A stretch of 64,000 nucleotides of DNA, from positions 682,001-746,000 of the forward strand of contig OY253685.1 in the NCBI GenBank assembly GCA_958009085.1, in the 5' to 3' direction. Of this stretch, positions 1 through 64,000 are shown in pieces (position 1 is the first letter of the stretch; each line of letters starts with the position of its first letter). The stretch is from Protoeuglena noctilucae. Lineage: Eukaryota. The notes beneath the pieces were generated by a model. That model was given only the letters and a program-made list of their open reading frames with translations. It searched no databases and was not told the origin of the DNA. The position numbers and the translations under genes are program-made.

Positions 1-96
1 GTCATGTCGCTCACCGTAACGTCAGACAAGAGGGGATAGGATCCAATAGGTTCTGACAGACTTAGCACACCCAGCGCTTTCTTCGCTGCTACCCAG

Positions 97-651
97 GTTA
101 CGAGATTTTCGAGCGGTCGATGCTCCAGGCCCCGCTCAGCAAGGGCGCGGAGGGACACGTGAGGCTGACCGTGTTCCGGCTGACCCGGGTGCTGGCGGTG
201 GCGGGGGTGGTGACGGGTGAGGGCTGCGGGAGTGGCAGGGTTGCAGAGCTTGCGCGCTTGTTGGCCGGCCTCTCACCAACTTGTCAACAAGGCTTGCAAC
301 ACATTCCTATCCTCCTGTGACCTGCTCCCTCGTTCCGCTGCCACTTCCAGGCCCCCACGTTCTCCGTGTCCCTCCCTGCACCCCGCAGCGTCGCTGTTCA
401 TCCCCTCTTTCGGGGCACTGATGGAGCTGATTGGGAGCGTGTCGTGTTCCACCCTCGCCTTCGTCATGCCACCCCTGATCGAGCTGGGAGCCAGCAAGAA
501 GGACCTGCCCATCCCCTCCATCATCCTGAACGTGCTCTACATGCTCGCGGGGGTGTACCTGGCCCTCACGGGGGTCGCCGATGCCGCAGCCAACATGTTA
601 TCGGCAACAGGCCACCATACCGCACCTGCCCCATCTGGCACCCACGCATAG
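97..651 (+). CDS. Amino-acid transporter (Aa_trans/AVT-like), last two exons; 5' part lies outside the window
   Basis: Exon from 97 (YEIFERS...RLTRVLAVAGVVT), GT-AG intron 217-388, then ASLFIPSFGALMELIGSVSCSTLAFVMPP..., the typical C-terminal TM motif (IP-F--L--LIGS---S-LAF--P) of AAAP/Aa_trans permeases; TAG ends at 651. Confidence 0.75.
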
Positions 652-1149
652 CCCAGCCTGGAGTGGGAGCGGTGGTGTGCACATCCGTGCGGTGTGCACT
701 TCTCGCCTGCCGCGTGCACGAGCATTGCGTCGGACCTTGTGTTTTGCTTGTCTCAGCGCCCATTGCGCACGCACCCAGCTGAAGCGTCGTTGTGGCGTCA
801 TATCAGCGCATGTTGCGAGTCCATGTTTCCGAGACGCCGCATCTTCTATCAGTCACGGCATCTATCATTTGTCACGAGAGTCAAGAGCTTAGGCACGCCC
901 AGTGTGTGCACCACATGCTCATCCCGCCTGTTGTCGGTGAGCCTCTCTTATCTCGCAACCCCTGGCGTGCAGCGCTGCTTGCTGTGGCATGGCACCACTT
1001 AGGTCGCCGAGCCTTGCAGGAGGAGTTGAACGGAAAAGGCTCAGATAGAGGACACTACTCGATTGAGGCGGCACCAGTCGCGTCAACATGTGGCATCACG
1101 TCACGACTAGTACCACTACTAAACACACATGCGATTGCCATGCAAGCAG

Positions 1150-2647
1150 TTAGGAGCGCTTGACGACCAGGACATCACCCCGGGAGTCCTCCGCAACCCT
1201 GCAAAGGCCATGGCACGGATAGCGCACATATAACAGACCCAGCCTCAAGACAGCCAATGACTCAGAGCCTGTTCTTGAAATGGACGCTGTTGGTATGCAC
1301 ATACGCAAGGGATGCCTGCTAATATGCACGTTCCACTATCTAGTACCATTTCACACTCTCATGCACTCACCGGAACGTGGGCCCCACGTACACGTTGTCG
1401 AACCACCCCTGGCCAAAGGGAGGGAAAGGGATGGTGCCCTGGGCGCGCTCGAGCCGCGCTGATGTGAATTTGAATTGCACTCTCTGGATGGCAGGGCAGG
1501 GACCGGGGATGGCTGTGCTGATGGTCGCTCATCCTAGCCAGTCAAATGAACCGTCACAAAGGTGGTCATAAGGACGGACAGCCAGTGACAACGAGCCCAC
1601 TAAGAGAGCACAGCACGTTTTGCGAGAGACCTAATCACCTGTGCGCCCACCAGTTCGATGGTGGAGTCGACAGCAAAGGCGCCCGTGGGTGGGAATGTGA
1701 TGAGGTTCTGCAGCGTCAGCTTCTGCGTGTCGATGCTCTGGTAGATGGGCCCTGCTTTTGTGCCGAACAGCCCCGCTTTCTCCACGATAAAGAGCGTCTC
1801 CTGTGCAGGGAAGGCATTACAGGTGCAGTGGGTGGGTTAGCTATAGGAGTGGAGTCGCTGAGCATGGCCACCGCAAGCCTGGTGGGCGTGAGTAACACTA
1901 GCATGGTCAGCAGCCATGGCATCCACACAGTCATGCCGCATCCACAATCATGGCATCAACACAGTCACGGTCATGCATCGCACATGGCCCAGTGCGACTC
2001 GCCTTCTCTGTGGTGTACAGGAGCTCCCACCGGGCACTCAGGTTCCCTGACGTGTCATGTCCCTCCGTCATCTCACGCAATGCCTTCACAGCCGCCCGCA
2101 CTCGTGCCTCCACGCGTGCCCTGTCCTGCAGAGGCCAGCGGGTGACGCACCATGCCCTCGATGCCCTCCCACCCAGGTCTCCCACCTGCGCGATGACTCC
2201 CTGCGTGTACGCGCACCTTCAGTCCGCGCTCCGAGCCCTCGATTGCCCCCACAATGTCGTCCACCACCAGCTCTGCACTCCCCGTTTTCGCCTCCTGCAT
2301 GCGCCGTAAGCAGGCGTCGTCGCTGTGGGCAAGCCAGCAAGCGCAGGCACGCAAAAGTATTTCTACACTCACGAGGCGAAGGGATCGTCGCGGCCTTCGT
2401 CGCGCCAATTGTTCCAAGGGCGGGGAGTGCCCGCAGAGGATGTGCATTCGCCCCGAATGCATGGGCCCCGGTGCGCGTCGGTGATGATGCGATGGATTGC
2501 AAGCACGGTGGTTGTGTGGCGGGCCCTCGCAGTGGATGAGGGCAACGCCAGCTCCAGCAAAACGCAGGAGCTGCGTGCCAGCGGGGTGCGTGAAGGTCGT
2601 ACGACGCGCCCTGGCTCGTCGCAGGTTCTCCATCTCCAACATAGCAT
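1150..2647 (-). CDS. FBN9: Plastid fibrillin/PAP protein, FBN9-like (start codon uncertain, 2447-2647)
   Basis: Spliced product ...IEGSERGLK|DRARVEARVRAAV...LSARWELLYTTEK|ETLFIVEKAGLFGTKAG...NLITFPPTGAFAVDSTIELVGAQ|RVQFKFTSA...PFPPFGQGWFDNVYVGPTFR|VAEDSRGDVLVVKRS* closely follows the recalled Arabidopsis FBN9 sequence (LLWTTEKEQLFIIEKAGLFGT...NVITFPPDG...LPPFGKGWFENVY). Introns include 1199-1370, 1484-1638 and 1801-2002 (GC-AG). Confidence 0.9.
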
Positions 2648-2880
2648 CGAATACTGCCCATCGCGCCCTCGCATCCGATCCCTCGTGCGTGCCGGGGGGA
2701 CCTGCAGCTCGGCGCTGCGTGGTTGGGCCCGGGGGAAGGTGACGGGTCGCCGGATTCTCTCGAATGCGTGCTGAGGGCGTTTTATTGTTTGTAAATAATG
2801 CCGGGAGGCTGCTGGATGCTTGCCCCTGGTCCTGCGCGCCACAGCACGGAGCTCTGCCTCGGGCTCCGTGTCGCGCAGAG

Positions 2881-4249
2881 ATGAACGGCTTTATCGAGTC
2901 GCGGGGGTGCTCCACGCCGGGATGCTGCAACCAGCTGTCGCTCAAGGCCGCCGCATGCGGCGAAACCCTATGCACGTCGTGCAGCATGGGCCTGGCACCG
3001 AACAACTCCGGCCGACAGCAATGTGCGAGGCCGGGATGCAACAACTATCTCTCGAACAAGGTCATCGCAACGGGCCACACGCTGTGCAGCTCATGCGCGA
3101 TGGCCGCGCTTCTGAGTGAACGGGCAAAGGTGGGCAGCCGGATTATGGTCGCGCTGTTCTTGATGCGTCGCAGCGCACAGACCAACGGCGTTCGTTCCTT
3201 TCCCGCAGACGGCCCCAGCGTTCAGCGCCGCGACCTCGCAGCCACCGGCGCCGGCGGCGTCCAGAAGCGCAGGAGCGCCCGTAGCGCGGCAGCCCCCGAC
3301 TGGCGCTGGCACTGCCAGCCTCGGCCAGTGCCAGGTCCCGGGGTGCTCGAACAGCATCTCGGTCGCCGCCCTGTCCATGGGCGCCACGCGCTGCGTTGCC
3401 TGCTCGATTGCGAGGCATCCTTCCGTCCCGACCACCGCCCCGCCCTCCGCCCCGGCCGTCACCACGCCCGCCGCCATGCTCCATGACGCCCGCGCGCAGT
3501 GCGAGGTGCCCGGGTGCCACCACTTCCTCTCCGCGCGTGCCCTGGCCATGGGCGACACCAAGTGCGCGTCCTGCCAGGCCGGGAAGGCGCCCGGCCACAG
3601 CCACCGAGTCACGTGCAGCCAACCGGGGTGCAAAAACTTCGTGGCTGACAAGCGGCTGGCCATGGGCTTCACCACGTGCACCTCCTGTGCCACCTTCGAG
3701 CAACTCCTGGCCAGAAACGCCTTGGTGCCACCCACGGCGCAGGCGCGGCAGGTCCCCGCCCCGGCGCAGACCGCGCCGGCGCCGAAGCCCGCGCTCCCGC
3801 AGGGGTCGCGCCCCATGTGCGGCAACGAGGGGTGCAACAACCTGCTCAGCGACCGCATCCTGGCGGCGGGCGGCACCCTGTGCTCGCAGTGCGCGAGCAA
3901 CGACGGGGCGGTGATGCAGAGGCCCGTGTGCGCGCGGTTCGGGTGCCAGCAGTTGATTGCCAACGCGGCGTACGCCGCGGGCGCCCGGATGTGCACCACG
4001 TGTACCTCTGCGGCGCAGTCGGGCGGCGGGCAGCGTGTCTCGGGCGCCCCTTGCGCCATCCCCGGGTGCACGGGTGTCGTCCCTGCCGGCTCCTCGGCGC
4101 TGGGGCAGCTGTACTGCACGGGGTGCGCCAAGGTGCACGGGACTGCGGAGCCCCTGCGCGTGGAGTGCGCGCGGGAGGGGTGCGCGAACCTGCTCGACGC
4201 CGAGAGGGTCGCGAAGTGCCAGCTGTTCTGCAGCGCGTGCGATGCATAG
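2881..4249 (+). CDS. Protein with nine tandem C-x4-C-x15-C-x2-C putative zinc fingers
   Basis: ATG 2881 and a phase-0 GT-AG intron 3130-3208 join two Cys-rich ORFs in frame (~429 aa). Nine motifs have identical Cys spacing. Confidence 0.8.
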
Positions 4250-4412
4250 CGAGGGGCAGAGCTTGCGGGTGCTTGCTTGCCCCGCAGTGCGAGTGCGGTG
4301 CCTAGCGAGGTGTGGGGCTTGCGGGTGCTTGTTCGGGCCCCATTGCATGTCGAGTAGTCGAGGTTGTTGTCATGCCAGCGTGTGCGTTCAATCGATCGCG
4401 CCACGTGCCACG

Positions 4413-4957
4413 TCACACCTCGTCTTCCGTAAGCCTCATGTTGGGCACCCCCTTGTGCACTGCGAACTTGCGACCCGTCTCGGGACACACCAGCGCGCCC
4501 TCCACGAGCTGCAGCTCCAGGAGAGCATGGTGGAACTTCCTGCAACCACGATACATGACAAGTGCGCTCGGTTTCCCAAGACTCAAGGCGCAGACAACAA
4601 TTTGCAAACAGTCTCTGATAGCTCCATTCTCACTTGGCGAAGTCGGCGTCGTCCAGCATCGCCGCGGTCGCCTGCTCGGGCAGCTCGGCATACCCCAGGT
4701 CCCGCGCCCCCTGCACCAGCGCGCCCCAGTGGATGCGGTCGAACATCCGCCTCAGGAACTCCAAGTCCAACTCGGTCTCGATCTCCTGCAAGCGCCGGCG
4801 GGACGCGCCCGGTTGCGCCGGCCGCGGTGGAGCCAAGCGCGCGGTAGGGCAGCCTCGCGCCCCGCACCTTGACCTCCCCGACCTCAATCTTGTGAGGAAA
4901 CCCATTCTGCACGCCCTTGACGTGGCAGCGAAGAAGGTTGTGCAAAAGCAGCTTCAT
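4413..4957 (-). CDS. TRM112: Methyltransferase activator Trm112
   Basis: MKLLLHNLLRCHVKGVQNGFP...|EIETELDLEFLRRMFDRIHWGALVQGARDLG...|KFHHALLELQLVEGALVCPETGRKFAVHKGVPNMRLTEDEV*: hallmark Trm112 N- and C-termini; two introns. Confidence 0.95.
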
Positions 4958-5960
4958 TTCTCCGCCCCCAAAGGGAAGCCGCCACCGTCCTGCCCTGCCC
5001 CGCCGGCGAAAGCGAAGGTCGTCTGAAGTGGCACCCTCCTTAAGTGGCACCCTCCTTTAGTGAGACCTTGGGTCTGGAGCTCCCAGTCCGTCGTGACGCA
5101 GCGCGCGTCGGCAGGCCACAATCGCAGGAGCACGGCCGGGCTGTGTTTGGCCTCTGCGGTGCTCGAATGATCTCTCCGACGCCAAGTGCGTGCCGCGGCA
5201 GCAAAGATAAGAGCGTGCATGCGATGGATGGCGCAAGAGAGCGGTTGAGCCTGAGTTTGTGCCGCACGCCTTGTCAGTAACAACCAGGCGCGCTCGTTGC
5301 GCGCCCCAGGCGCCCCGGGAGGTCACTTTGCGATCGCCTGCCGACCTCGCTCCCCGCACAAGCGGCCTCTCGTTGACTTCTCGTCGGAATAGCGAGCCCG
5401 AGTGTTCGCTGACCTGGACAGGCGATCCCCCCCGCGACGCCGTCGCCCGACGCTTCGTTATATCTCCTGGATGTCCGCCAGCGGATTCTCTGCGGCCAGG
5501 TGGGGCCCCCGCGGCATGCAGCGCCCTCACACCCTAAATTGCGCCTTCAAAGGCACGCCTTGGATCGTGACGCGCTGTCGCCTGCCCGCACGATGCCGTA
5601 CCGTGCTTATTTTGCGCGGCGCGACCCCGCACGACTCGCTGGACGAGATACTCTTTCGTATTTTTGAACGGGCATCGGCGAATCGCCCGCGCGCCCGCGA
5701 TCGGGCTTTTCCAGGCGCCGCCGATCACTCTTGCGGGTGCTTTTCAAACCACGATTGCTGCCTTGCGGCGGATGTCCGGGTTCCCCGCGCCGGGCGATGC
5801 CCCTCCCTTGCAATGTGCAAGGGGCTCGCAGTCCGACTCGCGTGGGGAGATCCGCGCTTTGCTGACTGCGCCCCTGCATTCTTTGTTGTATCAAGCGGGC
5901 TTTCCGCGCTGCGTTTTCGTCGAAGACATGCCGCCCTGCGAACACAGCCGCGGGGGGGGG

Positions 5961-6821
5961 ATGCTCCTGCGGGAATCCCGGCCTTGCGGGCCTTGCGGGC
6001 CCTCGCGCGTCCGCTGGTCGCCCCTCCCGTTCCAGTCGATCGAGGGACGTGCCCACCGCTCCCCTGACTGCAGCGCCGCGTCCGCTCGCGTGCCCATGAC
6101 CGTCCCCGTCCGCCCAGCGTGGCGCCCGAGGTGAGTCGCCGCTTGCCCGGCAAGGCAACGCGTCCGCGTGAAGCTCGCACAGCTGCCGATGCCATCGCGA
6201 CCCGCGCCCGCTCGAAATATTCGCCCGCGTGCCGAGGAGGGGCCGGCGCGGGGCTCCCGCCCTTGGAGCCCTCGACCGGCGGAGCGAGCTCATGACTGCC
6301 CCCGCCGACGCCCCGACGTCTCTATTCCGAGCGCAGAGTCGCGCCTCGACGCTGTCCGACCGCCCCGCGCGCCGCGTCCGTGACGCTCAGCCCCATGCCT
6401 GCGCCGGGGGACTTCGACCACCGCGAGCGCGGCGCGAGCGCCTCCGAGGGCACCATCGTCCAGGACGACCTCGAGGCGATGCTCACGGTCCTCCCGGCCG
6501 ACATCCGCGGCCACCTCCGCACCCACCCGAACCGCAACGCGCTCATTGAGATCGTGCTGGACCTCGGCCGCCGCCCGGAGGCGCGTTTCCAGGGCCTGCC
6601 CGGCGGGATCGTGCTGCGGGAGACGGAAGTCACCAAGGAGGACCTCAAGGCCGCAGGTGAGCGCGCAGCGTCGCGGGGGCGGGCCGCGGACAGCTGCACA
6701 CGCGCTTTGCCAAAGCACCCGCGGCCGGCACTCGCTGCGGGCGCGATACGCCCCCGCCGTGCCTCCCGCGCAGAGATTGCGCTCGGTACGTTCGGCGGGG
6801 ACAACCGCGCGGGGCTCGAGG

Positions 6822-6856
<35 letters not shown>

Positions 6857-8983
6857 CGCGGCGCCATCGTCGGCCTCACGTGCCGCGTGGGGCGCACCGG
6901 TGAGCGTCCCTCCCGTAGCTACGCGATCTCCGCATGTCTCCCTTCGCTCCCGCGACCAGCGCCGCGGCTGAGGACGCCTGCGCGCGTCGCTCGCAGCGCC
7001 TTTGTGCTTGCATGATAGGTTTGCGTCTCCCAGCCCGTAATGCCTGCCTCCGCCCCTCCCGCCCTCGCAGTGACGGGTCAGATCGACATGGTCCGCGACC
7101 TTCTCGAGACCCCCAACTCGATCCTCTTCCTGGGCCGCCCCGGCGTGGGCAAGACGACCGTCATTCACGAGTTGGCCCGCGTCCTGAGTCAGGACCTCCG
7201 CAAGCGCGTGGTCATCTCGACACCAGTAACGAGATTGGCGGCGACGGCGACGTGCCCCACCCCGCCATCGGGGCCGCCAGGCGCATGCAGGTGCGATACG
7301 GCTGCACTACGGTGGCTGGGCTGGCATGGTTAGGCTGAGAGTGCATGTGTGCCGACCACGTTACTCTTACTCATTCAACGACTCCCGCCACGACACCCTG
7401 ACCCACAATACCTCACCCCACCCTCTCCGTCATGCGCACCCTCACCCCCTCTCTCCGTGCACCACGACCCCCTCCCATCCACCCACCTCATCCACCCCCA
7501 CCCTGTCCCCCCAGGTCCCCGACGTCTCCCAGCAGCACCGCGTCATGATCGAGGCCGTCGAGAACCACATGCCCGAGGTGGTGATCGTGGACGAGATTGG
7601 GACGGAGGAGGAGGCGCTCGCGTGCCGGACCATCGCCGAGCGGGGCGTCATGCTCATCGGGACGGCCCACGGGCAGCTGCTGGAGAATCTGATCAAGAAC
7701 CCCACGCTCACGGACCTCGTGGGGGGCATCTCTTCGGTTACTCTGTCGGGTGAGTAGTGGGTGGAGGCGGTGGGGGATGCTTATTGTTGTTGAGGTGCTT
7801 GTTGAGGATCAGAAGAAGCATTTTGTGGGCCATTTGCGGCTGTCACTTCATCCGTCAATGAACAGGCATGCATGCCCAGTCAACTACCACGCACGCTTTA
7901 TCAACCGTCACGCGCGCATGCCCCGGCATTCACCCCCACCTGTCAATCCCCGCAGACGAGGAGGCGCGTGCTCGCGGCACGCAGAAGAGCGTCCTGGAGC
8001 GCAAGGGCCCTCCCACGTTCCCCCTGGTGCTGGAGATGCGGGACCGGGACATGTGGGTGGCCCACTGGGTCGAAGACTCCGTCGATGCCCTCCTGCAGAG
8101 CAAGTGCCCCGTCGTGCAGGTGAGGGGATGAACAGGGTGATGCAACGAACGGCTTGCATGCGCATGGCCATGGAGCTGTGCCTGGTGTTCGCATGGCTGT
8201 GGCTGGTGGTGTCGTTGGCAAGGCAGGCGCTCGCCCTTCACCGCAACTGCCCCTGCCCGACTACACATATGCTCACCCACACCGAGTGCCCACACCGGGC
8301 GCGTTCCGTACATGCCTCTAGTCCACGCTTTGATTCTCCACATTCCCCGCCCCCCCCCCCCCCCCCCCTCATCCCCCCAGGTCCGCTCCCGCGACCGCGC
8401 CACTGGCGCCGTGTCAGTGTCGGAAACGCGGTACGATGCCGCCGAGGATTCCCTCTGCTACGACGACGTGGCGACGTTCGGGGAATATGACGAGGCCGCG
8501 GGAGGGTACGCGCTGCGGGGCCAGGGCCGGGGCTCTGATGGTGGCAGCGGGGGCGTGTGGCGCGGCACGGTGCGGGGGCCGGCGGGGGCGGCGTGGGAGG
8601 CCCAGGCAGCCGCGCAGCGCATGGCGGGCATGTCGGACCAGGACGCGCTGCACGTGAGTCACAACATCGCAATACGATATCGTGTCGTGTTGCATGGCAA
8701 AGAGGGACGGTTGATATTGATATTGGGTGTGTTCGCGGCAATTGGCATCCCCGCCACACTGCGCCTGCCCAACCCCAAACCCCCACCCCACCCTGCGATT
8801 CGATCCCTTTCCCCCTTCCCCCCTTACCCGCAGCACCTGGCTTCCATGGGCCTGGCCGGTCCCTCTGGCGCTGGCACTGGCACGGGCGCCTCTCGCGCTC
8901 GCGTCTTTGCGGGGGGTCCGTCCCAGGGCGGCCACGGCAGGCGCACACGGTCAGGGGCAGCCGCCGCCAAGCGCAGGGGATGA
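5961..8983 (+). CDS. ycf45: Ycf45-like (SpoIIIAA-related) P-loop ATPase, multi-exon; apparent 1-nt frameshift near 7216; start and last exons uncertain
   Basis: Motifs [46 protein letters not shown], Walker [48 protein letters not shown] and LIGTAHG...[10 protein letters not shown], joined by GT-AG introns. Confidence 0.85.
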
Positions 8984-9220
8984 GAGGGTGTCTTTGAGAG
9001 TGTCTCTGAGGGAATCAGAAGGGAGTGCCAGAGAATCAGAAGGAAGTGCCTCTGAGGCTCACCCTGAGTGTTTCTCTTGGAGTATCTGGGAGCCGCTCTG
9101 AGCGTCTCCTGGAGTGTTCTCTGAGAGTCACTTTGAGTGTTTCTCTTGGAGTGACTATGAGGGTGTCAAGACAACCTCAGAGAGTCTCTCTGTGTGTCTC
9201 TCTGAAAGTCTCTCTCGATA
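8984..9220. repeat. Degenerate low-complexity GA/CT-rich tandem repeats
   Basis: Repeated gagtgt(c/t)tct/ctgag units; gaatcagaagg(g/a)agtgcc twice (~9012, ~9033) and tcac..tgagtgtttctcttggagt twice (~9059, ~9128). Confidence 0.6.
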
Positions 9221-9768
9221 CACCGGGCAGTGCGGCAGCAGCAACGCAAGGTTGCTACCCCGCACAGTGCCCACCCCCCCCCGCAGACATCGCACCCTAA
9301 ACAAAGCCCCCCGCCTCGCTTGTTCTGTTTCCCTAATGTCCAACGACGATATAATCGTATCATCACGGGCGGCCCGGTGCCATCACCGCTTTTCTTTAGT
9401 TCTATGGCTGTGTGTCTCATGTCGATAGGGGATTGGCAAGTCTTAGACTAAGCCCCTCTCGCGCCTAGACCCCAGCTGCCCCCCTCGTCAGGACGACCCA
9501 CTTAGGCGTCGTTTCGTCGCTTGCTATTTGCGACAATGCCCTTTTTCACACAGCGAGCCTTTCCTACAGATGGGGTTGCAAGAAAACGGCGCCCCGATGT
9601 TTGAATCCACAATTCATCACACGACACCGGCCACTATCATGTGGGCCGAGAGCGCGAGTGTCACAATAGAAACGGCATAGTCGGCGACTGCCACGCAGCA
9701 GCTACCATTGGCTATCCATGCCACGCCACGCCATTGCGCCTCACCACCCATCCCTCTCTACTCATCCC

Positions 9769-12700
9769 CTACCCATCCGCCACCACCAACCCCGACGTCA
9801 TCTCCTGCAGGAACAGCCCCGGATCTCCCGCCATCTCCTCGGCCAGACCCTCATCGTCCGTCCGCACCGCCACCGTCACCGCATGCACCAGCCCCGCCGG
9901 CCTCACATCCCCCATCCCCATCCCCATCTCCCCAGCCGCCGCGCCAGAGGGAATGCCCGGGAGCCTCGCACGCGGCCCGTCTAAGTCATCCCGGTCCTTT
10001 ACGCCCCCTCTGGGGCTGCCTAGGGTGTCCAGGGATCCCCGGGCAGTGCCGGGGTCGGCCGTCGCATGGGTGGGGGCGTGGGGGGTGGCATGTGCACCAA
10101 CACCGTGTGCTGCGCGCCCCCGGGCGGCTAAGAGGCGCGTGGCGGTGAGGGTTAAGAGTAGGGTGCCCCCCGCCCATGTTTGGCAGGCAAAAGTGAGGGT
10201 CATGGAGTGGCCGGCGTGGGAGGCGTGGGCGGAGGCGAGCGTTAAGGGGCGGTGGCGGAGGGTGGCGAGCAGCTGCGGGGGAGGGTGAGTGGGGGTGAGG
10301 AGGTGTGTGAATGAGGGGAGATGTGGTTGGTTTGTATGAGAGGTGAGAGGTGGGTGGGGCGGGGGGGGGGCTTTGCGGGAGATGGTGGGTGGCGGTGGTG
10401 GGGCTGGCAGACTGAGTTGGCATGCAGGGAACACTCGCGATCGTCGACATCTGAAAATCAGTCGCACTCACACCGTCACCCGCACTCACCAGGGGCAGGA
10501 AATGTGTCGAGGACGCGCACGACACCCCCCTGAGCGTGGCCCGGAGTGGCAGGGCGTCCCACAGCAGCCGAAACGTCTCCGCTGGCATCGCGCCAGAAAC
10601 GGGTCGCAGCATGGCGGTGAGGGGCATGGCGAAGGACCCGCAGGCGAGGGCGTAGCGCCAGGTGGGGCGGGCGGTGGCGGAGCCGGGGTGGGAGCTGCGT
10701 GTGAAGGGGAGGGGGGGTTGGTGGCAGGGAGGTAGTTGGGGGGTGCAGGTGTGCGGGTGTGGGGGAGGGCGAGTGGGCTGTGGTGGGCGGTGGCGGAGCC
10801 GGGGTGGGAGCGAGGGGAGGGGGGGGGGGGGTTGGGTTGTAAGAGGGGTGCGGTGGTGAGATGTGAGAGATGGTGAGTGTGAGAGATGGTGGGTGGTGGC
10901 GGAGCTGGGGTGGGAGCCGCGGGGAGCGAGGGACGGGGAGGGGAAGGAGGGCTGAGAAGATGGGTGCAGGTATGGGGATAGTGGGAGAGGGCGAGTGCGT
11001 GTGATGTGGTGGGTAAGCTGACCATGATAAACATGCACATTGGCCATATATAACAATAGCCATGCGTTATATGACGATTAAGAGCTCCTCGCAGCCCTCT
11101 CGCCTCTCCGCCACCGTTGCAGGCCCCGCCACCACCCCCGACCCCCTCCCCCCGCTCGCCCCCAGCCCGCTGCTGTGGGTGCTGGTGAGCCCCGTGTCGC
11201 GAGGCGTGGCTTCCTCGGCGTCCCAGTCGATGTAAAAGGAGGCCCGGACGCGGCACGAGGAGCGGACCTGGGGGGTATGGGAGAGGGGATTGGGAGATGA
11301 GGGATGTGGGATTTGAATGAAGCGTGAGGGGTGCGATATGCGGAATTGGAATGACTGAACTGACCATGATAAAGCAATGCGGACCCCACGCCTAGAGTTG
11401 CAGTTCTGAAGTCGATATCTTCAGAGCCACGACATGCACCCCCAACAAGCCCATCACATACAATACAACACACGCCCATCAACCCCCCCACATCCCTCAC
11501 CTCCAGATGCAGCTCCGTCGCCGCCTCGTCCCTCGCCCCCAGCAGCGGCAGCGCCCACACCGCACTCGGACCCAGTCCCAGGTTCGCAGCCGCAATGGCC
11601 CCCGGCAGCCCCACGCGCACCGCCATGTTGGCAATCGGCACGTCCAGTCGGTTAATCACACGGAGGGTCAGGCGCACGCGGCAGAGGTCTGAGAAGGGTG
11701 GGGGATGGGTGGATGGGGGGTTGTTGGTATGGTATGTGATGAATGGACGCGGCACAGGTCTGAATGGGTGGGGGTGGATTGGGGGGTGTTGGTATGTGAT
11801 GGGGATGGGGAGAGGTGGCACAGGTCTACGGGTGCAAGTGGCTGGCGATGCAGCCACCACCATCCTGTCTTGCAAGCTGCAAGCACTTTTGCCCTCATCC
11901 AAACAGCCCCGCCCCACGCCCCAACCACCCCTTATCTCCTTATCTCCCCAATGCCCATACCCTCACCGGGCATGACCTCGCCAGAAACCTCCACCCTGAC
12001 GGGGTCCCCCACGCCTGACACGGGCACACTGGCAGGGCCTGACTCGGCGCCCAGGGCCGCGTCGCCGGGGCCAAAGAGGCAGCCCGCCAAGTCTATCAGA
12101 TTGGGATCATCCATCTCTGTTGACATGAGCTGCGGGATGGGTGAGCAAGTGAGTGGGTGGGGAGTGAGTGGTGAAGTAAGTCGTGCATGAGGGTGGGGTG
12201 AGAGAGTGGTCAATCAGGTGGGGGTCGTCCATCTCTGTTGATAGCAGCTGCGGGTGATTGGTGGGGTGAGTGGTGGGTGGGTGGTTACATGGTTATTGAG
12301 ATGCGGGTCGTCCAGCTCTGTCAATAGCAGCTGCGAATGGGGTGGGTGGTGGGTGACTGGGGGTGCGAGGGTGATGGGTCGTGAGTGTGGGGCAAGTGGC
12401 AGTCTCAGCGCGCATAACAATGCTGAGAAATGACTTGTGACACTCATCACACACAACCCCTCTCTCACCAGCCTGCGCATGCTGACCCCCCCCACCCGCG
12501 ACGTCCCGTCCAAGAGCGCCAACACCGCGCGCGAGCGACTCAGGCCGCGCAGAGAGCGACGCTCGCGCTCCCAGTCCGTCTGGGCGGAGAGAGAGTTGTT
12601 ATGATGATGAGACAACGTTGCATTAGAAAGACACTACATTATGAATAGTACTACTATTATCGCACACCCCTCGACATCACCCCACCCCACCCCTAACATC

Positions 12701-15700
12701 ACACATACCGACACCCCCAACCCATTCCCACCCCACTCACCTCCTCCACCGCCGTCCCGTCCGCATGCACCGCCGCCGCCGCCCCCGTCAACAGCGCCTG
12801 TGCCGCACTCAGCGCCCCCGCCTGCTGCCCCCACTCCACACAGGCGGGCGCGGACGCGGCTAACGCCCACCCCACGCCATAAACAGCCGCTTGCAACAGC
12901 TGCGCTGCGTCGGCTGATTGCGGGGAGGAGAGGTCGACGCCGGGGGCGGTGAATGCGGCGTCGGTGGGGCTGAGGCGGCTTCGCGTGTCAGACAGGCCGG
13001 CGGCGATGACGGGGTGGTCTCGCTTCATCTCCTTGGCCATGCCCTGCACCACTTGCTGCGAAGGGAGGGGAGAGAGAGGGGGTGCCTGATTGGCCATGCT
13101 CTGCACCACTTGCTGGGGGGGCAGGGGAGAGAGAGGGTGATTAAGAGAGGGGGACACACAACAAGCTGACACGCACGCAACGAAGCCGTCTCATGCCACG
13201 TCATCCCAACCACATCCTCCCAACCAAGTCATCCATTGCTCATAACACATCATCCGCGCCCCACCCCCTCCGTCATCATCTCACGTCCAATGCCGCGCTG
13301 ACGCGGGGTGACAGCGCCCGGAGTGGCGTGGCACTGGCGGCGATGGTGACCAGGTCTCTGGCAGCCGCCGCCACCCGGTGGAGCTCGGGGGTGTCCTGGA
13401 CGCTCGAGGAGTCCGCACGGGCCATGCCGGACTGCGAATGGGGTAGTGATAGTGATAGCGATGGTGATAGCATCCATCTTATATTATAGCCAAAAATCCC
13501 ATATTACTTGTCTAATTGTCAGCAATATTTATCTCTTATCGTTATCAGTATCATGTCCTTTTATGAATTTATCGTTATCATCCTCCTCCTCTCACCTGCA
13601 TGGCTTCCATGACGTGCATCCCCACCCAGTGCAGCATCGCCACCAGTGCTTCTCCAAGCATCGCCATGGACGGCCGGCTCAGTCTGACGCCGGGGTCGGG
13701 GAGACTCCAGCACTCGTCGGGGCGGTGGGGGGGGGCGCGGGACTGGCCGGACTGGGGTGGGGAGGGAGGGGGGGTAAGGGGTGGTGGGTGGTGGGGAAGG
13801 CAATAGGTGGGTTGACGCGGTGGCTGCGATGGTGCGTGGTGAGGTGGTGAATGGGTGAGGAGTGACCTAGGGATGGCAACAAACATTCCACTTAATAACC
13901 CGCTATTCAATCCCCTCACCTCCACCACCCCCTCACCACCACCACCCCACCCCACCCCTCATCCCCTCACCTCCACCAGCATCCGTACCGCCCTCATCCA
14001 CCTCGGCTTGGGGCTCTCCCCCGCATCGCCGCCCAGTCGCAATGGGGACGGCCCCATCATGCCCTGCACGTCCGCCTCCGCCCCCGCCTCGGCCACTCCG
14101 TCCGTCATCAGCCGGCAGAGGGCGGGGACGGCATCGGACAGGCCGCGGATGACGCGCTCTGTGGATGGGCACGTAATTGGGAAGATTACAGGGTTGCGCA
14201 CTAAGACATAAAATCATGAAGTGACACTTATAAAGAGAGTGAGGCGTCGGACAGGCCGCGGATCACGCGATTCCGGGGGGGGAAGGGAGATGGGGATAAG
14301 TGTCAAGCATTTACTCCGCTATGATCTGCTAATGTCGATTGTACTTAACCCACCCATTCCCCCATCTCTATCCCACTCACCCAGGTGCCCCTGCTCCCCC
14401 ATCCCTACCCACAATCAGATTTATTAGACTCATCAAATTTATCACATCATCATATCCATCACTCACCCAGGTGCCCCTGCTCTCCCAGCCTCCCGTGGTG
14501 CACCCCCAGCCACAGCAGCATGACCAGCCGGTGGGGCAGCACCCGGTCTGACGCCTGAAACGCGTCCGCCAGAACCTGGTGCAGCTCGCGCTCCAATCGA
14601 CCCAGCTGGGGGGAGAGGGCAGCGGGGGCAGATGGTGGTATTTATGATAGTTAGTCTATTGAAGGGATTCAAGAGCGAATGGTCGTTACTAGTTGTGGAT
14701 AGTACCATAGTAACAAAAGAATGTATTATATGGTATAAATCAATTTTAAATGTACATTCAGTCTTACTCCCTTCACCCTCCACCACCCCTCACCTGTGCT
14801 GCGTGCGGCACAAACGGTGCCGTCCCCTCCTCTGCCCCCCCACCGCCACCCCCCTCGCAAGACGCCAGCGCTGTGCGCAGCAGTGAGCTGCACATCTGCG
14901 CGAGTGCTGCCCAGAGGTGCACGGCCGCGTCTGATTCGGGGGAGTCCCATGTAAGGCACAGGATGGTGAGGCGCAGGACCTGGGGGGGTGGGGAGTGGGG
15001 TGAGGGGTGAGGGGTGAGGGGTGAGAGCGGGGTAAGCACGTGAGGAACAAAAATCGTTGGCACCCCACCTGCATGCTCAGCGCCAGCCACAGCACCCATC
15101 ACACACACACCCCTTCATGCTCAGCGCCAGCCACTGCACCCATCACACACACACACACCTGCATGCTCAGCGCCAGCCACTGCACGTGTCGGTCCACGGC
15201 CGTCGGCTGTAGGGGCCCCTCGGGACGCCCCTCCGCCTCCACTGACGCCGCCTCCTCGGCCGCAAGTGCCTGCTGACCGCTCGGGTGACTGATCAACGCC
15301 TGGGATGGTGGTTGAGAATGTGTGATGATTGGTGATGATGTAGTACAAAGTGCAGTGGATGGACGTCGAAACCTTTCACACCTCCCTCTTCACTGCTACC
15401 CGCTCGCACCCCATCCACCCGAATCTTACCTGCAGCATCACCACCACCATCTCCACCCGGAACACCCCCACCGCCAGCCCACCCACACCGCCCACACCAT
15501 CACCCGCCACCCCCCCACTGCCCCCCTCCTCCTCCGACCCCTGCGCCCCGGCCAGCCCCGTTGGGATGGGGAATACCCCCGGAAAGACCTTCCAGGGCGG
15601 CTTGATGCGCTCGGTGGGGTCAGAGGCGAGGTCCAGGAGGGCGGCCACGTCGCGGCTACGGAGGCAGCCCAGGAGGACCCTGGGGGGATGGGAGTGAGGG

Positions 15701-17916
15701 AGTGTGAGAGTAAGAGAACATGAAATTTACATCATATGGCGGTAACCGGTGAAGAGGTGAGAGCAATGGAGCGGGGGCGGAGTTATGACCAAAGCCCCAT
15801 GCATGTTTCGTCTCACAACCTCATCCCCCCTCTCTCTCCCACCCCCTCTCGCCTGCTCTGGATGTCGTCGGCGCGGCACAGGTCAAAGTCCAGAGCGGCC
15901 GCCACCGCGTGCGCCATCGCTTGCACCCTCGATGCGTGGTCCACCACCTCACGCCCCGCCACCCACAGGAACCAACCCAATGATAGAGGGTCCAATTTCC
16001 CTCGATGCATCACGTCGACACGCAGGATGGAGCGGGCGTGGCGGCACAGCAGCGACGGGCACGACTGCAAAGGGAGGGGGTTGTGCGGGAGTGAACATCT
16101 ACTCGTCACTTGCCAGCGATAATGTTGAGACTCTTTATTGGATGAGATGACGATGTGCGGCTCTTCTACATCACCCCACACACTGTCACCCACCAACACC
16201 TGCCCACCATCCCCACCACCACCAGCCCTCGCCTGTTGCGCGATGTCGCCCGTGACCATCAAATGCAGCAGCACCTCCGCGGCCTCCCGCACCAGCGCCA
16301 CCCCCGACTCAGGGACGTACCCCGCCGCCACCAGACCCTCCCCCACGCCCCCCCACGCCACCGTCCGGCTCAGGTCAGACGTACCGGCCAGACCGTATGC
16401 ATCCGCCAGCCCCAGCACAGCCCTGGCAGATTCAAACGCCACCTCCGGAGCCACGTGGCGCAGCTCCCGGCCCAGCGCGGCCAGCGCCGGGGGTAGCAGC
16501 TGGGGCCAGCCCTGCAGCGCCCCCGACCACACGCCCGGCATGGCCCGGGCAAAGAGCGCTCCGGCTGAAAAGGCAGGGCGCCCGCCGGACACGTGACAGG
16601 CCGCGAAGGCCAGCGCCTGCCACGCGCGCACGGCTGCTACCGCCCAAGACCCCCCCAGCCCCTGCATGCGCTGGGTGAGCGCCCCGGCTGCCGACGCGCA
16701 TGACGAGCAGACGTGCTGCGACGCGGCCCTGGCGCCCATCAGCGACTCCTGCGCCCGCGGGAGCTGCATCGCCGACCAGGGCGGGGGCGGCGCGGGGTGG
16801 CCCGACAGCTCACATGCGAGGCTGCGGGTGTGGGGTGAGGAGGCGTGCATGTGGAACAGTATGGTGGCTATGATCTCTATCGGGAAGATGAGTAATCATA
16901 CCTATTATCATTGTTTATCTTCTCACCTGCCCAGGGTGGCCCCGACCGCAGCGCAGGGAGCGTCGGCCACAATGCCGCGCACCGCCGTGCTGCGCAGGAG
17001 AGCGGCGAGGGCGTCGAGTGCGCCGGCACACACGGCGTCGTCTGCATCCATCGTCGCGTCCAACTGCACGGGGAAAAATCTCAGCAGGTGGTCAATACGA
17101 AAAGCAGCTGCATGCTCCGGTGGTGTGCACGATGCCGGCGTCTGCAGGCTTTAGTTAGCAACGCGAAGCAGAACATGTCGTAGTACGAGTCCATCGCTGC
17201 GACGTGAGAGCCGCAGCGCGCGGAGACTCACGAGCATCTCGAGCAGGCACATGAAGTCGCGGTGTTCGGTCTCCCCCAGCGCCGCCCGGCGCTGGAAGTC
17301 CTCGCTGGTCACGGCCCATCCCGCCAGGCGAACCGCAGCGGCGCGCACGGACGGGTCGGGGTCCGAGAGCTGCGCGGAGACGGCCTCCGGGGGCGCAGCG
17401 CGGCGCAGCAGCTCGGCCGCGGCCGCGTGGGGAGCCGAGGCGCCGAGGGCGAGGAAGTCCACGCGGTCTGGGACGATGAGAGAAGCAACTTGTCAAAGGC
17501 GCTGCCGATGGGAGCGCGGGGAGCTGAGCGACGCTGGGAGGCGCGTCCGGGGCAGGCGAGCGCACCTGTCGGACGCAGGTGCGAGACCGATCCCACGTCG
17601 CGCAGGGCCTCCGTCACATGAGCGGCGATGTAATGCCACTGCGAGAAGCCAGAGAACAAGCGGGAGCTTCGAGTTTGCGCCAGGCCGCGAGAGCACGCAA
17701 AGCACGGCTCTGGTTCGCCGGGATCTCTTCGAGTTGCCGCGATTGGACCACCGATGGATGTTCGGTGCTTGCCTCGAATATCGGTGCTCCGCTGGCGTCC
17801 TTCTGTGCGAGGAACGCCTGCGCGCTGCCCCGGTCACTGTACTCCGCGGGCGTCGAGTGCTCCACGGCGAGGGGCGTCTCCACCACCGCTACATCCCCGG
17901 CCTCCGATCCGTCCAT
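9769..17916 (-). CDS. TPLATE: TPLATE-like large subunit of the TSET/TPLATE adaptor complex, many exons; termini approximate
   Basis: Exon translations align in order with recalled plant TPLATE: PEVAFESARAVLGLAD (~PALIFEVGINMLYLAD), SRVQAMAHAVAAALDFDL (~DRMHALACICRTALCVHL), CLTWDSPESDAAVHLW (~CVKWDCDGRTYAVDCY), VSGVGDPVRVE...VRLTLRVINRLDVPIANMAVRVGLPGA (~LTGSSDPCYIE...VTLHLKIINLTELELNRVDIRVGLSGA), LACGSFAMPLTAMLRP...ETFRLLWDALP (~LRCQPYKIPLTELLLP...EFFRLWPSLP), FACQTWAGG (~YAAKTWHGG). Confidence 0.8.
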
Positions 17917-18323
17917 GGCCCATACCGGCGCGTCCGCCAGCCGGGACGCGGCGCTGTGGAGGGCCCTGCTGATGTTGAGAAGTGCAAGCCCTTTTGAGCA
18001 GTCGATTTTGCGGGGAAGGAGCGAGACGCAAGCCGCTGACGATTTCTTATGAGCGAGATATGATCAGATGGGACACACTAGCGGCAATTCAGGCACGCAA
18101 CGCGCGTGTCTGCAGCACGACTTGCGTGTACGCATCAGTCCCTTCGTTCAAACGCGCCCGGGCACTGAAACTCGGATCAAGCTCCCGGCTACAACCCCTG
18201 CACCTCGCCGCCGCGCCGCTCAACCACGCCCTCAAACACAAATCCCCATGCACCGAGCCGAATCGTCATCGCGACCTGTGGCACCCTTTCCCAGCCCCTG
18301 CGCCTCCATCGACCTCCCTTCTT

Positions 18324-21300
18324 TCACTTGGCGACTTCCTCGGTGTCCCAGCGCACGACCGGGATGCCGGGCATGGCCTCCTGCGCCCCCTCGGCGCCCT
18401 CATCCGCAGACGTGACGTGCAGGTGACGCAGCCCCAGGGACTTGCAGAGGTAGTCCAGGTTGTCCAAGAGGGCCTGGCGCTCGTCGAAGGTGAGGCGGAC
18501 GCTGCGGGGACGACACGAGTCGAAATATAAATAGCAATGTGGCATTGGAATTGGCATGGGCTGATTGGCTGGATGCTGGCGGTGCTCGCAGAGGCGGACG
18601 GATTTGTGTGTGTCTGAGGTGTGCAGTGGCTGTGGCATTAGAGACAAGCTGCCCCAGTCACCACCCGCTGCAATTATAACAACCATTCCAGAGAAACAGT
18701 CACCTTAGCCACCACCACCACAGCAAGCCACCCCATCATGCATCGCCAACGCACCCACTATCATCACCACTCACCTGAGCACGGACGCCCCGCCCACCTC
18801 CGCCTCCTTCCCCTTGTTCTTCAAGAAGGGCATCACCAGTCCCTTGCGCTGCTTGTCGCTCTTGTCCTGCAGCGAGGGGTGGCCCTGCAGGGACTCCATC
18901 GCGCGCTCCTCCCACCCAGCGACAAACGTGCGCGTGTCGGGGTTAAACAGGCCCTGGGCCACCTGCGGGGATAGACAGGGGGGTGGGAGATGGTGTATGT
19001 TATGAACATGTAATACATGTTCATAACAACACACAACAACATGTTGTGTTAATGCAAGTGTGTCGGGGTTAAAGAGGCCCCGGATCATGCACACTGCCAA
19101 CCCTGCCCCCCCGCTGCCAACCCCCGTACTCCTCCGCCACTCCCCCACTCCTGCAATCCACCCCTCACCTCCAGCACCGCCCGCTGCCACCCCCCGTACT
19201 CGTCGGCCACCACCACCGTGCCCCCCACGACCTTGAGGGCCGGCCCCTTCTTCTTCGGGCTCTCCAGCTTAGCGATGGTGGTGCGCCACAGCGCCACCTG
19301 GCGCTCCAGGTACGCGGCCGCGGCCTGGAGGGAGTAGTCGGGCTCAGGGACCTGCGATGGAAGGGGAGAGGAGAGAGGTAGGCGTGTGCGTGTGCGTGGG
19401 TGGGTGTGCGGGTGTGAGTGTAGGGGTGTGTCCACAACTCCCTAGTCACGATCACCCATAGTACTAGTAATAGTAATAGTAACCAGTGAGTATCAACGCA
19501 CCTGCGGCCACCCCGCCTTGATGACGAGCCCTGGCTTCTTGAGCACCTCCCCCCAGATGTGCTCGCAGTAGTGGGGCGTGATGGGCGTGGTGATGAGCGT
19601 CGACACCTCCACGTACTTTTCCACTAAAACGCGGTTCAGGGGGGTGTTGGAGAGGGAGCAGATGAGGCTGGGGGTGATGGGGAGGGGGAGAGTGTGGATG
19701 AGATGTGGGTGAGTAGGGATGAGAGAGAGAGTAGATGAGGGGTGGAGGGGGGTGTTGGAGAGGGAGCAGATGAGGCTGGGGGTGATGGAGAGAGAGGGAG
19801 CAAAGTGTCAGCATTAAGCTGCTGTTCATCCTACTTTCATCACACGCACTGCAACCCTCTGCCTACTCATCCTCACCGGTACTAGTCCCCTGCCAGCTGC
19901 AGGTCACACACACCTCATCCACCATTATTGCCACTTATCACCACTACCCCACTCTCTCACGCTCACCGGTACTGGTCCCTCGCCAGCTGCAGGTCGAACA
20001 CGCTGATCTTGAGCGCCTCGCGGAACAGGTACTTAGAGTATGCCACCTTGGCGGTGTGAGCCGCCAGGTTGATGGCGTTGTCAAACACGCGATCGGCGTA
20101 CGTGGCTGGGGGTCCGTCGCGGAGGGGGGAGGCGAGCACCTCCTCAATCCACGACAGCTCCTGGGGTGGGAGGGGATGAAAGGGGGTGATGGAGATGTTT
20201 GGTGACTGGTTGAATGGATAACTGTGAGAAGATCAATGTTGTTATGGCTTTGATGAGGCACACCATTACAAACACCATTACATATACACACTCGCCTTGG
20301 TCATGCGCAGGATGGCCCCGTTGGCCACCGTGACCTCGAAGTTGGCGTCATCCACGCTGTCACCCGCATCCGCCAGGCCGAAGCGCAGGGCATCGGCACC
20401 GAACTCCGCCACGGCCTCGGAGAGCGTTTTGAAGTTGCCTGGGGATAAAATGGGGTAAAGAGATGACATGGGTAGTATTTAAATGAAGTGGGCGAAGTGT
20501 CACTGCCTCGGCGAGCGTCTTGAAGTTGCCTGGGGTTGTTCAGGAGAGGTGGGATTAGGAGAGGCATATTGAGTTTGGGTGCGATAATGGATGGGTGGTC
20601 ATTACTAATACATCTCAATATACTATCTCCACCTCCCTCACCCGTCGACTTGGACATCTTCTGCGCGTTGAGCAGCAGGTGCCCGTTGCACCGGAACGCC
20701 CTCGGCCACTTGTCCTTGCCGAACAGCGCCACGTGGTTGTACAGGCAGAACGTGAGGTGGTTCTGGATCAGGTCCTTGCCAGAAACGCGCAGGTCGAAGG
20801 GATACCAGTACTCGAACTCGCGCCGGCACGCGTCGGCGGCCTCGCGGGGCACGCGGATGGCGTCAGACCAGGGTTTGCCCTGGAACACGTAATCCCAGAA
20901 GGGGCCGTCGCAGGCGTCCGCGGGGATGGGGGAGCAGCCGGGGCGGCCGTACATGTCGCCGCCCTGTATGTAGGGGTGTGGGTGGGGGTGGGGGTGGGGG
21001 TGGGGGTGTGGGAGTTGATGCCAACAACGCGTGCACATTACCAACAATCAACAATCAACAATCACCCCCCCCCCCCCCCCCCCTCGCCCCATCCCTCAAC
21101 CACCACTGCTGATCCCTCAGTCACCACCGCTCACCTGCAGGATGTGCGCCACCGTGTAGAACGCCATGTAGATGGTGGAGTCCGAGAGTGACTCGATGAG
21201 ATAAGTCTCATCAAAGGGCAGCTTGGTGCCGAGGCCGAAGGAGCGGGAGCATGCCCACTGCTGCAGCCACCCCAGCGTGTGCTCGAAGCTGTGGCGGACC

Positions 21301-24300
21301 TCGGGGTGGAACGTCTCCAGCTGAGAGAGGGCCTCCTCTGGGGGGGAGACGAAGGGATGGCTGTATTGAGTACTAAACGATGAAACTATAGAACAACATC
21401 ATCCATCATCAATGAATAATCACTAAAATAAAATGTAAATATAAATAATACATCAACATACTCATCATTAATCATGAAATAATTTCAATAATGATAAGCG
21501 GATGAGTGTACGATAATGCGACACTACCCCTATCATCCACACCCTCACCTGCCATCTTGCGCCACTCCTCCTCCCCATACACCAGGTACCACTGATCCGT
21601 CAGCGCCACCACACACTGGTCGCCCGACCGCGACACCACCTCCTTCTCCGGCTGCAATAACAGGGATAGATAGATTGAGAAGGTTGATGGTAATGTTGGC
21701 AGAAGAGAGGGAGAGAGAGAGAGGCAGCCGCAAGGCCTGTCCTATCATATATGCTGTATTTCAGAAATATTATTACTATTATAACACTATTACAACTAGC
21801 AATCATCTACGTACAATCTAACAGTATCCACACGTCCTCACCTCCGAGTAGATGATGGCCTGGTTGGCCTCGACCATCTCCTGCTTGATCAGCGGCTTGG
21901 CCACCTGCACCTTCTGCCCCTGGTACTTGCCCACCAGCATGACGCCGTCCGTGAAGCCCTTCAGATACGTCATGCCCTTGGCCTCCTCGAGCTTGGCGCG
22001 GTCGTTCTGGGACTTGATCTTCAAGTCCGTGCACACCTGTTGCGAAGGGTTGGGAATGAGGGGTGGGGAGTCACACATGTTGTGTTGGTTTTACATGTAC
22101 ATGGCATTACCATTAATGTATACAATTATAATACATATTCATGACAATCGCCAGTCCACCATCGCTGGACCATCGATCGCCACCATGATCGCGAGCTGTG
22201 GCCGCATTACAAGGTAACGTCCGATGCATGAGATTACATCTCCCCACCTTGACCGCGGACGTGTCGCCGAATTCGGGGATGTTGATGATGGGGATGACCT
22301 CGTAGGGCATCACCCACTCGTCCTGGATGCCCAGCTTCTCGCGGAAGGCCGGCTTCTCCTTCAGGTCCATCAGAGCCCTGAAGTGGATCGAAGATCATTG
22401 GTAAATAATGATTATAGTAATAGTAATAGTAATAGTAATAGTAATAGTAATAGTAATAGTAATAGTAATAGTAATAGTAATAGTAATAGTAATAGTAATA
22501 GTAATAGTAATAGTAATAGTAATAGTAACAATCCTCGCCTGTAGTCATCCGGGGAGTCCGAGGGCACGGACGTGACGACCCCGGTGCCCTTGCCCATGGA
22601 GATGGTGAGCAGGGGCAGGACGTAGATGCGCGCGTGGGGGGTGTGGGGAGACGACAGCGGCACGCCCATCAGGTCCTGGCCCTGGAGCGTCAGCAGCACC
22701 TCGGGCTTGCCCGTCTGCGATGAATGGGGAAAAGAGGGGTCAGGTGCACACTTCAGGTATGCCCCGTCTGCGATTGTGAGAGGGCGGGCTTGAGCTGCGA
22801 CTCGGGCATCACTGTGTCATCACCGCACCTCGTACCTCGCACCCTCTCCAGCAACCCCTCTTAACAGCAGTGCAACCCCCTCACACACACACCCCCACCC
22901 ACCCTCACCTCCGGCAGCCTGTCCTGGTACGACAGGTTGAGTGCCGACCGCTGCGACATGACGTACACGTCCTTGTTAAACGCCCTCACGGCCACGTACT
23001 CCCCCTCCGGCAGCACCCAGCAGTTGGTCTGGCCGTACATGGTCTCGGGGCGCAGCGTGGCGGACAGGAAGAAGACGTCGTGGCCCGCCAGGGCTGCGGG
23101 GGGAAGGAGGGCACGGGAGGGAAGGTAAGGAAAGGTTTTCTGGTTGTGATGATATCGCTCAAACTCCGTCAGTGCCCTTTCAGGGAACAATGTACTGCCT
23201 ATCATACTTTGGCGTGATGAAACTCACCTGCGAGCTTCCCCGGCAGCTCCAGTGCCTTCATCTTAATGAGCACGTACTCCTGAGGCCCCACGCCCTCCCC
23301 GGTCGCACGGTCGTGGTCCGCGCAGGGCTGGTTGTCGAGAGGGGAGAAGATGGCTGCGGTCATAACAAGCACAGGGATGGTTGCCTGCCATAGCCAGCGC
23401 AGGGATGGTTGTCAAAAGCAGCCATCTAAGCAAGATGGCTGTGGCCATGGTGAGGAGCGAGCTTGCCAAGAGACGAGACGACAGCCCAGCCAAACTCCAA
23501 AGAGCGACTTACGGGAACATTGCTCCCTGTATTGCTGCCTGTGGCTGCCTGTGTCGCTGGCCACGCTGCACCGAACATCGACTGAAGATCGACCGAACAT
23601 CGACTGACATTGCACGGAGAGCGTGAGACTGTCACTCACCGTACCGCTTGTCCTTCACCACCCGCCCCTGCGCCTTGAGCGTGTTGAACTGCCACCGGAT
23701 GAAGCGGTCGTAGTACGGATTCACCTCCGTGGTCACGAACGACCGGCGCCAGTCCACCCCGCACCCCATGGCCTCGATGTCGCGCTGCGGGGAGGGCAAG
23801 CACACCGACGGCGTCGATGGCCACGTCGCATCGTCCCAGCGACTAAAACCCACGTAAGCTATGCAGATCCGCATCGGGTGTCACACCAGGGTGCGCGCCT
23901 GCGCTGCGCCGTCGACTCCCCGCCACACTCTTGTCCACAGTTAAGTTCACGCTAGTCTCTGCACGCGCGCATCGCGGCGAGTGGCCCGGCCCCCACCTTG
24001 GCCAGCGGCGGGAAGTACTCCAGCCAGTGGATGGGGTCGGAGAAAGCGGGAATCTCGTCCTCGGGGATCCCCGATAACCGGAGGATGTCCCACTGGGTCG
24101 CCCCCGCCGTCTTCGCGGCCAGTTTGGACTTCTTGCCCTTGGCCTTGTTCTCCTGAGAGGATCGCGGTTTGAGTCACCCGATCGCACTTTTCCTACAGGC
24201 GTGCGCTCGTTGCCACCCGTGAGCCGAAGATCGAGAGAGATGGGACAGCGCATCGTCCGACGTCCAGTTGCCGCTCCGCGCTTCGCCACGCCGCATTCCG

Positions 24301-25200
24301 CTGACGTTCCCTCACCGTGCCGGCCGCCGGCGCTGCGTCTTGCTCTGCCGCCGCATCGTCGTTGCCGTCCTCCATGTCCCCGTCCTGGCCCTTGGTGAAG
24401 TCCGGCGGGCAGCCGTACACCTGCAGCTCCCGCGCCAGCTTGCCCGCGGCCGCCTGGATGGGCATACCCGTGCAGTGGAAAGCCTGGGGGAAGAGCACGT
24501 TCTTGCCGCACAGGCGGTGGAAGGCGCAGGCGAACTGCGGGGCGGGGAGATCAGGAAGCGAGTCGATAATCGTTTTGCAGCTGAGTGCGCAAGTGCCGAG
24601 CCGCGCCAGGGCCGGTCGACAAGCGGGTGTCGCGGGCTGGAGGATGCGCAAATCGGCTGCAATGAAAAGCCCGTCTCTCAGCGTGCCTTGGCGCGGCATC
24701 GAGAGGCACAGCGCCACGCACCTCGAGTTTGGAGAGCGAGAAGGCGTGGCCGATGTGGAGCCGGCCGTTCATGTACGGGTACGGGAAGTTCCCGTAGAAC
24801 TTGTTGTCCTTGTCACCAGGCCCGTCGGCATTGGACTCGAACGCCTGCAGCGACCGAGTGCATCCTTTCAGAGCAGGGCGAGGGCGGCCCCGGGGGACGG
24901 CTGCACACGAATGCCATGTATATCAGGTCGTCAGTCATTCGCCCACACCTTCAGAAGCTCCCATTTCTGCTGCGCCCCGGCCTCGATGCGCTGGAGGGCG
25001 TCGCGCTTGGCGCTGCAGGCGAAGACAGGGCCGTCGATGAATCAGGCTTGCCAGCGCACAGCAAGTGGTCCGCAGCCCAGGCGAGGGCGACGGGAAATCC
25101 GCGGCACGTCGGGGGGCACGCCGCCCTGCATCGTCCGGCGACCCCCCCGCCCGCAGAGCCCCTCCGATCCTCACGTGGACTGGCCCCCCTCCGCCGCCAT
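18324..25200 (-). CDS. LARS1: Cytosolic (eukaryotic-type) leucyl-tRNA synthetase, many exons
   Basis: [19 protein letters not shown]..., [20 protein letters not shown] (HIGH motif), [52 protein letters not shown] and [16 protein letters not shown] (KMSKS motif); ends ...RWDTEEVAK*. Confidence 0.97.
19641..19795. repeat. Intronic direct repeat (~40 bp, 2 copies) in LeuRS
   Basis: ggggtgttggagagggagcagatgaggctgggggtgatgg occurs at ~19641 and ~19750. Confidence 0.8.
22415..22528. repeat. (TAGTAA)19 microsatellite inside a LeuRS intron
   Basis: Perfect hexamer array visible in the sequence, within intron 22378-22538. Confidence 0.95.
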
Positions 25201-25581
25201 GTCTCAAGTCTCCGCTGGCGATGCAGGGGCGGGGCCCTTCGCGTGCCGAAGCGCGGGGGGAGTGGCTCGGCAGCTCACGGATCGCCGCCGCAGTCAAGGT
25301 GCCTTCCTCTGCGACACCACGCTCGGAAAAGTCAGGGTGTGCTTTAGCGCAAAGCAGAATAGCTCGGCACGCGAATCGGCGGGATGAATCCACTGGCATC
25401 TGGCGCCGCCATTCGCCGCGGAGCTCGAGTTCCGCCGAGCCGGTGCTCGCGTCCTCTCTCCAGCACCCGGAGAGACCGCGTTGCTCTGTGGATGGCGCGG
25501 TGAAGCCCAGCTGGGTGGTCGGGTGCGTCGACCCTCGCCGCGGGCGCCGCCCGGCAGACCGGCCAGGGCCCGCCACGGCAA

Positions 25582-28500
25582 ATGGGCGCGAGGAAGAACA
25601 AGCGTCTTCGCGCCAGCCCGGAACGGCCCCCCCGGCTCGCCAAGAGCGCCCCTGGCCCAGACAACCAGAGCGCCGAGCGTGCGAAGCGTGCGAAGCCCCT
25701 CGACAACAGGTGCGGGCTCGCCCGAGTTGCTTGACATGCTGTGGTGTCACGGCAGGACAGGGGGGCCCGAGCGCCCCCCCTGCGCGCCTCCCACACGTTT
25801 TGCAAGTGGGTGGAGCTTTTCAGGCTATGGCGTGCACCCGGAGCGTTAAGCTGCCTATTTTACCCGTTTCGCAACATAAATATGGACTCGAAAGCGCATC
25901 TTGCACTTTCAAACCTGCCATCGTCCGCCCGTCGCCGCGGGCAGGGCCCCTGGATAGCCTCGGCAGCCGCCGCCCTTGCGCCGCGCCCGCCGCGCGACCG
26001 CCGCTCTTCATTGCCTGACAACGCGCGTCTCTCCTCGCTTTTTCCAGGTACACCGGCACACGCTTGGGCCCGCGACCCCGCGTCGAGGAGGTGGCGTCCA
26101 CCAGCCGTGACCTGGAGCCTGAGTCGTTTTGGGCCAAGTACATTAGCAAGCGGCGCCCGGTGGTCATTCACGGTGGCATCCCAGACTTGGAGTGCAAGGC
26201 GCCGGCGCTGTGGACCGACTCCTACCTGAAGAAGCATGCGGTGAGCCGCGGTTCGCCCGCTGACCCGCTGCATTTCACAATTTGCACCGTATCCAATCCT
26301 GGGACGCCACTCGTCACCGTCCCGGCGACTTTCACGCGTGCCAGAGAAATCGAAGCCGGTGCATGCCGGCCCAGCGGGTCGATTCCTCGGCTAGCCTCGA
26401 CCCATGGCGAGCTGAGGATGATCCCCCGCGCACACGACCCCATCTCCGCCGATCTCCGCGTTCGTCGGCAGCTCTCGCTTTTCCTATTTGCCGGAATGCA
26501 TCCGGACCGCGGGCCCTCCGCGTTGCGAGCGCAGGGGAAGTGCAAGGTCCTGGCGGAGCGCCGTTTGCGGGGACCCGGCCCGGCTTTCGGCCGCGGGGAG
26601 CGCGCGTGCATGTTGTTCGCGGACGTGGTGGACGCGGCGGCGGCCGGGGACGATTCCGTGTACATGACGGCGCAGCACCCCGAGGGCGACCTTCTGGTGG
26701 CGCCTCCCCTGCGCGGGAAGCTCGCGGCCGACCTGCCGCGCGCCCCTCGGCTTGCGGAGCGCCTCGAGCTGCAGAGCGTCAACATGTGGATGGGCGCGAG
26801 CGCCGACGGGGCCTCGAGCGGCCTCCACCACGACTTCCACGACAACGTGGTGCGTTCCCAAGCCGCAAACGAACGGCGGTGTGCAGTTATTGTTTCAGTG
26901 CGCAGCAATTGTTCATTCAATGCGACGTTATTTGATGGGCGGATGTGACCAGTCGAGTCATCCCTCGGCTGTTGGCTGTTGGCTTTGCGGGGTCCGTTGT
27001 CCCTTGCGTGCGTTGTTCCGTGCAAACTGTCTCTCTGTTTCCCGTGGCGAGCGATGCGACAATAGTTATCCCTGTCCGAAGGGCCGCGATGCGGCCGGCA
27101 TGTCGGAACAATCTCTGTATTAGCTCTAGCTGACGCCACGGGACCGGGAAGACAGCTGCACCCTGCTCGTTCCATCTCTGTGCATCTCTGCACACAGCAG
27201 CGCCTTGCTTCGCGTTTCTTAACGTGCAGTTTCAGTGCTCCGTTCTCCTGCTCGCGTTCTGTCCTCTTTCCCATCCGTGGCCGGGCCGTGAAGAATCACT
27301 GTAGACTGACGCCCCGGGTTCGCACCCAGGGCATTCCCCATGGCGACTTCGCCTCGAGCGAAACCTCCTACTCATACTCGAGCCCGGCCGCCTCCTGGCA
27401 CCCCGTTTCGCCCACACCTTTCGGGGCACCGCCCACTGCAGCTGCCGATCGTCTCACCACGATGTTCGTTGCCGCCCATCGCCTCCTTTCCTCTGCCTGC
27501 ACGCCGCAGTATCTCGTGTTCCGAGGCCGCAAGCGCTTCCGCCTCTTCTCCCCCGATATGGCTGGGCGCATGGCCACGCACGGCCGCATTACGCGCGTGC
27601 GCCCGAACGGAGTCATGGACTACGCGCGCGACGAGCAGGTGAGGAGGTGGGCAAGGGCAAGGGAGGCGTGAGTGATGGTCGCTGTAACGCATGATCTTTG
27701 ACAGACTCGTGTTTCCAACTGTGCCTGTTACTCGGCACAATAAGCTGGTGTGTGGTGTTCCCATCACGATGCGGCCCGCTTTGCGGCTTCGCACGGCGTG
27801 TGCCATGCACAACCCCCATTCACCCGGCCACGTGAGGGGCGCAGTGAGGATAATCATCCAATATGCCAGTTCTGCTGCTGAGCCGAGGCTCTGACGAGAA
27901 TCTGGATTCCCCTACTGAGCGCACCCTCACGTGTGCGGCCGTTGCTCGACTCTGCTGTCTGCCCTCTCCCGCCCTGTAGCGCCCACACCCCGTTGCTTGG
28001 CTCCCCGTTCCCCTCTCCTGCTTTCTACCGCCCTGTACCGTCGACACACCTGTTGCTTCGCCCATCCCTGCCCTGCTCTCCCGTACCCTCAACAACACCC
28101 CGCATCTCGCCCAACCCGGGTGTGGCTGCGTTGTATGTGTTGTTCGTGCTCTTTCCTCTCGACTCCCCGCCCGCGGACGACACCCAAATCACCAATCCAT
28201 TCAATTCATGTGCGTCAGCTGAGCGACGCGGTGACGATTCGATGACTCTGAGGGCAACGGGGGCAGAGGCGTATTGTTTATCGTTGACCTACCCAGTACT
28301 ATTTTGATGAGTCGATTTTAAACTCGACAGATTTTTTTTAACGAGGCCTTTTGTCCCATCTGCCTAATCGTGCTTCTCATCTATGCTTGCCGGGACGCCG
28401 CAGCACGGTTGCATGAGACAGCTGTTTCATTCCTGCGCGTTTGCGTCCGCAGGGGCGGCAAGACAGCGAAGACAAGGGCGACAGCCAGCGTGTCTCTGGC

Positions 28501-29124
28501 AGTGAGGAGGACGGAGATGATGACGATGATGAGGATGAGGATGATGGGCCGCCGCTGTTTGGGGAGGCGGAGGGCGAGGGTGCGGACGGTGCCGAGGAGG
28601 ATTCGGGATTCGGGAACTTGCACTTCTCCGACGATCACGACGACTTCGACGAGCTGTTCGGGGCAGAGAGGCAGGACACAGATACAGAAGGGGCAGGTCC
28701 CACATCGTCACCGGCCCATCAGGCCGATGAGGCTAGGGACCGCGATGCCGCGTCGCCGGCAGACGCAAGGCGCAAGCGAGACAAGCGAGGGGAGCCGACG
28801 CGGCCCCGCAGCCTCGTGGCGCGCCGGTACTCGGTGGGCGCGCGGGTGGTGGACCGTCGCGACGCCGACCACTTCAGCGCTGTTGACCTCACGCAGCCGT
28901 GGGCCGAGGTGCGGGCGCGCCACCCGTCCTTCCCGGCCCAGGCCGAGTGCGCCGAGGTGGTGGTGGAGGCAGGCGACGCGCTGTACTTGCCAGCGGGGTG
29001 GTTCCACGAGGTGACGTCGTTCAACGGGGCGCAGACACAGAGGCAGCCGGGGCGGGCGGGGCACCTGGCGGTGAACTGGTGGTTCCACCCGCCAGGCGAC
29101 GACGGGGCCCACGGAGACGATTAG
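25582..29124 (+). CDS. JmjC/Cupin_8 2-oxoglutarate-Fe(II) dioxygenase with an acidic insertion
   Basis: Basic first exon MGARKNKRLR...AKRAKPLDN spliced in phase to YTGT...FWAKYISKRRPVVIHG; then VNMWMG...SSGLHHDFHDNV|YLVFRGRKRFRLFSP, a D/E-rich segment, and EVVVEAGDALYLPAGWFHEVTS...HLAVNWWFHPP. The H-x-D...H metal triad is intact. Confidence 0.85.
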
Positions 29125-29649
29125 ACGGAGAGACGTCGGTCTTGTTGTCTTGCTTCTTTCTTCCAGGGTAGGGTGTTCGCTGGTAGTAGTGTTGCTGGTC
29201 GTCGGGCACTGTCCTGTGCTATGGCTTGTCTATGGCAGCGCCTGCGGTGAGGTGCCGGCGATAGAGATGGAAATAGAGAAGGGCTTTGTTTGTTTTGCAC
29301 GCCTTTTCCTGCGTGCCAGCGGTCGCATTTTTCTCACTTACTAACAGCGCTTGTCATCGAGCTGTCCAGGAAAGGGTTGCCACGGCTGGTTCGGCCCTTT
29401 CCGATTAATATGTTGTTGACGTGCTCAACAACTTCAAAGAATACGCATGACGCCTCTGTGTCATGCTGCCATTGAACGGAATTGCCCAAAGGCGCAATGC
29501 GTGGCGCGTGGCATTGCTCGCCAGCAGCAGCAGCACGACTAGCTGCAGCAACATGAAAAGCAAGTGCGTGACGTGAGAAGGTAGCATGCTCGCTCTACAG
29601 ACAATACGCTCTGCTGGTCCCCACGCTGCACGTGCGAGCTCCAGGGACC

Positions 29650-31668
29650 TCAGCAGCCCCGGAGCGACCCCGCTCTGCAACCTGAGATGGTGCACCCGAT
29701 GTGCACGATCGTCCCACCGTAGCAGGCCAGCCCGTAGCTGTTGCAGTCGGCGATCTCCACTCCACGCACCTCCGCTCGCCCACCATCGCTGCTCTGCACC
29801 CCAGCATAGACCTTGGACCCGGTGATGCGCCCCCCCTGCACGACCACCTCAGTGCCCCTCTGAAAGACGGCAACGCCACACTGCTTGCAGTCGGCGATCT
29901 CCACGTCCCGCACGTTGACATGCGCGCCGCCGCTGCACTGCACCCCGTGAAGAGTCTTGGTCCCCGTGATGCGTCCCCCCTGCACGACCGCCTTGGTCCC
30001 TCGCCCACCAATGGCGACGCCGTGGAGTCTGCAGTCGGCGATCTCCACGTCCCGCAGCTCCGCGCGCTGCTGGTCGCCAATGCAGGACACCCCGTAATCC
30101 CTCGACCCAGCGATGCGCCCCCCATGGACAGAGACATTGCTGCCAGTGCCGTGGCAATACACGCCGCACTCCTCACAGTCAACAATCTCCATGCCCTGCA
30201 ACACGCCAACCGCACCCTCCTTACACGCCACGCCGATGTCCGCTTTGGCGATGTGGCATCCCACCAGGGCCGCCTTGCTTCCTTTGCCACAGACCGTCAC
30301 GCCGTCCTCCTCGCCCTCGGCAATCCTCACGTCCCACACCTCCGCTTGCCCACCGTTCTGGCAGCTAAACCCGACACCACCCCTCCCCGCATTGCGCCCT
30401 CCCTGCACCGCCACCTTGCTGCCCCTGTCTTGGCACGCGACGCCGCATGAGTGGCAGTCGATGATCTCCACGTCCCGCAGCTTCGCCTCCCCGCCCTCCG
30501 CACAAAGCAGTCCACTATATTGTCCAGGCTCCGTGATACGCCCCCCATGCATGTTCATCCTGCTGCCCTTGCCGAGGCTGATGATGCCATACTCCGCGCA
30601 GAAGGTCACCTCCACGCCACTCAACTCTACCTGCCCACCGACCCCGCAACTCACGCAAGCCCCCTGACCTCTTGTCCCGCGGATGCTGCCACCCTGCATG
30701 ACCACCTTGCTGCCGCTTCCCGCGCAGTTGACGCCGAAATATGGACCATCGACCACGTGCGTGCCCACAAGCGTCAGCCTCGCGCCGCCCACGCACCACA
30801 CCCCCGTCCCCACCACCCGCACACGCTCCAGGCGCATACTCCCGCCCCTCTCGACCTGCACAGCACTGCTTGCCCAGCTCCGCATCCACCACCCCCAGCA
30901 TCCCATTTTGCACCGTCGCCACCTTATTCGCTCCCTTGACCGCCACCAGGCCCGTCAGCACCACCTCCTGGCCCCCCAGATCCACCACGCCACCCCTGCG
31001 CACTGCCTCAACCACCTCTTTCTCCGTCCACACCGTCGCCGCCCCGCCTGCGCCCGACGCCCACGCAGACCCTGCCAGCCCTGCCGGCCATGTCACTGCG
31101 GACCAGACCGTCCCCATCGCCGCCCGCACCCTCGCCTCCACGTCCGCCCACTCCAGCCCTGCCCCCCGCATTCCCGCCCTCCCCGCCACTGCCTCCCGTG
31201 CAGCCCTCCGCCGCAGCTCGCTCGGCTGCCCCAGCACGTGCACCAGCGCCCCCCGCCACTCCTCCGTCCCTACCGCTCTCGTGCACTGCCTCCTGTGCAC
31301 AGCAACAACGCAGGTGCGTCCCATCACCGCAGCTGCCCCAAGGTCCAGACACCACACGCTGCCACTCCTGCCATCTCATCTCACTGCATCCCTCCACGCC
31401 CCGGCTCCCTTCCCCCCCTCGCTCCGCGCCTCACCGCAACCGTGTCCATGCGAACGACCCTCGACACCCCTCGCCTGCTCTCGGTGGCCGCCCTCAGCAT
31501 CTCCGCCACGCTCGTTCGCTCTCCCGAGCCCTGCCCGCCCCGCCCCAGCGACTCCCCCACCTCCAGCTCGCCCTCCACGATCATCCGATTCCCGCCTCCG
31601 CTGCCCCCGCCGCCTCCGTCCACTTCCTGCGTCCCCGCCCGGCCCCTCTCCCCGCCCGCCCCAAGCAT
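29650..31668 (-). pseudogene. Right-handed beta-helix repeat gene, copy A; kinase domain almost entirely deleted; apparent frameshift near 30870-30900
   Basis: About seven ~48-aa repeats (AELRDVEIADC--HGVAI-G-G-KAVVQGGRI-G----GV-C--GG). The N-terminus EGELEVGESLGRGGQGS is fused directly to GERTSVAEMLRAA. DNA is paralogous to 47752-50467. Confidence 0.7.
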
Positions 31669-32357
31669 CTCTGCGGGCCGTCCGCCGGGGCGTCGCTCGC
31701 TGCCCACACATTGCCGTGGTATGATTACAGCCCGCTGCACCTCAACATACCCCTCCCGTGCGCTGTTGGGGGCCCCGGACCCTCTGCTGTGCTACCCGGC
31801 CTTTGCCAGGCGAAACCAGCCCCCGCGGACGCCGCCCGCCCCCGCCAACGACTTCCACACCTGTCCATATCGCATACGGTATACATATCACGCAATCAAC
31901 GCGCCCCGCTCGCCTCCCTCTCCGGGAAGCCCGTCCCCGTTCGTCGCCTTAGGCTGCCTGGGATCTCCGCGAACGCCCGCGCCGTCGGAACGCGCGATCG
32001 GCCCGATGCTTTCCCAGGACAAGCGCCGGTGTCTTGTGATCGCCGCGCGGTGCTGCTCGCGGCCCTTCCAGGCGGGCCCAGCTCCGCCAGTCAGCGTGCC
32101 CGTGCCGGCAGGGCGTCGCTTCAGGCCGCCGCGCCAGCTCCGCCGTCGCCGACCTCGCAGGACGGATGCGGCAGGCAACGACCACGGACACTCGCCGACG
32201 CCCAGGCCGCGCGAGACAGGCCAGCCGGGGCACAGCACGTCTGCTGGCGACGGAGCGGCCCGCCAGCGCGAGCGTCACCAGGGAGTGCCGGCCGCGACAT
32301 CCGATGCTCGCCCGCGCAGATCGCTTGCCGCACGCACACGCAGCTTCGGCAGGCAGG
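31660..32357. repeat. Upstream region of copy A, duplicated at 50460-50996 and (distal ~220 bp) at 47305-47520
   Basis: ccaagcatctctgcgggccgtcc..cggggcgtcgctcgctgcccacacattgcc occurs at 31661 and 50460, and similarity continues for ~500 bp. Core 32211-32270 matches 47379-47438 at 57/60 by manual count. Confidence 0.9.
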
Positions 32358-32437
32358 TGGCATGGTTCGTTTTCAACCCACCATGCGCTGCTAGGTTCTA
32401 GGGGCTAGTGGAGCTAGATGGTAGCTATCTACGAGAC

Positions 32438-35400
32438 TCAGAGGAGCGCGGCCAGTAGCATGGACGCGGCAAGCAGCGAGCTGCCCGTTGCCGCCATGAA
32501 GGCGCTGGACTTCTTAGTCGGCGCCGGCGTGGACGACGAGGGCGTCGAGGAGCCGGGGCCCGAAGTGGGGGCGGGGGTGGGGACTGTCGCGACGGACGCC
32601 ACCACGGACGGGACCTGGAGATTGTACAGGGCCGAGGTGGGGTCGTTTGCCGCGGCGATGAGGGCCGACTGGATGGAAGTGGCCAGCGCCGAGCCGTCGC
32701 CGACCGCCGTCACGAGCGCCTGGGCCGCCGTGTTGGTGGCAGCAGCCACGGCCACGTTGAGGTTCACCGCCACCTGCGGGTAGGAATGAAGTGGCATGAG
32801 GATAACGGAATGGAGCTTCACGCTAACAAGCAGCGTGCAAGCACCCTCAGCAAGCAGCAGCACTCACGTCAAGGAGGGCGCGGCGCGATGTCTCGGCTGT
32901 GACATCGACGTCCGAGTCCGGCACACCCAGCTTGGAGGCCACGGTGCTCTGGATCTTGGACTCGATGGCCGCCAGCTGGACGCTCGAGGGCTGGGCCCTG
33001 AACGAGAGCGTGACCGTGAACTTGGCCTGGGGCGTGCCCGACGTGATGGGCGGGGGGGTCGGGAAGAGGTCGCTGATGACGATGTTCATCGAGAACACGT
33101 CCGAGGTCTGGTAGCCCGAGCCCGCCGTCTTGGGGCTGCACGACAGCACCAGAGTCGTGGCCGAGCCAGTGACGCTGGGCATTGCCGACAGGTACACAGG
33201 CGTCGAGGACGTGGTGACTGCGATGTCGGGCGTGGTGGCCGTGGAGGACGCCAGGACCGAGCCGGTGTAGGCGGGGGAGTTCTGGGCGTTGGTCAGCATG
33301 CAGTCAACCGTGACGGCCTGGTTGAGGGCCTCCAGGTTGACGAGCTCGCCCGCAGCGTACTGCATCTGCTCGACGGCATGCACCGTGGTGACCTGGGAGC
33401 CGGCGGTGAGCGCCTTGCCGTTGGAATCGGTGGCGATGGCCTTGGTGCCCGTGACGAAAACCACCGCCTGGTTCCGAACGTAGACATCGAACTTGGCCAC
33501 CTCGCTCGTGTAGCCGCCAGCAGACGACGAGGGCGTGCACGTGTAGGTCACCGTCTTGTCGGCGCTGATGGTCAGGGAGGTCGGGATGGTAATGCTGACG
33601 GCAGTGCCGCCCACCAGGTTGCTCGTCGTGGACATGGAGATGGTCGACGTGACATTGGGCAGCGTGGTCGTATCGCTCGACGTGCACGTCACTGAGACGG
33701 CGGAGGTCGGGGGGACGGTCGAGTAGAGCTGGACCAGGGCACCGGCGGAGCTGCTCTGGAGCTCGAACACGGCCGGGGTAAGGGAGGCCGAGCCTGAGGT
33801 CAGGAGGGTGCCGCTGGCCACCTTCGACCCGCTGGCTGTCGTGGCAGAGGAGCCGGCCACGGCGACGAGTGCGCGGGCGAGGACCACGACGTCGAACTTG
33901 ACGCTCTCGGTGCCCTTGTAGGGCGACGAGGCGCACACCACCGTGCACGTGTAGGTCACAGTCGTGTTCTTGCTCACAGCCGCGGGGTTGGGCAGCGACA
34001 AGGACGTGCCGGCATTCAGGAGGCCCGAGACGGTGACGTCTGTCATCACGGCGGTGTTGTTCGACGCGCAGTAGACGTCCACAGCCACCTCCTTGTTGGA
34101 CGAGTCCACGGCAGGCGTCTTGGTCATCAGCTTGACCACGTCACTCTGGCCAGCGTACATGACGAGCAGCGGCGCCAGGGACGCGGTCGTCGAGTAGCCA
34201 ATGTTGGTGCCGGCCATGATGGACAGGAGCGTGGAGCTGTTCAGCGCGGACGAGCCCGCCACGGCCATCAGGCCGTAGTAGTAGACGTACACGTCGAATT
34301 TAACCAAGTTCGTCGTGTCCAGGCCGCCAGCCGCCGCCGTCGGAGCGCACGTGTAGGTCACGGTCGTGTCGCCGGTCAGGGTCCCCATGGGCGTGGGGAT
34401 CTGGATGTCGACGGCCGTGGTGCCCGAGACGGACAGGCCCGTGATGTTGGCCAGCACCGTCGAGGCGCTGCTCGTGCAGTTGAACGTGACCGTGGCCGTG
34501 GCGGTGGCGTTCAGGCTGATGGTCGCGACGGCGCCCGAGGTCGTTGACTGACCGTACATCAAGGCGGGCGTGATGGCGAGCGAGCCTCCGCCCGAAATGT
34601 TTCTGCCGGACGCCAACGCCAGATTGGTGTCCGCACGGATGGCAGAGGAGCCAGCCTTGATCAAGGGCGTGAGGGCGATGACCTTGATGTCAAAGAAGAC
34701 CGTGCCCGTCACGGTCGTCTTGGCCGCGGCCGGGGTCGTGGGGGCGGGGGTGGCCGTCGACGCAGGCGTAGAGGCCTGAGTGGAGGCCGGCGTAGACGCC
34801 GTGGTGGCGGCCGGGGTGGAGCCAGACGTGGTCGCCGCGGGCGTCGGGGCAGGCGTCGGCGCGGCCACGGAGCCGGGGGTGCACGTGTAGGTCACAGTTG
34901 TGTCGGTGGAGACGGACGAGGCCACCGGGATCGTGATGGCCACGGCGCTGGCGGTGGACAGGGACACGTTGTTGATGTCCGCAAGCACGGTCGAGTTGCT
35001 CGACTTGCACGAGTAGGTCGTGGCCGTCTGGGGGGCCGCCGTGGCCTGCAGCGCCACGATGGTGCTGGAGGCCGCTGCACCCTCGTACACGACGGGCGTG
35101 CGGGAGGCGATGCCGGAGCCGAGGAGGGACGCGCCGGCAGACAGGGCCGTGGTCCCGTCGGCGGCCGTGCCCGCACCCGAGCCCGCCACGACCTGGGCGG
35201 TGGGGTTGGACACAAACACGTCGAAGGTGACGCTCACGGTGGTGGCGAAGCCGCCAGCCGCGACGCTGGGCGCGCAAGTGAAGGTGACGAGCGTGCCCGA
35301 CGAGACCACGGCGGGGGTCGGGAGGACCAGGTTGACAGCAGTGGTCGTCGAGACGGAGGTGGCCGCCACGTTGCCGATGACGGTTTGGTTGCTCGACGCG

Positions 35401-38400
35401 CACACATAGGTGACGGCAGCCGTGGGGGCCACGTTGGCCTTGAGGGCGACAGTAGAGCCCGCAGCGTACGTGACGCCCGCATAGAGCTGCACCGTCTTGG
35501 CCAAAGACCCGCCACCGCTGATCTTGGTGGACGTGGAGAGCATCGTGTAGCCGTCCGCGGCCGTGAGCGCCGCGCTGGGGGAAACATCAACAGCGCGGGG
35601 CAGGACCGTCACATCGAACGTGAACGAGTCGGCCGTGGTGAGGCCGCCAGCATTAGCCGTCGGGGCGCACGTGAAGGTGACCGTGGTAGCCATCGAGATG
35701 TCACCGGCAGCGCCGAAGGTGAGACCAACGGCGGTGGTGGACGCCACACTGGCCGTCACGTCGGCGAGGACCGTGCTGTTGGAGGATGCGCACTTGTAGC
35801 TCACGGCAGCCGAGGGAGTGCCGTTGGCCACCAGCTGGACCAGGGCGCCGGCAGCGGGGGTCACGGTCGTCACGACCGTGGGCGTCTTGGCTGCGTTGCC
35901 CGAGGCCAGGGCCGTGCCCTGATCCAGCTCGGCGCCGGCCGCCGTCGTCGCAGCCGTGCCGGCCTGGGCCGAGACGGCCAGGGGCACGACCGTCACGTCG
36001 AAGGTGAACGTCTCGGAGGTCGTCACGCCGCCCGCGGAGGCCGTGGGCGCGCAGGTGTAGGTCACTGTCGTGGCCTTGTCGATCTGGCCGCTCTGGGGCA
36101 GGCCCACCGAGACGGGGGTCGTGCTGTTGACCTGGACCGATGTCACACTGCCGAGTACGGACGTGTTGGAGGAGGTGCACGAGTACGTGATGGTCGCTGT
36201 CGGCGTAGCATTTGCCTGCAGCGCCACCACGTTGGAGATGCTGCTCGCCGGCGCCAGCTCGATGATCTGCGGCGTGGCCGACGCCTTGGCCGACACCAGC
36301 ATGGTGCTAGTCGTCATGGCAGTCTTGCCGTCCGCAGCCGTCTGGGCCGTGCCACTGTAGGCTGCGACCACGATCGCCTTGACGTGGATCGTGAAGGCCA
36401 CGCTCTCCGACGTCGTCAGGCCGCCCGTGCTGACCTTGGGGGTGCATGTGACGATGACGTCCGTGTCGGCGTTCACGGAGCCCGGTGTCGGCAGCGTGAT
36501 AGCCGCCTTGGTCGACGACAACGTCACGTCTGAGATGGTCCCGATCACGCTCGAGTTGTTGCTCGTGCAGGCGTACGTGACGGTGGCGGTCGTCCCATTT
36601 GTTGCGGGAGTCGTGTTTGCCAGCAGCTCGACGGTCGTGCCAAGGCCGGTAGACTGGCCCTCGTAAAGGACGAACGACTTGCTCGAGGGCAGGGCCGTGT
36701 CGGCGGCCAGAGTCGTGCCGTCGCTGAGGGTCTGCGACGAGGCAGCCGCCGCCTGGACGTTGATGGCCACCACGTTGACCCAGAACATGACCGAGTCGGT
36801 CGTCGCCAGGTTCCCGAAGGCCGCGGTGGGCTGGCACGTGTAGCTGAGCTGCACGTTCGCCGTGCCCATGTTGGTCGGCGCGGGGAGCGTGATGGCGTCG
36901 GCGTTCGTATCGTTGGTGATGGACACGGAGGAAATGTTCGGCATGATGTTGGAGTTGCTGGACGTGCACGTGACCGTTCCTGTTGCGCCCGGTGCCACGT
37001 TCTGCTGCAGCTTGACCTTGGTGCTGTCGGAGCCCGCGCCCTCAAAGACCTGCACCGCCAGCGCGGCGTTGTACGTGCTGCTCGTCAAGTCGGTGGACGT
37101 GCTGCCGAAGGCAGTGGCGTTGCCGTTCAGGACGGTGGTGGCCGCGCGCACTGGCGTCAGCTTGGCGTGCATGACGTACACGTCAAACTTGACCGTGTAG
37201 TTGGACGGGGCCGTGCCCGTGAACACGAACCCGCCGCCGCTGGTGGGCGAGCACGTGTAGGTGACTGTGGTGTCGGCTGAGATGCCCGTCACCGCTGGGA
37301 TCGTGAAGGTCGTCACGCTCGTGTCCGTGATGTTGAAAGCCGCCACAGCAGGGGCAATCGTCGTGTTGCTCGAGCTGCAGGAGAAGGACACGGTTCCGGC
37401 GGGAGCGTAGTTGAGTTGGAGGCCGATCTGGCCGGTTGACGCGGACCCCTCGTACAGCACGGGCGTCATGGACGTGGAGCCCGCCGTCGAGTAGCCGATG
37501 GACGTGCCCGAGGCGATCGTCGTGCCGTCCGACTGGCGCGTCAGGGTGGCAACGTTGACCACCGCCGAGACGGAGCGCGGCATGATCGTGACCTGGAAGC
37601 TCACGGCCTGGCCCGCCGTCACGCCCGTCGGCGCGGGCGTCGTCGACGCGACCGTGCACGTGACCGTCACGGTGACGGCCGACGTGGTGGCGGTGGGAGC
37701 CCCGAAGGTGATGGAGGCTGTGGTGGCGCCGCTGACCGTAACCGCGGCGGGGCTGGCGAGGGCCGATGTCGTCCCGCTCACGCAGTTGACGGTGGCCGTG
37801 GTCGAGTTGCCGAACGAGAGCGTGGCAATGGCACCAGCGGCCGTGGTTTCGCCCTCAAAGATGCGCGGCGTGACGCACGAGGTGGTGCCGAGGACGGTGC
37901 CTGCTGTGATTTGGGCCGTCGGCATCGTGCTGCGGTAGGCGGCCGAGCCCGCGACCGCCTGCATCTGGGGCGTCACGTCGACGATGAAGGCCGTCTTGAT
38001 ATTGGACCACCCGTTCGTGGAGTCGTTGGTCGTGCACTTGACATAGAACTTGGTCTGCGTCGTCACGTTCTGGATCGTAATGGCTGTCGTCGTGGCGAAG
38101 GTGCCCTGCGCAGCGATGTTGTTGGCGGTCGACGTACCCGTGTTGGCGGTCGTGGCAAACGTGAACGTGTCCGAGGCGTTCCCGCCCACCGTGAAGGCAC
38201 TCGAGGCCTTGGTGGAGAAGGCCGAGTCGCTGTACGCCGTGCACGACACGACGCTGCCGCCCGTCAGGGGCGTGTCGGCAGAGCCGTTCTGGAACTTGAG
38301 CGTCACCGAGTCGCCACCGACCTGGGAGACCTTGCCGAAGGCCGTGCTCATCGTCGGGTTGTTGGAGGCCCAGACGGACGTGGTGTTGCCACTGACCTTC

Positions 38401-41400
38401 AGGAGGACGATGTCGCCATCCGCCACGGACGGGTAGGCCGTGCCGAGGGTCAGGTTCTGCGCCGTCGTGGACCCGGACGTGCCGAACGACTTAGTGTAGT
38501 CGGTCGAGGTGGCGGAGTTGGGGAGGTTGATGGTGTTGCCACTCGTGCACGCGACGCTGATGGATGCCCCCGCGTTTGCGCCGTTGAGCTTGACGGCGAG
38601 CAGGTAGCCCGCGGTCGGCGTCATGTATTCCTTGTCGACGACCTTGACCGTGCTGGGCACGATGGTCCCCGAGCTGAGGGAGCTCCCGCTGGTCAGGGAC
38701 GTGCTGGAGCCAGCCACGACGAGGATCTGCATGGGCTGGATCACGATGCTGACCGAGAAGCCGTCCGAGGTCGTCAGGTGGTTGGCCGCCGTCGTGACCT
38801 TGCACGTCAGCGTGACCGTCTTCGAGGCCGTGATGGAATTCGGAGTGTTGAGGGTCACGTTGACCGGAGTCGTGGTCGTCACGGCAGCTGCCGTGGGGGC
38901 TGTGCTGAAGTCGTTTGTCCCAGACTCCGTGCAGGTCAGCGCGTTGGCGCCGCCCGAGTTGCCATTCAGCGCCACCGTGAGCACCGTGCCGCCCGCGTCG
39001 GCCTGGCCCTCCACTACGACCACCTGGCCGAGGGAGCTGCTGCCGATGGTCGACACGATGGCCGTGTTCGCGCCGTATGCCGTCAGGTTGCCTGTGCTGT
39101 CGACGGACTTGTAGGCGGCCGACTGGGCGTACACGATGAAGCCCAGCGGCTGGAGCGTGAGGTTGAGCTGGAAGCCGTCGGACGTGGTCAGGTGGTTGCC
39201 AGCTGAGCTGACCTTGCATGTCAAAGTGATGCTAATGGGGGAGCTCAGGTCTGCGACCGTCTTCATGTCCATGGCCACATGGGTCGTGTCGGTGACGTTC
39301 GAAACAGTCGGGACCGTGCTGTTGACAAAGTTAGAGGCAGTGGCCGTCGAGCACGTTAAAGCGTTGGCGCCTCCTGATGCACCGTTAAGCGAGACCTGAA
39401 TCGTGTTGCCTGCCGTGTCGGCCTGTCCCTCAAGCAGGTACACCGTCGTGTTGGAGGCTCCACTGATGGCAGCGGTGATGGCCGTGGCGGAGCTGAACGT
39501 GGCGAGCACGTTGGTCGACGCCACGCTCTTGATGGCGCCCGACTGGGCCGTCACGATGAAGCCCAGCGGCTGGAGCGTGAGGTTGACGCTGAAGCCATCG
39601 CTGGTCTGCAGGTGGTTGCCCGCCGCAGCCACCGTGCACGTCAGCGTGATGGTCTTGGCCGTGGACAGGTCGGCGATTGTGTTCATATTGACAGCCACGT
39701 TGGTCGTGGTCGTCACGGGGAGGACGGTGGGGACGACACTGTTGGAGAAATCAGAGGCGGTCGTCGTCGTGCACGACATCTGGTTGGCGCCGCCCGAGTT
39801 GCCGTTCAGCTGCACCTGGAGGACCGTGCCGCCCACGAGGGCAGCCGTGACCCCGCCGAGCGGGTTCCCGAGCGCCGTGGCCAGGGCCCCCCGCCGAGCG
39901 GGTTCCCGAGCGCCGTGGCCAGGGCCGTCGCGTTGGTGGCCGCGCTGGTCGAGCTGACCGTGAACGTGAGGGCCGTGGACACGTTGGAGCCAGTGAGAGC
40001 GTAGAGGACTTTCACCGTATCGTTTGCAGCCCAGGTGCCTCCGAGGTAAACGACGTCCACTGCTTTCACGTTGGTGTTCTTCGCGATGGCATTGGCCCCG
40101 GCGACGGTCCCCGCCGTCGACGACACCACCGTGGGAGTGGTCGTCTGGGCCGTGTTGGCCGTGCCTGCCGTGATGGTGAAGGCGTTCGTCGTGCTGAGCG
40201 CGGCCGTCCCATTCAACACCTTGGACAGGGCGGCCGCGAGGGCGCTTGCGACAGTGGTGGTCGACGCGGCAGAAGTTGAGTCGAGCGTCAGAGTGACGAC
40301 GACGTTCCCGATGGTCACCGTAACGGTGTTGCCGGTCGCAGGAGTCCCGCCGATGGTGATCGTGTCGACCTGCTTCGTGCCCGCCGCGTTGGCCGTCGTC
40401 GTGGCCTGGGTAGCCGTCGTCGCAGTCCCCCCCGTGGCGGTGACCGTGTAGGTCGGCAGCGCCGTGCCCGCCGTCGCGGCGGTGATGGTGACCACATTTG
40501 TGCTGCTGGAGATCGCGGCGCCGCCGAGCTGCGGGCCCAGCGCAGTCTTGAGCCCCGCGATGACCTGCGCCAGGGTCGTCCCATCCGTCGAGTTGACCGT
40601 GTACTTCCACGACACGGCTGCACCGGTGGTCGAGTCGGCGACAGTGATCGTGTCGGTCGCCACAAACGTGCCGCTGAGGGCGATTGCGTCTACCTGCTTT
40701 ACGTTGGTGCTCTTGGCCACAATGGCGGAAGCGAGGCCCCCCACGGCGCTGGAGCCTGTCCCCACCTGGGCAACAGTGACCGTGTACGTGTCAATCGCCG
40801 CATTCACCGCTGTGGCAGTGAGCACGAGGACGTTGTCCGTGGCGATGGTGGCGCCGCCAAGCGGCGAAGCCACCGCGGCCTTGACCCCCGCGGCCACGTT
40901 GGCAAGCGTCACCCCGTCGGTGCTGTTGGCCGTGTACGTGACCGTCGTCTTCACGTTGGTCGTGTCCACCTCCACGGCCACGGTATCGGTCGCAACGTAG
41001 GTGCCGCTGAGGGCCACCTGGTCCTGCTGGAACGCAGTGGTACTCGCTGCAACAACACTTTGCTTAGTACCTGCGGCACTTGACCCTGTCCCGACCCTGC
41101 TAACGGTCAGCGTGGTCGTGAACGACGAGTTGACTGCGCCAGCCGTCAGCAGCAGCGCCCCGGCCGTCGAATCCGCGTCGGTCTGCCCTTCCAGCAAGAA
41201 GACCGTGTCATTGCTCGACCCGCCCTTCACGGCCGTCAGCGTCGTGGCAGAGCCGAACGGGGTGAGCACGTTAGTCGACGCCACGCTCTTGGTGGCGCCC
41301 GACTGGGCCGTCACGATGAAGCCCAGCGGCTGGGCGATGACGTTGACAGCGAACCCGTCGCTTACCGTTACGAAGTTATCCGCTCCGCTGCTGACGACGC

Positions 41401-43397
41401 AGGTGACGACTGAGGAAGTCGCCGTAGCTACGTCGCTGAAGGTCTTGAGGTCAACGCCGACCCCGGTGCCAGACAACGAGTTGGCGCTCGCCACGGCGGA
41501 CGCAAGGGCGGGGGTGGCCGAGTACGTCGCCCCCGTCGTCGAGCAAGTGAGGGTGTAGCTGCCCCCCGAGGGCACGGCGTTCATGTAGACCTTGAGCGTG
41601 TTCCCAGAGCTGTCAGCCTGCCCCTCGAGGCGGTACACTGTGCCGTTGCTTGGACCGTTTACGACGGACACCAGCGCCGTCTCGGCGGTGAAGTAGGCGA
41701 GCTCGTTCGTGGTCTTGATGCTCTGAATGGCCGTGGTCTGGGCTTTGACGATGAAGCGCACGGGATCAGCGATGACCGTGAAGGTCACGCTATCGGTGGT
41801 GCTGAGCCCGCCAGCGGCCGAGCTGGGGGCGCACGTGACCGTGACGGACTTCTGCGCGCTGATGGCGGCAGCCGTGCCGATGGTAACGTTGACGGCGGTG
41901 GCAGTAGAGATGCTGCTGGCGACCGTCACGCTAGGGATGACCGTCGTGTCGCTGGGGGTGCAGGTGATGGTCACGGCAGCGGTCGGGGCCGAGTTGGCCT
42001 TGATTGTGACCGTGCCGCCCGCAGTGTCCGCCTGCGCCTCGATGCGGACCACCTGATTGTTGCTGGATGTCAGATCCGTGTTGGCTTTGAAGTTTGTGTA
42101 CGTGCCATCGGTGTTGATGGACTGGATGGCGCCGTTGGCTGCAGTGATGACCAGCTTGAGCGGGGTGGCGGCCACGTAGGTTGACGCCGTGCTGTAGACG
42201 CGCCCGGCGGCGTTGGTGGCCGTGCAGGTGAGCAGGATGTTGGAGGCGGTGCTGATGGACTGCACTGCCGGCAGCGTGATGCTCGAGGCCGAGGTGCCCG
42301 AACCGCTGGCGATGGAAACCGTGTAGTCGGTGCTGGTCGTGCTGTTGGCGAGGACGGCGCTCATGGTGCTGTCGACCAGGCACGTGACTGTCAGCGCCTC
42401 GGGGGCGTTCTGGTCCAGGACCACCTTGAAGAGGCCTCCGGCCCCGTAAGCGTTGCCCTCGATGGCCTGCACGCTGTCGTTGGTCGTCAGCTTCTGATTG
42501 GTCAGGAAGTTGGCCCCCGTGTCGCCGCGCATGGCGCTCGTGCCGGGGACGATGGAGAGCACCAGCGGGGTCGCCGTGACGGTGGTGGTCGCCACGTCGG
42601 TGGACGTCGTCTTGGCCGAGGAGAGGTAGGCGCCCGTGACGTCCGCGGCGACGGCGCACGTCAGGGTGGCGTCCACGCCGGCCGGGATGGGGTCCACGAC
42701 GTCAACCGTGAAAGCGTAGCTGGCGGCCGTCAGGGTCGTCGGGAGCGTGGTGCCCGACGTCGCGCTGAGGGCGCACGTGATGGTAACGGCCGTCGTCCCC
42801 GCCCCGCACACGAGCCCGGAGGCGCAGGCCGACCCGGACGTGAGGGAGGGGAAGGCGATGGTGACGGGGTTCGTGGAGCTCGCCGAGGCCAGCGTGTACT
42901 GGTTGCTGGCGGCAACGGGCGAGGTCGTCTTGGAGGTGACGGTGACCTTCGAGGCGCTGCCGATGCTCCCGGTCGTGCCCGACGTGCAGGTCAGGTCGAA
43001 CGAGCCGCCGTCCGCCACAGGGGAGACGACCTGAAGGACGACCTGGGCGTTCAGGTCCGAGACCTTGGAGCCGCTCGTGACAACGACGGCGGGGCCGCTG
43101 ACCAGGGCCGTGGTCGCGTCCGTGGTCGTGCTGCCCGTGCTCAGGAGCGTCGACTTGGCGGCGTAGAAGGCGAGGTCGCTTGCCGTCGCTTGGGCGAAGC
43201 CCGCGAGGCCGAGCGCCAACGCGCTGGCTATGATGAGAGACCTGCGCGGCGCGCAGAGGACCAAAGGCGCCGTAAGAGCGAGCGGGTGCGAGGGCAAGGG
43301 GTGATGACAAAACCTGTCCGTCATAAGGCGGGCTCGCGCGCGGAGACCGCCAAGAGTCCATCGGAACAGAACGGCATGCTGGTACGCACCTAAACAT
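32438..43397 (-). CDS. Giant (~3,560 aa) Thr/Ala/Ser/Val-rich repetitive cell-surface protein with signal peptide and GPI-type tail; frame broken by a 38-bp duplication
   Basis: Exon1 ATGTTTAG (43390-43397), intron 43242-43389, ~10.4-kb exon2, intron 32774-32867, exon3 to TGA at 32438. N-terminus MFRSLIIASALALGLAGFAQA; about 20-22 repeats of ~125 aa each with two conserved Cys; C-terminus ...TSRRALLD...PTPAPT...KKSSAFMAATGSSLLAASMLLAALL*. Confidence 0.85.
39851..39926. repeat. Perfect 38-bp tandem duplication causing a frameshift in the giant gene
   Basis: ccccgccgagcgggttcccgagcgccgtggccagggcc at 39851-39888 and 39889-39926. Confidence 0.95.
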
Positions 43398-44555
43398 GAC
43401 GTCGTTCGCTTCCGCTCGACGCCTCCTACAAGAGATAGACACGGAAGTCCTGCAGGTCATGAGGTTCACGCAATGGTTGCCGCACGCGACAGGCGAACGA
43501 ACCAGTCAAAGACCGCGACAGACGAGCATTCACGGCAGTCAAGTCGCCACGGGCTGAGTGGGATCGGGCCGCGGGCCGCGGGCCGACGGCGACCAGGTGC
43601 GCGGCCAAAACAACGGTTCCAAGCGCCTGTGCGGGTCCCTGCTGATTTAAGCGTGCTGAAATTTACTCACTTGGCTAAGCGGGAGGGCCCCCGATCGACC
43701 CTGCAGTCCCTGCGGGCGCGCAGATGCCACCAGATGCGCGCGATCCGGTGCCCTGCGCAGCTGATGGGTTTCGCAGGACCCCGAAACGATGTGTGCTGGA
43801 GACGTGGCCGGCCTCGCTCCTTTCAGGACCGCCGAGTTGGCCAGACTCATCGGGGTGCGGGGCGCGGGGCTGGAACTCGCTTTCTGACACGAAATGGACG
43901 AGGTCTGCGGAATCCGATGCAGCAGGCGATCCTTGACAACGGCAGCTGCTTAGCCGCTGTAGAACTGACCATTCGCAATGATACGTGGCCCACGATTGTC
44001 ATCTCATGGCTTGCCTCGCCAAGACAAAACGTGTCCGTCACACATTTTGAGTCTTTTGAGGCTTTGAGTTTGCAGTACTAAGGCTTAAGACATAAAAGAC
44101 TCTAGGAAAATAAGCAAAGATTTTTCGGTGCCTCAGCGGGGATTTTGTGCATCGGAAGCCTTGCATTCGACGCTCGTTTCCACCTTGGAAATAATGTTCG
44201 TATGTTTTGATTTGTCTCAGCCAGACGGAAAGATTTGTTTGCCCCGGAGAGTCATGCATGAGAATGAAAATACGTTTTCTTTTTCATGCGTCTTTTTTTG
44301 TTGTTGTCGGTTTTTTTGTTTGTTTGATGAATAATTGCAGTCGGGGAGAAAATACCATCGTAGAAGACCGCTTGCTTTGAAAAAAAGCACGGGTATTTTC
44401 TCAGGTCGACGTCTTTTTGCGACGATTTCTTTCCTGTAATTCTATTATAAATAGTTCGTTTTTCCTGAGCAGTGCAAGACGCGAACCAGTGTAGATGATG
44501 CACTTTTAGTAAGCTTTTTTTCTTCAGACTCGTCCGGGCATCCTTGCCATGGCTC

Positions 44556-46913
44556 CATCGGGATTCCAGGGCCCTGCCCGAACTGCCCGAACCCGCCCTA
44601 ACGCGCCCCAACTGCCCGAACTCCCCGACCCTTGGGCAGTTTGGGCGCCCAGGGCCGCCCCGCCCCGCATGGTCTGACGGGGCCCCGCGCGCGCGCGGCG
44701 CATCGGAAGAGCCCGCTGGTGGTAGCTAGTGGCGCATATTTGAAAGTTACGGAGCTCACCGCCTGTCTTGGCCACCCCCGGCCTCTGCGCGACGAGATGG
44801 CCGGGGGTCCCCGCGGCAGGCCCCGCTCCCGGCGCGCGTGCCGCTGCCGGGCGAGGTCCGGAGGGGCCAGCGAGGTTTTTGGAGGGTCATGAAGCCGTGG
44901 CTCCAGCCGCGTCCAGCAGTTCGGCCCATTAGCGGCCGGGAGCGTCAGATGTCAACAGCGGGGCAGAGCCGACGACAGGTGCGGTGTTCAAAGCCAACGG
45001 TTCTCTTCACGGCTTTTTCGTTATCTGAAATACGCGATGCGCCCGCCCTAGCTAGCTTTCCGGGCTTGCGCAGCGCTGGAGCAGCCCGCCTGGGCCGCGG
45101 GCCTACCCGGCGCCTTGCGTAACTTTCGTGCTCGGGAACCTGCCCTGACGAAAGCTTCATCTACTTGTGAAGCCTGCAGCTCAGGATGATCCAGGAGTGG
45201 TTGATCCGCGGCGGGGGACTCGGGCCACACAGGGCAGGGTGTCTTCGCGCCCTTCGCGCGGACGCCCCGCAACTCCGATGGGCGCGATGGCGGCCTAGGT
45301 GCGTGCGTTAGGTATCAATCTGTGCCGTGGCCATGTGATTCCGCACGGTCCCGCGCAATGGCGGCTACCAGGCCCTCCGCGCTCGCAGGAGATTGCCGCC
45401 ACGCCCAGGGCAGACTGAAGGGGGTTTGGCGACCATGTTCCATGCCCGTAGGTTGCTGCTGTGCGACGCGCAACTCCAGGTCCAACCGCATCCGCACAGG
45501 ACGACCAGCATGAGCCTGGGCAAGGTGAGCGACGCGGCTTGGCATCGCACTGAGCCCACCGATGCTGTGGCGGGTAGCGCAGGTGGGTGGCGTGGGTGCA
45601 CAGCGTGGTAATGCAGGTGCGTTGCCCTTGCGCCGATGCATGCTTACGCTGCGACGGCAGCCTCGCTTCTCGTCACAAGTGCGAGTCCAGCCCTGTCGCG
45701 TGCTGCAGGTCGCGGTCATGGACACGGATGGACGCGCATGACCACTGAGGAGTTGTCGTGAAGGCCAGCAGCAAGTGCACCAGGTAAGAGTTTGTATTTG
45801 TGTGCGGGCGTCACAGCTGCGCCTCGCGGCCTGCGACAGCCAGTCTCAGGTGAGCAGCCAGCCGACGTGGTGCACGCAGTGTCCCTAGCCACGACCTTGT
45901 GCTGCTGGCTGTCCTTCTCGCCGTTCGCCGCCCAGCGTCGCTGCGCCAGGAGGGTGCCTTTGTGCCTGGCATGCCACGCCTGCCCCCGCCTGCCCCGCCC
46001 GGGCGTAGCCGGCAGCAGAGGTGCGCGCGCGTGCTGCATGTTGCCGCTGCCCGCGATCGCCGTACCTGACTCGGCCCACACTCTGCCGTGCACGCAGCGC
46101 GCTCGCGCCAAGTTGTGGCGGAGCGATATGGTCTCTAGGGGCCCGCAAGCGTCAAGACGGCTAGACAGGCCGCGTTCTCAGGTGCGTCACTCCTAGTCCC
46201 TGCCGGCTGCGCATGCCGGCCGCCCCGGGCAGCGCGCCTGGGGCTTGGGTTCTGCAGCGCCGTGCGCACACAAGTCCCCCGCGGCTAAGTCCCGCGACCA
46301 TCTGCCATGCCCAAGCGATGAGAGCCTTACCATGTGCCATTTAATGCTATGCAGCGCACTGCTCGCCGCGCCAGCCAGCCCGCCGCCGCGCAGCGGGGGC
46401 TAGAGTGTGCAGCTGCAGGCGCTTGCAGCTAGAGCCGCTCTCGTAGAAGCGGGGACGGCCGCTCCGTAACGGTGTGCCTGTCTAAATGCGAGAGTTGAAG
46501 CCATTACGCGCGTCAGAAGCCCGAAAGCCAGCCGAACCGGCCCGCCCGGGCTCCCGGAAGCCGCCCTGAAACGACGAAATTCGGCCCGCCGCGCCGCGCA
46601 GCAGGTCGTGTGCACGGCGCAGGCGGCGCGATGGCACTCGTTTGGCCTCCCGATGGCCCCCTGCGCCCCGCTGGGGCTGCGAGAAGCCCGGACTCGAGGC
46701 CCGGTTTCTCCCAGGCCCAGGCATCGGAAGGCCGCGCAGCTGCGTCCCGCGCTCGTGGCCGATCTCGCGCACCTGCCGGACGCGTCGCGAGCCATAAAGA
46801 CGGCTCTTTACCGTGTCCGGGGCCCCCGCCCGAACCGGACTGCCCAAAAAGGGTTGTAAAACTCCGAACTGGCGCAGTTCGGGCGTTTCGGGCGCGGGGC
46901 CGGAACCCCGATG
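44556..46913. mobile_element. Putative non-autonomous DNA transposon with imperfect terminal inverted repeats
   Basis: The left end catcgggattccagggccctgcccgaactgcccgaac matches the reverse complement of the right end (catcggggttccggccccgcgcccgaaacgcccgaac) at 29/37 ungapped. Both ends carry subterminal gcccgaac/gggcagtt repeats. No transposase ORF and no clear TSD. Confidence 0.45.
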
Positions 46914-47304
46914 TCATTTAAACAACATCTTCATTCGTTGCGTGGGCTGCAAGGGTTTCGCATGCCGAGGCAGGTGACAACCCGGGACACGTCATCTGAT
47001 TTGGTGTCCATGACAGCTGCTGAGGCCGCGTCCGCACGACCGCGATGGCGCCGCCCTGGTCCACGACGTTCTCCACGTCCTGCATGCGCAGACCCCAGCG
47101 CCTTCCCGACCTGCACGAAGCTATGCACATTAGATTGCGATCGATCGCGCGACTTGAGCTCGCCTCCCCCACCGAGCGCGTTCGCCTCTCGAGCTCGGAG
47201 CTGTTCACACCCTCTATACGCGTATCACGAGCCGCACCTCGACCGCGCGCGCTTGCGGGAGCGCCAGTTAGCTGGACCGGGAGCCGTCAGGGTGCCGCCG
47301 GACT

Positions 47305-47520
47305 GCGCCGCCGTCACCAACCTCGCAGGGCGGATGCGCCATGCCGCGCCCACGGACACTTGCCGATGCGCAGGCTGCGCGAGTCAGGCCAGCCGGGGCA
47401 CAGTACGTCTGCTGGCGACGGAGCGACCCGCCAGCGCGCGCGTCCCGAGGGAGTGCCGGCATGCCCACCCTCGCCCGCGCCGATCGCTTGCCGGACTCGT
47501 GCGCAGCTGCGACAGGCAGG
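47305..47520. repeat. ~220-bp direct repeat of 32138-32357
   Basis: cgccgtc.cc.acctcgcagg.cggatgcg...caggccagccggggcacag.acgtctgctggcgacggagcg...caggcagg present in both copies in the same orientation. Confidence 0.9.
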
Positions 47521-47751
47521 CATACACAGCACAGCGCGTGCGTTGTTCAAGCTCTCCATAGCGGAAACGCTGCTAGCAAGTGCTTCCACCGAGCCCCCGT
47601 CGTCAAGCCGCAACTTACTGGTACGGGCGCTCGCAGCAAGCACGGTACGAGCCCGCAACAATCGTGCTCGGCAGCAGGCCGGCACAGCGACCCTGCAACA
47701 GACGCTGCGCAACATGCCCAAGAGCCCTCGCCGCACCCAGCGCTGTCGCCC

Positions 47752-50467
47752 TCACCCGCGCAGAGACCCCGCTCCACACCCGGACACCACGCACCCGCTG
47801 TGCAAGAGAGTCCCAACGTCGCACAACAGGCCTTCGAGCTTGCAGTCAGTGATCTCCACATCTCGCACCTCCGCCTGCCCGCCATCAAAACAATACACCC
47901 CACAGCCCTCCCTGCTCCCTGATATGTGGCCCCCGCGCACAACCGCCTTGCTGCCATACCCGCTAACGAACACGCCATTGAGCTGGCAGTCCGCAACCTC
48001 CACGTCCCGCAGCTCCACCCGCCCGCCGTCCCTGCAAAGCACCCCGTGACCATCCTTGGACCCCACGATGCGCCCCCCATGCACCACCGCCTTGCTGCCA
48101 TTGCCATAAATCAGCAAGCCGCACAGGCTGACGTCGATGACCTCCACGTCCCGCAGCTCAGCCTGCCCACCATCATGGCAGCCCAACCCATGACCCTCCT
48201 GGGACCGCACAATGTGCACTCCCTGCATCACCACCTTGCTGCCCTTGTCTGAAATGGCAACACCGCACTCTTTGAAGTCGGAGATCTCCACGTCCCGCAG
48301 CTCCAACCGCCCGCCGTCCCTGCAAAGCACCCTGTGCCCATCCTTGGACCCCACGATTCGCCCCCCCTGCACAAACCCCTTGCTCCCATGACCCAACACC
48401 CCCAGCCCCGCGAATATTGTCTCCGTCACATGCGTGTCAATGAGCGTCACTTGCCGGCGCCCGCTGCACACGATGTTAGCCCCCACCACACGCATGCCCT
48501 CCAAACGCAGCTTCGCTTCCGTCATAACGGCGAAAGCGACTCTATCCACAACCGACACGCCTACCACCGTCCCATTCCGCACCGTCGCCTCCACTCCCGC
48601 TCCCGCCACCACTGCCGCGCGCGGCAGCGCCACCTCCCTGCCCCCCAGGTCCACCACTCCCCCCCTCTTCACCGCCTCCACCTCGTCCCCCGTCCACACC
48701 TTCGCCGCCCCGCCTGCGCCCAATGCCCCCGCAGACCCTGCCGGCCCTGCCGGCCCTGTCACTGCGGACCCGACCGTCCTCATCACCGCCCTCTCCGCCA
48801 CCCGCACCCTCGCCTCCACGTCCGCCCACTCCAGCCCCGCCCCGTCCAGACCCACCCTCCCCACCACCGCCTCCCACGCCGCCCTGCGCCGCAGCTCGCT
48901 CGGCTGCCCCAGCACATGGCTGCACCAGCGCCACCCACCACTGCTCCTCCGCCCGCTCCCATCCCTGTCCGCCCGCTCCCGCCCCCACCCCCACGCCCAC
49001 GCCCGCCAGCCCCCGCGCGACACTCTCCACGCTCGTGCACCCCTCCCTGCGCACACCCACACCACGGCGGCACATCAACACGCACTCCCGCCACGCACCC
49101 CGAGACAACACTGTCCATGACCGCCAACCCCTGCATTTTTCCATTCGGCCCCTCAACAGCACCCCTGACAGCCCCGCCGCCCCTCGCCTGTTCTCCCTCG
49201 CCGCCCTCAGCATCTCCGCCACGCTCGTCCGCTCCCCCGGCCGCCCCACCACCGCCCCCCGCAGCGCCGACCGCAGCGGCTCCGGCACCGACTCCGCCAC
49301 CTCCGGCAGCCGCCCCAGCGCCACCACGTCCGCCATCACCTGCTGCGCCAGCTTGCCCCCGAACGGCGCCCGCCCCGCGCCGCGTGGCTCAGCGTCACCG
49401 CTGCCGCGTGCGCGTCCGACGCCGCCGTCGCCTGGCCCAGCTCCGAGTCCCACTGCCCCGGAGCCATGTACTGCGCCCCGACCAGCCCCCCGCGCACCCC
49501 ACCGCCCCCCCCCCCCCCCCCCCCGACTAGCTGCAGCTGCAGGCCAGCCACGCAAACGGTCCGTCAGGCTTAGCACACCGCACGCAGCCTCGCTGGCCCG
49601 TCCTCTGCGCCACTGGTTGTCCGGCATCCACCCATGCCCTAAAGCCATGCGCTGCCTTAGCGCCCCGCTCGCGCCCCTGCACACCCCCGCTCACCGGCAC
49701 CCCCATCCTCTCCGCCACCGCCCCCAGCCTGTAGTCCGCCAGCACCACCCCGCCCCCCTCCTCCACCAGCACGTTCGCCGGCTTCACACCCCCGTGCACG
49801 ATCCCCCGCTCGTGCAGCTCCCGCAGCCCCTCCAGCACCTGCACCGCCACCTCCGCCACCTCGCCCGCCGCCAAGCCCCCGTTCTCCGTGATGCGCTGCG
49901 CCAGCGACCCCCTCTCGTACACCGGCGTCACCACGTGCAGCCGCCCGTCCCTCACGCACACGCCCAGCACCCTGCGCGCAGGGTGGCCACACAAGGCGAC
50001 GGTGGGTACCCACTGCTTCGCACGCGCACACGAACTGACGCCATCCCATACCATGTACGCACGACACACCACCACACCGTGCTGTCACATCATCCACCGC
50101 ATCGCAACCCCTCCTACGAGCTCCTCATGCATCCACCACGCAAGCCACACCGCGGCCCCCCGCCTCACGGGCACACGTGCCGGCTGCCCTCGGTCGCCGC
50201 CGCCATCCGCCGCAGCTCCTCCAGCCCCCGCTCCAGCACCGCCCCCTCCGACCCCGCCGCCACGCCGCTCATGTCCGCGTCCAGCCGCTTGATCGCCACG
50301 GGCCCCTCGCGCCCCCGCCACCGGCCCCGGAACGCCGAGCCCTGCCCGCCCCGCCCCAGCGGCTCGCCCACCTCCACCTCGCCCTCTGCGATCATCCGAT
50401 CCCCGCCGCCGCCGCCACTGCCGCCTCCGCCGCCTCCATCCTCTTCCCGCATACCCTCCCCAAGCAT
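47752..50467 (-). CDS. Protein-kinase-fold (probable pseudokinase) + right-handed beta-helix repeat protein, copy B; apparent 1-nt frameshift near 49375, may be a pseudogene
   Basis: LGRGGQGSAFRGRWRG..PVAIKRL, VLGVCVRDGRLHVVTPVYERGSL, LRELHERGIVHGGVKPANVLV, LADYRL, QYMAPGQW, RAPFGG and RPGERTSVAEML, then a linker and the 47752-49065 ORF of RDVEI-DC / V-QGGRI-GS repeats. Confidence 0.75.
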
Positions 50468-50996
50468 CTCTGCGGGCCGTCCCCCGGGGCGTCGCTCGCT
50501 GCCCACACATTGCCATGGTATGAATACACATTGCTGCACCTCATCGCACTCCTCGCGTGCGCTGCCGGGGGTCCCGAGCGTCTGCTGCACCTCCGTGCCT
50601 TTGCTAGGCGGAACCAGCCCCCGCGGACGCCGCCCGCCCCCGCAAACGACTCCCGCACCTGTCGACGTCTCGTACGGCATGCATGCCACGTAATGAACGC
50701 GGCCCGCTCACCTCCCTCTCCGGGAAGCCCGTCCCCGCTCGTTGCTCAGGGTTGCTCAGGGTGCCTGGGATCGCCGCGAACGCCCGCGCCGTCGGAACGC
50801 GCGATCGGCCCGATCCTGTCCCAGGACCATCGCCGGTGTCTTGTGGTCGCCGCGTCATGCTGCTCGCGGCCCTTCCAGGCGGGCCCAGCTCCGCCAGTCA
50901 GCCTGCCCGTGCCGGCAGGGTGGCGTCGCTTTCAGGCCGCCGCGCCGGCGCCGCCGTTGCCGATCTCGCACCAGGGACACTCGCAGACGCGCAGGG
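50460..50996. repeat. Upstream region of copy B, paralogous to 31660-32200
   Basis: Near-colinear similarity, e.g. cgcgaacgcccgcgccgtcggaacgcgcgatcggcccgat and gctgctcgcggcccttccaggcgggcccagctccgccagtcagc in both copies. Confidence 0.9.
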
Positions 50997-51060
50997 TCCT
51001 GCCTTTCTTGCGCTATGATGGCTTGCCCGATGCGGCAGATTGAGTCAACATGTCCCAGTC

Positions 51061-54045
51061 TCACAGCGCCAAGGGCTGCCAGCACCCGCTTCCGTCCGTG
51101 CCAAACTTCGCGATGGCGTGCTGCAAGCTCAGTGACAGCGGCGGGCCCCCACTCATCCAAAACAGCGGCAGCCGTGACGGCTGCGACGACGAGACCAGCT
51201 CCATGTGCTGCGGGGAACAGCGGTGCAGGCTGGGTGGGCCTTGCGAGGAGACAGACACCCAGCCAGAGAGCCGCAACAGCTTTGATGATGCAGGAGCACG
51301 CGCAGAGGCCTGATGCGGGTCGACCGTACCTTGTGTGTCAGACGCATCGTGCTGTCTCTCGTGTCCGCCGAGCGACCCCGCCTCGACCGGCTGCGGCCCG
51401 GGCTCCCCAAGCGGGGCTGACGGAGCGACGAGGCCGGCAGTCGGCTCGCACCCCTGCAAGCAGCACTAATGATTGAGACACTTGGTACTTTGCCCGGCAC
51501 ACGCTCGCAGCCCTTGTGAGGGCCTTCCAGCGCGGCCCTACCCTAAGCCAGCATGTCCAGCACCTGAACGCAGGCATGGAGACGGACGGCACTGCCTCGG
51601 CCTCCTCTGCACTGCCGTGCAGCCGCTGGGGCGCCCGCACGTGCAGCCCCGCGTCCGCTCCTGGCGAGAAGATGTTGCGGACGCGGCGCAGATGCTCGTC
51701 AGGGTCCTCCAAACTCGATTTCAGCGCCGCCCCTCGCGAACTCAGCCTGGATCCCAGCCCTCCCGCGTCCCTGGCGTCCTGGCCCTGCCCCGCCCGGAGT
51801 CCGTCCGCACCTGCCACCGCCAACTCGTCCACCGCATCGACCCCAGCAGTCACGGCGCCGCCGTCGCGGTCGCTCGCCGCACCTGCATGATCGGGTGACG
51901 CCCCGCCTGCCGCAGACCGACTCGACCGTGAGGAGTGCGCGCCGCCACGTCCGCCCGCGCCCGCGTGCATTGCCGAGAAGGACAGCTCCTCCCGGACCGA
52001 CTCGCGCGCGGAATGCGGCACCGCCGAGGCCGACGGGGGGCGCCCCGCCCTGTCAGGCCCGCCGCCATCACCATCCTGTGCTGCAGCAGGTCCAGGCAGG
52101 GGACCACGCCCGTCTCCCGCAGCTGCCCCCGACGTTTCTGGCTCCTGGGACCCAGCAGCGGCCCCACGCGTCCTCGGCCCATGGCCCCGACGCCGCGGCG
52201 GGCTGACGGCGGGCGGCGGTTTGCGGGTCCGCTCCAGCGGATGCACCTCTCGGGCCAGCGCGATCGAATCCCCCTCACCCAGCACCGACGATCCCACCGC
52301 TCTCTTCGCCTCCGCGCCCTCGTTCCTGGGCCCGGATGCGAGGTGGGAGTCGCCAGGCCTGACAGGCCCCTCCTCAGGCGCGTCCTCTGCGCCTTGGCCC
52401 CACTGGGCCCTCGCGGCAGACAGAGCCGAGTCGAGAGACCGCGCAGACCTGCTCATACGCTTGCTGGCGTTGACCCAGGGTGCACCCGCCAGGAACGGGG
52501 GCCGGACCTTGGCCACTGGCCCCGTTCCCGGCAGCCCCCCGTCGGCCGCGTCCAGCGCGCTCGTCCTGACGCCGGGAACCTTCGCCGGGGGCCACCCAGC
52601 GTCCGCGCGAGCCTCGCCCGGAGCCCCGCGACCCGCGCCGACCCCGTCGCGCCTGCCGCTGTACCACCCTCCGCCGGGCCCCATCCCATCGGACGCCGCA
52701 AACGCGGGCAGGCTGCCAGGGACCACCACAGACGGCGACGTGGCCCTGGGAGACCCCTCCCCGTCGCTTACAGAGCCCAGGTCTGGGATTGGCACGGACG
52801 GCAGGCCCACGCCCACCCACTGCGTCCGCCCGTCGCCCCGCCCTGGGACGCGCCCCGAGGGAGCGTGCTGACGGGGCCGCTCTTTCTTGGGGCCGACGCC
52901 CCAGGGCCTGCGCTCGCGGCTAGCGACCCCCGCCCCTGCTACCTGCCTCGCGCTACCCTGCAGCGCCTCCCACGTGCTCGCGCTACCTCGCTTTGTCGCG
53001 GACCGGTCTTCCGTTGAGTCGCCACCTCCGTCCACCAGCAAGCGCGGCTGCGTCGCGCGCGGCATCGTCAGGCGCCGGTCCGACGCCCTGGCCATGGCAA
53101 CAAGGCTCGGGCTGGGGGGCGCAGCTGCAGGGTCAGCCACCGCAGCACCGGCGGTGTCCTCTCCGTCATGCGCGGGCGTGGCAGCCGCGATGGCCGGGTC
53201 GGCCAACGCATCCGCCCGTCCCTCGGAGTCTTTGGCTCCGATGTCATGGACCCTGCCCTGGCTCGCCTCGCGCCCCTCAGCACCATCGCCACGCACCCCG
53301 ACCGTCACCGCCCCGTCCGCAGCCCCGCCCGGTGCCTCCGAAGACAAACCGTCCCCGGCCACGTGCCCCGTGTTCTCCCTTTCCCCGACCGCCGCCTTTT
53401 CGTCCGCAGGCTCGGGAGCCGCCGCCCCCACGTCCGTGCTGCTGACGGCCAGGTATGACCCAGGTATGCTGTGCTCCGGCCGAGGTGGAAGGACGTCATT
53501 CAGGGTCGGCCTCTCTGCCTCGCCCCGGCCCTTGGCCGCACCGCTGTCCACGGCCTTGGCGGTGGAGGTCGCATCGGCGCGGCCTCGGCCACTCGCGCGC
53601 GCGTTCTTTCCGCGCGCGTCGCCCCGACGCCGTCGCGGGGAGGTGGCGGGCGGGTGCGAGGGCCAGCGTTCGAACACCCTCGACTCGGGCACCGGCGGCC
53701 CCAGGACGTCTAGCTTGGGGACTTTGATGACCAGGGAGGGTGCTGGGGTTGGCGCGGCTGGCATGCCCGGGGAGGGCAAACGCGAGCCGAGGGGTGTTTG
53801 GAGAGCCGAGTCGATGAGCGCGCTGCGGAGGCAAGGAAGTGCTTGCAACACTGAGAAGGCTGCGACTGGCAGTGCACAAGCAGGGTGGGCGTGCGGCAGT
53901 GGGCTGGCCTGGGTCACCTGACAGGGTTGCGCGTCGCCGTGTCTGGGGACGCTGGGATGTGAGGATCAAAGAGGATCGTGTTGGGCATGAAGGGCAGGCG
54001 GTTGGAGGACCCCCATGGCCCGCCGTGTACGGTCTTGGGGCCCAT
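51061..54045 (-). CDS. Unknown, largely low-complexity/disordered protein (~890 aa), about 4 exons
   Basis: Exon1 54045-53918 (MGPKTVHGGPWGSSNRLPFMPNTILFDPHIP...) joins in phase via GT-AG intron 53823-53917 to the long A/G/P/R/S-rich ORF. Plausible downstream exons end ...WQPLAL* at 51061. No family recognised. Confidence 0.55.
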
Positions 54046-54065
54046 GGCGACGTGTTGGTGGGGGG

Positions 54066-54720
54066 TCAAGCGGAGCGGCGGAAGAGAAACCACCACACGA
54101 GGAGGAGGACGGTCGTGAACCCGACCACGAGATACAGGGGCCGGATGGACAGGTGACGTTTCACTTTCTTCTCGAAGTTCTGGACGGTCTGTGCGAGCAT
54201 GCCACGGGTGTTGGCGAAGCCGTCCGCCTGCGTCAAGGAGCCCGGGATGTCAAGCGTCACAAGAGAGCTCGAGAACTAGAAAAGGGGTTCCGGCAGCACG
54301 CGGCTCGCGGGCCCGCACCATGCCACGAAGGACGGAGTTCTGCGAGTCGGCCTCCGTGTGCAGGTTATGGGTGAGGTTCTTCAGCAAGGAGACCCTGTCG
54401 CCGATGTCCGCTATCTCGACATCGTTCTGCTTCTCGAGCGACTCCGGATCCTGCGGGCGCGGCGCGGAGCCAGGGCCTTGGCAGGGCGCCCGACCTTGGC
54501 AAACGCCGAGAGGGATGGCAGAGGCGGCGAGTCGTCGCCAGGATGGAGCCTTCGGCATGGAGTGAAGTGCTGTCGCGGAGCTGCTGTCGGGAGCGGCGAC
54601 TGCTGGCCAGAAGCAGCACGGCGAGGGAAGCAGGCCTGCGCTCACCGCGCGCTGTGATGAACTTGTCCCGGGAGCCCCGCCGTCGTCTCCGAACAGTGCT
54701 CCCCTGCGGCCTTGCCGCAT
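54066..54720 (-). CDS. BET1: Qc-SNARE Bet1-like
   Basis: MRQGRRGALFGDDGG...|DPESLEKQNDVEIADIGDRVSLLKNLTHNLHTEADSQNSVLRGM|ADGFANTRGMLAQTVQNFEK...LYLVVGFTTVLLLVWWFLFRRSA*: SNARE coil plus C-terminal TM, resembling plant BET11. Introns 54451-54645 and 54228-54318. Confidence 0.88.
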
Positions 54721-55112
54721 CGCTGCGACGGCGACGAAGCCGTGTGGGTAGAGGGTCCACGCGCCACCCGCAACATGCCGCTGCCCCAGAGACGGCCGCA
54801 CCGCCACATCCACGAGCCGCGGCGCTTCCTCAGCAATGTCTTCAAGGCATCCTTCTTGTTCCCGACGCACCTGGCACGCCCTGGCCCCGCAGGATGGCTG
54901 AGCTCTAGTCCGTCGGTGCAGGGGCACCGCGCTGGCTCGACACAACGACGCCCCTCGCAATCTCCGTCTGAAAAGGAAGGCAGTGGCGTCGCAGTGGAAG
55001 CACACATGGCTTTGGGTATGCCCTCACCCTCCCCGCAAAGTTCCATTTCTGCCACGCGGGCGCTGGGCCGGCAACCAGACCAGTGGAACTCATCACTTCA
55101 CACTGCTGATTC

Positions 55113-58547
<3,435 letters not shown>

Positions 58548-59008
58548 AGCGCTGCGTGATGGCCTAACATCACGGACGCACGGATCAACTCTTCATCCCA
58601 CGCCCTCCCAGTTTAGATCATCTTAGGTCGCACAGGCCCCAGCTCTTGCTAGGCGACCATTGAAACTGTCGAAATCCACTGGGTGGACCCGGCGGGAAGC
58701 GCGCAGCGAGCTCTGGAAGCAATGTGCGCCAGACAAACGTCAGGGAGCGGGTCGCGCCAAACCCAGGCGCGGCAACCCAAGGGCTGCATTCCGCGGATCG
58801 ACGTTGCCAAGTTGCGTGTCGTGCGGCTCCTGTACTCTACAGCTGAGGAACTCGACTGACGGCTGCAAATCTGGGCAGTGAAGCGCGCCTGGTTTCTCCC
58901 GCGGGTCAAATCGCCTTCCCCGCCCCCGCCCGGCAGCGAGCGCGAGTCAGGGCGTAGAGCGCTTGTCGGCGCCGGCACCGCCATATCTCACCGGATTGGG
59001 CGAACGCG

Positions 59009-60334
59009 ATGGACCTGCAGCGGGTGCAGAAGGTAAGGGCCAGCGCGCACAGCGGGGGCTCGCGGGGCGGCGTCCATGGTCGCCTCGCGCTCGTGTGACG
59101 CGACTGCACCCGCTACGTCGCCGCTGCTCGCCAGCGCGAGCAGATTGGCGAGCCGTTTGGGTCCGCCTCGTCGTGTTGCGTCCCCGCGTCGCTCCCGGCC
59201 CCCTCCGCGCATCTAGGCGCGCGACTGCCTCGGTCGCAGCGCATGGCCGTTCCTCGCCCGCCTCGCGTCCGACGCCCCGCGCGTCCGAACTCCCGTCCTC
59301 GACATCACCCGCAGGAGCTCAAGGACATCCAGAAGGACGGGAACAGCGGCGTGAAACTCGAGCTGTCGAGCGGTGGCAACTTGAAAAAGCTGAGAGGGTA
59401 CATCGACGGCCCCACCGACTCGCCGTACCAGGGCGGCCTGTTCGAGATCGACATCGAGCTCATGGACGACTATCCCTTCTCGCCTCCTAAGGTGCTTGCC
59501 GGCTCCTGCTCATACGAATCGATCCCGCTCTCCGGTGGCTGCGTGAACCAGCGCCCGTCATCCGTCGGCGAGCCCAGCTTGGCCCGCACCGTTCGACGCG
59601 GCCACCTTTGGCTGCCGTCTTGGTTCTGATCCTCCCCCGTCGTCCCACCTCTTGCAGATGAAGTTCATCACGCGCGTGTGGCACCCCAACGTGTCCTCCC
59701 AGACCGGCGCCATTTGCCTGGACATCCTGAAGGACCGGTGGTCCCCGGCCCTCACGCTTCGCACGGTGAGAACGACTGGGCATCAACTCAGCTTCAGCTG
59801 GGTATCTGTCATGCTTGGGGCGCGCGGTGGGAGCGGGTCTACGAGCGCTCTCAGCCCGCAGTTCGATTGACCAAGGTGTTGTGCAGCACCCAGCACCAAC
59901 ATCGCGACGTGACCTCTTGGCTCACAGGCGCTCCTGTCCATCCAGGCGCTGCTCATGTCTCCGGAGCCCAGCGACCCGCAAGACGCGCAGGTCGCTCAGA
60001 TGTACATGAATGACCGCCCGCGCTTCGACCAGACGGCCCGGTACTGGACGGAGTCGTATGCCATGGGGAAGACGCACGCCGACAAGATACGAAACGTCGT
60101 GGAGATGGGTTTTCCGGAGGTGAGAAGCGGTGGAGAGATTCGAGAGAGGGTGTATGTGCGCATGGGCTGTGCTTTGCTGTGCGGCAGTGGGCGGGTTGGT
60201 GTGGACTGAGCTGCCGTTGGCCATGCCCACCCCTCACGATCTATCTCCGCTTGCAGGCAGCCGCCAGGGCCGCATTGGAGGAGATGGTGTGGGACGAGGC
60301 AGCAGCACTCGAGAAGCTGTTGACCGGGGCTTAG
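59009..60334 (+). CDS. UBC27: Ubiquitin-conjugating enzyme E2 with C-terminal UBA domain (UBE2K/UBC27/Ubc1 class)
   Basis: [16 protein letters not shown]...[16 protein letters not shown]...[61 protein letters not shown]...VEMGFPE|AAARAAL...ALEKLL: active-site Cys and UBA MGF motif. Confidence 0.93.
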
Positions 60335-60538
60335 GGTGTGGGTGATGCCAGCCGCCCATGCTCCTTTGGCGGGGGTGTGCTGTGATGTGCCCGCGTGGAG
60401 CAGGTAGCCCGGATGTTGGCTTCAAATGCATCTCCGCAGTTAGGCAGCGTCCATGGCGAGAACGAGGCACGCCAAAAGAGTGGGCGACTGCCAAGCACGA
60501 CATCCTTGGCAAGTCCTCGCCAGTCGCTTCCCCTCTCG

Positions 60539-62064
60539 TCAGCCCCGTTTCGCCTTCTTCGAGGGTGGGCCACCCTTGTGCACGTTCTTGCCGACTGCGC
60601 GGCAGAAGGGGCGTGGTAAGAACGGATGCGCGCGTCGTGGCACAAAGCAGACCAGCGTCGCACATGTGCATGCTGCATCCGCACCTTGCGCAAGGCTCAT
60701 GAGGTCCCCGAGGTCCATCAAAGCTCCCGACGGCTTGGCCTGAGCTGCTCCGGGCTTCTTCTTCTTCCCATGCTGTCCTGTGCCACCTGTCAGCCCCAAC
60801 ACCCTCCCCAGCGCCTGGCCGCCACTCGCACCCGCTCGGCCAGCCTCAGAGCCAGCGCGAGGCCCTCCACCAGCCGAAGTCGCCGCAGTGGCCCTTGATG
60901 CGCCCTCTGGTGCCCTCGCAGCACCCCGGCCAGGCACAGGGCCCAGCGTGCGCATCCCGGACTTGGTGAAGGCGACAGCGTGCACAGGGCGACGCGGCCC
61001 TGCCTCCTCGATCCCTCCGCGATCCTCCGGTCCCGAAACCAATTCCCTGGTTTGAGGAACATCGCCTGGATGACCCCCGCGCCCGCCCCCATCACTGCAG
61101 GGGCCTCGATGTCGACCCCCGTCGACCTGGCCCAAGTCCGACGCAAACCCGACCTGCTCACGCCTCATCTCAAGCCCCTGGGGAACCGACACCCCATCAA
61201 CGGCATAATTGGGGCGATCTGAATGCCCCTGCCCGTCGTTGCTGCCGTCGTTGCCATCGTCGACCTCTCGCGTTGCCTCTCCACACTCGCGGTCAGCAGC
61301 GGCCCCCGTCGCCCCGTCCGTGCCCGTGTCAATGGCCCTCTCCGACTGCTGAGCATCCAGCCCATGACCGACGTCCTGACTGTTTTGCAATACACCGATG
61401 GAGGACGGTCTCGCGTCGCCAACGTCACGCGCGTCGGCTTTGCCTGCGCCGCCCGCAATGCCAGGAAAAGCCCTCCCCGCGGCGTCTCGGTCGGAAAAGG
61501 TAAACACGGTCGACTTGCAGCACAGGTTGCACTCCCGGAGGGCACCCACGCTGTGGTGTGCGGGCGAGGCACCTGCGAGGGTCCAGGGACGTGCGCATTG
61601 CCATTCACTGCGCCGCCCCGGCTCTCGTTGGGCCTACAATGGGCTTGCGCCATCACCAGCGGGAAGTTTTCGGTTCTTCTTGGACTGCCGCTTCCGGAAT
61701 GACCGCTTCAGGGCCACGAGCCGGACCGGCGCGATGGTCCCGTAGGGCTTGCCGCAGCTCCCGCACACGGTGTTGAGGCGGGCCTTGGAGATTGGCACGC
61801 CATGCTTGTCCGCTGCCCGGAAAGCATAGCGGGACAGGTGAGCCGCCAGCTGCGGGGGCAGGGTCGAAAACCGGCAATGAGTTGCAGCACACGCCGGGCC
61901 CAACCAGCGCAGCGAGTGAGTTAGAGTGGCGCACGCACCCGCTCTGTGTATGCTACGTCCTCTCTCCGCACGACAGCGGCCGCGGACAGGAGGTAATGCA
62001 CAGCGTTGCCCTCGGGAGTGGCCGCAGCCGCGCGCTTTGACTGCACGCGCAGGACGGGAGGCAT
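60539..62064 (-). CDS. RNase P/MRP subunit Rpr2/Rpp21/Snm1-like zinc-binding protein with a long low-complexity C-tail
   Basis: AVHYLLSAAAV|LAAHLSRYAFRAADKHGVPISKARLNTVCGSCGK...RECNLCCKST mirrors the Rpp21 pattern (NFLYQAA...LARFY...KRTLCRGC...QTCLTC); Lys-rich C-terminus. Confidence 0.6.
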
Positions 62065-62424
62065 GAGGGTGAGGGAGGAACGGAGCAGCGTTGACTAATC
62101 AGGTGTCGGAAGTAGGACGCAATGGAAGAGTCTGAATCAAAAGCAGGCGTGGGAAATGCGCGGACGACTGGCATGCGGGACTGGCGCGCTGCTGACCGCG
62201 ACCATTCCGGACACTGCGGCGTTGTATTCGCAGAAAAGCACGTGGTCTTCCCTCGCGTGTATCCAGGAAGCAGGTCGTCGCCATCGCAGGCGCTCACGAC
62301 GCATCCACATCTGCTGGTGGACTCCTGCCGCTCCCGGCGCCCCTCGATGGAAGCTGTCGGTCGAGGCGGCAACTAAATTAGCAAAGGGGCGAAGGGCCCC
62401 GCGGGTGTGAAGGGCGGGGAGGCC

Positions 62425-64000
62425 ATGACGGCGCTGGAGCAGACCGACATGCTGAGCAAGGTGGGCGCCTCGCGCCACCAGTGGGCCTCGGGCGTGAGGT
62501 GCGCGCGCATCCTTGAGACATCCATGTGACTGCACTCTCGCAGGCACCGTCGGAATGGAAGCCCTCGGATCGGCTGCGCTTCGCCCCTTCCAAGCACTCC
62601 GTGCGCTTTGCCGGTGAGCCCCGCGGGCCAGGAGGGGCATGCGGACTCTGTCATGTGGTGAAGGGACTACATAAAAGAAACAGAATGCAACGTCGACGCT
62701 TCTGGCTTTCGCAGACGACGTGGCGACCTCCACGCAGTGCTACATCACTGCGCTGATGGGGTACCTGCGACTGCTCGACGAGGGCTCGCTGACGCGCAAT
62801 TTGAGCAAGTCCGGGCGCAATCCTGACTGCCTCGCGTGGTCTGACAACCAGGTGCGCACATGGCGGCGTTCCACGTCCCACCCGAGGCACACCACCCCTG
62901 CCGCAATCTCCTGTGCCGCAACCATCTGTGGCTCACGAGCGTTACATGCCCCTCGGCGTTCGCAGAAGTACCAGCGGTTCAGCATGCCGTGGGTCGAGGG
63001 CATCGACAACCCCATCGTGCACCGCCGGGAGCGTGCACGACCTCAGCAGCTCAAGAGCCTGACCAAGGGGACGTTCCGTAAGGCCCAGCGGGCTGCAGCG
63101 AAAGAGAAGAGCGAGCCCCGGTCTCTGAATGCCAACCACAACCTGGGGAACAGCCTGGCGGGCAGCCTGGGCGTCAGGTGACACATGCTGCAGCAGTCGA
63201 TGCGCGCGCGGGCCGTGTGCATGTGCTGGGAAGCGTTCACCTCAGCTCTCCCATCCTGTATGTCATCGCGCTACCCACGCTGCGCCCCGCAGCACGGCAG
63301 CCCTGGCGATGGAGGTGGTGTCGGAGACGTCGGGCCGCCCCCGCGACTACACACGTGACGAGGTGGCCAATCGAATTCAGCAAATCTTCGACGAGTACTC
63401 GGTCGAGGACGAGAGCAATGTGCGGGCGCCGAGGATGATGACGCTCAAGTGAGGGCGCACAGCGTATGTATCAGCGCCGCGTTGCTCCAGCTTCCGTGCA
63501 GCGTCGGTGACCCAACCTTTGCTCCGTCGGCCTCTCCAGGCGCTTCCTGAAAGCGGTCGCGGATTTGGACCTCCTGGACAACGCCTTTACGCACCTGGAC
63601 GCTTTCCTGGTCTTTGAGGAGATTCGAACCGACACCAAGAACGCCCAGGCCGGCCTTGGCTCGCGATTGGACGCCAAAGACTTCCGTATCGCCATGGTGA
63701 GGACCGTCCACTGCGCTGGTCTGCTCGGTTCATGCTGCGCCCTGCGCCCCGCAGCCGGTGATGAAAAGCAGCCCCGCGTCTGCGTTTGCGCTTGCGTCCC
63801 CGCTCGCCCCGCAGTACGGCATCGGGGACCGCAAGTACCCGCACATTCCCGAGCCCAGCGAGCGCCGCTCCAAGCTCATGGGGCAGTACCTGGCAGACTC
63901 CCGGGTGCGGTGCGTGGACAACGCGAACGACGAGCTCCTCGCGCGGCACTGCATGGAGGAGCTGGCCAAGCTCGACGGGCCCTTCAAGAAGATCTTTGCG
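62425..64000 (+). CDS. Multi-exon protein with p25alpha/TPPP- or EF-hand-like region, truncated by the window end
   Basis: IQQIFDEYS...MMTLK|RFLKAVADLDLLDNAFTHLDAFLVFEEI...RLDAKDFRIAM|YGIGDRKYP resembles the p25alpha-like pattern (F-K---D--LLD---T--D--L-F......F--AL--IA-KKYP); GT-AG junctions in phase. Confidence 0.55.

Follow-up and report, generated by a model that had tools for sequence, protein, structure and literature searches.

Exon-edge echoes in the introns of two neighbouring genes: probable scars of short duplications across splice junctions

Why should an intron contain imperfect copies of the exon–intron junctions that bound it? The window analysed here is a 64,000-nt stretch of a Protoeuglena noctilucae contig (OY253685.1, positions 682,001–746,000); the host is a GC-rich marine picoalga. 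In a first-pass annotation, 13 coordinate groups of such exon "echoes" were listed and attributed to a junction-focused duplication process that lengthens introns and may underlie splice-site turnover or unproductive splicing. Our evidence base is the two neighbouring genes concerned, with 19 introns modelled in each:

9769–17916, minus strand: gene labelled "TPLATE" on first pass, 20 exons and 19 predicted introns.
18327–25200, minus strand: cytoplasmic leucyl-tRNA synthetase (LeuRS) gene, 20 exons and 19 introns.

The LeuRS label was upheld by a match of the product to cytoplasmic leucine–tRNA ligase in the PDB (E = 9e-29), and the spliced ORF contains 0 stops. The "TPLATE" label is not confirmed, as searches of Pfam (4 exons), the PDB (2 exons) and Atlas, together with a homologue search, were all empty. 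The hand-curated model of this gene is a continuous ORF with 0 stops on translation and a length divisible by 3, and the predicted start of its last exon (10272) is the exact start of one RNA contig piece. RNA confirms 6 of the 19 LeuRS introns, the six at the 3′ end, which agree with RNA joints of runs X9 and X11; the other 13 LeuRS introns and all 19 of the second gene are predicted. The donor consensus across the 38 introns is GYGAG, and GC–AG donors are predicted in six, one of them RNA-confirmed. The closest LeuRS relative found (L001) lacks introns over amino acids 10–1073, against 19 introns here, and by sequence comparison the introns of both genes appear to be lineage-specific or recently gained.

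The exon-edge echoes are real and far above chance. When each exon edge was aligned with its own intron and with the 37 others, the own-intron score was above the maximum of the rest in 16 of 76 junction queries, where about 2 are expected; own-intron scores were 14–39 and null maxima 9–20. Roughly one in five junctions of both genes thus carries a decaying self-copy in its intron. Control queries gave no comparable signal (2/76 for inverted copies, 1/48 for queries from exon interiors), and scans of both genes' region found no independent intron-only duplicates. An ungapped scan for local direct repeats at distances of 25–400 nt over 9772–25200 returned 23 (threshold 14), and the same scan at control distances of 1025–1400 and 2025–2400 returned 0 and 0.

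All 13 of the originally listed groups proved to be direct imperfect repeats (D2–D4, D6, D9–D14, D16, D18 and D19), the shortest of them (22709/22763, 13 nt) still scoring above all 37 other introns. Their anchoring was also borne out: in each family one copy lies at, or at most 11 nt from, a modelled junction and the others lie inside the adjacent intron. Three families were absent from the original list, namely 19633/19741, 23320/23397/23369 and a weak donor echo in intron 22037–22247. The copies are direct, 13–60 nt long, 83–100% identical and 44–126 nt from the junction, and usually comprise the exon edge, the splice site and from a few to 25 intron bases. In the catalogue below, introns of the "TPLATE" and LeuRS genes are prefixed T and L, and paired scores are own-intron score against null maximum:

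10671–10918, minus strand: acceptor array of T-I18 (intron 10695–11103; family D2); real copy 10671–10696, echoes 10787–10812 and ~10893–10918, AG lost in both; 29 against 19; echo pair 10781/10887 scores 25 in the ungapped repeat scan.
11676–11829, minus strand: acceptor array of T-I16 (D18, D9); real copy 11676–11692, echoes 11747–11763 and 11813–11829, period 71/66, AG present in each echo; spacer–flank homology z = 2.8–2.9.
12091–12337, minus strand: acceptor array of T-I15 (D4); real copy 12091–12136, echoes 12209–12254 and 12292–12337, period 118/83, CAG before each echo; LMSTEMDDP, LLSTEMDDP and LLLTELDDP; 30 against 10.
13033–13137, minus strand: acceptor of T-I13 (D10) spanned by a plain tandem duplication of 57 nt, 48 nt at 90%.
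13910–13978, minus strand: donor echo of T-I11 (D13), identical 18-mers; real copy 13961–13978, echo 13910–13927; 17 against 14.
14130–14487, minus strand: echoes on both sides of T-I10 (intron 14159–14466; D11, D16); acceptor, real copy 14130–14156 and echo 14243–14269 without AG; donor, real copy 14460–14487 and echo 14374–14401 with GT retained; spacers unrelated to flanks (z −1.4 to 0.2).
15068–15200, minus strand: donor tandem array of T-I8 (D3); real copy 15158–15200, echoes 15112–15154 and 15068–15110; period 44–46, 2.8 copies; TRF 15061–15185, period 44, 91% matches, score 213.
18934–19210, minus strand: echoes on both sides of L-I18 (intron 18963–19168; D19, D6; junctions RNA-confirmed); acceptor, real copy 18934–18954 and echo 19060–19080; donor, real copy 19180–19210 and echo 19110–19140. 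The intron also holds a 41-nt palindrome at ~18993–19032.
19633–19995, minus strand: echoes on both sides of L-I16 (intron 19668–19966; D8, D12; junctions RNA-confirmed); acceptor, real copy 19633–19692 and echo 19741–19800 (60 nt, 90%); donor, real copy 19962–19995 and echo 19872–19905; own scores 39 and 30.
20410–20535, minus strand: acceptor echo of L-I14 (D14; junction RNA-confirmed); real copy 20410–20444, echo 20501–20535; GNFKTLSEA in the exon and GNFKTLAEA in the echo, whose Ala is the state of the intronless relative.
22177–22280, minus strand: weak, older donor echo of L-I10 (22037–22247), 25/33 matches, ~39 nt into the intron; 15 against 10.
22709–22775, minus strand: short acceptor echo of L-I8; real copy 22709–22721, echo 22763–22775; 14 against 10.
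23320–23413, minus strand: acceptor-side exon-edge echo of L-I6; real copy 23320–23336, 17 nt inside the exon, further copies 23397–23413 and ~23369–23385; TRF period 28; 16 against 13.

In terms of architecture the echoes are mixed, being either plain tandem arrays (T-I8, T-I13, T-I15, T-I16 and T-I18) or two copies flanking an unrelated spacer of 39–105 nt. The spacer is homologous to a flank in five introns (z = 2.0–4.6 for at least one flank each) and lacks flank homology in eight families (z −1.6 to 2.0), where the repeated block is 90–100% identical; in three introns each end has an event of its own. Echo-bearing introns make up 12–13 of the 38. As first proposed, echoes lengthen introns: 12 echo introns average 262 nt versus 169 nt for the 26 others (Mann–Whitney p = 9e-5), and 131 nt once the echo units are subtracted.

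Overall, the echoes are probably scars of short break-repair duplications that straddled junctions and were then filtered by selection. In such a scheme, breaks or nicks placed at offset positions in the two strands would lead, through overhang fill-in and end joining, to a tandem duplication, with filler DNA sometimes trapped between the copies during joining, and the unit of ~44–126 bp would happen to overlap an exon–intron junction. An exon-internal duplication would break the frame and be lost; a junction-spanning one would be harmless while the spliceosome stays on the exon-contiguous site, since the extra copy would then simply turn into intron. The intronic copy would drift as the exon copy was held by protein-level selection, which would explain both an excess of third-position differences and the presence of ancestral amino acids in echoes.

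With one real/echo pair taken per family (13 pairs), mismatches at codon positions 1, 2 and 3 number 8, 0 and 19 of 114, 116 and 113 sites, so that the third-position excess noted on first pass is substantiated (binomial p = 1e-4 for position 3). With L001 as outgroup, five changes fall on the exon lineage (R>Q, E>D, H>N, A>S and AAG>AAA), the echo being ancestral, and four echoes retain the L001 amino acid at sites altered in the exon; another five fall on the echo lineage, including R>G, D>G and Q>stop. Some features fit less well. The 0/116 second-position differences fall short of the 3.5–5.7 that, by rough estimate from the intronic mismatch rate of 9/92 in the same comparison, free drift of the echo would give. 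Simple tandem duplication with even decay does not predict the unrelated spacers in eight families, which require the assumption either that filler was inserted or that low-complexity intron sequence decays very fast. In L-I18, subtraction of both units would leave an intron of 10 nt, which makes the tandem model impossible there.

Elsewhere in the window (39851–39926), a perfect 38-nt tandem duplication that lacks microhomology and puts a giant ORF out of frame provides a fresh event in the size class of the echo units. As described by Schimmel et al. (2021; PMC8355091, where Schiml et al. 2016 is cited), small tandem duplications form when breaks that have complementary overhangs undergo fill-in and end joining; the products portrayed there resemble ours in size (tens of bp to ~100 bp), in being direct only and in occasionally carrying filler, and the young duplication, free of microhomology, is likewise similar. 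Those events are induced or somatic and fall at arbitrary sites, whereas the echoes are fixed in the germ line and seen almost only at junctions (16/76 in the two genes). The account of human F7 intron 7 (PMC1557585) describes a minisatellite that begins with a 37-bp unit lying across the exon 7/intron 7 boundary, so that the 5′ splice site is repeated; this donor-anchored array, where splicing takes the exon-contiguous site among several pseudo-5′ splice sites, is very like T-I8. It is a single mammalian locus, whereas here donors and acceptors in 12–13 of 38 introns are affected, many not in tandem. In Ostreococcus tauri, also a marine picoalga, DNA integration is described as producing a 518-bp direct target duplication with 55–83 bp of filler (PMC8002553). 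Direct duplication around a short filler of unknown origin fits the echoes with two copies around an unrelated spacer, although the O. tauri case is an experimental plasmid integration and ours are natural, with 13–60 nt blocks and 39–105 nt spacers.

With respect to the junction bias, we modelled duplications of 44–126 nt landing uniformly, with survival only where no exon is disrupted. Junction-spanning events made up 35–84% of tolerated placements, a high share because introns here are short (~100–200 nt; exons ~130–200 nt). The probability that all 15 families span junctions is ~10^-3.3 (~5e-4) under uniform tandem duplication, which leaves some extra bias or visibility effect, and ~10^-8.7 when a target duplication is assumed for the repeated block. 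The proposal of a junction-focused process therefore stands in part: the echoes are anchored at junctions, and the selection filter accounts for much, but not all, of the bias.

This residual excess (10^-3.3 to 10^-8.7) speaks for a rather unlikely alternative, namely that breaks are targeted at junctions: if the introns derive from transposon-like introners, or if exons lie on nucleosomes and introns in linkers, nicks or abortive cleavage at intron ends would put the breaks at the exon–intron border, which repair would then duplicate. The failure to find intron-only duplicates in our scans, the contrast between the intronless relative and the 19 LeuRS introns, and the three introns hit separately at both ends point the same way. 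So do the exons of both genes, mostly 103–250 nt; such lengths are close to that of a nucleosome, as has been reported for Micromonas introners. Across the introns as a class, G-rich 5′ ends also complement C-rich 3′ ends (mean 7.3–7.7, versus 4.9–5.1 in mirror and direct controls), but this is not intron-specific (own 7.72, others 7.32) and may therefore reflect composition only. Against targeting, no sequence family emerges among the 38 introns: when all were compared with one another by blastn, the only matches were the echo arrays, a microsatellite, a palindrome within one intron and a few low-scoring ones of 23–36 nt. The host does resemble the algae of the introner accounts (PMC3879977, PMC9860276) as a GC-rich marine picoalga with many lineage-specific introns and GC–AG donors. 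It differs from them in having no repeated family in these 38 introns and in its donor, GYGAG rather than GYGCGT; moreover, target duplications are given as 3–9 bp in PMC9860276, as opposed to repeats here of 13–60 nt that do not lie at both intron ends.

It is improbable that the echoes are retained for function, whether in regulated unproductive splicing through decoy or alternative sites or in recognition of the lengthened introns. The original observation that copies often include the splice site was correct, with AG at the homologous place in 8/13 acceptor copies and GT in 5/6 donor copies; the 13 of 19 that retain a dinucleotide are therefore potential decoy sites. Use of the echo acceptor would add an open, in-frame insert in T-I13 (+57 nt, 19 codons without a stop; ORF 12702–13190 is open) and in L-I16 (+108 nt). 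Exon-derived blocks are also better preserved than adjoining intron-derived sequence, and the lack of second-position changes would suit constraint. On the other hand, assembled RNA contigs of X9 and X11, to which rare isoforms are invisible, are joined solely at the exon-contiguous sites in L-I14, L-I16 and L-I18. The splice dinucleotide is gone from six of the 19 copies and one copy bears a stop codon, echo spacing is a multiple of three in 7–8 of 19, near the one-third expectation, and the echo-lineage changes listed above include non-conservative ones. Splice-site turnover fared no better: 18 of 19 LeuRS intron positions lie in ungapped alignment with the intronless relative, with no indels at LeuRS echo junctions, and there is none of the junction shift of intron sliding as reviewed in PMC3443670. 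Neither a regulatory role nor splice-site turnover via echoes is supported.

It is less plausible still that the echoes are target-site duplications of intron-creating elements or that they record the origin of introns through tandem duplication of exon segments containing AGGT. Intron gain and sliding by tandem genomic duplication have been described (review, PMC3443670; Hellsten et al. 2011, PMC3265369; Lehmann et al. 2010, PMC2891723), and as in the review's account of gain, the duplicate here carries splice signals and is spliced out with the coding sequence unchanged. The apparently lineage-specific introns would suit this origin, and two copies around an unrelated spacer have the formal shape of a target duplication. 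Nonetheless, gain as reviewed makes a new intron from exon, with crossed echoes. Whether by insertion or by AGGT duplication, intron creation leaves a downstream-exon copy at the 5′ end of the intron and an upstream-exon copy at its 3′ end, separated by the length of the intron. In these two genes the echoes stay on the side of their source, 44–126 nt away in introns of 179–409 nt, and in double-echo introns the upstream-exon copy comes first, a layout that contradicts both origins. Many echoes also carry 5–25 nt of existing intron with its splice site, so the intron was already present and was extended, and introner duplications are reported as 3–9 bp (PMC9860276). Finally, assembly artefact such as haplotype stutter or collapsed reads is scarcely credible even for a window probably taken from a metagenome assembly, since the copies have diverged (83–96%), spacers are unrelated to flanks, reading frame and splice sites are respected by the pattern, and DNA contigs of run X1 (labelled as an organism, and from a study other than that of the metagenome) show 0 differing letters over 4001–15025 and 14996–19667 and break at the 19633/19741 repeat, as a true repeat would break the graph, with one short contig bridging both copies.

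Taken together, these observations favour short break-repair duplications filtered by selection, with such duplications tolerated because splicing removes them. The net result in this picoalga would be introns longer by 45–230 nt that carry decaying decoy splice sites.

In the two genes under study, both on the minus strand (a 20-exon gene at 9769-17916 and the LeuRS gene at 18327-25200), introns contain degenerate direct copies of the adjacent exon-intron junction, which we term echoes. All the groups of such copies listed in the first-pass annotation were recovered by a repeat search and independent scans, and three further groups were found. In each family one copy overlaps the junction or sits within 11 nt of it, and the rest are found inside the neighbouring intron, toward the end that faces their source, 44-126 nt off and in direct orientation. 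When each junction was used as a 48-nt query (40 exon and 8 intron bases), its own intron scored above every one of the other 37 at 16 of 76 junctions, against about 2 expected; own-intron scores were 14-39, with null maxima (the best score of a query over the 37 other introns) of 9-20. Reverse-complemented queries gave the chance level of 2/76, so that the echoes are direct-orientation only, as small tandem duplication requires. The remaining controls were reversed (mirror) queries (5/76, with small margins), queries taken 52-99 nt inside the exon (1/48) and intron-centre queries against the rest of the same intron (4/31, of which three were echo-against-echo matches and one a microsatellite).

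A search free of junction queries gave 23 local ungapped repeats at 25-400 nt within 9772-25200, versus none at either of two control distances. Of the 23, fifteen reach an exon or junction, and the eight intron-intron pairs comprise six that are echo-against-echo or belong to the same arrays, one in the T-I18 array region (T-I and L-I denote introns of the 20-exon and LeuRS genes) and one 14-mer across two introns. This identical 14-mer, CTGACCATGATAAA, occurs at 11018-11031 (T-I18) and 11360-11373 (the neighbouring T-I17) and is the only local repeat of the two-gene region without an exon-edge tie. Outside the two genes, local repeats are mainly coding, with a period of 144 nt or 333-393 nt, together with one perfect 38-nt duplication and a few others; two arrays of a 144-nt (48-codon) repeat (29741-30061 and 47929-48394) have motifs in common and probably belong to the coding sequence of a pair of related genes. 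Introns 17064-17231 and 18502-18774 hold possible acceptor echoes of greater age and decay (20/29 matches; 21/25 matches with a 3-nt gap), whose scores only equal the null maximum and which suggest a continuum of ages.

The intron coordinates derive from the following evidence. Public runs matching the window, which is GC-rich (0.56-0.73 per 2 kb), comprised metagenomes and metatranscriptomes of marine origin, together with runs that carry the label of a single organism. Assembled RNA contigs from two of them (X9 and X11) gave six LeuRS introns exactly.

LeuRS introns given by RNA contigs
18502-18774, minus strand, intron
18963-19168, minus strand, intron
19352-19501, minus strand, intron
19668-19966, minus strand, intron
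20161-20295, minus strand, GC-AG intron
20439-20641, minus strand, intron

A small splice and codon model trained on these six introns and then corrected by hand produced a final LeuRS model of 20 exons with an open frame, 13 introns of which are predicted only. Its similarity to solved cytoplasmic LeuRS (PDB 6kie and relatives, E = 9e-29) and the KMSKS visible in its translation identify the product as a cytoplasmic leucyl-tRNA synthetase. The 20-exon gene was modelled by hand, with an open frame of length divisible by three that was checked by translation; all 19 of its introns are predicted, and its RNA cover is thin and partly unspliced (pieces from a further run, X10, at 11208-11824 and 12565-12983). 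The first-pass annotation had named this gene TPLATE. Single exons used as queries gave no TPLATE or TSET match in the homologue search, Pfam, PDB or Atlas; a few motifs presumably resemble plant TPLATE. An FtsH exon elsewhere in the window had green-lineage clusters as its nearest look-alikes and an Atlas placement of eukaryote only.

Several further features of these genes were observed. Six of the 38 introns are predicted to be GC-AG, with the donor GCGAG in five, and RNA contigs confirm one.

GC-AG introns (predicted unless noted)
20161-20295, minus strand, LeuRS gene, confirmed by RNA
22378-22538, minus strand, LeuRS gene
16065-16232, minus strand, 20-exon gene
15680-15852, minus strand, 20-exon gene
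10695-11103, minus strand, 20-exon gene
17639-17772, minus strand, 20-exon gene

Of the 24 AT-rich islands in the window (GC < 0.40 over 50 nt), 19 fall within introns of the two genes, between 11009 and 22553; these introns are G-rich in their 5′ part, AT-rich in the core and C-rich in their 3′ part. The 5′-most introns of both genes are GC-rich along their full length, and none has a strong echo. An (ATAGTA)n microsatellite of 19 copies (22414-22528) occupies most of the LeuRS intron 22378-22538, and a 4-copy ATAGTA run lies at 19458-19482, inside intron 19352-19501. Just downstream of the stop of the 20-exon gene, a block of 21-24-nt tandem units (8984-9215) has a summed RNA contig depth in X10 of ~1434 versus single digits nearby, a value that at 90% likeness may include other organisms.

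With respect to structure, the echoes fall into two architectures, namely tandem arrays and a repeated block around a spacer.

Tandem-array echoes and their periods
T-I8, minus strand, period 44-46 nt
T-I13, minus strand, period 57 nt
T-I16, minus strand, period 66-71 nt
T-I15, minus strand, period 83-118 nt
T-I18, minus strand, period 106-116 nt

Block-type echoes
T-I10, minus strand, both sides of the intron
T-I11, minus strand
L-I18, minus strand, both sides of the intron
L-I16, minus strand, both sides of the intron
L-I14, minus strand
L-I6, minus strand

In the five arrays the spacer is homologous to the flank (spacer-to-flank homology score z = 2.0-4.6, a range that also describes T-I16, T-I15 and T-I18 by themselves), and homology at the repeat offset extends across about the whole unit in T-I8 (43/44), T-I13 (48/57) and the 38-nt duplication (38/38). 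Block-type echoes consist of a 17-60 nt block at 90-100% identity with a 33-105 nt spacer of no detectable flank homology; in eight families the spacer is unrelated to the flanks, and the unit-long homology of a plain tandem duplication is absent. The three double-echo introns share the order exon, spacer, upstream-edge copy, middle, downstream-edge copy, spacer, exon, and L-I16 and T-I10 resemble an older core intron of ~100 nt that was lengthened at each end in a separate event. A near-perfect palindrome (41 nt, 92.7%, ~18993-19032) lies within the AT-rich spacer that separates the acceptor junction of intron 18963-19168 from the echo of that junction. The middle of L-I18 is by eye compatible with a cDNA-derived copy of a spliced exon-exon junction; this idea was rejected as a general explanation because the L-I16 and T-I10 echoes carry intron bases, including splice sites.

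Both architectures are probably best explained by small duplications generated during repair of staggered breaks, followed by selection. A staggered break would be repaired by fill-in and end joining, sometimes with filler, to leave a small duplication, and selection would then sort the products. Duplications of < 100 bp arising in this way are described in PMC8355091, and PMC8002553 reports a different marine picoalga in which long target duplications were accompanied by filler of 55-83 bp. Related cases include a human F7 minisatellite that spans a donor junction (PMC1557585) and tandem duplication as an intron source (reviewed in PMC3443670). A literature search, which was not exhaustive, found no report of an alga whose introns often contain copies of the neighbouring exon edge, nor of exon-edge copies at a fifth of one gene's junctions.

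A less likely but tenable reading places the bias in the break process itself, such that splice junctions would be mutational hot spots, with breaks favouring the borders of recently gained introns (for instance from abortive cleavage at transposon-derived intron ends or at nucleosome edges) and repair systematically duplicating the junction. We used a placement model in which units with the observed lengths are placed at random with uniform density, and only intron-only or junction-spanning placements survive. Under this model a surviving event has a probability of 0.35-0.84 of spanning a junction, depending on unit length, because the introns minus their units are only ~100-200 nt; that all 15 events do so has a probability of ~10^-3.3, or ~10^-8.7 if the block is taken as a target duplication. 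Part of this excess may be a visibility effect, since the G- or C-rich simple ends of introns would decay fast by slippage, while exon-derived blocks are complex and would stay detectable. The raw process also strikes exons, as a perfect 38-nt tandem duplication (39851-39926; 2.0 copies, 100% identity, no microhomology) lies in coding sequence inside a giant ORF. It encodes the peptide ALATALGNPLGG twice and shifts the frame between long minus-strand ORFs at 32847-40790 and 39806-43456; a very recent mutation, a polymorphism and an assembly error are all conceivable origins.

It is doubtful that the echoes function as decoys or alternative splice sites. The splice dinucleotide is kept in many copies (AG in 8/13 acceptor and GT in 5/6 donor copies, by our count), and two acceptor echoes would, if used, give an open in-frame extension (+57 nt in T-I13, +108 nt in L-I16). 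Among the joints listed, X9 and X11 RNA contigs, which drop rare isoforms, use only exon-contiguous sites at three echo introns, and those crossing L-I16 use the exon-contiguous site. A preference of spacings for multiples of three was rejected by count (7-8/19). Echo introns are longer (n=12, mean 262 nt) than the others (n=26, mean 169 nt; p = 9e-5). Automatic predictors gave exons of 17 nt and 24 nt, the latter made from an echo, and also split exons; the composition-based predictor placed tiny false exons on echo or decoy sequence at 14381-14404 and 22843-22859. Similar errors may arise wherever this genome is annotated automatically.

Classical introner insertion or AGGT-type intron birth is improbable, as the geometry is wrong for either. 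Introners carry a 3-9 bp target-site duplication at both element ends, according to PMC9860276, whereas the repeats here measure 13-60 nt and lie 44-126 nt apart, toward a single end of introns that are 179-409 nt long. An introner family has conserved sequence common to many introns, and all-against-all blastn among the 38 introns of the two genes revealed no shared introner-like family. In AGGT intron birth the 5′ end of the intron copies the downstream exon start and its 3′ end the upstream exon end; here all 16 junction matches, each query being compared with the whole intron, fell on the source's own side. Intron-specific terminal inverted repeats were rejected as well, the own-intron score being 7.72 versus 7.32 for other introns, so that terminal complementarity reflects composition only. 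An assembly artefact is very improbable, given that contigs of X1, an independently labelled DNA run from another study, match the window without a difference over 4001-19667, and that their break at 19633/19741 is what a genuine repeat would produce (the DNA/RNA contig comparison spans 4001-22400, with 22709/22763 and 23320/23397 falling outside).

In terms of age, mismatches between real junctions and echoes number 8/0/19 at codon positions 1/2/3 (one pair per family), and 9/92 sites differ in the intronic part of the echo blocks. A metagenome scan with a LeuRS exon returned 80 loci, the best with 66% protein identity over the gene and 74% in the query exon; no relative of the 20-exon gene was present at any of these loci. 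The closest LeuRS relative found, on metagenome contig L001 (2757-5939, 66% identity), is intronless over aa 10-1073, and most of the other relatives fetched are also single-piece, so that the 19 introns of the window gene look lineage-specific, with loss in the relatives as the alternative. Eighteen of the 19 intron positions fall in ungapped alignment with L001, and the exception, L-I4, has no echo and sits next to a 6-residue gap within a low-complexity linker. When L001 serves as outgroup, five changes are on the living-exon side (R>Q, E>D, H>N, A>S and AAG>AAA), with the echo in the ancestral state, and five, including Q>stop, are on the echo side. In this comparison the echoes behave as fossils of the exon edge.

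The growth of introns after their gain has been poorly documented so far. At a fifth of the junctions in these two genes its steps can be seen, namely a short duplication, retention of the exon-contiguous site and decay of the spare copy. At four places the echo keeps the residue of the intronless relative while the living exon has changed, which could make echoes a means of polarising and dating changes in genes without close outgroups. If only survivorship is involved, echoes would be an ordinary outcome wherever small duplications are frequent and the gene is compact and dense with introns. They would then serve chiefly as a warning for gene prediction, the predictor used here having been misled by decoy sites and in-frame pseudo-extensions. 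If junctions are instead hot spots, young introns would have a dedicated route to grow and to gain spare splice sites, and junction copies would preserve ancestral exon sequence as a fossil record that can be dated; a mutational junction bias would also give a testable link between intron gain, break repair and chromatin or transposon activity.
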